A stretch of 64,000 bases of DNA from positions 1,302,001 to 1,366,000 of the forward strand of contig CAUYUJ010000001.1 of the NCBI GenBank assembly GCA_963575745.1, given 5' to 3'. Source of the stretch: Prorocentrum cordatum (taxonomy: Eukaryota). The position numbers and the translations under genes are program-made. This document shows positions 1 to 64,000 of the stretch, one piece after another; position 1 is the first letter of the stretch, and each line of letters starts with the position of its first letter. The notes beneath the pieces are model-generated. The model was not told the DNA's origin. It saw only the letters and a program-made list of their open reading frames with translations, and searched no databases.

Positions 1-788
1 GCCCTCAGGCAGGTTGCGTTTTTGTCCCGGCCCATAACCTTCCCAACACAAGCCCTTCTCGCTCGAGCGCGAAGTTCGTTCCGCCGTGTGCATTGTGCGC
101 AAGACGCTGGGGCCGAATCGGACGCCGCCGCGATATCCGCTGGGGCCCGCTGCGGTGCACTCGTGTGCGCCGGTGGCCTCGGTGCCCAATCGTTCGCCTC
201 CCGAGCCGCTAAGCTCCAGGGCGGGCGGGGAGGCACGGTCTCCACCCTCGGCGGGCGACGGGCACGCTGTGCGGCCCTCTTCCTCGGCGAAGCTCCCGGC
301 CAAGGGGCTTCCTCGGCGAGTCGCCTGCCGGGCGCAGGCCCATTGGGCCTCGCCAGCCCGGTGCCGGCCGTTACCTCCAGGGTCGGACATTCGGGTGCAG
401 TGTTCGGCGTTGCGGGGTGGGATTTTCCGCAGCGCTTGTGCGCGCAGACCCGAGTCGCCCAGCGCTCCCCGTGTTCACCCTTCCTCTCCGAGCCCGAATC
501 CCAATCAACACTTGAAAGGCTTGACTCTCTGAGCCACTGAGCACCTGCGCCCAGAGGGCTGGTGGGATTTCCCGTTCGCTATTGCGGGGCGAGGGCCCAC
601 ACGACCGATTTCGGAAGCGCGCCCGCACGATGCGCGGTACTCTGCTCGGGATTCTTGTTTCCCTCATGCAGTGGCCAGTCAAGCTTCCCCGAAGGGCAAG
701 CAGGGGATTGGAAGGTTTCACTTTCTGAACCACGGAGAACCTGCGCCCCGAGGGCTGGTTGGAGCGTACCCTCCCCGCCTCCTCTCGG

Positions 789-979
789 CGGCGAGCGAGG
801 GAGGAAGTGAGAAAGAGAAGGCCTTCTCAGAAGGCGGCGGGACTTCTCAGAAGCCCTCACGTCTTCTGAGAGGTTGTTTGTGTCTTCCGGGAAGGCTTTG
901 AAAACTTCTCAGAAGGCCGGGAGGCTTCCGAGCCTTTTGAGAAGGCCTTCTCCTTCTCATTTCCCCCCCTCGCTCGCCG
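789..979. mobile_element. MITE-like palindromic element with ~46-bp imperfect terminal inverted repeats
   Basis: The left arm CGGCGAGCGAGGGAGGAAGTGAGAAAGAGAAGGCCTTCTCAGAAGGC is near-complementary to the right arm GCCTTTTGAGAAGGCCTTCTCCTTCTCATTTCCCCCCCTCGCTCGCCG. No clear TSD. A similar-looking palindrome lies at ~58515-58605. Confidence 0.55.
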
Positions 980-1007
980 ATCCTCGTCCTTCCTCCCTTT
1001 TCTTCGC

Positions 1008-1184
1008 CATGGGGGAAGCAGGTCCTGAGGGAAGCGGGCCCCGAGGTTTCCCCCCCGTTGTCGAGCTATCGAGGCCTTTCACAGGCCCCAGGACTGTCAG
1101 AAGACGGTTCCGGATGAAAAACCTGTCTTGGGGGAGGGCCCCGGGGTCCAGGACCCGTTTCCCTCAGGACCCGTTTGCCCCATG
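1008..1184. mobile_element. MITE-like element with CATG termini and ~34-bp imperfect TIRs
   Basis: CATGGGGGAAGCAGGTCCTGAGGGAAGCGGG matches the reverse complement of CCCGTTTCCCTCAGGACCCGTTTGCCCCATG with a few mismatches. No TSD seen. Confidence 0.5.
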
Positions 1185-2226
1185 TTGACTCTCCCCCCGA
1201 GGAAGGGCAGACAAGTGGAGCCCCTGGCTCGGCCCCCGCACATCCCCCAGATTCGACAGTTGTCTGTGAGCGTTGGGCAGCACAGGCGAGTGGACAGCAA
1301 AAAGAACAGTGGAATCCCCTGGGCCCGCGCGAATCCGAAGCCAACTCTGAACCTGGGGCAGGGACTTTTTGGTCCTCCTGCGGCCAATCCTCCTCGGCAG
1401 CGGCAACCGCATCGCGGCTGCGGCTGCACTGAGTCTGGTAGCCCATCGCATTTGGGGCCATCATGTCGGGCCGGCCAGGGGCAACGACAGCGTGACGACC
1501 GAGGTCCCGGCGCTCCAGCTCTCTCTTTCTATTTGGGCTCCTCCTTGGCCTCCAGGGCTGCTCGCGGCAGCTCCCGCACTGTTTCTGCACCTGTTTTCAC
1601 CCACATGATGCTGCACGCAGCCTTGTTGTTTTGCTGCCCCCCCCTGCAGGTAAATGGTGGCTCAGCGCGCACCAGTCCCTCGAATCCGGCGGCGCGAAAC
1701 AATGCATCGTCGCAGGAAATCGCGACCGTGGCCCTAGGCCCAAAACTTTCTGCGGCATTCCTCGAGTTCAATCGGTCCGCGAGAGCCCCAGGGCCCAAAT
1801 CCAGACGACAAAAGCGCCCTGCGTGAACAAAGATGCATAAGTCAGACTCCCCCTCCTTTCCTGTCGACGGCCTCATGGGTGATTGCCCTGACACCGTCAC
1901 GTTGCTGGTCCCATTCCTACGGCGTGGTGTTTGGACAAAGCCGGAGGGATGTCTGGGAAGCTGTCTGGCAGTCCCATCGTGTTACTCCACAGTTGCGCTG
2001 TCCTCCAGTGTTACACCATTGTTGTACACCAGGCCCCTGGTCCCCCCAGCGGGGTTAAGGCGCCCAGAGTCGTATCCTTTCAACCTCTTCATCACCATGT
2101 TCATCCTTCACAGCCCTCGCCCCATCCCGCCGTGTGTGGCGCCGAGGACCAGCCAACCCCCCTGGAGTTCTTCTCGTACGGGCTCTACTGGGTGCTCGCG
2201 CCGCTCCGTCATTCCCCATCCTGAGC

Positions 2227-2276
<50 letters not shown>

Positions 2277-2288
2277 GTCTCTCTGTCG

Positions 2289-2365
<77 letters not shown>
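2227..2365 (+). repeat. (CT)n microsatellite
   Basis: Direct reading of the sequence. Confidence 0.95.
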
Positions 2366-2368
<3 letters not shown>

Positions 2369-2514
2369 CTCCCTCCTGCGCCCGGAGCCCTCCCTCCCTC
2401 GTCCTTCACGTTCCCCGCCTTCCATCTAGTCATCCTCCCTATCCCTTCTCGTCCTCTTCCAGCACGCCCCCGCTCTTCCTCCCCAAGCCTTTTCTTCATC
2501 GTGTCGTCCTTAAC

Positions 2515-3200
2515 TTTCCTCCTCCCACGCCCTCCCTCGTTGCTCCTCCTCCTCCTCCTCCTCCTCCTCCTCCTCCTCCTCCTCCTCCTCCTCCTCTTCT
2601 TGCTCTCCTCCTCCTCCTTCTCCTCCTCCGTTGGGTGCTCGCATTCATCCTGGGCGGCCTGGTGCTCAGGAGGGCGAAGAGGCAGATCGAGAAGATGAAG
2701 GAGTCTTGGCGACAGGCCGGGACGGCATCCTTCCCCCGCCTGTTGTTGTTCATGTTCTTCCTCTCACCCCGGAGGAAGAGGAGGAAATCACCAGAACTCC
2801 GAAGAAGCCTTCAGACCTCCCTTGAACCTTCTCTTGCCTCCTACTCATCCTCATTTTGATCCTCATCCTCATCCTCATCCTCCTGCTCTTCCTTCCCCTC
2901 CACTTCCTCATCCTCATCCTCATCCTCCTCCTCTTTCTTCTCCTCCTTCTCCTCCTTCTCCTCCTTCTCCTCCGCCCTGCTCCTCCTCCTCCTCCTCCTC
3001 CTCCTCCTCATCCTCCTCCTCCTCCTCCTCCTCCTCCTCCTCCTCCTCCTCCTCCTCCTGCCTCCTCCTCCTCCTCCTCCTCCTCCTCCTCCTCCTCCTC
3101 CTCCTCCTCCTCCTCCTCCTCCTCCTCCCCCTCGTCCTCCTCCTCATCCTCCTTCTCCTTGTCATCCTTCTCCTCCTCCCCATCCTCTCCCCTCCTCATT
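2515..3200 (+). repeat. (CCT)n / (CAT)n low-complexity tract interrupted by a short unique island at ~2630-2730
   Basis: Direct reading of the sequence. Confidence 0.9.
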
Positions 3201-3434
3201 TTCTTCTTCATGTTCCCAGCTAACGTTGACGACATCCTCTTCCTTTCTTTGATCCACATCCCTCTTGCTCATCTAAAAATCGAGTTCCAGGCCGACGAGC
3301 AGAAGGCCAAAGAGGCAGAGATCAACGGCACAGTCCGTGAGAACAACGCCGCTCCAGTAGAATCCGGCGAGGCTTTCGCCATGTGAGTGAGTAATCAGGC
3401 GACGCCGCATCTGCCAACCCTTTGATGCATACGC

Positions 3435-3465
<31 letters not shown>

Positions 3466-3466
3466 T
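3435..3466. repeat. (TA)n microsatellite flanking the Helitron2-like cluster
   Basis: An ATATAT run sits immediately before the element end at 3465. Confidence 0.9.
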
Positions 3467-3576
3467 TGTAGTGGCCTTCGGCCAGTGCCGCCGATCCGGG
3501 GCGCTCCGACTGATGTGATCCTTCTTCGCCCTCGTCCCTCCTCTCTTTTTCCCTCCCCTCCTCTCACTCAGCATTT

Positions 3577-4511
3577 ATCGAAGACGCCTACGGCGAATCA
3601 CCGCCGCCCCCTGCCTTTTTGGAAGCGCCTATGTGGCCGAACGTTGAGGCCAGACCTGCCAAGCTATCGGACCACGTGTTCCCCGAATCGGTTTGGAAAG
3701 CCTTCGGGGAACACGTGGGCATCTTGAAGGTCATCTTGGCCGTCTTGGAGGCCTCTTGGGCAAGCTTTGGGCGATCTTTGGGGCTTTTTGGGCCGTCTCG
3801 GGCCAGCTTCGAGCCAACTTCGGCCATCTTGGTGGGTTCCTGGCACGTCTGAAGCCGTCGGAAGCCGTTTGGGGGGCCTCTATGGGCCGACTTGGGGCCC
3901 GCTTGGAATGCTCCAGGGCCGTCTTGGAGGCCATCTTGGGCGTCTTGGAGGCCATCTTGGGCGTGTTGGAGGCCTCTTGGGCCCTCTTGGGGCCCTCTAG
4001 GGGCCATCTTGGAGGCCACTTGGGCCATCATGGGGCTCTCTTGGGGGCCTCTTGGGCGATCTTGGGGGCTTCTTGGGCCGTCTTGAGCCGTCGGAGAGCC
4101 GAAAAGGCGCAAATGCCAAAATCCTTCAAAAACCAAGGGAAAATCAATGATTTTGGCCTCTTCGGACTCTCCTGGAGGACCTCTTGGAGGCCTCTTGGGC
4201 CGTCTGGGAGGCCTCTGGGGGGCCTCTTGGGCCGTCTTGGGCCGTCTTGGACTCTCTTGGGCCGTTTTGGAGGCCGTCTTGGACCATCTCGGGCGGACTT
4301 GGAGGCCATCTTGGGCCATCTTCGCGATTTTTTGAGGATGTCCCGAGCGAAACGGCCGTTTTTGGGCATTGACAGACGGATTTTGGGAAACGCGCGGGTG
4401 GCCGGCGGGACGGGCCGAAGCCCACTGGGGAGTTCTTTTAGAAAAAGAACCAAAACCAAAACCTGAATCGTCCAGCACGCCGTGCACCCCTGCAAGCAGG
4501 GGGCGGCGGAT
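3577..4511 (-). mobile_element. 933-bp Helitron2-like non-autonomous element, copy 1
   Basis: Perfect 14-bp asymmetric inverted repeat CCGCCGCCCCCTGC (3601-3614) / GCAGGGGGCGGCGG (4496-4509). Hairpins at both ends: CCCCTGC-AA-GCAGGGG (4487-4502) and CGCC-TAC-GGCG (3585-3595). The interior is CTTGG-periodic and non-coding. Confidence 0.7.
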
Positions 4512-5444
4512 CGAAGACGCCTACGGCGAATCACCGCCGCCCCCTGCCTTTTTGGAAGCGCCTATGTGGCCGAACGTTGAGGCCAGACCTGCCAAGCTAT
4601 CGGACCACGTGTTCCCCGAATCGGTTTGGAAAGCCTTCGGGGAACACGTGGGCATCTTGAAGGTCATCTTGGCCGTCTTGGAGGCCTCTTGGGCAAGCTT
4701 TGGGCGATCTTTGGGGCTTTTTGGGCCGTCTCGGGCCAGCTTCGAGCCAACTTCGGCCATCTTGGTGGGTTCCTGGCACGTCTGAAGCCGTCGGAAGCCG
4801 TTTGGGGGGCCTCTATGGGCCGACTTGGGGCCCGCTTGGAATGCTCCAGGGCCGTCTTGGAGGCCATCTTGGGCGTCTGGGAGGCCATCTTGGGCGTGTT
4901 GGAGGCCTCTTGGGCCCTCTTGGGGCCCTCTAGGGGCCATCTTGGAGGCCACTTGGGCCATCATGGGGCTCTCTTGGGGGCCTCTTGGGCGATCTTGGGG
5001 GCTTCTTGGGCCGTCTTGAGCCGTCGGAGAGCCGAAAAGGCGCAAATGCCAAAATCCTTCAAAAACCAAGGGAAAATCAATGATTTTGGCCTCTTCGGAC
5101 TCTCCTGGAGGACCTCTTGGAGGCCTCTTGGGCCGTCTGGGAGGCCTCTGGGGGGCCTCTTGGGCCGTCTTGGGCCGTCTTGGACTCTCTTGGGCCGTTT
5201 TGGAGGCCGTCTTGGACCATCTCGGGCGGACTTGGAGGCCATCTTGGGCCATCTTCGCGATTTTTTGAGGATGTCCCGAGCGAAACGGCCGTTTTTGGGC
5301 ATTGACAGACGGATTTTGGGAAACGCGCGGGTGGCCGGCGGGACGGGCCGAAGCCCACTGGGGAGTTCTTTTAGAAAAAGAACCAAAACCAAAACCTGAA
5401 TCATCCAGCACGCCGTGCACCCCTGCAAGCAGGGGGCGGCGGAT
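4510..5444 (-). mobile_element. 933-bp Helitron2-like non-autonomous element, copy 2 (head-to-tail with copy 1)
   Basis: Exact 933-bp period, with the ORF track duplicated at +933. I noticed only two substitutions by eye. The copies share the junction GGCGG-AT-CGAAG. Confidence 0.75.
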
Positions 5445-5520
5445 CCAGTGGCCGTCGGCCTATCCCGCCACCGTGCGTGGGTGGTGGGTCAGAGGCCTCA
5501 TGGATGCTGGTTGGGATCTC
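5443..5520 (-). mobile_element. Additional Helitron2-type 3' end inside the composite
   Basis: AT-CCAGT-GGCC(GTC)GGCC-TATC-CCGCCACCGTGC. It resembles the reverse complement of 22200-22270. Confidence 0.5.
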
Positions 5521-6373
5521 GTGGTTGGCTGGGACTTCTGGGGGCCTCTTGGGCGCCTCTTGGGGCTTCTTGGGGGCCTCTTGGGCCTCTTGGGGCCACT
5601 AGAGGGCCTCTTGGGGGTCTCTTGGGAGCCTCTTGGGGCTTCTTGGGGGCCTCTTCTGCGCCCCTTGGGGCCTCTTGGAGGCCTCCTCGGAGCCTCTTGG
5701 TGCGGGAGGGGTGGTACTCGAGTTCGGAACCCCCTCGGAGGCCACGATCCTTGTGAGGGGTGTCAAAAAACGCATCCGCCAGAAACTCGCACCCCCCCCC
5801 CTACCCCACCCCCCCTTCCCCGGCAGAGCCACCCCGGCAACCCCCCCAGAGGCTGAGGCTCAGCCTCGAGGCTGTAGCTGAGACTCCTTGAAACTCACAC
5901 GCCGGATCGGCGGATATGTAGGTGCACAGAGGGATCAAGGCTGGCCCCTCGAGGCCATCTTAAGGCATGGTGGAAGTTCGGGATCACCGCGCACGCTTCC
6001 AAGGCCTCGAGAGAGGCCACGCCACGAAACATGCAGCGCCCAGGAAAAATCCGAAAGTCAGGCGGGGGGGGGCTTGAAGCGCACTTACGGTCCCTAGCGC
6101 GTTGACATTGCCCAGGCATACTTCGTGCCTCGCGGCTCGCGGTCTGGGCCTGATTCTGGGGGGGGCCTCTCAAGAAGTCCCAGGGGGCCGTGAGCCCCAA
6201 AGGTCTCCAGACGCCCCGCGGGACCTCCCGGGAGTGGGGACCCCCGAGGGGAGGGGTTGGCATATGCCGCGTTGGTGCTCCGCGGGGTCGGCGACTACAC
6301 GCAGACGCCATGCGCTGCGGCAGGCGCGCGAAATGCTGCCGTGGCACACATCGTGCCATTCGGCCGCCCCCAC

Positions 6374-6566
6374 TACCCATCGGTCGTTGAAAGTGGGTGT
6401 GTTTGGATTCTCAGATTCCAATCTACTTTGGGCGCCTTCCTACTTCAAGGATCGAGTGGCTTCACCTGTTCCGTCCTCCCAAGGGGGCGGGCGGACAGCA
6501 GACACCCAATCTACGTTCAACCTTTCCTACTTCATGTTTCTACCTATTTCGTCCGACCGATGGGTA
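6374..6566. mobile_element. MITE with perfect 11-bp TIR flanked by TA (Tc1/mariner-type TSD)
   Basis: TA|CCCATCGGTCG ... CGACCGATGGG|TA. It has an internal GC hairpin at ~6466-6498 and a repeated CCAATCTAC..TTCCTACTTCA motif. Confidence 0.7.
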
Positions 6567-6733
6567 TTCGTCCCCAAGCTCGCAGCACGCAGCACGCGGA
6601 GCGACTCTGCCTCGAGTTTGCACGCTTTCGCACGCGAGCGCCACGGGCGCATGCAGCTCCGCGAGATGTTGCACTGCATGCTGCGAGCTCGCAGTCTCGA
6701 TTTGTAAAGTCAGCTGGTGTGCGCACTGCAATT

Positions 6734-6950
6734 GTGAGATTTGTACACGTCCCGCTAGGGATTGTAGAATTCATGAAATTTGTACAGGACAGGTGCGGCC
6801 TTAGTGGGATTTGTACACGCACCGCCAGAGAGCGCATAGTTCATGAAATTCGTACAGGCCAGATGCGGCCTGCGTGAGATTTGTATACGCCCCGCTAGGG
6901 AGCGAAGAATTCATGAAGTTTGAACAGGCAAGGTGCGGCCTTCGTGAGCG
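6734..6950. repeat. 70-bp minisatellite, ~3 copies
   Basis: Units of the form GTG(A/G)GATTTGTA..TTCATGAA..TGCGGCC start at 6734, 6804 and 6874, with a partial start at 6944. Confidence 0.9.
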
Positions 6951-7002
6951 TTTACGCTCGGACCTGGAATCCGTCAGAGTGCGACCACTGGACCACAAGT
7001 CC
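6936..7002 (-). ncRNA. Degenerate tRNA-like sequence (possible SINE head or tRNA pseudogene)
   Basis: The minus strand reads GGACTTG-TGGTCCAGTGG (box-A-like)-TCGCACT-CTG..CAG-GTCC-GAGCG(TAAA)CGCTC. It resembles tRNA-Gln in part but has no canonical GTTCRA T-loop. Confidence 0.25.
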
Positions 7003-8504
7003 ACTGGTTGCACGTTTGGAACATGCCGCAGGTCGTCGCACCTCTATTTGCTCGTCGCCATGCGACTGGGCCTCACGAGCTCCTCGCAGCTGTCTCGACT
7101 CAGTTGGTAACTCTGGACCTCCTGCGCTGGCGCCCCGTGGCGCACTCGGCGACGTTTTGCAGAGGAGGCTGGGTCTCAGACTGCCCCGCAGCGGCCCGAG
7201 CGCTGCAGCACGTCCGAAAAGCCCGATGCCTCTGGCTCTCCAGCCTCCGCCTCCCTTCCCCTCCCCCCCTCCCGCCCCTCCTGTGCTCCTCGGGCATGAG
7301 TGCCTACGGTCAGCAACTTTGGCTTAGCGCGTCGCGCCGCCGGTTCTGGCCCGCAGCGCTCTGGGACGACATGCTATCCACGACCGGTCCCCGGGCGCCC
7401 ACGGCAAGATCCTTTCCCAGCCACCCGCCATGAAGAGCGGAGCCACACGCTTTCTGCTTGCAAGGCATAGCGTGTCGCTGGGGCCGTCGCCGCGACACGC
7501 TGTACCAGAGTTCCTGACCGTAGCCAAAGCGAGGATTCATCAACTCATTGGCACCGGAGTGCGGTTGCAGGGTCTCTTCGGCCATTTCACAGCATGAGCC
7601 CTGCTTGGTTTCAGAGAGACGTATGCGCCTCAGAACACAATTCGTTGAGCGCTGGGTGTATTACAAGGTGTTCACTCATGCTAGTTTCTGGGTGCGCCCC
7701 GTCACTATGAAAAATGTCCCAGAAGAGCGCACTTGACGTGTTATCTTACTTTCTCCCCGTGCTTCCCCTCTCTTGGCGAGCGCGCTCCTGTTCATCTGGC
7801 ATCCTGCTCCTCCTTATCCGTTAGGCGTCGCGTGATGGGGGTGGCGATACATGGGGGGCAGCGAGGGCTGCAGAAAAAGGGCCCTTCAGGGCCCATACGG
7901 GGGCCTTTAAGGCCAGAAGCGGGCACCTTTCTTCCCCCCCGTTTGATCGCCCCCCCATTAAGCCTCGCCCAAATCCGACCTCTAGTGACCTCCAGAATCC
8001 TCGGGGAGACGCACTCCTCTCCCCCTCATCCCCCTCCCTCGCTCCATGAGCTGCACGGCAGCGCCTTCTGGCCTGAAGGGCGGCCTTTTTCTGGCCTTGC
8101 GCCGCGGCGGGAACACCGCTCAGAGGGGGACCGAAGACGTTCCGACTGGAAAGGCATATATGGGAACAGCCACGGCTTGAGATCCAGAAGGAAACAACAT
8201 ACGCGTGAGACGTGCCGACTGAAAGCGGAACATTACCAGGAGAAAGAAGTATTGCGAGGGGTTGGAGGGCAAAGTCTATTTGCCTCTAGAAGACCAATAT
8301 CTTGCGCCTATGGCAAATACAGCTCGCACTTTCTAGCCACAAACGTCTATAGGCACACTGGTGTCGTTACGAACATAGACGCCTTCGGGGCGGATGCGTC
8401 TATAGAGAACGCGGTCGTTGCGTTCGGCGCAGTTCAAAGTCGTAGGAAGGGTAGAACTGTCTACTGCATGTTCCTGTATTAGAGCAGGTCCCACATGGTA
8501 CTGC

Positions 8505-8700
8505 AAGGGAGGGAGAGGGAGAGGAGGGAAGAGGGAAGGGGAGGGAAGAGGGGAGGGAAGGACAGGGGAGGGAGGAAAGGGAGGGGAGGGAAAAAAAGGG
8601 AAGGACAAAGGGAGGGGAGGGAAGAGGGAGAAGGAGGGCAGGGAAGAGGGGAGGGAAAAGGGATGGGGGAGGGGAGGAAGGGAGGGGAGGGCAGAGGGTC
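8505..8700 (+). repeat. Polypurine (G/A) tract
   Basis: Direct reading of the sequence. Confidence 0.9.
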
Positions 8701-9079
8701 GAGGAACAAGAAGCATGGATTGAGGCGAGTGGATTAGAGGCGGGTGTTGCTGCCATGTAGAGTCGGCGTGCTCCGTCGTCCAATCGGGCGGCATTGCCAG
8801 CACGTGAGCGTCGCAGAAAAACGAGGTGGTGTTCGCCGACATTGGCGCGTGAGTTGCCCGCGCAAGGTCGCGCGGAAGCGCTTTCGTTTGCATTGCAGCG
8901 TGCGGCGTTGGCAGCCCGCGGAAGCCACCGCGTAAGGTCGCCATGCCATCTCGCGTAAGACCTGTTGCTTTTCGTCGCCCATGTCTCGGGAGGTGCCTTT
9001 TCCCAATCCGTGGATTCTTCGCGGGGTGCAAATCTGGAATGTGTAGAGTATTTAAATTCGGGCATTCCTGGAAGATTCG

Positions 9080-9690
9080 TGGGGGCTTCTGGGGGCCTCT
9101 TTGGGACATCTTGGGGCTGCTTGGGGGCTTGTTGGGAGCCTGTTGGGGCGTCTTGGGGGAGTCATGGGCCGTCTTCTGGCGCTGTTCGGCATTGGCGCCT
9201 TCAGAGGCCATCTTGAGGGCGGGACTCTTTCGGCTGTATTGGTGTCTTCGTGAGGCTTCCAAGGGCCGTCTTGGGGGTCCTTTCGGCCGTCTTGGGGCCC
9301 ACTTGGGCCAATTTGGGGTTGTCTTGGAAACCTTGGGGCCACCTTTGGGCCGTCCTGGAGCCCTCTTGGGGGCTCCTTGGGCTGTCTTGCGGCCACATTG
9401 GATGCATCTGGGGCTGTCCTGGGGCGTCAGAAGCCCGAGAAGACGAGAACAGTAAAATAGATCCAAAACCTAAAGCAACTATATGTTGTTGTTGAGTTTC
9501 AAAGCCCTCTCGAGGAACCTCTTGGAACCCTCTTAAGCCGTCTTGATGGCTTCTTGTGCCGTATTGGGTCCGCTTGGGCAGTTTTGGGGTCATCTTGGGG
9601 CGTCTTGGAACCGTCTTCTTGGGCAGCTTCGACATCTTCCAGAACCGTCTCGAGGCCCAGCCCGCGAAGCCAAAACCGTTGACTTTCCGT
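9080..9690. repeat. Diverged member of the CTTGG/CCAAG-periodic dispersed repeat family
   Basis: Recurrent TCTTGG motifs around an A-rich core (~9440-9500), the same layout as the 933-bp unit. Confidence 0.6.
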
Positions 9691-9973
9691 ATGTGTTGTG
9701 TTTGTCTGATTCCCAGAAAGGGGTTACCACTTTTGAGCCGCGGATGGGGCGTGATTCTGGTGGGAGGGGAAGGGGGATCACATAATTACATTGGACATTA
9801 CATACGGGATATGGTGAAGCAGGGCCTTCGCGGAAAACGTTGCCGATCAGAACGTTACCTCGAAACGTGTATCTGGCGCTCATGCGCCAGATCCACGGAT
9901 CGGTAATCCATGTGAGCGTCCGAGAAGAGAGGGGAGGGGACATGGGAGGGGCTGGGAGTCCGAGGCTGGGATT

Positions 9974-10033
9974 TATCCACATCCACCGCCTGGGAATCCA
10001 GTCTTGGACCTCGGGAGGCGGTGGATGTGGATA
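9974..10033. repeat. Perfect 18-bp inverted repeat (hairpin/cruciform)
   Basis: TATCCACATCCACCGCCT / AGGCGGTGGATGTGGATA with a 24-nt spacer. Confidence 0.85.
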
Positions 10034-10092
10034 TTTTTGGGCATTAGTGTTTTGATGTTCCAACCTGCTTTTGCCTTGATCACCAGAAAGAC

Positions 10093-10213
10093 TTTCGAGC
10101 ACCAGAAAAATACCCCACAAACACTCGAGGGTTTTCACGTGTCGGGCCCTGGGAGACATTCGTCCGACACTGTTTCGACACTCTTTCATTCAACACTTTT
10201 CTGGGTGCTCGAA
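10093..10213. mobile_element. Short palindromic MITE-like element
   Basis: TTTCGAGCACC-AGAAAA / TTTTCTGGGTGCTCGAAA ends, with an inner GTGTCGG...CCGACAC stem. Confidence 0.5.
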
Positions 10214-11639
10214 ATTACTTCTGGGATGTGGTCCTTGAGTACGATGGGAACAACATAACATGAGCGGGCCCGCGTATGTCCGTATATCCACGGCCCCATG
10301 TGGTCCCCGGGGACCTCGGCTCCCAAGGCGGTGGGCATGGATAAGTCCGAGGCCTGAGAGCCGATCCCGCCCAAAACTGTGCGGTTTCGCTACCGGGGGC
10401 TGTTCGCTGATCTATCGGCGATGTATCGCCGATCCCGGGTCGGTGTGGCCCCCCGGAGCCGACCCCCCCCCCCTGACGCTGCTCCTCAGTAGCTCGGCAG
10501 GAATAGGGAAGAGCCAAAGGTTTGGCCCCATGTACTGATGTTTCTCGAGAGGGGGAAAGTGCCCAGATCTCCCACGACCTGATTTTTTCAATCGGGGTGC
10601 GTTTCTTAGAGATCGGCCTCTGGGGCTCGCTGTTAGGCCCTAGGACCATCAAAAGTTTATCTGGGGCGACAAATTGGCCTGGGGGAAGGGATCGGGACCT
10701 CCGGGGCCGGTGAATTGAAAATAAAAAACAGATCGTCGGATGCCTGCGTGATACCAATGACACGCCGCCTTTGGGAGCCCGTCAGGCCGTCGGTATCAGT
10801 CAGTGAAGCGCCGCCGTTGGTATCAATGGCACGCCGACGCATCGGTGTTTTGTCCAAAGGACTGGTGTCCCGTCAGCATCCGCACGCTGGTGGCTTCCTG
10901 GTGCTGCGTTTGCTCCCCCAGCCTCTGGGAAGAAGGAACAAGCATGGGGGAAGAAGCCAAGAGCGGAAGAGAGGTGGCGAGGAAGGAGGGCCAAGGGGAA
11001 CACGAAGCTTCTTCCTGAGCCACGAGTGCGGGCGGTAGGGAGGGAGGCGAGCGGTGCCGAGCGAGCCAGAGCCATAGTTTCAAGGAGGTCGCGGCGGCGG
11101 ACGGCGTGAGCAAGTGCCAGCCCCTGTCGGGGACGCCGGACGTGCCCTTTAGGGGCCTCGGGTGCGTCGCCCCGTGCGGCATTGTGGGCCAACGGGGTGG
11201 CGTTGCAGTAGATATTTCGCTCATCTTCGTGATCATTGTTGGAAGCCATCCTTACGCTGAACGCTGATCGTCGATGCCATCCTTCAACCTTCAAGGGAGC
11301 CCCCCCCACATCCGCCTCCCTCCTCACCCTCCCCACCCTTCCCTCTCCTCCCCCTCCTCCTGCTTCTCCTCGAACTCCTCCTGCCCACCACCTCCCCCCT
11401 CACCATCCCCCCCCTTTCCCCTCCTCGCCCCTGCTCCTCCTGCCGACCCTACTCCTCCCATTGCTCCTGCTCGTCCTCCCCCCGTCCTCCCGACCCTCCT
11501 CGTGCCCGCAGGGGCGGCGTGGAGGAGGCGGGGGGGGCGGGCGAAGAGGGATCATAATTGTTTTTTTCTCGGGACACCCCCCGCGCAGGAACAGAAACAA
11601 GAACAATGGAACACCCACCCACCACACACACACACACCA

Positions 11640-11812
11640 CCACCATCAGCATCATAATCATCAGCAGCAGCATCAGCATCATCATCATCATCATCAGCAT
11701 CATCACCATCACCATCATCACCATCATCATCACCACCACCATCGTTATCGATACCACCAACACCACCACCATCATCATCCTCATCATCATCATCATCACA
11801 ATCACCATGATC
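11640..11812 (+). repeat. (CAT/CAG/CAC)n microsatellite
   Basis: Direct reading of the sequence. Confidence 0.9.
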
Positions 11813-12233
11813 ATGGGCGGCGAGGGTCCCGCCTGGTTCGGGAGCCTGCTGAAGGCGGACGCGGCCGCGGAGGGCGGCGCCGAAGGCAAAAAGCGCGAAC
11901 CACTCTGCGGTGCCGGTCGGGTCGCCGCAGGACCCGCAGAAGGAGGCCAAGGCGCTCTGGCAGGACAAGATCAAGGGCGGCACACAGGCGGCCTTGTCCA
12001 TGCACGTGCGCTACTTCCGCGTCATCAGGCCGCGGGGCACGAAGAGCAAGAAGATGCAGGACAAGGTAAAGTTAATCTTCGCGTTCTCGGCGAGCTCGGA
12101 GATCGGCCGGATGCTCGAGACGTGGATCCTGGACGAGATGAAGGCGGCGGGAGCCGAAGTGGCCATCGGCGCGGCGCCCCGCAGCGAGCTAGAACGGGAG
12201 GCAGCCCGCTTGATCACGCGCCTCCAGAAATGA
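11813..12233 (+). pseudogene. Coding-like fragment (hypothetical basic protein, possibly the ORF1 C-terminus of a retroelement), apparent frameshift near 11880-11910
   Basis: Non-repetitive peptide with GC3-rich codons: ...KEAKALWQDKIKGG..VRYFRVIRPRGTKSKKMQDKVKLIFAFS..EMKAAGAEVAIGAAPRSELEREAARLITRLQK*. Confidence 0.5.
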
Positions 12234-12427
12234 GGAACTCGACGCGGCTGCGGGCTTTGCTGGAGGAGGGGCATCCCATCCCGGCACATGTCCTGAGACG
12301 CCGGGAGTCTGACTACTGGGCCGTCCCACGCGCTGAGCCCAAGGCGCCGTCACGCAGAAGACAGCAGTATCTAGAACCTTCGGCCATCGCGAAGGGCCGA
12401 GGCCGAGGTAGGGCAGGCCGCTCTTGA
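12230..12427 (+). CDS. 65-aa basic ORF whose ATG overlaps the upstream stop codon (ATGA)
   Basis: ATG at 12230-12232 overlaps TGA at 12231-12233. Peptide: MRNSTRLRALLEEGHPIPAHVLRRRESDYW...KGRGRGRAGRS*. Confidence 0.3.
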   Translation: MRNSTRLRALLEEGHPIPAHVLRRRESDYWAVPRAEPKAPSRRRQQYLEPSAIAKGRGRGRAGRS

Positions 12428-12920
12428 TATTTTGTTTTTCTTATCCCTCCTCCTTCTCTTTCTCCGCTCGGTGTAAATGTTTGTCCCGAGCGTGTCCTCA
12501 TAAGCACCGGGCAAATGTAGTGGTCACAGAGGCCCTGCTCTGAAAACGAGGTGGGGCCGCCCCGTCTCGGAGTCCCTTATATCATTTTATCGGCGCTGGC
12601 TCGTCGCAGGCCGGCGTTGGTGCATTCTGTCGGCACCAAATGCGGGGGCCGGTGATCATTGATTGATTTCTCTTGGGGGCGTTCACCCCTCATCTTCCTC
12701 TCCGCCTCTTCGGACCTATTTTTTTGGAGGGCACGTGAGTGCCAAAGGAGCCCCCGACTGGGGTGTTCCCCCAAGGGGCGCTTTAGGCCCGAGCGCGTGG
12801 TTCACGCCAGCGGCCGCTCAAGTGACAGAGTTCGGTAGGGCTACTGTAACCCGCGCAGGCGGTGGCATGTGCTGTGCTGCAGCATTCAGGCATCGCCCCA
12901 GCGCGATCGCATTCGCATTC
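12428..12920 (+). other. Hairpin-dense 3'-UTR-like segment ending in (GCATTC)2 followed by (CAT)n
   Basis: Stems CGCTCGG/CCGAGCG (12465-12492), TTGGTGC/GCACCAA (12617-12639), GGCAC-GTGA-GTGCC (12730-12743) and CCCC-GACT-GGGG (12752-12763), among others. Confidence 0.4.
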
Positions 12921-12983
12921 GCATCATCATCCACACCCATCCATCCGTCCACCCATCACCATCAGCATCAGCATATTCACCTG

Positions 12984-13024
<41 letters not shown>

Positions 13025-13037
13025 GCATCATCATCAC
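12921..13037 (+). repeat. (CAT)n microsatellite
   Basis: Direct reading of the sequence. Confidence 0.9.
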
Positions 13038-13089
13038 CGCAAGCACTCTCAGATACGCACACACATACACACACACGCACACTTCTCTT

Positions 13090-14385
13090 GAGGTAGTCTC
13101 TAGCAGGAGCTTCGTCTGTGAGTGAGTCGCGAGCAAGCGGGAGCCCGCCCCCCTTATGGGGTCCCCACCTCTATGTTGGAACCCGAACGGGTCGTCCAGA
13201 TCTTGTAACCGTCGTCACTTTTGGATTCTTCAGGCCTGAATATGGAAGCTTTGTCTGTGAGTGAATCGCGAGGAAGTCTCGATCGGGAGTCCTGCCAGAT
13301 GGGGTCTCCTCAATTTTAGGGCTCCTCGGGCTTGAATGCGAAGGAGGTCTCAAGCGGGAGCCCCTCCCGATGGGGTCTTCATCCCCATGTTGGAATCCGA
13401 AGCGGTCGTACGGATCATGTGACCGTCATCATCGGTTGGCTCTTCAGGCCTGCACCTGGAGGAAGTCTCGAGCGGAAATTCTGTTTGTGAGTGAATCACG
13501 AGGACGTCTCGAGCGGGATCCCCTCCCGATGCGGTCCCCACTTCCATATGGGAATCCTAACGGGGCCATCCAGATCTTGTAGCCGTGGTCACGTTTGGGC
13601 TCGTCAGGCTTGAAGATGGAGGAAGTCTCGAGCGGGAGCTTCGAGTGTGAGTGAATCGCAGGGGTGTCTCGAGCAGGAAGGCCCCCGTCTAGAGGGTCCC
13701 CACTTCCATTTTGGAATCCGAACGGGCCGTCCAGATCCTGCAATTCTTTGCCATTACCATTGGACTCTTCTGGCTTGACTTTGAAGGACGTCTCGTACGG
13801 TAGTTTCGTCCGTGGGTGAATCGCGAGGGAGTTTCGTTTGTGAGTGAATCGCGAGGAAGTCCCGAGCGGGAGCCCATCCCTATCGGGTCCCCACCTTCAC
13901 TTTGGAATCCGAACGGGTCGTCCAAATCCTGTAACCGTCGTCGCGTTTGGCTGTTGGATTCCTCAGGCCTGAATCTTAAGGCAGTCCTGTGCGAGAGTCG
14001 CGAGGAAATCCCGAGTGCCCTATGGGGTCGCCACCTGCATGTTGGAATACGAACGAGTCATCCAGATCTTGTAACCGTGGTCATTTTGGGGCTCCTCGGG
14101 TTTGACTATGGAGGATATGGAGGAGGTCTCCAGCGGGAGCTTCGTCTGAGTGAATCGGCGAAGAAATCTTGAGCGGGAGCCCCTCCCGATGGGGTCCCCA
14201 CTTCCATGTTGGAGTCCGAACGGGGCCATCCAGGTCTTGTAACCGTCGTCGTGTTTGAATTCCTCAAGCTCAGATCTGGTGGAAGTCTCGAGCGGGAGTT
14301 TCGTTTGTGAGTGAATCGCGAGGAGTTCTCGAACGGGAGCCCCTGTCTAGGGCGTCCCCAAGTCCGGGTATCCGAACGGACTCGC
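13090..14385. repeat. ~160-bp diverged tandem satellite, ~8 units
   Basis: GTGAGTGAATCGCG-like anchors at ~13118, 13257, 13487, 13647, 13840, 13990, 14147 and 14307. Each unit carries GAGGAAGTCTCGAGCGGGAG twice plus GGAATCCGAACGG..CCAGATCTTGTAACCG. Confidence 0.85.
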
Positions 14386-15339
14386 GATCTGGCTGCCGAC
14401 GGACGCGCGAGCGACGGTTGAGGCGGAGCCAGCCTGGTTTAGAATCGACATTTGTGTCCATGCAAGGGGACTGGACGAGATGGCGGAAGGGGGAGAGGCA
14501 GGAGCATGAAGAGGAGGCAAGGCAGAAGGGGGGAGGAGGGCCTCCGCCCGGCCGACAAGGAGAAGGATGGATAGGAGACAGGAAGAAATCCTCCGCAATC
14601 ATAAGGACGGCGATAAGGATTACTTCCAGACTAGCCGAGAAGATTATGATACAGGGCCCCATTCCTGGAGCGATTCCCGGTGAACTGGACCCTTTCCCGG
14701 TACTTTCGTTTCTTGCCCGGTGAATTTTGTAAGATTCGATATGCAATATTACGGGCGCTCTTCAAGAGGCTCTTTCCAGGCGTTCCTCAATATTTCCTCC
14801 ATGGGATGCATAAGGAATTCTAAGGTCTCAGGGGTCACTGAAGGATTCGCGCGGGTTCCGAAAGGTCCGTGCGGATTTTTGAGGGCCTCGCACAGATTCC
14901 TGAAGGATTCATGAAGGTTTCCTGAACGATTGTGGGAGGATCCCCTAGGGATTCTGGCGGGATTTCTGAGGATCCCTGAAGTTTGCTGAGGGACTCTTGA
15001 TGATTACGGAAAGATGGTTTGGGGATCCGTTAAGTATTTTCAAGGGTCTGAAGATTAAGGCACATATACATACGTATGATCGACGCGTCGCGTATCCCTC
15101 CAGTCCATCCAGCCCGATGTGGCCCAGAATTGCTGAATTTAAGTTTGGGAGCGGATGCTTTGTACCATGAGTTTGGGATAAAGAATTCAGGGCCAGAAGT
15201 TGTGGGGCACATCTACATGTGATGTCCCGCGTATTCCCACCAGCTCATCCAGCAACGAAATGGATCAGGACTTAATGGCCAAATGCGTTGGAACACAAGG
15301 TTTGGGCCCTGAGTTGTGGATTATAACTCTAGGGGTCCA

Positions 15340-16314
15340 ATGAGTGGGGACCTACATGTTGCATCATTGTGTATATGTATACGCATTCGGACATCTTACA
15401 CGCGTACGCATACATCCACGCTTCGCTCTGCATACATGAGTCATAATGCATGCATGCAGACGTGTACATGCAAAATTGAGGCTTGTATTACAAATCAGTT
15501 TAAGCATTACACAATTGTGTATACACAAGGATGTACACCTACACGTAAGCAAAAAAATGTATGGAACGAACACTTTATCGGCGCGGTTATGTGTTTACCC
15601 GGCCAGCTTATGGTGGTGCGTCTGTAGTTGACCTTTTCTTATCCGTTTGTGAAGTAATGCCTTACGTGGATTAGACGTCAGGCGCGGTATGTCCGCGTGC
15701 ACAGGTGCATGTGTGTACACATATACGAATGTGCGAATGTGTTGTCAAAATAAGGAACGAGAGGAAGCAAGACGACGTTTCGCAGTACGCATACATATAT
15801 ATATACATATATACATATGCACGCCATTGTGATATATCCAGTGACGCAAATATACATACATGTAACCAATGCGCGTGTGCAAACATGTGTGCGTTTTCGA
15901 TTGGCATATTGGAATCAAACATATACACGTATGGAAAATATAGGCATCAGTGTAAAGCGTGCTCTTGTATATATTCGTATATACATGCGTACATACATGA
16001 ACATATTTATAGATGTGCGATGTTGCAAAGTTTGCTTGTGAGCACACAAGTGCATATCATGGCTGTCGGCATAAATGCGCCTGTGCGCCCCAGATCGGCA
16101 TGAACATATGTACGTACACATATATACACACACATATGAACACAATCGTTGATGTACATACCAGCGAACTTGCTGATGCACATACATATGTGCGTATGTA
16201 TATACAGCGTGTGATTTACCCTACATGTGCATTGTGTATTTGTGTATGTGTATATATATATATATGTATATATATATACATATATAAATATGTAAGTATG
16301 TGTATATATATATA

Positions 16315-16356
<42 letters not shown>
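15340..16356. repeat. Degenerate (TA/CA/TG)-rich low-complexity region ending in a long (TA)n run
   Basis: Direct reading. Near-pure TA from ~16250 to 16356. Confidence 0.85.
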
Positions 16357-16360
<4 letters not shown>

Positions 16361-16439
16361 AGTGGAAGGGGATCGGGGCCGCCAGGCCGGTACATGCGAC
16401 CCCCATGGCCGCTCCGGGGCTCCGGGAGCGGGGAGCGCT

Positions 16440-17480
16440 CCTGTCTGGGCCAACAGGCGGCCAAGACGTGCCCAGGGAGGCGCAAGTGGCCCCCAAACCG
16501 GTCCTAGACGGCACCGGGGCGCTCAAAGATCGCCCCTGGACGCTCAAGATGGTTCCCATTGAGCCCAAGAAGCCGCTACAACGCCCCAAGTTGTTTTCCA
16601 AGAGAGCCCCAAGCGGCCAAAATCATTGATTTTGCATAGGAAAACGTACATGTTTAGCATCGACGCCTTTTCGGTGTTCACGGCGTGCACGAGGGTACAA
16701 GAGGCCCCAACGACGGCCCCAAGACGGCCCAAGAGGCTCCCACCACGGCCCAAGAGGAGCCCAAGACAGCCCCGGAGGCGGCCAAGGCGTGCTCAAGAGG
16801 CGGCCAAGACGTGTCCACGGAGCCCCAAGAGGCTCCCAAATCGGTCCAAGACGGCCCCAGGACTCTCAAAGATCGCCCCTGGACACCCAAGATGGCTCCC
16901 ATAGAGCCCAAGAGGCCGCTACGACGCCCTACGAAGTTTCCCAAAGGAGCCCCAACCGGCCAAAATCATTGATTTTGAATACATTTTTAGCATCGACGAT
17001 TTGTCGGTCTTCACGGCGTGCACGACGGTACAAGAGGCCCCAAAGACGGCCCCAAGAGGCCACCAACACGGCCCGAGACAGCCCGAGGGGCGGCCAAGGC
17101 GTGGCCAGAGGTCCCCGTGAGGCTCCCAAAACGTTCCATGGCGGCCCTGGAGCGCTCAAAGCTAGTAGCCCTCGGACGCCCAAGACGGTTCTCACAGCGC
17201 CCAAGAGACCGCGAAGACGCCCCAAGAGGTCCCCAAAAGGCTGTCCGAAAGGGTCCCAAGAGGCCAAAATCTTTGATTTTGCGTTGGAAAAAACGTATAT
17301 CCTTAGCATGTACGATTTGTCGGTCTTCACAACGGTGACGATGGTACAAGAGGCCCCCAAGAGAGTCCCAAAGCGGCCCAAAAGGCTCCAAAGACGTCCC
17401 GAGAGGGGGCCAAGACACCCCAAGAGGTCCCCAATTCGAAGGCGGCTCCAAGAGGAGCCCAAGAGGAGGAGGAACGAGGA
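16440..17480. repeat. CCAAG-periodic repeat with three ~300-345-bp subunits (same family as the 933-bp unit, opposite orientation)
   Basis: GGCCAAAATC(A/T)TTGATTTT at ~16615, 16958 and 17262 is the reverse complement of AAAATCAATGATTTTGGCC at ~4140. The region begins just after the (TA)n run. Confidence 0.75.
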
Positions 17481-18149
17481 ATGAGGAAGAGGCAGGAGGA
17501 AGCAGATAATGTTGACCTCATTATCCATGACATCTGCGTTGTCTGACTGCGGTCAGCACTCGACCAGCTAGGAACCTAAGCGCGCGCGACGGTTCTAGTA
17601 CATATTTATGCGCGGCGGCACCTGATGGGGCCCCATGCTTCACAGAAACACCGCGGCGGCAGTGGCGCTGCGGCCAAACTTGTGCGGCGTCAGAATTCTG
17701 GCGAGGCAATGGGTTGCAACCTCCGCAGAGGAGAGACTGCGCACGTCAAGATATGATGGCACGCGGCCAAGAAGCAAGCGCGCGGCAAACTCTACGACGG
17801 CGATATGATGCAATGGCAGCGGGCGCCCGCCAGTCTGTGGCGCAGAAATGAGGGGCGTCTAGAGCAACGCAATAAAACCGGAGTTCTAGTGGCATGGCCG
17901 CTCCAAGTCGCTCGAGACATCTCCGATCCCCCGTTCGGGGAGGCATCGTGGACCTCGTCGTTGGAGGCGGTTCCTTTGGCGGCGGCGCCGCCGCCTTTCT
18001 CCTGCGGCGAGCGGCCGGGATCAATTGTCGGTTAAGGCCCCCAAAAAAACAGCGACTGCCCACCGCGCCCCACCCCCTCCCCCCCACCCCATCATCGGTC
18101 TGATTTCCCGTTTGCATCTCAGCGCGATCCGCGCGTCGAGTTCCCCCCC

Positions 18150-20880
18150 CTGGAGAGCGCGATCAGGTTGGCACGCTGGCAAGTCGGGGCGTCTTGGGCG
18201 CAGGCGGCGCAGATCGCCGGCGGGCTCGTCGCGCTCCAAGGATACAATTTCGCGCGCGAGGTCACTGGCAGCTGGACAATAGGATTGCCGCCGTGAAGTT
18301 GGGCGCACCCAGTGGCAGACTCACCGCTCGCTCAACATGCGCGCCTGATATCGAGGAGCCGATTGAAGAGATGGCATGTTTCTTATGACGCCTTGCACAC
18401 TCACGCCGCTCGCATTCGCGGCCACGGATCGCGCGCGATCTTCGGCGATTGGAACGCCCAGCCCCGTCGTGGACGGGCTAGGGAGGAAGACGCCATGGGC
18501 GAGCATATATTCGGAGCGGGGGTTTCAACCAAGCAAGTTGGTTTTCAAAATACGGACTTGCTCATGAGCTACTGCATATCTTTCGACCCCCTGCGGCGAA
18601 TGCGGCGGCGGGTCTCTCCGACAGTCTCACGGCAACCTTCCACGAGGCAAGCGTCGAGCAGAACTCGCCGACCACGGGGGTGACTTTTCCACGCCGTGGT
18701 CTTGCCGGCCATTCCGGGCACCACGGAGCAGGACCTCGCGGGCATCGGGAGCGATGCGCCAGCGACGTTGGCATCGGATCATGCCCCGGTTACTGCATCG
18801 ATTCTCGACGAGGCGCCCGAGCGCCAACAGAACCAGAAGACGGCGAAGAAGGATTGGCGGACATCGCTCGCGCCAGAGACCAGGGGAAATCACGCGGAAC
18901 ACGCCGGGTCCGCAACCGATAGAGGACACGCAGACGCGACCCCATCGCAACGCTGGCGCTCGGCCGCAAGGCGGGCGCGGCAAGCAGCGGCCGCAGTGGC
19001 CCCCGACGCCCCGAAGCCGCCGAACAAAACGCGGATCTCGCAGACGACGCTGTCCTTGCTCGCAGAAGAGCAGGAGGTTCGCCGCTCCGGCAGCTGTGAG
19101 GCGGAACAGGCCATCCGCAAACGCGCCAAAAACTATCGGCAGAGCGCGATTGTACTGCGTGGCTTGAGGCCCTGACAGCAGACGGCAGTCGAAATTGCAT
19201 CATATAGAATTCCACACGGAAGCCGCGCCAACAGCGGCGTCTGCGGGACACTGGGGGCACGCGCGCCACCGCGGACGAGAAACCGATGCGTTCGCTCAAA
19301 ATTTGGCATTACCCAATGGCACGTTCGCCACGTCACGCTCACGCCAGGGGCCGATAGTTCGCCGCCCCCGCCGCTGGACGTTGACGTTCACACGTTTCAC
19401 GGAACCGGATCTGCGCGACGCGATTGCGACAATGCGCCGCGCCAGGGCGCGCAAGCCAGATGACGCGCAGGCTGAGGTTTTCAGAACTCTCGCAGAGGAG
19501 CCCAGGCAAGTTGGCTGGGCGCTGGACACGTGCAGCGAGGCCTGGGGAGGCACATAGTCACGCCAGAGGATTGGGCCCTTTCTCGCACTTGTTTGCCGCG
19601 CGAGAAGGGCGATCCTGCGCGGCGCGATAACTGCCGACCACTTTCCATGCTGCGCGTTAGTATGCTGTTTTTCTTGAAGAACCGCTCGTTTGCTGCAGGC
19701 GCGCGTGGACTCATCTGGCACGCTCAGTTCGGCTTCCTGAAAGGGCGCAGCCCGGATCACGCCATCCACGTCGCACGCGCGCGGATCTGCTCGGCGCGAG
19801 CGCGCGCGCGCGGCGCGGCGACGTCGGTCGCCGCGAATTGGGAGGAGGCCTTCAATCACATTGGCACGGAGAGCACGCTGGACGCACTGCGCTTGACTGG
19901 CCCCCCGCCAGAGTTCACGAACATTGCGGCATCACCAATGACGCGCAGGAGGTTCGTCGTCAGCGACAGTGGAAGTCAATCGGCTGAGCGCCCGCAAGTA
20001 TCTGGCATATCGCGAGGCTACAATTTGAGCCCTCCGCCTTTCGTTTTCGCAATGACAGCCACACTGCGCGACGCCGCGGCGCTGCTTCCTGAAGGGGCCC
20101 GCCGGGCGCGCGACGCGGGCGAGCTGTCCGATTGCGCGCGCGCCGGCGGCGCTCGCTCACTGCGCCAGCGCGACACGCGCGAACGATTTCCCGGCAGCAG
20201 CGGCGGCCGCAAGCAAGCATTATGGCATGGAGCTGCGCTGGCGGCAGTTCCAGGTCGCAGCGGCGCAGCCAACCGGCGACATCCGCGCCCCTGGCAGCTC
20301 GCAGTTGAAGCACGTGGAGCACGAGCAACATCTCGGCGCGCAGCGCGCGGCCGACGCGAACGCGAGCCACGAGCTGGGCAGGGAAACCGGCGAATCCCGA
20401 CGGTTCTTCACGGCGCCGCGCACGGCACGGCCCCATTCATCTTTGACGTGGAATCGCGAGCTCCGCATTTGCGCTTCCACCATCGAGTCGAATTTGCCGC
20501 GCGGGCACAGCAGCGCGCGCTTCGCAAAATCGCAGCTGCGCCGTCTCGACGGCGCTCAGAACAGGTGCTCGCGACAGATCATCGGGTCAGAGCCATCGCA
20601 CATATCGCACATTCCCAACTAGGGCACCCTAGCTCGAGCTGGGCGCGAGGCTCCCAGCACGCAGTTACTTTCTCGACAACTACAGCTCCTCGGCCAGGCG
20701 CCCCGCGACGACCTGGCCCGCCCGCCCCACGCCTGCTCCTTCGCCGCAAAGGCCAGCCATGGAGAGGCGCGCGCGGCGAGCGGGCCGCCCGCGCGAAGAG
20801 TTCGCCCGCGAACGTCCAAGCACGCGGCGCGCATGTCCAGCGGCACGGCGGCGCAGACAGCTTGCCCCCCTCAAACTCCA
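18150..20880 (+). mobile_element. Highly degenerate non-LTR retrotransposon ORF2 (APE endonuclease + RT + thumb), many frameshifts
   Basis: APE motif IFGDWNAQ (~18440-18460). RT motifs EKGDPARRDNCRPLSML, QFGFLKGRS, NWEEAFN and GISRGYNLSP, with a YADD-equivalent at 20139-20150. Thumb: HLG..HSSLTWNRELRI..RRLDGAQNRCSRQIIG..ISHIPN (20227-20622). Boundaries are approximate. Confidence 0.85.
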
Positions 20881-21899
20881 GGGGCGCCGATGCCGACAGC
20901 GCGCTTTCCATTGGTGCTCCGCGCGCCCCCCCCGGCCCCGCTCGCCCCCCCTTCTTTCTCTGCCCCGTCTCTGGCTCTCGGCCCCCGCCACCCCATCTCC
21001 CACTCCGCCCCCCCCCCCCCCCCATGTCCTTGCTTGCGTTTCCTTGCCCTTGCGTCTAGCCGTCCGCCCCCTTGCTTTTCCTTGCCCCGTCTCCTCGTCT
21101 TTCCAACTGTCGGCTCTGCCTGTCCTTCCCTGGCCCCCCCCCGCCTTCTCGCCCCTCGGCGCCCCTCGCTGTCCCGCTGGCCCCCCGCTCTTTGCCCTGC
21201 CCGCGTTTCTCTGTCGGCCCGCCCCGAGGCCTGAATGAGAGCGCGCTGCATTCTCCGCTCGCGCTCACCCCCCGGCACCGCCCAGCGCGCGGTTCGTCTG
21301 CATGTCCGTTCGCTCCTCGCTCGAAACGCAGTCGATCGGGCCTTTCCCCTTGCCGCCCGCGCGGCTGGCCACACACGGCCGCGCCACGTGCGCCATCTTG
21401 CACGAGGTCCGGCGGGCCGGAATTGCGCCGACGCGCTGCGCGCGGACGACGGGCCCCCCCGCGCGCCGAATGGATCCGGGGTGGGGGGGGCGTCGCATCC
21501 ACCGCAGACGCTAGATCATGGACCGCGGAACGCTTCCGCGCACTCGCAGAGGACGCTCTGTCACCCGCCAGGCAGGCGCTGATCCACTTTACGAATACCT
21601 CTCCGTTCGCCCCCAGGAGCACGCGGTCGTCTAGCACCTTCATGTCAAGCTCGAACTTGACTGCGGATGGCCGATTCTACTTGCGCGCTTGCTTGGGCAG
21701 TGTGTATCAGTATTCGAGTGCATGGTTGAATATGCCGCCGCACTCCTGAGGCGCGAGTTGGAACGTTCCCAGGCCCGTCGAGCTCTCTGCATCAAGCATT
21801 GAAAGTGCCCGCCATGGAGGCCTGAAGAGCGGCGCCGGAGGCCCAGACCGCCCACGTCCGAAGTTCTCGCATGGGTTGATCACGACCGCCTGTCGGATC

Positions 21900-22270
21900 T
21901 TCAGAGCGTCCAAAACGGCCTATGGGGGCGCCCAAGATCGCCCAAAAACGACCCGGGCGCACCCAAGAGGAGCCCAATAGGCCCCCATAACCCATGACAG
22001 CCCCACGCAGGAGCCCAAGAGGGAAACGCGAATTTACATTATGAGCGCTTCGCCCTACGACGACCCCCAGATCCCTTCGAGGCCTTCGGGCGCCCCCAAG
22101 AAGCCCCCAGAGGTCTTCGGCGGCCTCCGGAGGCCCCCGAGACGCGCCCGGACACTCGCCAAGCCGCAGGTTCCCGAAAGGCTCCCAACAAATGCTCGCA
22201 GGCATCCAACGCTGCCTCTCACAGACAACCCAGGCACGGTAGCGGGCTGGGCCGAAGGCCGCCAGCTATA
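21900..22270 (+). mobile_element. CCAAG-periodic element fragment with a Helitron2-type 3' end
   Basis: It ends GCACGGTAGCGG-GCTG-GGCC(GAA)GGCC-GCCAGCT-AT, similar to the reverse complement of 5443-5510. Confidence 0.55.
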
Positions 22271-23569
22271 AGTTTGCCTTTTTTCTCGTTGATGCCCGGG
22301 GGAGTTTTTGCCAGATCGCCCGCGACCGTCGCTTTCAGGCTGGGGTTAAGAGTTCGACCGGGGCATTCCCAACATGGAACCAAAATTGAAAATATTAAAC
22401 GACGAGTTGTCCTAAGTTCCTGTTCGGTGGTAGCGCAGCACCTCGCGGCGACTGAATTGTCTCTAAGGCCAAGGCATGACGACCCCCCTCAGAGACAATA
22501 CTTCTAGAAACTAGCGGCAAACACTCTTCATCAGACAAAAAACACTGTTGACAACCAACTACGTCAAACATATGGTTCGAATTGACGAGACCAACAAAGT
22601 GCAAGAAGCACAGAGCGCGCATCTGTCTCCTGTCTCGCCGATCACACACGCGCTGGATGGACGCGAAGGCTTTCGAAGCGCTTGCTGGAAGAACTAATCC
22701 GCCAATAACGCGCCAGTCGGGCCCATCCTTCCACGCTGGCTGGATCCAAACGCAGCATGCCCATTGCCATGGAGATGCGATTATGGTCGTCGTTGTTGTA
22801 CGGGGCGATAGCAGTTACAATTTGAAAATCTAGTTTCAGTGCGGGAGAAAACTTCGAAAATTGAGACAAGTGGACGAACCTGTCGATTACTTTTCCTCCG
22901 GTGCATTTTTCCACCGCGCGCGCAGCCGTCAATTGGGCGAATATTCGCAAAGTAACGACTCGTTAAAATGTTGATGACGATGTAACAGTTGAAATGTGTA
23001 GTGTACCTTTTTCGCAAAATGAACCACACCATTGACTGTCATATTCATCAACCACTTCGTAGCCACACCTACAGCGTCTGTTCGTTCGTCGGGGTTCCCA
23101 ACCCCTTAACAATCGGGGAAAGTCCCCCCATGCTTTGGCTTCGCAATCGCTTTGCACAGAAGCCCGCTACGTCGAGCACAAAACAAAGTTTAGCAAAAAT
23201 TGCTCGCGGAGAGGAGGAAGCAGAGACAGGAAGATAAACGATCGACGGAATGATCCCACGCGGCCCTCCGTGCCACGATTGGATTCGCTGTGATGTTATT
23301 GTCAGAACGCATTCTCGTTCATCGTCAATGTCGTTACATGCAGACTGTGCATCATGTTTTATTCCCCCTGGTGGTTTTCGCAGATCTCGGCGGAAGCCCC
23401 GAAGAGTTTGCTGAGCACGCTCTGGGTGCTCCTCGGGGCGCACCTGCATCGTCTTGGTCCGTCCTGGAACCTTCCGACTTCGGATTCGGGTCTGCCGAGG
23501 CCTTTTGATCAGCGCGTTAGCCAGCGTGAACTCCAAACAGTGCGTTCTAGCATATTCGGTGATATAGCA

Positions 23570-24035
23570 CATGCGGCGCAAGCTATGTGGTGCAACCTCT
23601 GCGTTGCAAGAAATACATTGGACGCTACGTGGTCCATGCTACGTGGTGCAATATATGTGGCGTGAGCTATGTGGTGTAAGCTATGGTGTATACTATTCGC
23701 GGTTGGAGTTAACGTATTCATCTATGTGTTGTGAGCCATATAAAGATCGTTGCGCAAGCTATGTGGCGCGAGCTCTGAGATGCGAAAATATGGAAAAGGA
23801 ATGCAGAGCAACGCATAACAATGCGAAGCAATGCAATGGAACCTTACGCAATGCAGAGCACTTCCAAGCGACGCAAAGCAGCGCGGAGCAATCCAAAGCA
23901 ACGCAATGCCAAGTCCGCCAGGAAAGTAGCGCAAAGAAAGCAATGCAGATCAATGTAATGTCATGAAAATCAGCGCAAGGCAATGCACAGTAACGCAGAG
24001 CAGCGCAAAGCGATGCAAAACGCAACGCCAAGCAA
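23570..24035. repeat. Degenerate pentamer/decamer satellite (ATGTGGTGCA-like, then GCAAT/GCAAA-like)
   Basis: Direct reading of the sequence. Confidence 0.6.
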
Positions 24036-25071
24036 TGCGGCGACGAGGCGGCGGGCGCCGACGGGGCGGCGACGGCTGCCACGCGGCGGCAGGACCGCCA
24101 CCCGGGCCCATACGGCGGGCGGTGACGAGGCGGCGGCGGGGCAGCGACGGCAACCACACGGCGACGGACCCGGCGCGCCGGCCCAGACGACGGGCGGCGA
24201 CGAGGCGGCGGCGGCGGCCACACAGCCGCTAGACCGACGCGCAGGCCCGGACGACGGGCGGCGACGAGGTGGCGACGGGGCCGCGACGGCGACCACATGG
24301 CAGCCAGACCGACGCGCAGGCCCACTTCTTAGAAAACGAGCAGAACATTGGAGTGCAAGCACTGCACGGGAGTTTGGGCGGTTTTCTTTGGCCCCCAGGG
24401 GCCTCCTGGGCACTGCGCCAGGGCATTGGCGGGAACCGCATTTAAAACGTCGTCCGAAATGTGGTTCCCGCTCCAGCCCCGGCGTCATTATTGCCGCCGA
24501 CCCCCACCCTCTCCCCGGACCAGTTGTTCGATGATCCCCGGGTTTTCTCTGTGGGCCTGGGGCCAGCCAAAAATTCGAGGTCCTCGCGTTTCAAGCTGAC
24601 GGTCTCCAAGATGATTCCTACACGGCATCCAGGATTCCAAAAGAGCAGTTAAAATGCTTCGCGACACCTTGATGTGGCCCCGAGAAGTCCCCATCTGTCT
24701 CCCACAACGATGCACACGTCAATGCACCTACAGTGAATATGCCAGCGCGTTGCGAAATAATGAAAAGGTCGGTGATGTTGATGAGGATGGCTCGGATAGA
24801 CAACGACAGGACATCAGGCACGCACGCCGATGATGACCTAGGTTTTCCTGCGCGCACTGACATATGGTTCGACGATCACAAGCTGCAACGTCAATCTGCA
24901 CACCCAACAGCGTCGCCAGCCACTCCTGCAGATTGAACAATGCAGTAGTGCAATCGGCACCGAATGTGTAATCACTTCCGATGGCTTATTGGGGGTTCCA
25001 TTTTTTTGATGTTGGGGATTTGTGGGCCTATTTGGAAGGACCGAAAACCATCCCGTGGCATGACACTGGAC

Positions 25072-25215
25072 ATAATGACGCCAGCGCTGCAGCGGGAGCA
25101 GGATTCGGAACGAGCGGAAGCGCGGAAATGAGGCCAACGTTGCAGCGGGAGCACGATTCAGAACGAGCGGTAGCCCGAAAATGAGTCCAGCGCTTCAGCG
25201 AGAGCAGCATTTTGA
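25072..25215. repeat. ~53-bp minisatellite, ~3 copies
   Basis: ATGA..CCA(G/A)CG.T.CAGCG(G/A)GAGCA..ATT at ~25075, 25128 and 25180. Confidence 0.8.
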
Positions 25216-25219
25216 AAAA

Positions 25220-25220
<1 letters not shown>

Positions 25221-25281
<61 letters not shown>

Positions 25282-25288
25282 GTAACAG

Positions 25289-25319
<31 letters not shown>

Positions 25320-25395
25320 CACAACCACAAGCACAAGCACAACAACAACAAAACAAAACAAATAAACAAAAAACAAACAAATAGCAAAAAACAAA
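25221..25395 (+). repeat. (CAA)n and A-rich microsatellite
   Basis: Direct reading of the sequence. Confidence 0.9.
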
Positions 25396-27329
25396 ACTCC
25401 CGGGAGTCTTGTTTGTAATGTGTTAAAAAAATACGCGAAGGGGGACCGGACATTCCCGGGACGCCACCAGGGGAGAGAGGAGAGTAGTCTTCATATTGTG
25501 TATTTGTATAGAGTGCAGGAGGGGTGCAGGAGGGGGGGAGGGGGAGGGGGGGGGGAGCGAGTAGGTTCAGGAGGAGGAGGTGGAGGCCTGCGGGGTCCAG
25601 GGGGAGCGAGGGACGAAGGGGACCAAAGCAGCGTCGAGCCAAAGGCATAATGGGGAGCCCTCGGTGGGTATGGCAGGCTCGTGGGGCGCACGGCCCCGAC
25701 TTGCGGCATGCCGCTGGCAAATGTTGGTGCGGCATCGGATTTTTTTAATGGTGCTGACCCCCGCGCGCAGGCAAAGCTTGCGCTGTGCCGGGTCGCACAA
25801 AGGCATTTCGCTACCGCAGCAAGTCGAACCAAAATGCACACGCCTTTGCCCTCCTCAGCATCATCATCGTCACCATCGTCATCTCTCCTCCCCATCAGAA
25901 TATCAAGGCCGCCGGCGGCGAATCACCCGTCGTTTCCTGGCACTTTGCCGGAGATGCGCGCAGCGTTAACACTTCGCGGCGCGCCGCGTGTTCGAGGCAG
26001 TCCTGTCGGAGGCCTCTTGAGGGCCACTGGGTTGCGTCTTCGGGGCCTCTTGGGCGTCTTGGGGCAGAATTCGGGGACCGCCTGAGGGCTTACGGGGGCG
26101 CTGGGGAGCCTTTGGAGGGGGGGGGGGGGCGCTGTCTGAATCGGGAAGGATCTGCCGAATTTGATCGAAGGAGCTCGAAACAATTGTGCGGCACTCCTGG
26201 CGGATCTCGGTGCAGCCGGGGGTGGCCCTCTTGGCTGTCTTTTGGGCCGTCTTGGAGTTTCTTGGGGGCTTCGTGCCCGCGGGGCTTCGGATATGGGGGC
26301 TGCGCCAGGCGCCAGCCCAGCCTGTCTCTGGGGAAGGGAGACGGGCGCATGGCAGGTGGGCGGGGATGAGCTGCAGAAGCTGCGGGAGGACGCTGTCCTT
26401 GCGATGATCTCGCGCTGCCTGGTCGCCTCCAAAAGCCTGCAGCTGAGACATCGAGGGTGTGGAACGCTCGCCCGCCATTGACAGGCGGGGCCTGACAACG
26501 AGGGGGATGCCGGCCCATTCACTGAACATGCTGTCATGCACTCATGACGCGTCTTTTGAGTCTGGGCACCCTTGCTTCGGGACATTTACCCGAAAGCAGC
26601 AGAGTCTGGACACTCTTTGTCCGTCGTCGGACCCTACAGGCATCGATGGTGCCCTGGCGAGCTCCATCCGCCATGTCGTGAACATCCAGGACCAGATGGC
26701 CACCAGAGTACGCACCGACCACGGGCGTTCGTTCTCCTGGCTGCTCGATCCTCGAAGGGCGAGGAGGCAGACGCGAGCTCATACACCGCGCGATCGCGCT
26801 CTCCCTCCACAGCCCGCGCCCGAGAGGAAACGCGGTGCCGTCCGTCGCGGCGTCCGCGGAGACGCAATTGCAGAACATCCGCCAGGGCAAGGATCCCCTG
26901 CTCGTCCCCCCTGCTGCCCTGGTGAGGGGGGGAGGAGGAGGGACGGGAGGGAGGAGGGAGGGAGGGAGGCAGGGACGGAGGGAGGGAAGCAGGGAGGAAG
27001 GAGGAGGAGGAGGAGGAGGAGGCGGAGGCGGAGGCGACATCCTTCCCTAGGGGCTCTGCACATGGGAAGGAGGGCGTCTGCGGAGTCGCCGCATTCGGCT
27101 CGTCTCGCTCGGGGCCTCTGCTCCTCGCTTCTTTGCTGGATTAGGTTAGCGCGCAGTCGCACTGCTGCCATACGGAGGGACTGTCGTGTTGGACCTTGAC
27201 GTAAGATGGTTCCCCTCTTGCTTCCATGTTTTGCCACGGTACGGCGAGCCAGCCGAAGGACGAGGACCATGATTGCATTGCTGCTGACGGCCCCTGCAAC
27301 GCCGCGGCAGCCGTCAAGCCCGCGGGCGG

Positions 27330-28290
27330 CAGAGGAAGAGGAGGGGAGGGAGGAAATTCAGTAGCGAAAAGAGGGAGGAGTACAAAGGAGGAGGAGGGGG
27401 GAGGAAGGGAGAATGAGGAGGAGGAGGTAGGAGGAGGAGGAGGAGGAGGAGGAGGAGGAGGAGGAGGAGGAGGAGGAGGAGGAGGAGGAGGAGGAGTAGG
27501 AGGAGGAGGAGGAGGTGGAGGAGGAGGGAGGAGGGGATGAGGAGGAGGAGGAGGAGGAGAGGAGGAGGGGGAGGAGGAGGAGGAGGAGGAGAGGAGGAGG
27601 AGGAGGAGGTAGGAGGAGGAGGAGGAGGGAGGAGGAGGGGAGGGGGGGGGGCGTTTCTCGCCTTCTCTCAACTCCCCACTCCTCTCCTTTCACCCCCCTC
27701 TCCTCTGTCCCCCCCCCCCCCATCATTCCTCCTTCGCCCCCCCTCGCCCTCGATCTCTCCCACTCCTCTTCCTCCTTGTCCGCCTCCTCTTCCGCATTCC
27801 GCATCCTCTTCCCCCCACCTTCTCTTCATTTCCTCCTTCTCCTCCTGTGCCTTCTCCCCCCCACACCCCCCCCCCCCTCCCCTTCCCTGTCCTTCCCTGC
27901 CTCTTTGCTCCCCCCACCACCACCCTCCTCCCATTAGGCCTGCTCTCCTATCCCTATACGTACCCTCTCTCTTTCTCACATCCTCATCCACATTTACGTC
28001 TGCCTCCTCCTCCTTCTCCTCCCTCCTCCTCCTCCTCTCCTCCTCCTCCTCTCCTCTTCATCCTCCTCGTCCTCCTCCTTCTCCTCCTCCTCTTCCTCCT
28101 CCTCCTCCTCCTCCTCCTCCTCCACCCTCCTACTCCTCCTCCTCCGCCTCCTCCTCCTCTTCCTCTTCTTCCGTTCACTGTCTCTATTTCTCTCTCTCTC
28201 TCTCTCTCTCTTTGTCTCCCTCTCTCTCTCTCTCTCCCTCTGTCCCTCTCCCTCTCTCTCTCCCTCTATATCTCTCTCTCTCTCTCTCTT
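27330..28290. repeat. (GGA)n tract followed by a (CCT)n/(CT)n tract (inverted microsatellite pair)
   Basis: Purine tract ~27330-27650, pyrimidine tract ~27660-28290. Confidence 0.85.
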
Positions 28291-31254
28291 TCCCGCACCT
28301 CCATCGGCGTCGCTGGCCCGCCGAATCTGCGACCGCAGCCGCGCTCCAAACGCCAAGGGCGCGGTCCGAGCACCGCCTGGCGCAGCGTGCACCCCTCGGG
28401 ACGTCGTCGCTCCGTTACCGGTGCCGCCGTCTCCGCTGCCGGAGCAATTGCGCGCGGATCTGCTGTCGGCGATTGACAGAAGGCACCCCCAGGCAAATCG
28501 GCTGAGGAAATTTGCACGGGTGCAGTCGACATTAGCATTCGCGTGCACCGGTGTAGTCCGTAGTCGGTTTCTAAAATCGACGTGCGTCTCGCCCGATACA
28601 GTCGTTTGTTTTCGGACGTAGATCAGCTACTACCCCGCCGGTGTGCACTCGGAATGCGGTGCCGTGCGCACGTGGGGTGGCCCTGGCAGCTTTGATTAAA
28701 GTGCGTTTTGCTAAAGGGGGTTCTGTCCACCCCCGATGCTGCGATCCTCGGTGTTGCTGACACGTACTGTTTGGCGCAGAAGGGGCCTCACGTTCGGCGT
28801 GGCTCGCCCTCGGCGGAATCCTCCTCCTCCTCCTCCGCCTCCTCCTCCTCCTCATGCTCCTCCTCCTCCTCCTCCTCCTCCTCCTCCTCCTCCTCCTCCT
28901 CCTCCTCCTCCACCCTCCTCCTCCTCCTCCTCCGCCTCCTCCTCCTCCCCCCCCTCTCCTCCTCCTCCTCCTCCTCCCTCCTCTCCTCCTCCTCCTCCTC
29001 CTCCTCCTCCTCCTCCTCCTCTTCCTCCAACTCCTCTCCGCCTCCTCCTCCGCCTCCTCCTCCGCCTCCTCCTCCTCCTCTTCCTCTTCCCTCTCTAGAA
29101 ACCTCAGGTCCCTCTGCCATGCCACGCTGCCGCGTGATGGCATTTCATCCTCCCTCTTCATAGACCCCTGGGGATTCCTAGAGGCCTTCGGTGGCCTCCA
29201 CAGACCTCCAGGGCCTCCACCGCAACTTGGGCCGCCAAAGCAACACGGGAGATCTAGAGTTCCCGCGCCTCGTGCTTCCGCCAGGCCAGTGTTCCTACTG
29301 CTTGCGTTGTTGCTGCTGCCATTGCTACCGCTACTGCTGCTCAGTCATCCACCCCTCAGCTGCTTCGCAACCATGCCTCAGCTTCTCCTGGGCCCAGGAT
29401 GACGCGCCGACGCCGACGACGCAGCCCTCGCCGCCGCCAATGACGATGATGACAACGGTGGCTGTGACAATGACAACGACGCAGCCGAGGACGTGCCTCT
29501 GCGCGGGCTGCCCGCGTCGTCATTGTCGTCTTCGCCATCTTCGTCGTCGTCGGCGCATTGCCGTCGTCGGCGGCCGCCGTTGCGACATGGCGATAGGCGC
29601 ACAGGAGCGCGGCGAGGTGCGACTGAGAATCTGCCTCTGCGTCCCCGTCGACGGCGTTGTCGGCGTTGTCGGCGTCGGCGTCTTCGTCGTCTTCGTCGGA
29701 GTCGGTGCCTTCGTCGCCGCCCCCATGACACCCAGCGCCACAGTGTTTCCGTGGCGTGGGCCCCCGGAGCTCTCGACCCCATCTGGTGGGACCGTGGCCT
29801 GCATCCTGGGCCACACTCCCTTGACGGCCCCTCCTTCTCCTCCTCCTCCTCCTCCTCCTACTCCTCCTCCTCCTCCTCCTCCTCCTCCGCCTCCTCCTCC
29901 TCCTCCTCCTCCTCCTCCTCCTCCTCCTGCTCCTCCTCCGGCCGTGGTGCCCCAGGGCCCGGGTCCGAGGAGGGCCCCAGGGCGGCGGACCGCGAGACAA
30001 ACCTTCCAGGAGCCGCCGGCATGAATGAAGCCAGCCGTCACGAACCGTTGGGCGCTGGAGTTGTACGGCGCGCCCTCGTCGGCGTGTCGCCGTCGGCGCC
30101 GGCGCCGTCGGCACGCTGTCGGCGAGGGCGCCGTCGGCGCCGGCGCCGTTGGCACCGCCGGCGCTGGCGGTCGGCGCCGTCGGCGCCGTCGGCGCCGCCG
30201 GCGCCGTCGGCTGCCCGCGCGCGCGCGCGAGGAGCTGGAGCTGCTGGAGGCGATCTGCAGGCGGCTGCCAGAGCTGGCGCCCGCGCCCACCGCGCCGCCG
30301 CCCGCTCCCGCGGCGGCGCCGGAGGCGCCGCCTGTTGCCGCTGCCGCCGCCGCCGTCGTCGCAGCCGCCGTAATCGCCGCCGCGCGCATCGCTCTGGACA
30401 AAGGTGTAGGGACTCCTCCTCCTCCTCCCCCTCCTCCCCCTCCTCATTAGAACAGATGAAGAAGAAGAAGAAGAAGAAGAAGAAGAAGAAGAAGACGAGG
30501 GCGACGAGAAGGAGGAGCCCCAGGCCTCCAGGGACTACGGGGGTCTTTACGTGCTCGCTGGAAGACCTCCTGAAAGATACTTCTGGGGACCTCAAAGGAG
30601 GAGTAGGAGAAGGATCCGGATCGGGCTCGTGGAGTTCGTGTGTCAATTCGGCTCCTGGGACTTGAAACCCTGAGACCTCGCTACGTTGTGAACCGTCGAC
30701 CTTGCAAGGCAGCCTCCGCACCCGAACGGGATCGCGCTGCCTCTTTGGGGCAACCCCACTGGAGCCACGCAGCCGTGGGGGCGCCTCCCTCCGAGGGGGC
30801 CGATGATACCGATCGAGCCTGCAGAATCCCCCGCGCCTCTGGGGCCGGTAGGCAGCGACGGCCGACCAACATTCAGAAAGACAAGGATCGGGTTGGGAGG
30901 ACGGGGCCGGAAGGAGTGATCGCGTCATCAATATGACCGCGTATGCTGAAGGTGCTTCTGACACAGTCGTACCCTGCATCTTCCCTACCACTTCCCCCCA
31001 ACACGATGACTGCTTTTCCCAAACACGGGATGGACGCGAGGGAGAGGACGCGTGCAAGAGGGGGGCAAAGGGAAGGAGAGCGGGGTGGGGCGCACACACC
31101 TTTTGGCCGCGCATCCACGCGCGCAGCGTCGCGGTGGAGAAGGTCGGGCGGAGAGAAGCGCGCGGCCGGCTCGCATCGCGCCGCATGGGGACCAGGATCC
31201 GCCCAATAGGGGATCGGCCAGGGCATGGGGAGGGGAGCTGCGAGGGGTGGGGGT

Positions 31255-31393
31255 TGAAGTCGGGCCTGGCCCTCTACAGGAGGAATGTTCAGAGATAGTC
31301 CAACAGTAGTCTGGGGATGGTTGTTTTGCTAGTTTTGAATATTGCTGGGTATTTTTAATTTCTTCGTCCTGTAGGGGGACATGCCCGACATGA
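31255..31393. mobile_element. MITE, diverged copy of the 59771-59932 family
   Basis: AAGTCGGGCCTGGCCCTCTACAGGAGGAATGTTCAGAGATAGTC ... CCTGTAGGGGGACATGCCCGAC. AT-rich core. TSD not clean. Confidence 0.75.
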
Positions 31394-34056
31394 GGGTAGG
31401 GGGAGAGACGGGAATAGGGGGCGAGACAAGGCTGAGGGGGCGCACACGCGCGCGCGGGGGGGGGGGGGGCATTTGGATCAATGCTTCTCTTCTCTGTCCT
31501 CGGTCCTGTCGCTGCCGTGTCTCATCGAATTACGCGGGTGCCCTCCTGTTCCCCGCGCTCGAACCCGAGAGAGGTGATGCGCATACAGTACCAGATGTGA
31601 GTTTCGTTCTTTTGACTGCATATCGCAGTTCCCGTTCCCGTAGTCGGCGTACCAGGCGGCTGTTTCGGTTCTCGGTTGGACGTTGCCATCTTGATGTTCC
31701 CGCCGTCAGAGTCGGTGATGCACACGAACAGGGGCTAGCTGAGGAGGGAGACGTGCGCCGAGAAGAGCAAGGAGAAAGATTGGGTCGAAACGTATGCCCG
31801 CGATGTAACATGTGGTCTTCTAGCCCTCTTGGATGTGACAACGCCTGTTCAGCGTGCGGTCCCCGTACTTCGAGAAATCATACCGCTGGTGATGTGGAAA
31901 ACAGCTGCGCATACCTTTGGCGCCCTGGGGCCAGCTACTGCAGCGGCACTCGGGGCTGCCATTCTAGCAACAAACGGGACGTAGCCTTTGAAACGAAAGG
32001 CGCCCGCACGGGGAGGGTGGACCAAAAAAAAGACGATGACGATGACGATGACGGTGATCGTCATCATCGTCGTCACCGTCATCGTCACCGTCATCGTCAT
32101 CGTCATCGTCATCGTTGTTCCAAAAAGTCACTGGCGATGTAGACGGGCGGCCGCCGCCATGCCACCACGAGGCGGCACCCCACTGCGGCGCAGAGGGGAG
32201 CGCCACCAGGACCCCCGCCGGCAGACCGCCAGAGTCTTGCACGGTCGGCGAAAGGCCAGACGGGACCTCATGGACGTTGCCTGACAAGTTGCCTTGAGCT
32301 GTCTCGGCAGATGGGGGAGGAGGAGGAGGAGGAGGAGGAGGAGGAGGAGGAGGAGGTGGAAAAGGAGGAGGAGGAGGAGGAGGAAAAGGAGGAGGAGGAG
32401 GAGGGGTAGCGGAGGAAAAGAGGGAAGAGAGGACGCGGGGGAGCAGGATGTGGAGGGCGAGGAGGAGGGAGGAGGATCGGGAGCGAGCTGGAGCGGGAAG
32501 AGGACGAGGGGCAGGAGGAGCGGCAGGAGGAGGAGGAGGCGGCGGAGGGTCAACGAAGGGCGCCACATCAGCACCGATGAATACCTTCCGCAGCCTTAGC
32601 CTCAGACGGAGGAGGGCTATAGGAGCAGCAGCAAGATGTCCGTGGGCAGCCGACCCCGAGTTGGCGCGGGCGCTCTGCCCAAGCCTGCCGGCCGTGCCGT
32701 GGTGGGGCATGGACCGTGGGCGAGACACACGGTTGGGAACGCTTGCTGAGTGCAGCCACGCGCAGAGGGGGTTGGGGGGAGGGGGGAAGGCGAACCCCGA
32801 CCCCCTCGCGGACCGCGCGGGCGCGCTCGTGACCCGGCCGGCCTCGAGGGCTGGCCGCCGGCGAAGGCCGCGGTCGACGACGGCGCGAAGGCCCCACCAC
32901 CCGCCGACGGCGGCGGCCGCGGGGCTATGGAGGAGGGCGCGGAGACGAGAAGCCAGCCGCGCGCAGAGGGGGACAGGGGGGAGGGGGGACGGCTTGTTGG
33001 AAGCACATATGCTTCTCAAAAGGCGCAGGCCTTATCTGTAGACGTGAGGGCCTGCGCCTTCGAGCAGCCTCCCTCCAAGAAGCCTTCCCCCCCCCCATTC
33101 CCCCTTGTGCGCGCTGCCAAATACGGTCAGGAACGTTTGCTTTGCGCGTCATTCCCCTGGTTCTGGCCCACCACGCTTCGGCGCGACACGCCAAGCACGT
33201 CGCGGTCCCCGGGCGTCATCGTCCAGAGCTCTTCCCAGCCTCCCGCCCCACGGAGCGGAGCGATGCACCATCCGTTTGCAAGGCACCACAGCACTGCAGT
33301 CGAGGCGACGTGGGAGAAGGAAACGGAGGAGGAAGGGGAGGAGGAGGAGGAGGAGGAGGAGGAGGACGACGACGACGACGAGATTCCGACCACGGCCCGC
33401 TGCCAGGCTCGGGCGAAGGCCACCACACCGCTGGCGGTGATGGCCGCCGCGCTGCCGGCGGCCGCCGCCGCCGCCGCGGAGGAGGAATCGGCCCCCCTCC
33501 CCCTGATCCGCGGACCGAGGGCAGAGTCTGGGAGCGCACACCACGTGTTCAGACGACAGAGAGAGAGAGAGAGACGTGATAGAGCAAGAGAGAGATAGAG
33601 AGAGAGAGAGACGAGAGAGAGAGAAGGAGAGGCAGAAAAAGAGGGAGGGACAGGGACAGTGACAAGGACAAGGACAGGGACAGGGACAAAGACGGAGAGA
33701 GAGAGAGAGTGCGAGAGCGAAAGAGAGAGAGAGAGAGAGAGAGAGAGCGCGGGAGAGTGAGAGAGAGAGAGATAAAGATTACGTCTCACGCCCCTGCACG
33801 CTTGCGGCTTGTCCAAGAAAAAAGGAGCGAGAGAGAGAGGGGGGGGACCCAGAGCAGCACGCAGCAGCGGCAGGTGAGCAGAACTTGTGGCGACGCTGTC
33901 CGCCCGAAGATGTAGCAAAGCACGAGGACGCGCACACTCTGCCAAAGGCCACGCGCCTCCTCCTCCTCCTCCTCCTCCTCCTCCTCCTCCTCCTCCTCCT
34001 CCTCCTCCTCCTCCTCCCTCCTCCTCCTCCTCTCCCCTCCTCCTCCTCCTCCCCTC

Positions 34057-34089
<33 letters not shown>

Positions 34090-34204
34090 TCCGCCTCATC
34101 CCCTTCCTCCTCCTCCTCCTCCTCCTCCTCCTCCTCGTCCTCCTCCTCCCCCGAACACTTCGATCCTTCTCCTCCTCCTCCTCCGCCTCCTTCTCCTCCC
34201 TGCT

Positions 34205-35085
34205 CCATTCGTTTTCTTTATACATTATTTCTCCCTGTTGCACCCCGAGGCCAGTGTTTAGGGCGGGTCGGGCGTTTCGCCTGAGACTTCATCATCAGTT
34301 TTGACCCTGAAGCTTAACAAGTAGCAACAGCTTCACAGATGGAGGGCGGGTCGTTTTCAAAATGTGGCTCCTCGCCTCAGCGCCGCGCACGTTCGATTTA
34401 GAAATCTGCACGAGTTGAACGGATTGAGGGCGACCCGTTCTCAAAATGTGGCTCCTCGCTTTAGCGCCGCGCACATTCGTTTTCAAAAAAATGCAGCAGT
34501 TTAACGGATTGAGGGCGAGCCGTTTTCAAAGTGTGGTTGTCGCCTTATCGCCGCGCACATTCGTTTTCAAAACATGTGCAATAATTTCAAGGATTGAGGG
34601 AGACTCGTTTTCAAGATGTGGTTCTCGCCTTAGCGCCGCGCACATTCGTTTTGACAAAATGTGTTTCACTGATTGAGAGCGAGCCGTTTTCAAAATGTGG
34701 CTCTCGCCATAGCGCCGCACACAGTCGTTTTCAAAAAATGCGCAAGAGCTTCACGGATTCCTCTGATCTGCGTACCAGAAATTTTTTTTTGGAGGGATTC
34801 AGGATTACGAAAAGGTGCAACAGTTAATTACATTGATTCGCAGCGTTGAGGTCCCAGGAATCGCGTTCTGGCACGATTCCGGATCGTCAAGACGCAACAA
34901 TCAGGTTGATCCGTGGCGTTGGAATATTGAGAACAATGTTTTGGCATGCTTCAGGGTCTTCAAACGGTTGTCTGCCAACGAGGCAGTTCCCTCTGTGGAA
35001 AAGAACCGGTGTAGGGGCATGTGAGAAAGGAGCTTGGAGGGAGGGTTTATTCCAACATCGTTGATGACCCTTGTGTTTACACTGG
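34205..35085. mobile_element. Dispersed non-coding element carrying an internal 84-bp tandem array, lying between (CCT)n tracts
   Basis: The left terminal motif CTCCCTGTTGCACCCCGAGGCC (34231-34252) is shared with 61840-61861. CCT tracts flank both sides. Confidence 0.5.
34335..34760. repeat. ~84-bp minisatellite, 5 copies
   Basis: GAT(T/G)GAG(G/A)G..CGTTTTCAAAATGTGG..TCGC..AGCGCCGCGCACATTCG units at ~34338, 34422, 34507, 34592 and 34671. Confidence 0.9.
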
Positions 35086-35160
35086 TCCTCCTCCTCCTTC
35101 TCCTCCTTCTCCTGCTCCTCCTCTTCCTCCTAGCTGTTAGGTCGTCGTCCCCTCGACCCC

Positions 35161-36200
35161 GTGCGAGGCTCCACTCGAGGTCGCGCAGCCGGTCGAGCAG
35201 GCTTCCGGACGCCGTCAAGAAGACAAAGAAGACCACGAAGGAACACAAGGACCAGAAGGACAAGGGACCGCCGCAGTGTTGGGAAGGAGTGCGGCCCTCC
35301 CTGCTGGACCCAGCCTCCAAGAAGGACAAGAAAGGCAAGAAGGACCCGCCCTGGTGGACTGAGGTTGGAGGCGGCTCTGTACATACCCACGTGTGACGAC
35401 GTAGACGATTCAGTGGATACGTCCGAGGACCCGCTTCATCATTGGAACGTTCGTGCTGGTGACGGCGGCGTTGACGCAGATCCACAGCCGTTCTACTTGA
35501 GTGGGGAAGCGGTTCACATCGGAGGCCGTTCGGTTATCAAGCGCATCCTTGATTTCAACGGGGTGCCGCTCGAGTGTCCAAAGGATGTCAGTTTCGACGA
35601 GAGTGCGAAGAGTGAGTACGCGGTGACGGTCCCCAGCAACGTCGGCGAGAATGACGACGGGGACGGGGAGGTCTTCAAGCGCAAGGGCGGGGATGAGGAG
35701 AGTAAGCAGGAGGATCTGAAGGAGCTCTTCTCCCCACTCTCCAAGGGAGGCACCAGCAAGGTGTTGGCGGCCGACACGGAGTGCAGCATCAGCCTCGACA
35801 GCTTGGCCGTCGAGTCGGAGGAGTTCTTGGAGGAACACGCCTCGTTTGAGTACGCAGCGAAGGTCAGCAACTCCTTCAGCCAGCTGGAGGACAAGGACAT
35901 GAAGGACCGCATCTATGAGGACAGTAGCACGACTGAGGTCAGCGCTTCCCTCACCGAGCTGGGGGACCAAGACATGCAGGCCTACAGTACAGTGGAGGAC
36001 CCAAAAGGGCCCCGACGTGAAGGGGCTGATTTGGGTCAGGATGGGCACGTTCATGGGCAAGCCCGACAAAATCTGGATCCAGGTACGATGAATTTCTGTT
36101 GTGGGCACAGGGACCACAAAGGACACCGACGTCATGACGTCGGGGATGGACACGTCTATGAGGGTAGCACCGACGAGGACGCGGAGAGCAGAAGGTCTTC
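35161..36200 (+). pseudogene. Coding-like fragment of an unknown protein (Lys-rich start, acidic middle) with apparent frameshifts
   Basis: Strong GC3 codon bias over ~35390-36010 (..PQPFYLSGEAVHIGGRSVIKRILDFNGVPLECPKDVSFDE..FSQLEDKDMKDRIYE..). The coding-like frame appears to switch near 35370 and 36010. The rest of the 785-aa ORF in the track is CCT read-through. Confidence 0.5.
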
Positions 36201-36565
36201 ATCGAGATGGCCAAGGCTCTCCTCGAAGGTGGCTAGCTGCAGAACTTTCCCCAGGTGGAGTGGACTCGTTCGGCGAGGGCTGGACTGGGACACCCTGGTC
36301 CTGGGGGTGGGTTATGCCAGCCGCCTCCGTGCTGTCGGGCCCCCCCCATCGGGGGCCCCGAAAGCGTGGCTCTTTTCCTCGGGCCTTCGTGTTCCTTGGT
36401 TTTCGCTCGGCCTTTTTGGGGCCGTGGCCTCTGGTGGCCGGCGGGTCCGCCTGCTGCTCGCTCCGCCCGGGCTGGTTTTGCTCCCCCACCAGGTGCGCGG
36501 GCGGGCCCCGCCTTGTTGTGGCGGGGGGCACAGACACGCCTCGTCTCATCAGCGTCCCTCAGCGT

Positions 36566-36826
36566 CCCTGGCTGCTAGGTCGATCCTGGGTCGATGTCAT
36601 ATCACTTTCGAAAATTTGCCCCATGAGATGTTTAATATTTGTCCTCCTCGTCTTCCTCTTTCTACTCCTCCTCCTCCCCCTCTTCCTCCTCCTCCTCCTC
36701 CTCCTCCTCCTCCTCCTCCTCCTCCTCCTCCTCCTCCTCCCTTCCCTCTGGCTGCTAGGTCGATCCGAGGGCGAGGTCGTATAACCTTCGAAGGCTTGCC
36801 CCACGAGATGTTTGTTATTGTCCTCC
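36566..36826 (+). repeat. Two diverged copies of an ~80-bp unique module separated by (CCT)n
   Basis: CTGGCTGCTAGGTCGATCC..TTCGAA..TTGCCCCA(T/C)GAGATGTTT at ~36568 and ~36748. Confidence 0.8.
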
Positions 36827-37668
36827 TCCTCCTCCTGCTCCTCCTCCTCAGTATCCTCCTCCTCAGTATCGTCCTCGTCCTCCTCATCCACCTTCTCCCC
36901 ATCATCAGAATCCCTCCTCCTCATGGATTGACCCCCTTGTCGCACCGTTGTCCTCCTTTTACTTCTCCTCCGCCCTCCTCCCCTTCTCCTCCTCCTCCTC
37001 CTCCTCCTCCTCCTCCTCCTCCTCCTCCTCTTCCTCCTCTTCATCCTCATCATCCACCTCCTCCTCAGCTTCCTCCTCATCCTTGTCCTCATCCTCATTA
37101 TCATCATCCTCATCCTCATCATCCTCGGTGTTGCTTCGCGTCTGCCTCGTCCTTCTCCCCCTCCTCCTCATCCTCCTCCTTCTCCTCCTCCTCTTGCTCC
37201 TCCTCCTCTTCATCCTCCTTCTCCTCGTCCTCCTCCTCCTCGTCCTCCTCTCCCTCCTCCTCCTCCTCCTCCTCCTCTTCCTCCTCCTCCTTCGTCTCCT
37301 CCTATTCCTCTTCCTCCCTCCTCCTCCTCCTCCTCCTCTTCTTGAGTATCCTCCGTTCCTGGCCCGTCCTTGCACATCCGTCTTCCATCCTCTTGTCCGC
37401 ACTTCCTCCGGTACCGTCCCTCCTGACTGTCCAATTTGTTTGCGTCCCCCTCTTCTGTTCTTCCCGTCTCCCCTTCCTGTCCCCCCCTCCAGCCCCTCAT
37501 TCCTCATCCTCTGAATGATCGCCCGCATATTTCTTCCTGGTGCGAGGGGGAAATCGAGATGCAATCGGAAGAGAAGGGGAGAGGAGGGAAAGAGGTGTGG
37601 GAGGAAGGAGCGAGATGAAAGAGGCGGAGGAGGAGCCTCCCGTCATCCGTTCCCGACGACGGCAACGA

Positions 37669-37746
<78 letters not shown>

Positions 37747-38780
37747 GCGACGACGACGACGACGACGGCGACGGATCACAACGACGAACGTTGACGACGA
37801 GTGAGGACAACGAGTGACGGCGACAAACGGCGAATGACGACGGCGGACGACGAACGACGACGACGAAATACGACGGCGCGAGAGCACAAGGAGCACGCGC
37901 GGTGGCCGCTGGTGCGCCTGGTGCTGAAGCGCGACAGCCCCGAGTCCCCTCTGGGAGGGGAGGTGGGGTCCTTCTGGCTCCACATCGCTCCTCCTCCTCC
38001 TCCTTCTGGCTCCACATCCTCCTCCTCCTTCTCCTCCTCGTCCTCCTCCAAATCCTCCTCCTCCTCCTCCTCCTCCTCGTTCTCCTCATCCGCATCATCC
38101 TCCTCTACCTCCTCGGTGGTTGCTTCGCTTCTCCCTCCTCATCCTCCTCCTCCTCCTCTTCCTCCTCCTCCGCTTCCTCCGCCTCCTCCTCCGCTTCATC
38201 CTCATCATCCTCCTCATCATCATTATCATCCTCATCCTCATCCTCGCTCCTCCTCCTCCTCCTCTTCATCCTGCGCCTCCGCCTCCTCCTTATCGTCCTC
38301 CTCCTCATCCTCCTCCTCCTCCGTCTCCTCATCATCAGCCGCCGCATCATCACCAGCATCATCATGTTCGTCCTCCTCCTTCGCGTCATCCTCATCTTCA
38401 TCATCAGCGTCCTCCTCCTCATCCTCATCCTCAGTAACATCGTCCTCATCCTCTTTCTCCTGGGTGGTGCTTCGCGTCTGCCTCGCCCTCCTCCTCCTCC
38501 TCCTCCTCCTCCTCCTCCTCCTCCTCCTCCTCCTCCTGCTCCCCTTCCGCCTCATCATCTTCATCCTCCTCCTCCGTTTCCTCCTCCGCCTCTTCCTCCT
38601 CCCCATCCTCGTCCTCCTCCTCATCATCCTCCTTCTCCGCCTCCTGGGTAGCCTCCTCGTCATCCTCCTGATCCCCCTCCTCTTCCTCCTCCTCTTCCTC
38701 CTCCGCTTCCTCATCCTCCTCCTCATCATCCTCATCATCCTCCTTCGTTTCCCCCTCCTCCTCCTTCTCCTCCTCCTCCT
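36650..38780 (+). repeat. Extended (CCT)/(CAT) tract with a (GAC)n block at ~37668-37870
   Basis: Direct reading of the sequence. Confidence 0.85.
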
Positions 38781-39272
38781 GCGCACTGACGGCCACGCGG
38801 CGGTCTGTCCGCCGTAGCCGCAGCGCGCGCCCGCGTCCGCGGCCGCGCGCTGTGGGCGCGCCCAGATCTGTACCGAGCACGCGCATCGTGACCTATTTCC
38901 CACCCTCTACCTCAGCGGGGTGCTGAGGCAGAAGGTGGGAGCCCCAGGAAACAGCCTCTGGACCCAAAACCCCGCCAAGGAACAGGAAGGAAACCACGGA
39001 AGCCTCAGGCGCCACGAGGAGGGGGAAAGGAGGCGGGGCCCGAGGGGCCGAAGGACAAAATACCAAAGCCTGGGTCACTTAGCCCCCCGACCACCACCTC
39101 CATAGTTGAAGACGATCTCCATTTCGCGCATTCGACGCGGAGGTGATGGTGGGGGGGGCCAAATTATAGTGCACGAGTGTGGCGCCCCCCCCCAACAGAA
39201 GGGAGCCAGGCGGCAAATTAGCCCAGTGCGACCCTACATAGAAGTTGGAGCCCCTAGGAAAGCAGCATTAGT

Positions 39273-39616
39273 TGCTATGCTATGCCATGCCATGCTATGC
39301 TGCGCTATGATATGCTATGATATGCTATGCTATGCTAAGCTATGATATGTCATGCTGCGCCGTGTTATGCTTAGCGATGATATGTTATGCTATGCTATGC
39401 TAAGCTGCGCTATGTTCTGCTATGATATGATATGCTATGATATGCTGCGCTATGCTATGCTACGCTATGCTATGCTATGATGTGCTCTGTTATGCTAAAG
39501 CTCAGCGAAGCTAAGATGAAGGTAAGCTAAGCTAAGATAAACCTGAGCTAAGATGAAGCTAAGCTAAGCTAAGATGAAATAAGCTAAGCTAAGATGAGAT
39601 AAGCACCGCTAAGCTA
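39273..39616. repeat. Pentamer microsatellite (ATGCT)n grading into (AAGCT)n
   Basis: Direct reading of the sequence. Confidence 0.9.
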
Positions 39617-39922
39617 AGGGGACGTAACTGGGGGAACCGCGGGGCGGATACTGGGAGACCCGCCCGGGGCGCTTTCCACTGCCCGACCCCTTTAAGCCCA
39701 GAGAGTAAGAACCCTTCTAGGCAGAGCCTAGGTAGGGAACATCTAAAAAGAGAGAGGAAGGAACGGGGGGGGGGGCCCACAAACTACTACGAGGCGGCCG
39801 AGCCCCCAGGGAACCCGAGGGAGGGACAAGGGTCAAGGCCACCAGGGCTCAGGAGGACAGGGGGAGGCAAGGGAACCTGGGGTGGCTCGGCCCCCTACTA
39901 TCGGCCCCCGCGGGGCCAGGTT

Positions 39923-41330
39923 TCAGACGAAGAGGTCGACCTCATCCCCCTCGCGGCCGCCTGCGCCCCCTAGGGTATCTTTGGGGGCCGGCACGCTCGC
40001 CGCCGAGGGGGCGTTCACGACCCTGTACTGCGTGGGGCTGGTGTCTTTGTTGGACGTGTGCGTGGTGTTGCCGTAGGGGTCCTTCATGTGCCCCTCGTAT
40101 GGGCGTGGGCCCAGGCCGAGGTGGCCTGCTGCTCCGCTCTCGCTGTTGTTGTTTCCTTTTTTGGACTGACCCTGCCCCCCGCCCTTCGGTGCCAGCGGCG
40201 CTGCGGGTGTACAGGGGGCTGTCACCACCCTTCGGCGCCGCGCGCTGTGGTGACAAGCCGTTGTGGTCCTCCTCCTCGTCTGGGTTGATCTTCGCCATTG
40301 TCGCGTTGTGGTTGCCGTCGAGAGGGTACTGGTCGTGGTTGTGGTCGCGTTCGACGTCATGGTAGTTCTGGGAGTAGCCGTCGTTCCTACCATGCTGGGA
40401 CCTGTGCTGTCTGGCTCCTGTGGCAGTGTATGGCGACGCCCGTCTGGCGCTGGTACCCTCTGGGAGTGTCGTCTCCTGATGTTGGGTTGGCTGCTCATGC
40501 TCGCTTTCTACGTGGTAGCGGTCATAGTATGTCACGAATTCGGTTATACTGTCTGTCCGTTGTGCGTCGTTGTTGTTGCTTTCGCGTGCTGCTGCCATGA
40601 TGCGTCGCTGGTGTGCTGGAAATGCTTGCTCGTGATCGTGTGGTCGGTCACAGTGACAAGGTTGTGGCTCTTCAAGTATTGTAGTTCGTGGGGGGCGGTG
40701 GTCGAGATTGGTCCGATGTTCATCCAGCAGGCCGTGTCGTTGGCGATACACGTGTACATGAGGAAGATAGCGTCACGTGTCTTCGCGTTGTCGTCCATGA
40801 TGGTATTTAAGTCTTTTGTGCTGGAGTCTCTTCCCAACGAGTTTTGCTCATCACGAAGTCATTTGCTGTTGTCGAGGCTCGGTATGGTTTTCTTGTAGTA
40901 AACGGCGTCGGTTGTACCATTCCGTATAGCTTTGTTAATAGCGTTGTTAGTGTAGTCAGGGCTTCTGTCATTATACGTCTGACTCGTGTCGTTCGCTGTA
41001 GTAGATATACGTACTCGTCGTTGCTGTAGGGTTGCTTGCTGCTCGATGCCGTTGACGATGCGCATAGTGTCTTCACTGGTGGCATTCTGGTCGGTGGTGA
41101 TCATAATCGTCGAAATCCGATGTGGTCTGACGTTGTCTGCCTCCGATGTATCACCGTCGGTTGTGTGGTGCCGTATGTGTTGTAAACGACTATCGTGTGT
41201 CTGGGTTCCTTCCGTCTGTCCTCGTCCCTCGTCCTGCTCTTCATCTGCTTGCGGTGACAGGGGAATTGGTGCCGGAATTATCGTTACATGTTCGTCGTCC
41301 GTGCCTGTTCGTTGTGCAGGTGGTGGCCCG
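39923..41330 (-). pseudogene. Uncharacterised coding-like extension downstream of the zinc fingers
   Basis: Consecutive ORF pieces 40859-41104 and 40544-40837 (same frame across one stop), then 39942-40751 and 39923-40498. Same strand composition as the LINE. Confidence 0.4.
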
Positions 41331-41371
41331 TAGAGTTGTAGGCACGGGCGTTCTGCGTAATCTTCGGGTAG

Positions 41372-41722
41372 TCATTTGTTTTTGCGTGTTCCTCGTATGT
41401 GCTTTATCTCTTCGTATAGGTCACTGGTTTCGTCGTCGTCGTCGAGCTGCTGGCTGTACGTCATGGCAAGTGATGCACACTGTCTGCTGGCGCACATGTG
41501 CTTATACAATCGGTTGACCGTCCCGTACTCCCTCACACAGAACTGGCATACAGTCCCGTGGATGTAGTTGGTTATGGTTTCCTGATGCTTGTGCTTGGCG
41601 TGCATGTGCTTTTGGTACGCTGCCTTGCCGTTCAGGATTTGTCCACAGTTGTAACATAGGTACCTGCGATCATGTTGTGGGTCTTCAATCTCGGGCTTCG
41701 GGATGGTGGTGCCATCGCACAT
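41372..41722 (-). pseudogene. LINE ORF2 C-terminal double C2H2 zinc finger
   Basis: YLCYNCGQILNGKAAYQKHMHAKH and VCQFCVREYGTVNRLYKHMCASRQC. Confidence 0.8.
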
Positions 41723-41824
41723 GCCTTTGGTGCGTCTTCTCCAGGCGATTTTGGCTGCTTCTTCTTTGTTGAAGTCGACGGTTGTCTTGTAGGCGTGTGT
41801 AGTTATGCGTTTGTATTTGGATGG

Positions 41825-43690
41825 TTATTCTTTTGCTATGCCTATCCATTGGCGCATGTCGTCGTAGTGGGGCGTATTGTGGTGCTTGCTGGTGTGCACT
41901 TTGATATGTTGGAGGTCGTCTGCTACCGTACTTGTCCATCTGTCTTTGGTCTCGATGTCGTAGTCACGTAAGACTCTTAGTTCAGTAGGGCACGCGTTCG
42001 TTATCCGTAGAATATGTCGCAACCTTGTTTGCCGTAGTCTTTGTAGGAGTGTCGGGATGCCTGCCCAGCTGATGACCTCGATGTTGGTGATATTATCCCG
42101 CTGAGTTGTCTGATGGTCAATGCCCAATGCCATCCTCGCTGCTGCTGTGTACGTAGTGGCGATCCTGTCCGTGTCAGTCGTTTTTGCAGGTATCCATGTT
42201 CCTGCATTGTATAGTAGTCGTGAGTATCCAAGGGCATTGAGATAATGTATCTTAGCCGTATTAGTGATCTTGTCGCGCTTGAACATCGTCTTTCGAAGTG
42301 GTGTGGTAGCTTCCTTTAGAGCAAGTACACGTGCTGCAGCTTATTGGGTAAAGTCGCTCCGATCGTTTACCATTGCGCCCAGGACTTTGAGAGTTCGCGC
42401 AATAGTCACTGTCATCCCCATGTCCGTGTATTTTTTCTGGTCGATGTGCAATTGCCTCGCGACTCTTTGTCCTTCCTTATTATTGGTGAAGACGAGGAAG
42501 TTACCCTTGGTAATGTGAATGGGGAGTCCTCTCGATAGGGTTGTTCGTATTAGTATCCCCCACATGGTTTTGACTGTAGTCTCGATCGCATTGCCGTCGG
42601 TGACCGTTGCCATAGCTTTCACGTCGTCGACGAATGATGTTGTCGTCATAGTCTGGTCTTCAGGGCTATTGAAGAATACTGGGGAGCTGCCTGGTAATCT
42701 TACTGAGGCGTCCGCGTTGATCGCATCCTCGTGATAGTCTTTCGCGACTGCAGACATCAGCGCGTTGAACGCGAAGCCGGCTGTAGGTATTCCTGGTCGT
42801 GTTCCTAGCTTTGGTGCTGCGTAGTCTGAGTCGCTTTCGGTGAAGAACCACGTGGTGCGGTGGGCTTCGGTCAGCATCGAGAGCAAATGCTTGTTTTCTA
42901 TGTGGGTACTGACGATGCCGTTGTTGTTCATGAGGGTCTGTATAGCCGGATGCATGCATTGGGGAATATCCATATGGACGATCAGGTTGTCGATGTCGTC
43001 GGTGCTCATTTGGATGTCGTACACCGGTATCGTGGCTACCTTGTGAAAGGCAGTTTTCAGGTCGATCATGATCATGATGAGATTGGTTCCTTTCGCGGCT
43101 GCAAGGTTGAATGTCAGTCGCATTATAAGGTGGTTGGAGTCCGTGCTGTAGTGGTTTCTGCCTCCCATCTGAATACTGACGAATAGCCCAGGTAGCAAGT
43201 CCTTCATGCATTGTCGTATATATATGCATGCAGTGGTGCTTAATGATGGTGTTAGCGATCGATATCGATCGGTGGTTTTGTAGCGTCTCTTCGACCCCTT
43301 TTCCTTTTCCAGAAGTGCGTCATTCGTGATCCTTTGTGTGTCACTGCTTCTCGGATGAAAAGTGCAGTCTTTGAAATTAGCGGGTGCGTGTGGCGCGCCA
43401 TCTCTCGTGGTGCCGCATGGGCAAGGTCGTCGGTAATTTCGTCAGGTCGTGCAGCTCATCCAAGTTCGCACCGTGCCAATTGTTCTTCCAGCTCGTAGAT
43501 GCTAGCAAAGTTGTCGATGCTTCTGACCGTATTGTTCTCGCAGATGTCGTAGGTGTTGTTGTATTGCCCTGTTATGTCGGTATGTGTCATGAAAGCTGCA
43601 GCTTCTATGTCGCCGAAGTGGTGGGCGGCTTCTTTGTGCTTCGCCGCCGCGTCTGTGATAACCTCGCCATCGTTGTCCGCCATCATAGGG
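41825..43690 (-). pseudogene. Reverse transcriptase and thumb of a non-LTR element (interrupted)
   Basis: G*AARPDEI (domain 0), NHRSISI, QMGGR, MIDLKTAFHKV, GTRPGIPTAGFAFN, catalytic SFVDD, LKVLG, SRLLYNAGTW and RQTRLRHILRI. Confidence 0.9.
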
Positions 43691-44369
43691 CACGTCCGTG
43701 TATTGCGTCGCTTGCGCCCGCCAAACTACATTAGCTTGCGTACTCGTTTCCGTTCGTTGTGTGGCTCCTTGTTGTGCCTCGCTTCTGCTGCTCGTGTGGC
43801 TTGCTGGTTGATGAACTCGTCGTAGTCATCGTTGACCATTCGTGGTGATGTTTTCCGAGTCTCGTTGTACCTTTCCCGTGCAGCGAGGATAAATCCGTTG
43901 TAGCCGTTGTTGATGTTAGCCCGCTGTGTTTCGATGGCGAGTCGCACGAGTCCAATATAGTGCTGGCCGATGTATTTGGACGGTACGCTCCTTGTCGGGC
44001 GCTCGATTGTGTAGGCTATATTCTTGATAATTATTATGGTCACTATGTGGTGCTCTGGTCCATGCTGCGCCGCTTTCCGCAATAGCTTGGCAAGCCGTCG
44101 TCGGTCGATGATAAACTCGAATGTATGATCGGAGATGTATTCCTGCATCTTCTTGTGCTGGCTCTTGGGAAATGATGCAGTGGCTGCCTCCATGATGCTG
44201 AGCGTGTAGAAATAGGCGTGCCGGTCGAGGCTGGTATACCAGTCGGGGACCACGGTAGTTTCGAGCATTTGCTTGAATTTGTTGCTCGCCTCCTCGTCCG
44301 TCAGCTTTGTTCTGTCGATCTTAGGGAACAGCTTCTTTTTGGCCCTGGCCGATATTCGGCAAGCCACTT

Positions 44370-45165
44370 GTGGTTGGTGTGGTTGGTCTGCATTGGCTTG
44401 CTTTTTAAAACGTCTCGAGGTCTGGCATCGTCAAACATGCTGTCACAACTTGATGTAGTCGTTCGCTTAACATGATGTAGTCGATGCGGTGTCCATGTCC
44501 GTGGGCATCTTTCCACGCGCGGTGATCTTTGCCGCATGATCTGTGGGCATTGACGATAGGCATGTGCGCCGACGCAGCCAATTCATGTAGCCGCTGTCTA
44601 TGTTCGTCTTGTTGCTGTTGTAGACCTGCAGATCCAACCCATTGTGATGTCGTATATCCCACTCGCCCGTTCGCATCGATGAAGATTATGGACGGGTTGA
44701 ACTTCGATGCTTGCTTGGTTAGGTGAACCCAGAATCCATTTCGTTCTTTTGCGTTCTTCTCCTTATGCGGACCGTGCGCAGCACACACTATGTGGTCGAA
44801 GGCCTTCGCCTGGATCCGCACAATGAGTAGTCGTGGCTTGGCTACAATAACATGAAAGTCCGATGGCTGAAAAAAAATGGCCCCATTGGTGTTGTAGCAC
44901 GTGGTAACGCAAGGCTGGCCCACAATTGGCACCCGCAGTTATAGTTGTGATGTGGGCTGCTGATCATGCAGTACCCGTTGCTGGTAGCTACTCATCGCTC
45001 GCCACGTCCTTCTTGGATTCCAATCAGGTGTATATCGCGATGTTGTCGCTGTCGTCGCATGACCGGCCCCCGCCGTTCGTTAGTCCATCTTCCTGCTCTG
45101 GTCATGTTTTTCTTGATTGGCGGCTCCGCTTCTCTGACGCTCTCGACGTTGTAGGTCATGATATG
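44370..45165 (-). pseudogene. Apurinic/apyrimidinic-like (APE) endonuclease domain (frameshifted)
   Basis: Motifs IMTYNV, LIGIQEGR, AAHGPH, FIDANGRVG and HRIDYIM in canonical order. Confidence 0.85.
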
Positions 45166-45404
45166 AATCTTGATCTCCGCTGAGATGTTTGTAGTCTCCG
45201 TCGGTGCAATCATGTACTCGGGCTTGGCGTCGCGCTACGTGTTCCCGAAGATGAGGTTGTTGTCCTGTTTATCTGGGTATGCGTGTCGGTCTCGGCTGTT
45301 ATGGTCCAGCATTTCTTTCCCATTGATAATATTTGCTGGTAGTAATAACGAGTTGGAAGCTCCGCGGCACATTGTTAGTCGGCTCGTCCTTCTCGTGCTT
45401 CGCC

Positions 45405-45850
45405 CGTTCTTGCTTTGATAGGCAATCAGTAAGTTCGTTCCACGGCATCCCTTCGTGGCTTGGCACGCGGTGGAAGTCGATGCTGGCGATGGTGCTGGCG
45501 CACGCGTGTACAAGCTTGAGGTGCATGGCGAGGTCGCGGTCTGCGGTCGATACTGCCGTGCCGAGGCATTTTTCGATAACCGTCTCGCAGTCTGTAAAGA
45601 TGTTGACGTTCTGCGATTCGTTGGCCGCAAGTATCCACATAAGTGTCTGTATAACTGCCATGACCTCGCCTGTTGTGTTGGTATATGCGCTCCAATTAAC
45701 ATGCATAGTGTGGCTGTTGCTGACGATGCCGTAGCATGCGCCTCTGAATGTTCGTTCTTCGAACATATGTGTTTCCTGCAACAGTATGAAGGCCCAAGCG
45801 CAGCTGCATTTCTTCTTGATATTGTAGGACGCGTCCGTGTAAAAGTTCTT
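45405..45850 (-). pseudogene. RNase H type I domain located upstream of APE
   Basis: FYTDAS ... TNTTGEVMA ... IFTDCE ... HRVPSHEGMPWNELTD. The D-E-D-D catalytic set and the His loop are retained within ORF 45299-46234. Confidence 0.88.
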
Positions 45851-46459
45851 CGTCCTGTGGCTGTTGTTGCCGATGGGGGTCGAGTCGAGGGCGTACCGCG
45901 CTGCGGGGTGCAGGTCGTCTCCGTGGACGTTCTGATATAATGTCGGTGCGGGCGTTGCTTGTATCCTTGTCTTCAAGCTGCTGGTGTTGCCGAGGTCGCA
46001 CATGGCGTCGAGCTGTCGATGGCTGGTGCTGTATTGGCGTATTGTTTGTTGTCGGGTTGTTTCTTGGTTGATTGCATTGGTTGCTGCTCGGTGAATCGTC
46101 GGTTGGTCGGGTGTGTCCTTGTTTGATTTAACTCTAAATGGTTGCATAGCTCTGGTTGTGCTCGTGGTCGTGCTGGCTGTGTTTTTGTGAGTCTTGTCTT
46201 CTCGGAGTCGTCTCGGCTGTCGGAATGGTAGCATTGCGGGTCGCGTATCCTGTGCTGGCTCGTTGTGGTGATCGTCTTTTTGTAGTGCTACTGCACCGGT
46301 GCCCTGGGACGCTGTCAGGACTGCCGGCTATCCATAGCGGTTTGTGATACGTACAGTAGGTTGTCTTGTGGGCCTGCTTGTTGCGCGTGATACTGCTCGG
46401 CTGATCGGTCGCGTGAACTCCTCCTTCTTCGTTGTGATATTGGGGGCGTTGATCGCTGG

Positions 46460-46845
46460 GTCGGCGCGTTGATAATATGGTCGGTGTCTGGTCGAGTTGC
46501 TGCTGGTCTTGGCGCATAGGTGGTGGTCGCACTTATGAGGCCTCCATACACCGACTTCAAGTGGGGTTCGTGGCTGTCCCACCTCGTCCCGCTATGGCCA
46601 GGGGTCACAGTGCCCTCGGTGGGGGCGAACCCCAGGCCTTGTGCTTGCTTGGTCGGCGTGCTTATCGTTTGGTCGGTGCGTGGTCGGGTTGTTGCTGGTT
46701 GTTGCGCATTGGTTGTGGGCGCACTTGTGAGGCCTCCATGCACCGACTTCAAGTGGGATTCGTGGCTGTCCCACCTCGTCCCGCTATGGCTAGGGGTCGC
46801 AGTGCCATCGGTGGGGGCGAACCCTAGGCCTCGTGCTTGCTTCTG
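46460..46845 (-). repeat. 192-bp (64-aa) in-frame tandem duplication inside the LINE
   Basis: CACCGACTTCAAGTGG at 46549 and 46741. The peptide KQA.GLGFAPT.GT.TP.HSGTRWDSHE.HLKSV.GGL occurs twice. Confidence 0.9.
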
Positions 46846-47950
46846 CTCTCGGTAGGGGATGTCACGTCTGTCCTGTGCTCCGCCTGTGGGGACGGTGGGG
46901 GTGGCGAGTTCGGGCGGACCGCGGGGGCGCGGGTAGTGGCCGTCCTCCCCCCACCCCCCCCCCTGCCCCTCACCATCCCCCCCCGGCAGGCGCGGGCAGT
47001 ACTCGTCCTGCCCCCCCGCCCTTCGAGCCCGTCTCGAAGTTTGATCCTCGCCTCGCCAGGACAGCGTGGGCGCGCACGCGTTTTGGTTGGTTGTGGATGT
47101 CTTGCGTGTCATCGTTGTCATCGTCAGCGTCGGTTGTCGCGTCTGCTAGACCACTGAATCGGTTGTGCAAGGGTATGAGTGGTGGTCGTGGTAGCTGTGT
47201 CTGACGTGGTCATTGACTATGTCGCGTTGGTCGTTGTACGCGCTGCGTTTGTCGTAGGCTTGCTTCGTCGAGTCGGACCTCGATATTAGCGTCGCGGCTG
47301 CCCTCCTCGTCATCGCGGTCGTTGCAATATGTCTTGTCGTTGCGCAGGTCATTCAGGAACGTCTCCTCAATGTTGTCGAACTCACTCCAATGAAGAGCAT
47401 GTAGTAGCCTTCTTGTTGGTAAATTCCAAAAATGCGGCGTCTCTGTGCCAAAGTGGCTCCTCGCCTTGTGTATGCTATGTGCAGGAGGTCGGTCGGGTCG
47501 TGGCAGAAGGTGCAAAACTGGTCTCGCTGGCTCCCGCCTCGGTGGTGTTGAGCTAATGAATCGCGCTGTCTTTAAGTAGTGGCGTTGCAGTGTTGGTCTC
47601 GGGGATGCTCCGAGATTCAGCGTTGTTTCTTTGGTTGGTTGTTGTGGGGTCGGCTCGACTAGAGGTCCCCACCCTCGGCGTCGCGCGGCCTGGCCCGTGG
47701 TCGAGGTGGCCAAGCAAGTAGATTTCCCACTGCTCGTGGCTCTTCCTCTTCTCGGAAGTCGGGTGTAGCTCCGCTGTGCGTGTTACTGTTTTGCTTTTTG
47801 GGTTCGCGCATGCGCCGTTGGTTGGTCGATTTGGTTGCGTCGACGTCGGGGAAGTGAGGTGAGCGAACCCCAAAGCGCGCACCTCAGTGTCGCCCCAACA
47901 GCTATTTCCTCCTAGTGGAGAATGTGGTGGGGCCCTCGGGCTGTCTGCTG

Positions 47951-50947
47951 TCACCGCACGGGTCGATCGGCATCGATCTTCAGGCTGCGTGCTAGTGCCG
48001 AGATTGTTCTCAGGCGCGTTACTCGTGAGCTTTTGGATGTGACCACAGGCTCTGCTTGCCGGTGTGTCGGACTCCCCGTCTGGATCAGCAGCCCCCCATC
48101 GGGTTCAGTCTTAATCAGTTTTTTTGTAGAGGTGGGGTCGTCAGACCCATCATGGTTGCCAATTGGGATCGGCTTTCGGTCTGTCGGGTAGGTGAATATA
48201 TCTCCTACGCCGTGCATGCGCACCTTGCGCGTTGGTCGTTCGCGCGAGCTACTACTCCGGAGAGCTGACTTGGCTCTTGTAGGCGGCACTGGCTGAGCTC
48301 TGTCAGGTGTTCCGAGGTGGAAGCGGGGTGGATGGTCAGTATGCTGGATGGGAACTGTAGGCGTGATACTATCGATGGTCATCCGTCGTGGTGTTGTTGG
48401 TGTCTCACACTCTCCGTCTCGGCTGATGTCAATCAGTATGGTAGTGGTGGGTCGTCGATTCGAGTAGGCGTCGTCCTCGTTGATCCCGGGTGGTGCTGAA
48501 AGTGCCCGTACTGGTGGGAAGATGTACTTCCTTGGGTCGTAGTCTGGGGTTGATTGTTCGGCAAGTGGTGTCGGGCTTACTGGTGGCGTCGGGGTCAGCA
48601 TCGTTTCGGCGTCGTCTATGTGGTCTCGAAGATCCTCGTCGTGGTCGAGATTTGGCATGGGCGTCTTCTGACTGTCGTTTGTGCGTGGCGTGTCGGGACT
48701 GATACGTGCTTCGGCTGTTGCTGGGTCGTCTGGTGGTGGAAGTGGTGGTGCTCGTTCTGCTGGAAGCCGGAATGCAAAGCCAGTCTGATTGATGTTTAGG
48801 TCTCTGTCTGGCGTGCTGCTTGTTGCCCCTGCGTTCTTGCTCTCGCAGTCGACGTTGCTGTTCCACTCCTCGCTGTACGGGCTGATGTCGGAGTGGTGCT
48901 GGGTGTGCTCGCCTGGCATGATGAAATGCAGCGCGCTCTCCATTTCTTCGTCGCTTCTCTGCTGCTCGATATATGCCTGGTATTGTCTTCGCGTTTATTC
49001 TTCTATGTCCCTGACAATATCGATCCCCATTTCGCCGATGATCTCCGCTTCCATCTCCTCGTTCTTGATCAGCTCCTCCTGTAGCGCCTGTTCGAGAACT
49101 CGGTGCTGGTAATCTTGTTGCGCACTTTCCTCCGCCATGATGACTTGTTGTTGATGTAGTTCTGCGTGAAAACGCATCCTGGGCTCGTGTGCTTGATGTT
49201 GCTGTCGTCGTTCGTGTCGTAGTGCTTATTGCTGTATACGTTGATGGTAATATCTGGTGTGTTCTGCGTACTCGTCATAGTTTCTCTTCGCAGCGTGCTC
49301 TTCGTTGTTGGCGTATTGCTGCGATTGTTGCACCATCACCTGCCACGTAATCTGCTCATTTCTTAGCCACTCTTGTACCTGGTGTTGTGCTCTCTCGTTC
49401 TCATCTTGTAGTACGCGTTCATACTCTGCCATCTTGTGGAGTGACTCCCACGCTGCGGTATGAGCGTCTTGCACATTGATCTTCTCATGGTTGATGCGGC
49501 CTTCTGCAAGGACAATCTGTCGACGTAGTCGCTGTTGTTCGATTTGTACCTATTCGTACTTCTGATGAAGAGCTCGTTGAGCCTGAGGCTGTTCTTCGCG
49601 TCTTGCTTGTATTCCCTTCTCCTTCAGTTCGTGATCCCTGGTCATCTTGAACTGCATCTTCCCGTAGTGGATCAGCGCCTCCTCCTGCAGCTTCTCCTTG
49701 TGGTGTTCGTGTCCCTCTCTGAACAGTCCTCGTTGTTTCTCAAGCTTCTCCGCGCACTCATTCTGTAGCTTCCAGGCCATGTCTGCAAGCTGCTTTTCAT
49801 GTTGTCTTTTGTCAATTGTCTTCTTCTTCGCGCTGTCGAGATTATTTGCGGCCATCTCCATCTTCAGCTCCCTGTACTCATGTTTCATGGCCTGGGTATC
49901 TTTGGTATCTTTTTGAGTACGCTGCTCGTCCTTTTGGATGTTGGCATTGCGCTCGCTGTGGAAGAAATGGAGGCGGCGCCGGTGCTGGATGCACTCTTCC
50001 TGCTGCATGTCCAGACGCTCGCTCAATTCCTCGATCAACCTGGTTACATTGTGTCCTTCGTCCGCTTGGCATCGTTCTGCTTTTTGACCTTGCCGACGTG
50101 GATGTGGCGTCTTATCACGAGTCCTCCTGTCGTCCCTGCTTTCGTCCGATGTAGCTTCTCCGTCTCCTTCACAGCTTGAGCTTTCGGCTCCTGCTTCTAA
50201 TCGTTCGCGAATGCCTCGCTGACCTTTTGCTTCAGTGATCAAAACCTTGATCTTGACGACATCCACATCGGAATTTTCCAGCTGGTCTTTCCATGCTTTG
50301 ACTTGTTCTGCGATCGCTCCCCTCTTCTTGTTGACCACGTCGAGGTCCTCTCTGTAGATGTTGATCCCAGCGTTCGGGTCGATAGTCAGGTTGATCATAC
50401 CTTTTGCGATTTCCAAGTCGCCGATCAGTCGCCCTGCATCCACTCTTGCTTGTCGGGCACCAGCGAGCTGATCAGCGAGCCTTCCGAGTCGAGCCGCCTT
50501 GGTATGCTTCCGCATGCGGCGTAGCTCCGACTCGTGAGGGGGGTAGGAGAAGGTCTCGCGGTTGCCCGCCCTCGCCTCCGTGCTCCGCATGAACTCGTCG
50601 ATGATGTCTTGCTGCTTCTTCGTGTAAACGAAGTCCTGCATCTGGGTCGCCTGTGCGGTGTCTTGTTGGCTACTTCTGCTGTTGGCTTGGCGTCCTCTCG
50701 ATGCAGACCTGGTCCTTCTTGAAGCCGAACGTTTCGCTGAACCTTTCTTGTCCTGGCGACTGTAGTTGGTGTCCTGGTAGTAGTTGTCGTTGCACCTGCT
50801 TTTCGCCCTCGAGGAACTTCTCCATGGCCAAGGTTGTCCTCCCACGGGGGGGCCTATCGCCGTGGACCTTTCGGCGCGATGTGCCGTCCACCTCGGCGCA
50901 TGCCCCCCCGTGCTGGCGCCTCTTTTACCTGGACCTTTGGAAGCCAT
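47951..50947 (-). pseudogene. LINE ORF1-like protein (~1000 codons): basic R/S-rich N-terminus, long E/Q/K coiled-coil, P/T-rich tail; three in-frame stops
   Basis: ORFs 49550-51016, 49226-49474, 48995-49177 and 47951-48943 are all in one frame, separated by single TAG/TAA/TAA codons. First ATG at 50947 (MASKG). Confidence 0.7.
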
Positions 50948-51240
50948 CGTGGCGCTGGGGCTGCTGGGGCTGCTGCGCCGCTGCGCTGGGGCTGCTGCGC
51001 TGGGGCTGCTGTGCACTGCGGTGCTGGCTGAATCTATTGGCTGCCGCTGCCAGTCGGACCAGGAGACGATCTTGGCTGCGGACCTGACGGGCGCGGCGAT
51101 GCCACGCGGGTTCGCCCCCTCGGGGCGCGGCGGCTCGCGCCGCCGCGGCTGCGGCGCCTATGGCGCGCTGCACGCGAGCCCAGGCCGACTGGGGCGACCG
51201 ACGGGGCGACGACGGCCCAGCCCCTCCTCGGCAGATGGCT

Positions 51241-54200
51241 TCTCCTCCTCCTCATCATCATCCTCATCCTCCTCCTCCTCCTCCTCCTCCTCCTCCTCCT
51301 CCTCCCCTCCTCCCCCTCCTCCTCCTCCTCCTCCTCCTGCTCCTCCTCCTCCTCCTCCTCCTCCTCCTCCTCCTCTTCCTCCTCCTCCCTCCCACCCCCA
51401 CCCCCACCCCCATCCCCATCCCCCTCCCTGGCCTCCTCCAACTCCTCCTCCTCCTCTCTCCTCCTCCTCCCCTCCTCCTCCTCCTCCTCCTCCTCCTCCT
51501 CCTCCCTCCTCCTCCTCCTCCTCCTCCTCCTCCTCCTGCTCCTCCTCCTCCTCCTCCTCCTCCTGCTCCTCCTCCTCCTCCTCCTCCGCCTCTTCCTCCT
51601 CCTCCTGCTCTTCCTCCTCCTCCTCCTCCTCCTCCTCCTCCTCCTTCTCCTCCCCCTCCTCCTCCTCCTCCTCCTCCTCCTCCTCTCCTCCTCCTCCTCC
51701 TCCTCCTCTCTTCCTCTTCGTCCTCCTCCTCCTTCTCCGTCTCCTCCTCCTTCTCCTCCTTCTCTCCTCCCCCCCCCCTCCTCCTCCTCATCCTCCTCTT
51801 CCTCCTATTCATCCTCCTCATAATTCTCCTCTTCATCCCCCTTCAGCCTTCTCATACCAATCATCCTCCTATTCCTCCTCATCCTCCTCCTCCTGGTCCT
51901 CCTCTTCCTCCTCATCTTCCTCATCATCCTCCTCCTCCTCGTCCTCCTCTCCCTCCTCCTCTTCATCGTCCTCCTCATCATGTTCCTCCGCCTCGTCCGT
52001 CTCCTCCTCATCCGTCTCCTCATGCTCATCATCACCAGCAGCAGCATCAGCATCCGTATCAACAGCAGCATCGTCAGCAGCATCATGAGCAGCATCATCA
52101 GCAGCATCGTCAGCATCAGCATCATCAGTATCAGCATCGTCTTCATCATCTTTATCAGCATCATTCGCATCATCATCAGCAGCAGCATCAGCATCAGCAT
52201 CGTCATCATCATCAGCAGCAGCAGCAGTCGCATTCTCCCCGATCCGCCGCCTCCTCATCCTCATCCTTTTATTCCTCTTCCTCCTCCTCCTCTTCAACCT
52301 CATCCTCCTCCTCATCATCCGTCTCCTCCCCCTCTTCCTCCTCATCCTCCGCCTCCTCATCCTCCTCCTCCTCTTCTTCCTCCTCCTCCTCCTCCTTCTG
52401 TTCCTCCTCCTCATCTTCCTCTTCCTCCTCCTCCTCCTCCTCTTCCTCCTCCTCCTCCTCCTTCTGTTCCTCCTCATCCTCATCCTCATCCTCCTCCTCC
52501 TCCCCGCCCCCCTCCCCACCCCCCTCCCCGTCCTCATCGTCCGCCTCCTCATCATCATCCTCTTCCGCTTCCTCCTCCTCCTCCGCCTCCTCTCCTCATC
52601 GCGTCCTTCTCCTCCTAATCCTCCGCATCCTCCTCCTCCTCGTCCTCCTCCTCCTCCTCATCCGCCGTCCATTACGCCCCATCTTCCTCTTCCCCTTCCT
52701 CCTCCTCCTCCTCATGCTCATCCTCCTCCTGCTCCTCATCCTCCTCGTCCTCATCTTCCTCCTCCTCAGGTTCTTCCTCCTCCGCATCATCATCAGCAGC
52801 AGCAGCAGCATCAGCAGCATCATCATCATCGTCAGCATCCGCCTCATCTTCCTCCTCCTCCTCGTCATCATCATCATCAGCAGCAGCAGCATCCTCTTCC
52901 TCCTCCTCATCCTCGTCCTCATCCTGCTCCTCATCCTCTCATCCCCTCTCTACTCAGTTCCTCCTTCTCCTCCTCCTCCTCCTTCTCCTCCTCCTCATCA
53001 TCATCATCATCATCATCATCGTCCTCATCCTCCGCATCCTCCTGCTCCTCCTCCGGTTCTGCCTCCTCGTCCTCCTCCTCCTCCTCCTCCTCATCCTCCT
53101 CCCCTTCCTCCTCGTCCTCCTCCTTTGCCCCCTCCTCCTCCTCATCCTCCTCCTCATCCTCCTCTCCCTCCTCCCCCACCCACCCACCCACCACCCACCC
53201 ACCACCCACCCACCAACACCACCCCTCATCCTATCCCTCCTCCTCCTTCTTCTCCTCCTCCTCCTCCTCCTCCTCCTCTTCGTCCTCCCCCTCTGCATCC
53301 TCCCTCCTCTTCATCCTCCATCTCCTCCTCCTCCTCTCATCCTCCTCCCTCCTCCTCATCCTCCTCATCATCCTCCTCATCCTCTTTCTCCTCCTCCCGC
53401 CTCCGCATCCTCCTCCGCATCCTCCTCCTCCGTCTCCTCTTCATCCTCCTCCCTCCTCCTCATCCTCCTCATCCTCTTTTTGTTCCTCCTCATCCCGCCT
53501 CCGCATCCTCCTCCGCATCCCTCCTCCCCTTCCTCCTCGTCCTCCTCCTTTGCCCCCTCCTCCTCCTCATCCTCCTCCTCATCCTCCTCTCCCTCCTCCC
53601 CCACCCACCCACCACACCCCCCACCCCCCACCAACCCACCCCTCATCCTATCCCTCCTCCTCCTTCTTCTCCTCCTCCTCCTCTTCGTCCTCCCCCTCTG
53701 CATCCTCCTCCTCTTCATCCTCCATCTCCTCCTCCTCCTCCTCATCCTCCTCCCTCCTCCTCATCCTCCTCATCATCCTCCTCCCCTCTTTCTTCCTCCT
53801 CCGCCTCCGCAATCCTCCTCCGCATCCTCCTCCTCCGTCTCCTCTTCACCTCCTCCCTCCTCCTCATCCTCCTCTCCTCGTTCCTCCTCATCCCGCCATC
53901 CGCATCCTCCTCCGCATCCTCCTCCGCCTTCTCATCCTCCTCCTCCTCCTCCTCCTCCTCCCTCTCCTCCTCCTCCTCCTCCTCCTCCTCCTCCTCCTCC
54001 TCCTCCTCCTCTCCTCCGCCTCCTCCTCCTCATCCGCCTCCGCATTCCAATCATCGTCCCCAATATCATCATCTTCCTCCTCATCGTTCTTCTCCCTCCC
54101 CCCCCTCCGCTTCCTCATCGTCCTCCTCCACCTCCTCCTCCTTTCTCTCCCCATCCTCATGATTATCATCCTCCTCCTTCTCATCGTCCTCCTCATCCTC

Positions 54201-55139
54201 CTCCTCTTCCTCCCTCCTCATCATCACCATCATCATCAGCATCATCCTCAGTTCCTCTCCTTCCTCCTCCTCTTCCTCATCCTCCTATTCCTCCTCATCC
54301 TCCTTCTCCTCCTCCTGGTCCTCCTCATCATCTCCTCATCGTCATCATCAGCATCATCCTCCCAATTCACCGCATCCCCCTCCTTCTCATCGTCCTCCTC
54401 ATCCTCTTCCTCCTCCTCCTCCTCCTCCTCCTCCTCCTCCTCCTCATCATCATCATCATCATCATCATCAGCAGCAGCATCGTCTTCCTTCTCATCCTCC
54501 TCCTCGTCCGCCTCATCCTCCTCCCCCTCCTCCTCGTCCTCCGTTCCCCCTCACTCTCCCCCATCCCGCTCCCCCTCCCCTCCCTCATCCCTGTCCCTTT
54601 CCTCCTCCTCCTCCTCCTCCTCCTTCCCATCATCATCATACTCCTCATCCTCATCCTCATCCTCATCATCATCATCAGCATCAGCAGCAGCATCATCATC
54701 ATCATCGTCATCTTCATCTTCATCATCATAATCGTCATCATCATCAGCATCAGCATCAGCATCAGCATCAGCATCAGCATCGTCGTCCTTCTCCTCTGCC
54801 TCCTCCTTCGTCTCATCCTCCTTCCTCCGCCTCATCCTCCTCTTCCTCATGGTCATCATCCTCCCCGTCCTCCTCCTCCTCCTCCTCATCCTCCTCATCC
54901 TCCTCCTCGTCCTCGTGTTGCTTCTCCTCATCATCATCCCCCCTTTCCTCCTCTTCCTCTTCCTCCGCCTCCTCCACCTCCTCCTCATCCCCCTTCTCCT
55001 CCTCTTCATCCTCCTCCGCCTCCTCCACCTCCTCCTCATCCCCTCCTCCTCCTCCCCCTCCTCCTCCTTCTTTCCTCCCCGTCCTCCTCCTCCTCCTCCT
55101 CCTCCTCCTCCTCCTCCTCCATCTCATCATCATCATCAG

Positions 55140-55180
<41 letters not shown>

Positions 55181-55249
55181 CCATCATCATCCTCATCCTC
55201 ATCCTCATCCTCATCATCCTCGTCGTCGTCGTTGTCGTCGTCGTCGTCG

Positions 55250-55283
<34 letters not shown>

Positions 55284-55870
55284 CTCCCTGCTCCTCCTGA
55301 TCCTCCTCATCCTCCTCCTCCGTCTTCGTGTCCTCTTCCTCCTCTTCTTAATCCTCCTGCTCCTCCTCCTCCTTCTCCTCCTCCTCCTCCTCTTCCTCCT
55401 CATCATTAGCATCACCAGCATCACCATTATCACCAGCCCATCATCAGCATCAGCATCATCAGCATCCTCAGCAACAGTATCGTCAGTATCGTCATCGTCA
55501 GCATCATCATCATCAGCATAATCAGCAGCAGCAGCATCATTATCGTCAGCATCATCGTCGTCGGCATCGGCAGCATCAGCATCGAAAGCATCAGCATCAG
55601 CATCAGCATCATCATCGTCATCCGCAGCATCATCATCAGCATCATAACCATTAATAGCATCATCAGCATCATCATCGTCAGCATCAGCATCAGCATAATC
55701 ATCAGCATCGTCATCAGCACCATCATCATCAACAACATCGTCATCAGCATCCTTATCGGCATCGTCATCATTAACCGCAGCATCAGCATCATCAGCATCA
55801 ATGTCATCACCATCAGCATCACCAGCATCAGCATCATCCGCAGCATCATCATCGGCAGCATCATCAACAT
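51241..55870 (+). repeat. 4.6-kb compound trinucleotide tract (CCT, CAT, CAG, CGT) with an internal ~425-bp duplication
   Basis: Direct reading. The block CCCCTTCCTCCTCGTCCTCCTCCTTTGCCCC..CACCCACCC..CCTATCCCT recurs at ~53100 and ~53525. Confidence 0.95.
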
Positions 55871-57609
55871 CTGTCGGATTCAGGCCACGCTTCAGAGCAT
55901 GAGCTTACCTATCACAGGTCGGCTCGTGTGGTGTGCCCGTTTTGCTTGGCGACCTTTTGATTCGCACAGCGGTCGAAGCCAAGTCAGGTGAAGTTTTGTG
56001 ATCGTGTTCTCTCCTCCTCTGACAACAAAGAACCCTGGCGCCATCCTCAAGGGGCTGATTAAGTTTCTAAGGCGCTCCTGGGGGCCTGCTGGGGGTATGA
56101 GCGACGTCCCATTCGCGAAGGTTCTGCCGAAGTCGCCCGAGAAGCCTCGGTGGAACAGACTACGGGCAGCCTGCTAGGGGCATTATTGTGGGGCGTACTG
56201 GGGGCTTCCTGTGGGCTCCCAGACGCCTTCCCGAAATTATTTCATGCCGAAAGTATTCGGAGGCAAGCGTAATCGAAATCGACGCGTGTTCTCAATGTTT
56301 GTTCCTTCCCAGGGCCTCGCTGGCGTGGGGCAGTTTGCAGCCGTCTTGGTTCGGTCTTGGGTAGTTTGGGGGGTGGTCTGGGGGGGCGTCTTGGGGCCGT
56401 TTGGCTGCGCGGAGAGTCGGGGGAGCCGCGCAGGACCGCCGGCAGAGAAGGGCCCTAGGGAAGAAGCTTCCCTTCAGGTTTTGAGCCTGGTACTGGCCGG
56501 TGCCAAGCGGACGCAGATAGGTATGAAAGCACCTTTCCTGCAACGGGGGACGCCTGTCCCAGGTCGGCTGGGAAGCTTGCACCCCGACGTGCCACCGCAG
56601 GGTATACATTTCCCAGACCATCCTGGGAAAGTGTGTGCCATGTCTTTGTTTGTCCGAGGTGCTGGACACACATGGACAAATGAAGGCGCACTGCCCACAC
56701 CGCAGGCGGGAGCGGCCAGATCATGAGGGATGCGCCGCCTGCCGCCGGCACCCCCAGTGGTGAAGCATCTTGCGAATATGATGGAACACGCATTTTGGGT
56801 GCCATATGCGGGTCTGGGCAATCCAGGGGCCATCTTGGGGTCTCCGAGGCCCGTCTTGAGAGCATCTTTGGGCCGTCCTGTGGACTTGGTGGGCTATCCT
56901 GGGCGATTGGGAAGCATAGTGGGGAATCGTGGGGCCACCCTTGGGCCATGGTGGCCAATCTCGGGGGCTCTGGGGAGCGTCGCGGAGTGAGATTTGGAAA
57001 TCTTGGGAGCAAAACGTGGGACGGGCAGAGCACATTGTGAAAGGCTTTCCACTCTGCTTTGCCTTCTCGGGGGCGTTGTGGAGCCCTCCTGGGTCACCTT
57101 GGAAGCGTATTAGAGCCATCTTTGGCTGTCTCAGGCTCTTCAGGCGCGACGGATGGGCCAGAAGGAGGAGGGCGACGAGGAGGAGGGCGAGGAGGATGAG
57201 TTCTTGGCCCCTTTGGGGGACCCTGCGCGGGAGTTCTCGTCTCCACGGCTGCGTCCGTCCAGAAATTTTGGCCAGGGTGCGCTCCAGGACAGGTCGGACA
57301 GGGGACGCGTTGAGGGAGGAGGGGGAGGAGGAGAGAGGAGGAAGGCAGAAACGAAGAGGGAGGGACGAGGCAGGAGGGAGACAGGGAGGAAGGAGGCGGC
57401 GAAGGGGGAGGAGGGAGGGAGGGGTGGTGGGAGGAGGAAGGATGCGGGGGGAGGAGGAAGAGTCGGCAGCCGGTTTGGACGCGTTGGCGGTTCCCAGCGT
57501 GTGTCCTGGGGGAGATCGGTCTCCTCCTTCTTTGTTCCCTCCTCGCTCCGCGTCTCCTCCCTGCTCCCTCCTCCTCGCCCTCGTTTTTTGGGTCGTTAAT
57601 TTCACATCA

Positions 57610-57952
57610 TACCTCGTCCTCCTCATCCTCCTTGTCCGCGTACGCTCGTCTCCTCGTCCTCCTCCTCCTCCTCAATCCTCATCCTCCTGCTCCTCCTCCC
57701 CTCCTCCTCCTCCTACCTCCTCCTCCTCCTCCTCCTCCTTCTTCTCCTCCGTCTCTTTCCTTCTTCCCTCCTCCGCTCCTCCCTCTCCCCCCCCACCCAA
57801 ACCCCCCCCCACTCCTCCTCCTCCTCCTCCTCCTCCTCCTCATCATCATCATCATCATCATCACCATCATCAGCATCATCATCAGCATCAGCAGCATCCT
57901 CATCATCATCATCGTCATCATCAGCAGCATCATCAGCAGCATCATCATCAGT

Positions 57953-58010
<58 letters not shown>

Positions 58011-58100
58011 GCAGCATCAGCATCATCATCATCCTTATCCCCCTTTCCTTCTCCCTCCTCCGCCTCCTCCATCGTCCTCGCTCCTCACTCCGCCTCATCC
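57610..58100 (+). repeat. (CCT)n-(CAT)n-(CAG)n compound microsatellite
   Basis: Direct reading of the sequence. Confidence 0.9.
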
Positions 58101-58769
58101 CTCCTTGCTTCTCGCTCCTCTCTGCCTTCCCCAGAGAAGGGGGAAGGGGAAGGTTGTCCGATGGTGTCCTGTTAGATTATGGCGGGCTCTGGGAAGGTTC
58201 GGGTGGCCTTGACGAGGAGTTGAACAGCACGGGGTCCCTGGAAATTCTGATCTCTTTCCAAAGGCCAGGCAGGTTGGAATTGGCAGATATTTGGAGAAAA
58301 TAGCTCCCGACCCGCCTCGCACACCCTCCACACCGCGGCCGCCAGGGCCCAAGGGTCCCCGCGCTCTCTGGGCATCCCTCCTCGCGCCTTCGACGAACGA
58401 CGACTGCACACCGCGGCCACCAGGCCCCGAGGGTCCCAGCGCTCCCTGGGTATCCCGCTTGGCGCTCTCGGGCGGGGATTGCTCGACGCAAAAGATCGGC
58501 CACGCGCGGAGGGAGGTAGGGGGAGGGAGGAAGGCTTCTTAGAAGCACCCCTGCTCCTTAGAAGGCGCGGGCCTTGTCTTCTAAGAGCCCTTTCCCCCCT
58601 CCCCCATACCCCCCTGGGCAGCTCCGCTTGCGGCCATGGGCCACAAAAAAGCGGGGACGGGCGCTGGCACTTGAGCAAGAGCACAACGTCGGAGAGGCCC
58701 GGGCCCCTGGAGGCCTCCCTGAAGGCCCAGACAAGGGCCGAGCATGTCCGGCACGTGCTCGCCAACATG

Positions 58770-59020
<251 letters not shown>

Positions 59021-59110
59021 GCGGGCGGACACGGCACACGGCAGGCGGAAGGGCGGCCGCCCGCGCGTCCTGCGAAGGCCGAGCTTTTTGCCGGCTGGAA
59101 TCTCAGAGTG

Positions 59111-59307
59111 AGGGGAACGAGAAATGACATAGACATAAAAACTCGGAGGTCCGCGCGGATTTCTCGGATCCGCGCTGGACACCCCTGGCGGCGCCTCCGG
59201 CGCCGCCCCTGGCGCGCGGAGCGCACCAGGGAGGGGGTTCCAGCGCCGATCCGAGAAATCCGCGCGGATCTTTGAGTTTTTATGTTTATGCCATTTTTCG
59301 TTCCCCT
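59111..59307. mobile_element. MITE-like element with ~60-bp TIRs
   Basis: AGGGGAACGAGAAATGACATAGACATAAAAACTCGGAGGTCCGCGCGGATTTCTCGGATC is near-complementary to GATCCGAGAAATCCGCGCGGATCTTTGAGTTTTTATGTTTATGCCATTTTTCGTTCCCCT. Confidence 0.8.
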
Positions 59308-59467
59308 GACAGTTGCGATTGGGAGCGTCCGTTGAGGAGTGTGCCCAGGAGGCCTCACACCCTGGAGGATTCCTTGCCAAGTGGGGGCGGCAGTGATGTG
59401 CATGGCCTCTCCACGGTGGAAGTTCCCCGCGGCTTCCAGGCCCAGGATCCCTTGTCCAACGGTCCCG

Positions 59468-59625
59468 TATTCTGGAGGTAGGAAAGGGATATGGTATAAA
59501 GGGGTGTGGTGCTAATTTTATGTAGGGAGGGAACCTGGCGATGTGATTTATCGCAGATAGCATCGCCATTCCACGATTGGCACCATACCCTTTTATGCCA
59601 CGCCCCTTTCTGACCTCCAAACGTA
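59468..59625. mobile_element. MITE-like element with ~44-bp imperfect TIRs, TA-flanked
   Basis: TGGAGGTAGGAAAGGGATATGGTATAAAGGGGTGTGGTGCTAAT is near-complementary to ATTGGCACCATACCCTTTTATGCCACGCCCCTTTCTGACCTCCA. Confidence 0.7.
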
Positions 59626-59770
59626 GCCCATGCCCCCACTGTCTGGAGGATGCCGTGGTCGCCCCCTGCGCTCCAAAGCCCCCAAAGCCTCATGAGGGCT
59701 CCAAAGCCTGGGAGTGCTCCAAAGCCTTGGCGCTTCCCGCGCTCGCCCCCTGCGTCGGACGGGGCTGGGA

Positions 59771-59932
59771 CTAAGTCGGGCCTGTCCCTCTACAGGAGGA
59801 ATATTCAAAAATAGTCGGAACAAATAGTCTCAGGATGATGTTTTCAGTAGTTGTTTAGTCAGTTTGGGGTATGTTTTGACCGCTAATCATTTCTCGTACG
59901 AAATCCCCTGTTGGAGGACAGGCCCGACTTAG
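59771..59932. mobile_element. MITE with ~26-bp TIRs and a perfect target-site duplication
   Basis: CTAAGTCGGGCCTGTCC..CAGG / CCTG..GGACAGGCCCGACTTAG. The flanks GGCTGGGA (59763-59770 and 59933-59940) match. They read as a 10-bp GGGCTGGGAC if the ends are moved in by 1 nt. Confidence 0.88.
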
Positions 59933-61184
59933 GGCTGGGACGAGGAGAAATCCGTTCCAGAGCGGTCCAGGACGCTCTGAGAAGGCCGCGGCGCCCGAGA
60001 CATCCTCCTGAGCCGCCAGGCCTCGGGGATTCTCGATGCATGGCCACCCGGATGTGTCCTCGTCCTGGCTTCGTCTGACTGCGAGAATCGGCAGCGTCGA
60101 TAGTGTATGCACGCGCGCGCGCACGCACAGCAAGGTCCAAAGCATGTCCAACATCAAGTCGTCGGAGGGCTGGACCTTCCCCTCTTCCTCTCTCCCCCCC
60201 CCTGCGTCCCCTGCCTCCTGCTCGTTCCTCGCCCTCGTTCTTCCTCGCGCCTCCTCGCTTCTCCTCGCCTCTCCTCGTCCCTGCCCCCTCTCCCCCTTGG
60301 GGTGCGTGGGCTGCCTGCCTGCCTCGTCGAGGACCCAGGCCCCCGACGTCGCAATCTTGCTCCACAGCGCGTGAAGCGATCTCGAGCCAATCCCCAGGGC
60401 CGGGCTCTCCTCCCGAGTAGTCTTGTCTGACGGCCCTGGGGCTTTTGGCGAGGGCCCCCCAAAAGAGCCGAGAGCAGCCGAGCACCTCTCGTCGCATGCC
60501 GCCACGACGCGAGAAGGATCCGGGCCCGGGATTCTCGAGTCGACTTCTGGACCTGTCCCGAGGCATTTCCTGAGCAGGATTCCGAAGGGCATCCAGCCAG
60601 GGCGACGAGAGGCCCCCGGGAGGCCCCAGAAAGGCGAGCAATGCCCCACACGATCGGCTCTCGAACCCCGATCCCGCACATCCGACCAGATGTGTTCGCT
60701 CAATGCGCGGTCCCTGCGCTCCCGACCCCCTCCCCAGGGCCACGTGTTCGCCCCAGATGCGTTTTTGTGATTGCCCCTGGGCCCGAAAGCGAGCCCCAGA
60801 CGCCGACTCCGAAAAAAAAGTCGTAGATCTGGGACGCATCCTCGAGCCCGCAATCCTCGAGCCCTGCAGGCCTCGAGCGTCCTCGAAGCTGCTGATTTCA
60901 GCATGACGCCCTCTCGCGCCGCAGCTGGCATCGCGCACCTGTATTGTGTCGTGGCGCTGGGGTTCAGGGGAGAGCGAAGAGGCTCGTGATAGGAAAAGTA
61001 CCGTGACGCCATGGCGCTTCCCCGGAGAGCAGCATGAAGAGGATGCAATTCCCAGGAGGTTTAGTTCAGCATCGGTTTCGAGATATCCGCGGTCGAAAAT
61101 GTCGCCCAATCCCGACTACTCTGGCCGAATCGGCCTTAATTTTGGGCTCAATGTGTGCTGGTCTGGTTTGATGGCGCCATGACA

Positions 61185-61408
61185 GGGCACAGTAGTTTGC
61201 AAGAAAAACTACATGAACCGAAGTGTTTGGAGGTCCGCGCGGATCTCTTGGATCGGCGCTACACCAAGCCCCCTGGCGGCGCCTCCAGCGCCGCCCCTGA
61301 CGCGCTCCGCGCGACAAGGAGAGGGCCCAGCGCCGACAAAAGAAATCCGCGCGGAGCTCCGAAAGTTGATGGTTAAGCCGGTGCTTCTTCCTCTACTTAC
61401 GCGTGCCC
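61185..61408. mobile_element. Diverged relative of the 59111-59307 palindromic element
   Basis: Shared core GGAGGTCCGCGCGGAT..CCCCTGGCGGCGCCTCC.GCGCCGCCCCTG..CCAGCGCCGA..AGAAATCCGCGCGGA. Outer ends GGGCAC/GTGCCC. Confidence 0.6.
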
Positions 61409-61862
61409 ACGAAGGCTTGCCAGCAGGAGTTGCTTCCTATGCCGCATGCGGGGCAGGCATCGTCAACGACAGGCACGCCCTGCAGGAGCGGCGGCTGCTC
61501 GTGGCGCGCCCCCCAAACCACCACCCCGTCTCTCTGTGGGCGCCGCCCCATGCAACCCCCCGCGCCAGGCCCCCACCCCACCCCGTCCTCCCTCCTCCTC
61601 TCCCTCCCTCCTCTACTCTCCTCCTCCTCTCTCTCTCCCTCCCCTCCTCCTCCTCCTCCCCCCCTCCAGTTCTCTCTCCTCCTCTTACTCGTCCCCACCT
61701 CCCCTCTCCTCTTTCCTCCTCCTCATCCTCCTCCTCCTCCTCCTCCTCCTCCTCCTCCTCCTCCTCTTCCTCCCTCATCCTCATCCTCATTCTCATCCTC
61801 CTCTTCCTTCTCACCATGATTCATTTTTATGTACAACTCCTCCCTGTCTCACCCCGAGGCCG

Positions 61863-62410
61863 GACGACGCGCGCGTCTGCACTTCGTCCCGTTTTTTGCA
61901 GAGGATTCTCGCGACGGCACACGCGCAAGGGCGTTCGACAGATTTCGACATGCGCGCAGCCCGTTTAAGAGCATGCTGTGAAAATCTTGAAAAGCCTACG
62001 GTTTCCTTAAGATTTCGCAAGAGCTCGCGCGGAAGCTTTTTTAGCAAATCCGTGTTGCGAAACCCTGTGTTTTTGTGTGTGTTTTTGGGAACTCGATTGC
62101 GAAATCTTTCCGGCACCGAAGGTTTTTGAAGGATTTCGGCATGCGCGCGCGACGACGCGCGCGTGTGCACTTCGTTTCATTGTTTGCAAAGGATTCGCGA
62201 AAAAGTGCGATGCTAGAACAAAAAATGGCACCGCATAGTGTTTTTTTATAAGGGAACCTCAGGGGGGGGGGGAACCCGGCCCCCCTGGGATAGTGTAAAT
62301 TCATATTTAGGATGGACATGTGGCCAGAATCATATATGATTCACATACCCGAAAGGGGGAGTGATAACGCTGGGGGGGGGTAGATCCTATTCTGTTTTTA
62401 GAAAGGAGAA
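61863..62410 (+). repeat. ~550-bp direct repeat, copy 1
   Basis: Aligns by eye with 63168-63716 from GACGACGCGCGCGTCTGCACTTCG to TAGAAAGGAGAAT. Confidence 0.9.
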
Positions 62411-62534
62411 TAAACACTTGCTCAACTTGAAGCTGTCCTCTCCACTGCTCGTGCAAGCATCCCACCCTCCCACCCGCAACTTGGTCGCAAGACCTCTTAA
62501 GATCGTGACGGTGGGTACCAAATGGCACTTGGCA

Positions 62535-62998
62535 GCGACGACGCCGACGTCGACGACGACGAAGACGACGACGCCAACGACGACGACGACGAAGACGACG
62601 ACGACGTCGCCAACGAAGACGACGACGAGGGAGGAGGGAGGACGACGACGGCGACAACGACGACAACGACGACAACGAGGGAGCAAGGAGGACGGCGACG
62701 AAGCGAACGACGAAGAAGGAGGAAGGACGGCGACGCCGACGACGACAACGACGAGGGAGGAGGGAAGACGAAGACGAAACGAAAAAGACGACGACGACGG
62801 TGACGAAATAGGAGGGACGACGACGAGACGCCGACGACGGACGACGACGACGACGACGAGGGAGGAGGAGGAAGGACGACCACGGCGACAACGACGACGG
62901 AAACGACCACGACGCCAAAGAGGACGACGACGACGAACACGAGGAAAGACACAAGACGACGTAGGCGACGACGACGACGACGACGCGGGAGGAGGGAA

Positions 62999-63032
<34 letters not shown>
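62535..63032 (+). repeat. Degenerate (GAC)n tract
   Basis: Direct reading of the sequence. Confidence 0.9.
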
Positions 63033-63167
63033 CCGCAAGAGCGCGCGCGCACGCTTTTGTTGAAAATCCGTGTTGCTAAACCTTGGGTTTTTGTAGGTTT
63101 TTTGGACACACGATTTTGAAATCCGTCCGAAACCGAAGGTTGTTGAAGGATTTCTGCATACGCGCGC

Positions 63168-63716
63168 GACGACGCGCGCGTCTGCACTTCGTCCCGTTTT
63201 TTGCAGAGGATTCTCGCGACGGCACACGCGCAAGGGCGTTCGACAGATTTCGACATGCGCGCGCGAAGCCCGTTTAAGAGCATGTTGTGAAAATCTTGAA
63301 AAACCATGATTTCCTCAAGATTTCGCAAGAGCTCGCGCGGAAGCTTTTTTAGCAAATCGGTGTTGCGAAACCCTGTGTTTTTGTATGTTTTTTGGGAGTT
63401 CGATTGCGAAATCCGTCCGGCACCGAAGGTTTTTGAAGGATTGCGGCACGCGCGCGCGACGACGCGCGCGTGTGCACTTCGTCTCATTTGTTGCAAGGGA
63501 TTCGTGAAAAAAGTGCTATGTTAGAACAACAAATGTCACCGTATAGTGTTTTTTACTAGGGAACCTCAGGGGGGGGATACCGGCCCCCCTGGGATAGTGT
63601 AAATTCATATTTTGGATGGACATGTAGTCAGAATCATACATGATTTACATACCCGAAAGGGGGAGTGATAACGCCAAGGGGGGGTAGAGACTATTTTGTT
63701 TCTAGAAAGGAGAATC
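63168..63716 (+). repeat. ~550-bp direct repeat, copy 2 (preceded by an extra partial subunit at 63035-63167)
   Basis: See copy 1. Segment 63035-63167 matches ~62017-62148. Confidence 0.9.
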
Positions 63717-64000
63717 TACGTTTTGCAATCTATGTTGTGCGATAAATGTTGTGCTGTATGTGCGGTACACACGATGTTGTGCAATGTAGGTTGCGCGAAA
63801 CATGTTGTGCAATGCACGCGATGCAAGATATGTGGTGCAAGTAATTGTTGTTCGCAGCGAGTTGCCACTTCCACGGCTCACGCAATCTTCCCAGCCACCC
63901 AGCGCTGGTTGGCGCATCGCTGCGGCCGCGCACGCGCGCGCAGGCTTGCCGCAGAGCGGCCAGTTAGTTTGGCGCGACCGACGCGGCCGCGGTGGCGCTG

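What the first reader, a model, noticed from the sequence alone, without database searches (positions are those of the whole stretch)
39770..51240. Giant LINE with RNase H upstream of the endonuclease (RNH-APE-RT-C2H2 order)
Seen: on the minus strand a catalytically complete RNase HI (DAS/GE/TD/H..NE..D, ~45850-45405) precedes the APE (45165-44370), RT (FVDD) and two C2H2 fingers, downstream of a ~1000-codon coiled-coil ORF1. Established: APE-type non-LTR elements that carry RNase H (I, Ingi, Tad1, R1/LOA, plant L1) usually place it after RT, and most are well under 11 kb. Inference: this is a poorly described, possibly dinoflagellate-specific, LINE lineage with an independently acquired N-terminal RNase H.
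Basis: partly seen in the sequence, partly recalled or inferred. Interest (0 to 1): 0.8.

Follow-up and report, generated by a model that had tools for sequence, protein, structure and literature searches.

The report
Dinoflagellate LINE with front-end RNase H
This is a broken 11.5-kb copy of a large family of jumping genes, likely from dinoflagellates, whose RNA-cutting RNase H domain sits in front of the DNA-cutting and copying domains instead of behind them, an order kept across dozens of distant relatives and not described for this type of element in the papers I could search.

Summary
The window holds one decayed LINE (minus strand, about 51241-39765): ORF1, then RNase H, APE, RT and two zinc fingers. 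Of 165 relatives, 66 carry all three domains, all 66 in the order RNH-APE-RT; 56 of 57 with room before APE have the RNH, none has one after RT. In 17 of 20 DNA loci RNH and APE share an unbroken frame; the five catalytic residues are kept in 55-56 of 56. Seven complete relatives are 10.1-11.7 kb. Their RT forms a long-stemmed group with a 30-residue insertion, apart from the I-group sample I had. Most relatives end in a cytosine-methyltransferase-like domain, decayed here. Not shown: independent capture of the RNH (a tree joining it with I-group RNH was not rejected), a place outside all named clades (no Repbase sequences), strict dinoflagellate range. Nearest precedent: oomycete Utopia (RNH before RT, but RLE-type and archaeal-like RNH). 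This scan noted the same order earlier on another piece of this genome (e1-7625536). Verdict: new variant of a known kind.

The parts
39765..51241 (-). Whole element: full-length, decayed APE-type LINE, about 11.5 kb
   Evidence: 5' end abuts (CTC)n array at 51242; 3' terminal motif; contigs of run X1 cover 30 of 30 bins; no terminal repeats in a self-BLAST; no target-site duplication above 7 bp
50948..51241 (-). 5' untranslated region (GC-rich); no spliced-leader relic found
47951..50947 (-). ORF1, 999 codons, basic N-terminus, charged helical (likely coiled-coil) middle, Pro-rich end; internal stops at 49552, 49228, 48997
   Evidence: homologous to N-termini of Prorocentrum cordatum models P0001 and P0181 (27-31% identity, E 1e-32 to 4e-37); sibling contigs read a sense codon at 48997 (7 contigs, all depth)
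45848..48104 (-). Likely N-terminal low-complexity part of ORF2 (starts in the -1 frame of ORF1; frame changes near 47571, 46985, 46330); holds a 192-bp tandem duplication at 46478-46842
   Evidence: near-open frames; 2 sibling contigs lack one base at 47571; tandem repeat; relatives carry up to 2310 residues before the RNH
45398..45847 (-). RNase H, His-type (D-E-D-H-D complete)
   Evidence: Pfam PF00075 E 3e-9; profile; catalytic columns; family profile hits E. coli RNase HI best among solved structures
45163..45397 (-). RNH-APE linker (about 78 codons; frameshift near 45300, stop at 45237 in this copy)
   Evidence: aligns through both frames with the continuous linker of P0001; family linker 64-104 residues, median 79
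44411..45162 (-). APE endonuclease (stop at 44994, frameshift near 44890 in this copy)
   Evidence: profile hits in two frames; sibling contigs read a sense codon at 44994 (5 contigs, all depth); model of an intact relative matches L1 endonuclease
42365..43264 (-). Reverse transcriptase core, FVDD at 42634-42623, with the family's 30-residue insertion between motifs 3 and 4
   Evidence: best solved relatives R2 and L1 ORF2p
41480..41660 (-). Zinc-finger pair: one C2H2, one C2HC
40546..41479 (-). Continuation of ORF2 (stops at 41374, 40861); likely a decayed remnant of the family's cytosine-methyltransferase-like domain, catalytic motifs not recognisable
   Evidence: aligns with the tails of P0017 and P0018; P0018's tail hits the domain profile (E 1.6e-17) but the window's does not
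39923..40545 (-). Likely low-complexity end of ORF2, in shifted frames, to a stop at 39925-39923
   Evidence: P0017 residues 630-667 match 40283-40170 at 50%; last frame read by eye against the end of P0001
39765..39922 (-). 3' untranslated region with the family's terminal motif (GGCCGC-N13-GTGGGCC at 39799-39774), predicted stem-loop; ends in a C run, not an A tail
51242..55401 (.). (CTC)n microsatellite array flanking the 5' end (not part of the element)

Best explanation
The stretch is a dead, full-length copy of an old and diverse lineage of APE-type non-LTR retrotransposons, likely of dinoflagellates, whose ORF2 carries a His-type RNase H directly in front of the endonuclease and would use it to remove the RNA template during target-primed reverse transcription. 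Shown: domain order, one open frame in intact relatives, complete and invariant catalytic residues, sibling copies over the whole length, decay of this copy. Inferred from what is known of LINEs: ORF1p coats the RNA, ORF2p binds the conserved 3' stem-loop, APE nicks the target, RT copies the RNA from the nick, and the tethered RNase H clears the RNA so that the second strand can be made. The RNase H is predicted to be a separately folded module on a flexible linker, so its place in the chain need not change the chemistry. I think it most likely (about 0.6) that it was captured once in this lineage, next to APE, after the split from RNH-less relatives such as L018; that step is not shown.
For: Order RNH<APE<RT in 66 of 66 three-domain proteins among 165 examined; RNH in 56 of 57 with at least 240 residues before APE; none after RT in 104 proteins with at least 450 residues there (the profile does detect ordinary C-terminal RNH). 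Pfam alone shows the order in P0003, P0004, P0007, P0011, L004. DNA loci: RNH-APE unbroken in 17 of 20, RNH-RT unbroken in 13 of 16. D, E, D, H, D kept in 56, 56, 56, 56, 55 of 56 domains while the rest is about 25% alike. Linker length 64-104 residues in 65 proteins. AlphaFold model of RNH-APE from L002: pLDDT 82, pTM 0.54, low-confidence linker; folds match E. coli RNase HI and L1 endonuclease. Same-length ORF2 proteins recur on separate contigs (three of 1567 aa, three of 1772 aa). Run X1: 1270 contigs at under 90 to over 99% identity across 30 of 30 bins, two stops absent in siblings. RT group with L018 has SH-aLRT 100 and a motif 3-4 spacing of 73-83 residues against 48-50 in outgroups; L018 as outside sister fits better by 14.7 lnL.
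Against: No activity was measured. One of 57 (P0086) and locus L018 lack the RNH, so it is dispensable in the wider group. RNH trees are weak: free tree joins it with Bacillota-type RNase H (SH-aLRT 90), but dino+I-group is not rejected (p-AU 0.59) and dino alone is not rejected either (0.66). No eukaryotic cellular, archaeal-like, giant-virus, Ingi, Tad1, R1, Proto1 or Dualen RNH was in the tree. The quick RT tree placed L018 inside the group, which would mean loss. Some proteins are spliced gene models. Of the 20 loci, 14 come from one metagenome assembly. No A tail or target duplication in this copy.
Confidence: 0.8

Rival explanations
1. Same element, but the RNase H is the ancestral non-LTR RNase H (the kind found after RT in the I group, Proto1 and Dualen) that was moved to the front by domain shuffling, not a new capture.
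For: Both are His-type. A tree with dino and I-group RNH as one clade has lnL 3.2 higher than the free tree, p-AU 0.59. The dino profile scores I-group RNH (mean 47.8 bits) as high as Bacillota-type (46.7) and E. coli-type (43.4) domains.
Against: The free tree separates them (I-group SH-aLRT 98); the RTs are far apart; the closest RNH-less relative L018 has no RNH at either end; no remnant after RT in 104 long tails.
Confidence: 0.3
2. The lineage is already catalogued: it belongs to a Repbase/Dfam clade or to the 'LINEs lacking DNMT' of de Mendoza et al. 2018, and the order is drawn in an entry or figure I could not see.
For: Symbiodiniaceae LINEs were collected and put on a tree in PMC5890265; the Fig. 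1e legend names RNase_H without saying for which element; relatives are abundant in Symbiodinium and Cladocopium. Repbase, Dfam, Kojima and Fujiwara 2005 and Kapitonov 2009 were not readable.
Against: In the text and the review file of PMC5890265 RNase H is tied to DIRS and Gypsy elements and the LINE DNMT is in ORF1. Kojima and Jurka 2015 call an RNH upstream of RT 'unique' to oomycete Utopia. Searches listed no paper describing it.
Confidence: 0.3
3. The RNase H has another main job than clearing the template, for instance removing R-loops at the simple-repeat sites where these elements insert, or acting in trans on host retrocopies.
For: It sits next to the endonuclease, not RT; 6 of 7 measured relatives begin after a TA-rich run and all 7 end in A4-8 plus TA-rich DNA; this copy abuts a (CTC)n array.
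Against: No direct evidence; template removal is the default role given for retroelement RNH (PMC5348765), though that paper says the benefit for non-LTR elements is poorly understood.
Confidence: 0.12
4. The RNase H is a nested insertion or an assembly chimera peculiar to this locus.
For: In this copy RNH and APE are in different frames.
Against: Same order and linker in 66 relatives and 17 unbroken DNA loci; the linker aligns residue by residue with P0001 across the break.
Confidence: 0.01

Closest known systems
Utopia elements of oomycetes (Kojima and Jurka 2015, PMC4640811; passages read)
   Same: Non-LTR retrotransposon with RNase H upstream of RT; the paper calls this position unique.
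   Different: Utopia uses a restriction-like endonuclease, has an archaeal-like RNH (Arg in place of His) and targets U2 snRNA genes. Here the endonuclease is APE, lying between RNH and RT, and the RNH is His-type (56 of 56).
I-group LINEs with RNase H (I, Ingi, Nimb, Loa, R1, Tad1, Loner, Outcast; list from PMC4640811; clade label of my sample is inferred from its APE-RT-RNH-CCHC order)
   Same: APE, RT and a His-type RNase H in ORF2.
   Different: RNH lies after RT (L028 and its 120 relatives); RT lacks the 30-residue insertion and forms a separate group; ORF2 is about 1250 residues against 2600-3400.
SymbioLINE-Dnmt (de Mendoza et al. 2018, PMC5890265; parts 1 and 5 of 7, passages, review-file passages; figures not seen)
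   Same: Dinoflagellate APE-type LINEs that carry a divergent cytosine methyltransferase; old, many subfamilies.
   Different: There the DNMT is in ORF1 and no poly-A tail is reported; here the methyltransferase-like domain ends ORF2 (77 of 97 long tails; fold matches DNMT1/DNMT3/HaeIII weakly), ORF1 is a coiled-coil protein and relatives end in A4-8. The text gives no RNH for the LINEs.
Plant Ta11 L1 and oomycete L1 with archaeal-like RNase H (Ustyantsev et al. 2017, PMC5348765; parts 1-3 of 5 read)
   Same: APE-type LINEs that gained an RNase H separately.
   Different: Their RNH is Arg-type and at the C-terminal end of ORF2.
Dualen/RandI (cryptophyte Dualen-1_GCr as described in PMC5029228; passage read)
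   Same: Very long algal LINEs with APE, RT, RNase H and extra domains.
   Different: Order there is APE-RT-RNH-CCHC-RLE; no RLE seen here.

Membership tests
APE-type non-LTR retrotransposon (LINE) | APE endonuclease upstream of RT in ORF2 | tested here: met
APE-type non-LTR retrotransposon (LINE) | RT of the non-LTR type | tested here: met
   RT profile hits R2 and L1 ORF2p first among solved structures, E 3e-5 to 5e-4
APE-type non-LTR retrotransposon (LINE) | No long terminal repeats | tested here: met
   self-BLAST shows only the internal 192-bp duplication
APE-type non-LTR retrotransposon (LINE) | 3' A-rich or repeat tail and target-site duplication | tested here: inconclusive
   absent in this copy; short A tails in intact relatives
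I group (I, Ingi, Nimb, Loa, R1, Tad1, Loner, Outcast) | RNase H downstream of RT | tested here: not met
   0 of 104 long tails; upstream in 66 of 66
I group (I, Ingi, Nimb, Loa, R1, Tad1, Loner, Outcast) | RT branches within the I group | tested here: inconclusive
   outside the 11 crustacean-type rows sampled; Ingi, Tad1, R1, Loa not sampled
Utopia (oomycete) | RNase H upstream of RT | tested here: met
Utopia (oomycete) | Restriction-like endonuclease instead of APE | tested here: not met
   APE present
Utopia (oomycete) | Archaeal-like RNH with Arg at the His position | tested here: not met
   His in 56 of 56
Plant or oomycete L1 with aRNH | Arg-type RNH at the C-terminus of ORF2 | tested here: not met
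Dualen/RandI | Both APE and RLE, RNH after RT | tested here: not met
   RNH is before APE; no RLE family in Pfam scans of 30 relatives, though a divergent RLE could be missed
SymbioLINE-Dnmt | DNMT encoded by ORF1 | tested here: not met
   ORF1 has no Pfam DNMT hit and is a coiled-coil-type protein in the window and in relatives
SymbioLINE-Dnmt | RT in the SymbioLINE clade | not testable with these tools
   reference sequences not available as usable records
Other Repbase clades (Ambal, Proto1, Proto2, RTE, L1, Tx1, CR1 ...) | RT placement by RTclass1 or a reference tree | not testable with these tools
   no Repbase or Dfam library; Ambal appears only as a name in PMC5753468

The most novel reading that the evidence does not exclude
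An undescribed clade of 10-12 kb dinoflagellate LINEs with the ORF2 order RNase H - APE - RT - zinc fingers - cytosine-methyltransferase-like domain, whose RNase H is a separate capture from a cellular or viral His-type enzyme and the first one placed in front of an APE; in Symbiodiniaceae-type members ORF1 is overprinted inside an ORF2 frame held open by selection.
Probability: 0.45. Interest if true: 0.75.

Novelty: new variant of a known kind. Interest (0 to 1): 0.6.

Why it matters
Why some LINEs carry their own RNase H while others rely on the host's is an open question (PMC5348765 calls the repeated acquisitions enigmatic). A lineage that keeps a catalytically complete RNase H at the opposite end of ORF2, with an RNH-less sister for comparison, shows that position is free while the activity is under selection, and gives matched pairs for assays. 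The family is abundant in dinoflagellate genomes yet barely seen by standard profiles (of six near-complete ORF2 frames of about 3000-3800 codons, none hit more than two of the three Pfam domains), so it is likely misannotated as host genes and under-counted. It is also a candidate engine for the retrogenes of dinoflagellates (inference).

Tried and rejected
No whole genome is held for this window, so copies could not be collected and no genomic copy number is given. No RNA holder listed; runs X2 and X3 gave only low-complexity matches. Read laying showed 12 of 147 indels, so the frameshifts at 45300 and 44890 could not be checked in siblings. No target-site duplication and no spliced-leader relic. 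No other RT, APE or RNH in the window; a second match to the 3' motif at 56717 has no coding sequence behind it and is taken as chance. No relatives in viral contigs for the RT or RNH alignments. ESM Atlas: nearest clusters are unnamed or ordinary LINE proteins; for the RNH alone one look-alike cluster is from giant viruses (score 0.92, 152 of 256 features), a lead I could not test. The first RNH tree had badly cut rows and was replaced (11 cellular rows dropped or re-cut, 5 dino and 6 I-group rows thinned out; L128 was mislabelled Bacillota-type and groups with E. coli-type). All trees are 'quick' searches that constrained searches improved on, so branch order inside the groups is unreliable. 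My recollection that oomycete L1 or Dualen carry an N-terminal RNH was not borne out by the passages read. The methyltransferase-like profile finds nothing in the window or among PDB sequences. The ORF1 profile of Symbiodiniaceae-type relatives does not match the window's ORF1. The window line used a wrong frame and was redone.
Full report
Observation. The frame 46327-45302 matches Pfam RNase_H at E 3e-9 with all five catalytic residues. Profiles built from relatives place RNH at 45847-45398, APE at 45162-44411 (two frames) and the RT core at 43264-42365. A C2H2 finger and a C2HC finger follow. ORF1 runs from the ATG at 50947 for 999 codons with three internal stops. The copy is dead: ORF2 has at least eight frameshifts and about nine stops. 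No other retroelement domain lies in the window.

Is the order real? The RNH alone found one long relative and the RT region 15 among 7917 candidates; a full-library search gave 1480 hits, of which the best 150 were listed. I mapped RNH, APE and RT on these 165 proteins with profiles seeded on Pfam-confirmed stretches. Sixty-six hold all three domains and all 66 have RNH, then APE, then RT. Of 57 with at least 240 residues before APE, 56 have the RNH; the exception P0086 has a partial APE and an RT almost identical to RNH-bearing P0087. None of 104 proteins with at least 450 residues after RT has an RNH there, although the profile does detect ordinary C-terminal RNH. The linker is 64-104 residues in 65 proteins. 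In 56 complete domains D, E, D, H and D are kept in 56, 56, 56, 56 and 55. Because some proteins are spliced gene models, I checked DNA: of 28 metagenome loci, 20 hold RNH and APE, in one unbroken frame in 17; RNH to RT is unbroken in 13 of 16. Fourteen of the 20 come from one assembly, but as divergent families. The window's broken linker aligns residue by residue with the continuous linker of P0001. A nested insertion is excluded.

Copies and ends. One public run holds 1270 contigs that cover all 30 bins at under 90 to over 99% identity; at 44994 and 48997 all laid contigs (5 and 7) read a sense codon where this copy has a stop. Seven complete relatives measure 10.1-11.7 kb, start with a shared 5' word, six of them right after a TA-rich run, and end in A4-8 followed by TA-rich DNA. 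Their last 50 bases share a GGCCGC...GTGRGC motif that is predicted to fold as a stem-loop; the window has it at 39799-39774, which fixes the 3' end. The window copy has no A tail, no target duplication over 7 bp and a (CTC)n array at its 5' end.

Host range. Explicit taxon names among relatives: Prorocentrum cordatum (P0001 at 44% identity, P0021, P0181, P0182), Symbiodinium (P0009, P0016, P0087), Cladocopium (P0052), and one 146-residue fragment labelled Pyramimonas. Most relatives are unnamed. A dinoflagellate host is likely; exclusivity is not shown.

RT. The family RT has 73-83 residues between motifs 3 and 4 against 48-50 in the outgroups, and forms a long-stemmed group (SH-aLRT 100) with L018, apart from 11 APE-RT-RNH elements of crustacean type and from L027. 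L018 shares the insertion and the finger pair but has APE straight after ORF1, with no RNH and no methyltransferase-like tail. The quick tree nested it; a constrained search with it outside was 14.7 lnL better (p-AU 0.78), so gain after the split and loss in L018 both remain open. Solved relatives are R2 and L1 ORF2p, equally distant. Named Repbase clades could not be sampled.

RNase H. It is His-type; the family profile scores E. coli RNase HI 48 bits, human RNase H1 32 and HIV RNase H 21, and NCBIfam gives ribonuclease HI for 11 of 17 members, far below cut-off. An AlphaFold model of RNH-APE from L002 (pLDDT 82, pTM 0.54) shows two folded domains and an unresolved linker, matching E. coli RNase HI and the L1 endonuclease. 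In a 59-row tree the dinoflagellate domains fall with Bacillota-type RNase H (SH-aLRT 90) and apart from I-group RNH (98), but dino plus I-group as one clade is not rejected (p-AU 0.59), nor is dino alone (0.66). The origin is unresolved.

The rest of ORF2. Seventy-seven of 97 long tails hold a conserved domain with an F-x-G-x-R-R-x-G-D and a G-P-P-C motif; its model matches DNMT1, DNMT3 and HaeIII methyltransferases weakly (best E 9e-5, TM about 0.33). The window's tail aligns with those of P0017 and P0018 but has lost the motifs and does not hit the profile. In 12 loci with an ORF1, the ORF2 frame across ORF1 has 0 stops in 10, against 9-22 expected from synonymous permutation (the ORF1s were picked from ORF lists of those loci). 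The window's ORF1 is of another type and its -1 frame has 29 stops against 45 expected, so the overlap is not shown for this subfamily.

Mechanism. [quoted passage not shown] Invariant catalytic residues across about 25% identity argue that the activity is needed in most members; L018 shows it can be done without.

Literature. Kojima and Jurka 2015 (PMC4640811, passages) list the non-LTR groups with RNH and call the position upstream of RT unique to oomycete Utopia, which is RLE-type with an Arg-type RNH. Ustyantsev et al. 2017 (PMC5348765, parts 1-3 of 5) place L1 aRNH at the C-terminus. PMC5029228 (passage) gives APE-RT-RNH-CCHC-RLE for a cryptophyte Dualen. De Mendoza et al. 2018 (PMC5890265; parts 1 and 5 of 7, passages, review file; figures not held) describe Symbiodinium LINEs with a DNMT in ORF1 and others without, and tie RNase H to DIRS and Gypsy in the text. 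Passages of PMC11572971, PMC5753468, PMC3636483, PMC12130899, PMC11453091, PMC5718144 and PMC12344493 add nothing on this order. Searches listed no description. Repbase, Dfam, the Dualen paper and the RTclass1 paper could not be read, and figures are not held, so prior description is not excluded. Within this scan, e1-7625536 noted the same order and tail on another piece of the genome.

Verdict. Real, widespread, conserved, and apparently undescribed for APE-type LINEs; ordinary chemistry in a new arrangement. New variant of a known kind, interest 0.6.

Noticed in passing
L007:4428-5696, L008:1056-2312, L009:2950-4104, L011:4224-5627, L013:3793-5277, L019:5799-6995, L021:5802-6953, L025:3717-5063, L018:60-1265: ORF1 (Cys4 finger plus coiled coil, 325-390 codons) lies wholly inside the ORF2 frame, which is stop-free across it in 10 of 12 loci against 9-22 stops expected; several have an upstream AUG and a hydrophobic leader in the ORF2 frame. 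Suggests overprinting and leaky scanning.
   Followed up: partly
L002:5473-6258, L007:14822-15646 and 77 of 97 long protein tails: C-terminal cytosine-methyltransferase-like domain with invariant PPC, invisible to Pfam and PDB sequence searches, weak fold match to DNMTs.
   Followed up: partly
ends of L007, L008, L010, L011, L019, L021, L025: Shared 5' word after TA runs and short A tails followed by TA-rich DNA: likely preference for (TA)n microsatellites; the window copy instead abuts (CTC)n.
   Followed up: partly
L018:101-5074: Sister LINE with the same RT insertion, finger pair and overlapping ORF1 but no RNase H and no methyltransferase-like tail; long 3' UTR and A tail.
   Followed up: partly
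window 39650-39740: A very high-depth repeat (about 10,000 in run X1) lies just beyond the 3' end, followed by (TGCTA)n and (AAGCT)n arrays at 39273-39618.
   Followed up: no
window 3916-5700 and 9076-9608, 16698-17431: Families of 10/11/21/32-bp GC-rich tandem repeats, with 3916-4322 repeated at 4849-5255.
   Followed up: no
window 34324-34759, 13341-13737, 24037-24324: Longer tandem arrays with periods of about 85, 160 and 64-139 bp.
   Followed up: no
L029 (NC_014502.1 167583-174929): A 7.3-kb cyanobacterial plasmid gene annotated 'ribonuclease H' with the RNase H domain inside a very long protein.
   Followed up: no
P0183 in the cluster of P0021: A 146-residue fragment labelled Pyramimonas sp. 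is over 90% like a Prorocentrum element protein: contamination or a second host.
   Followed up: no
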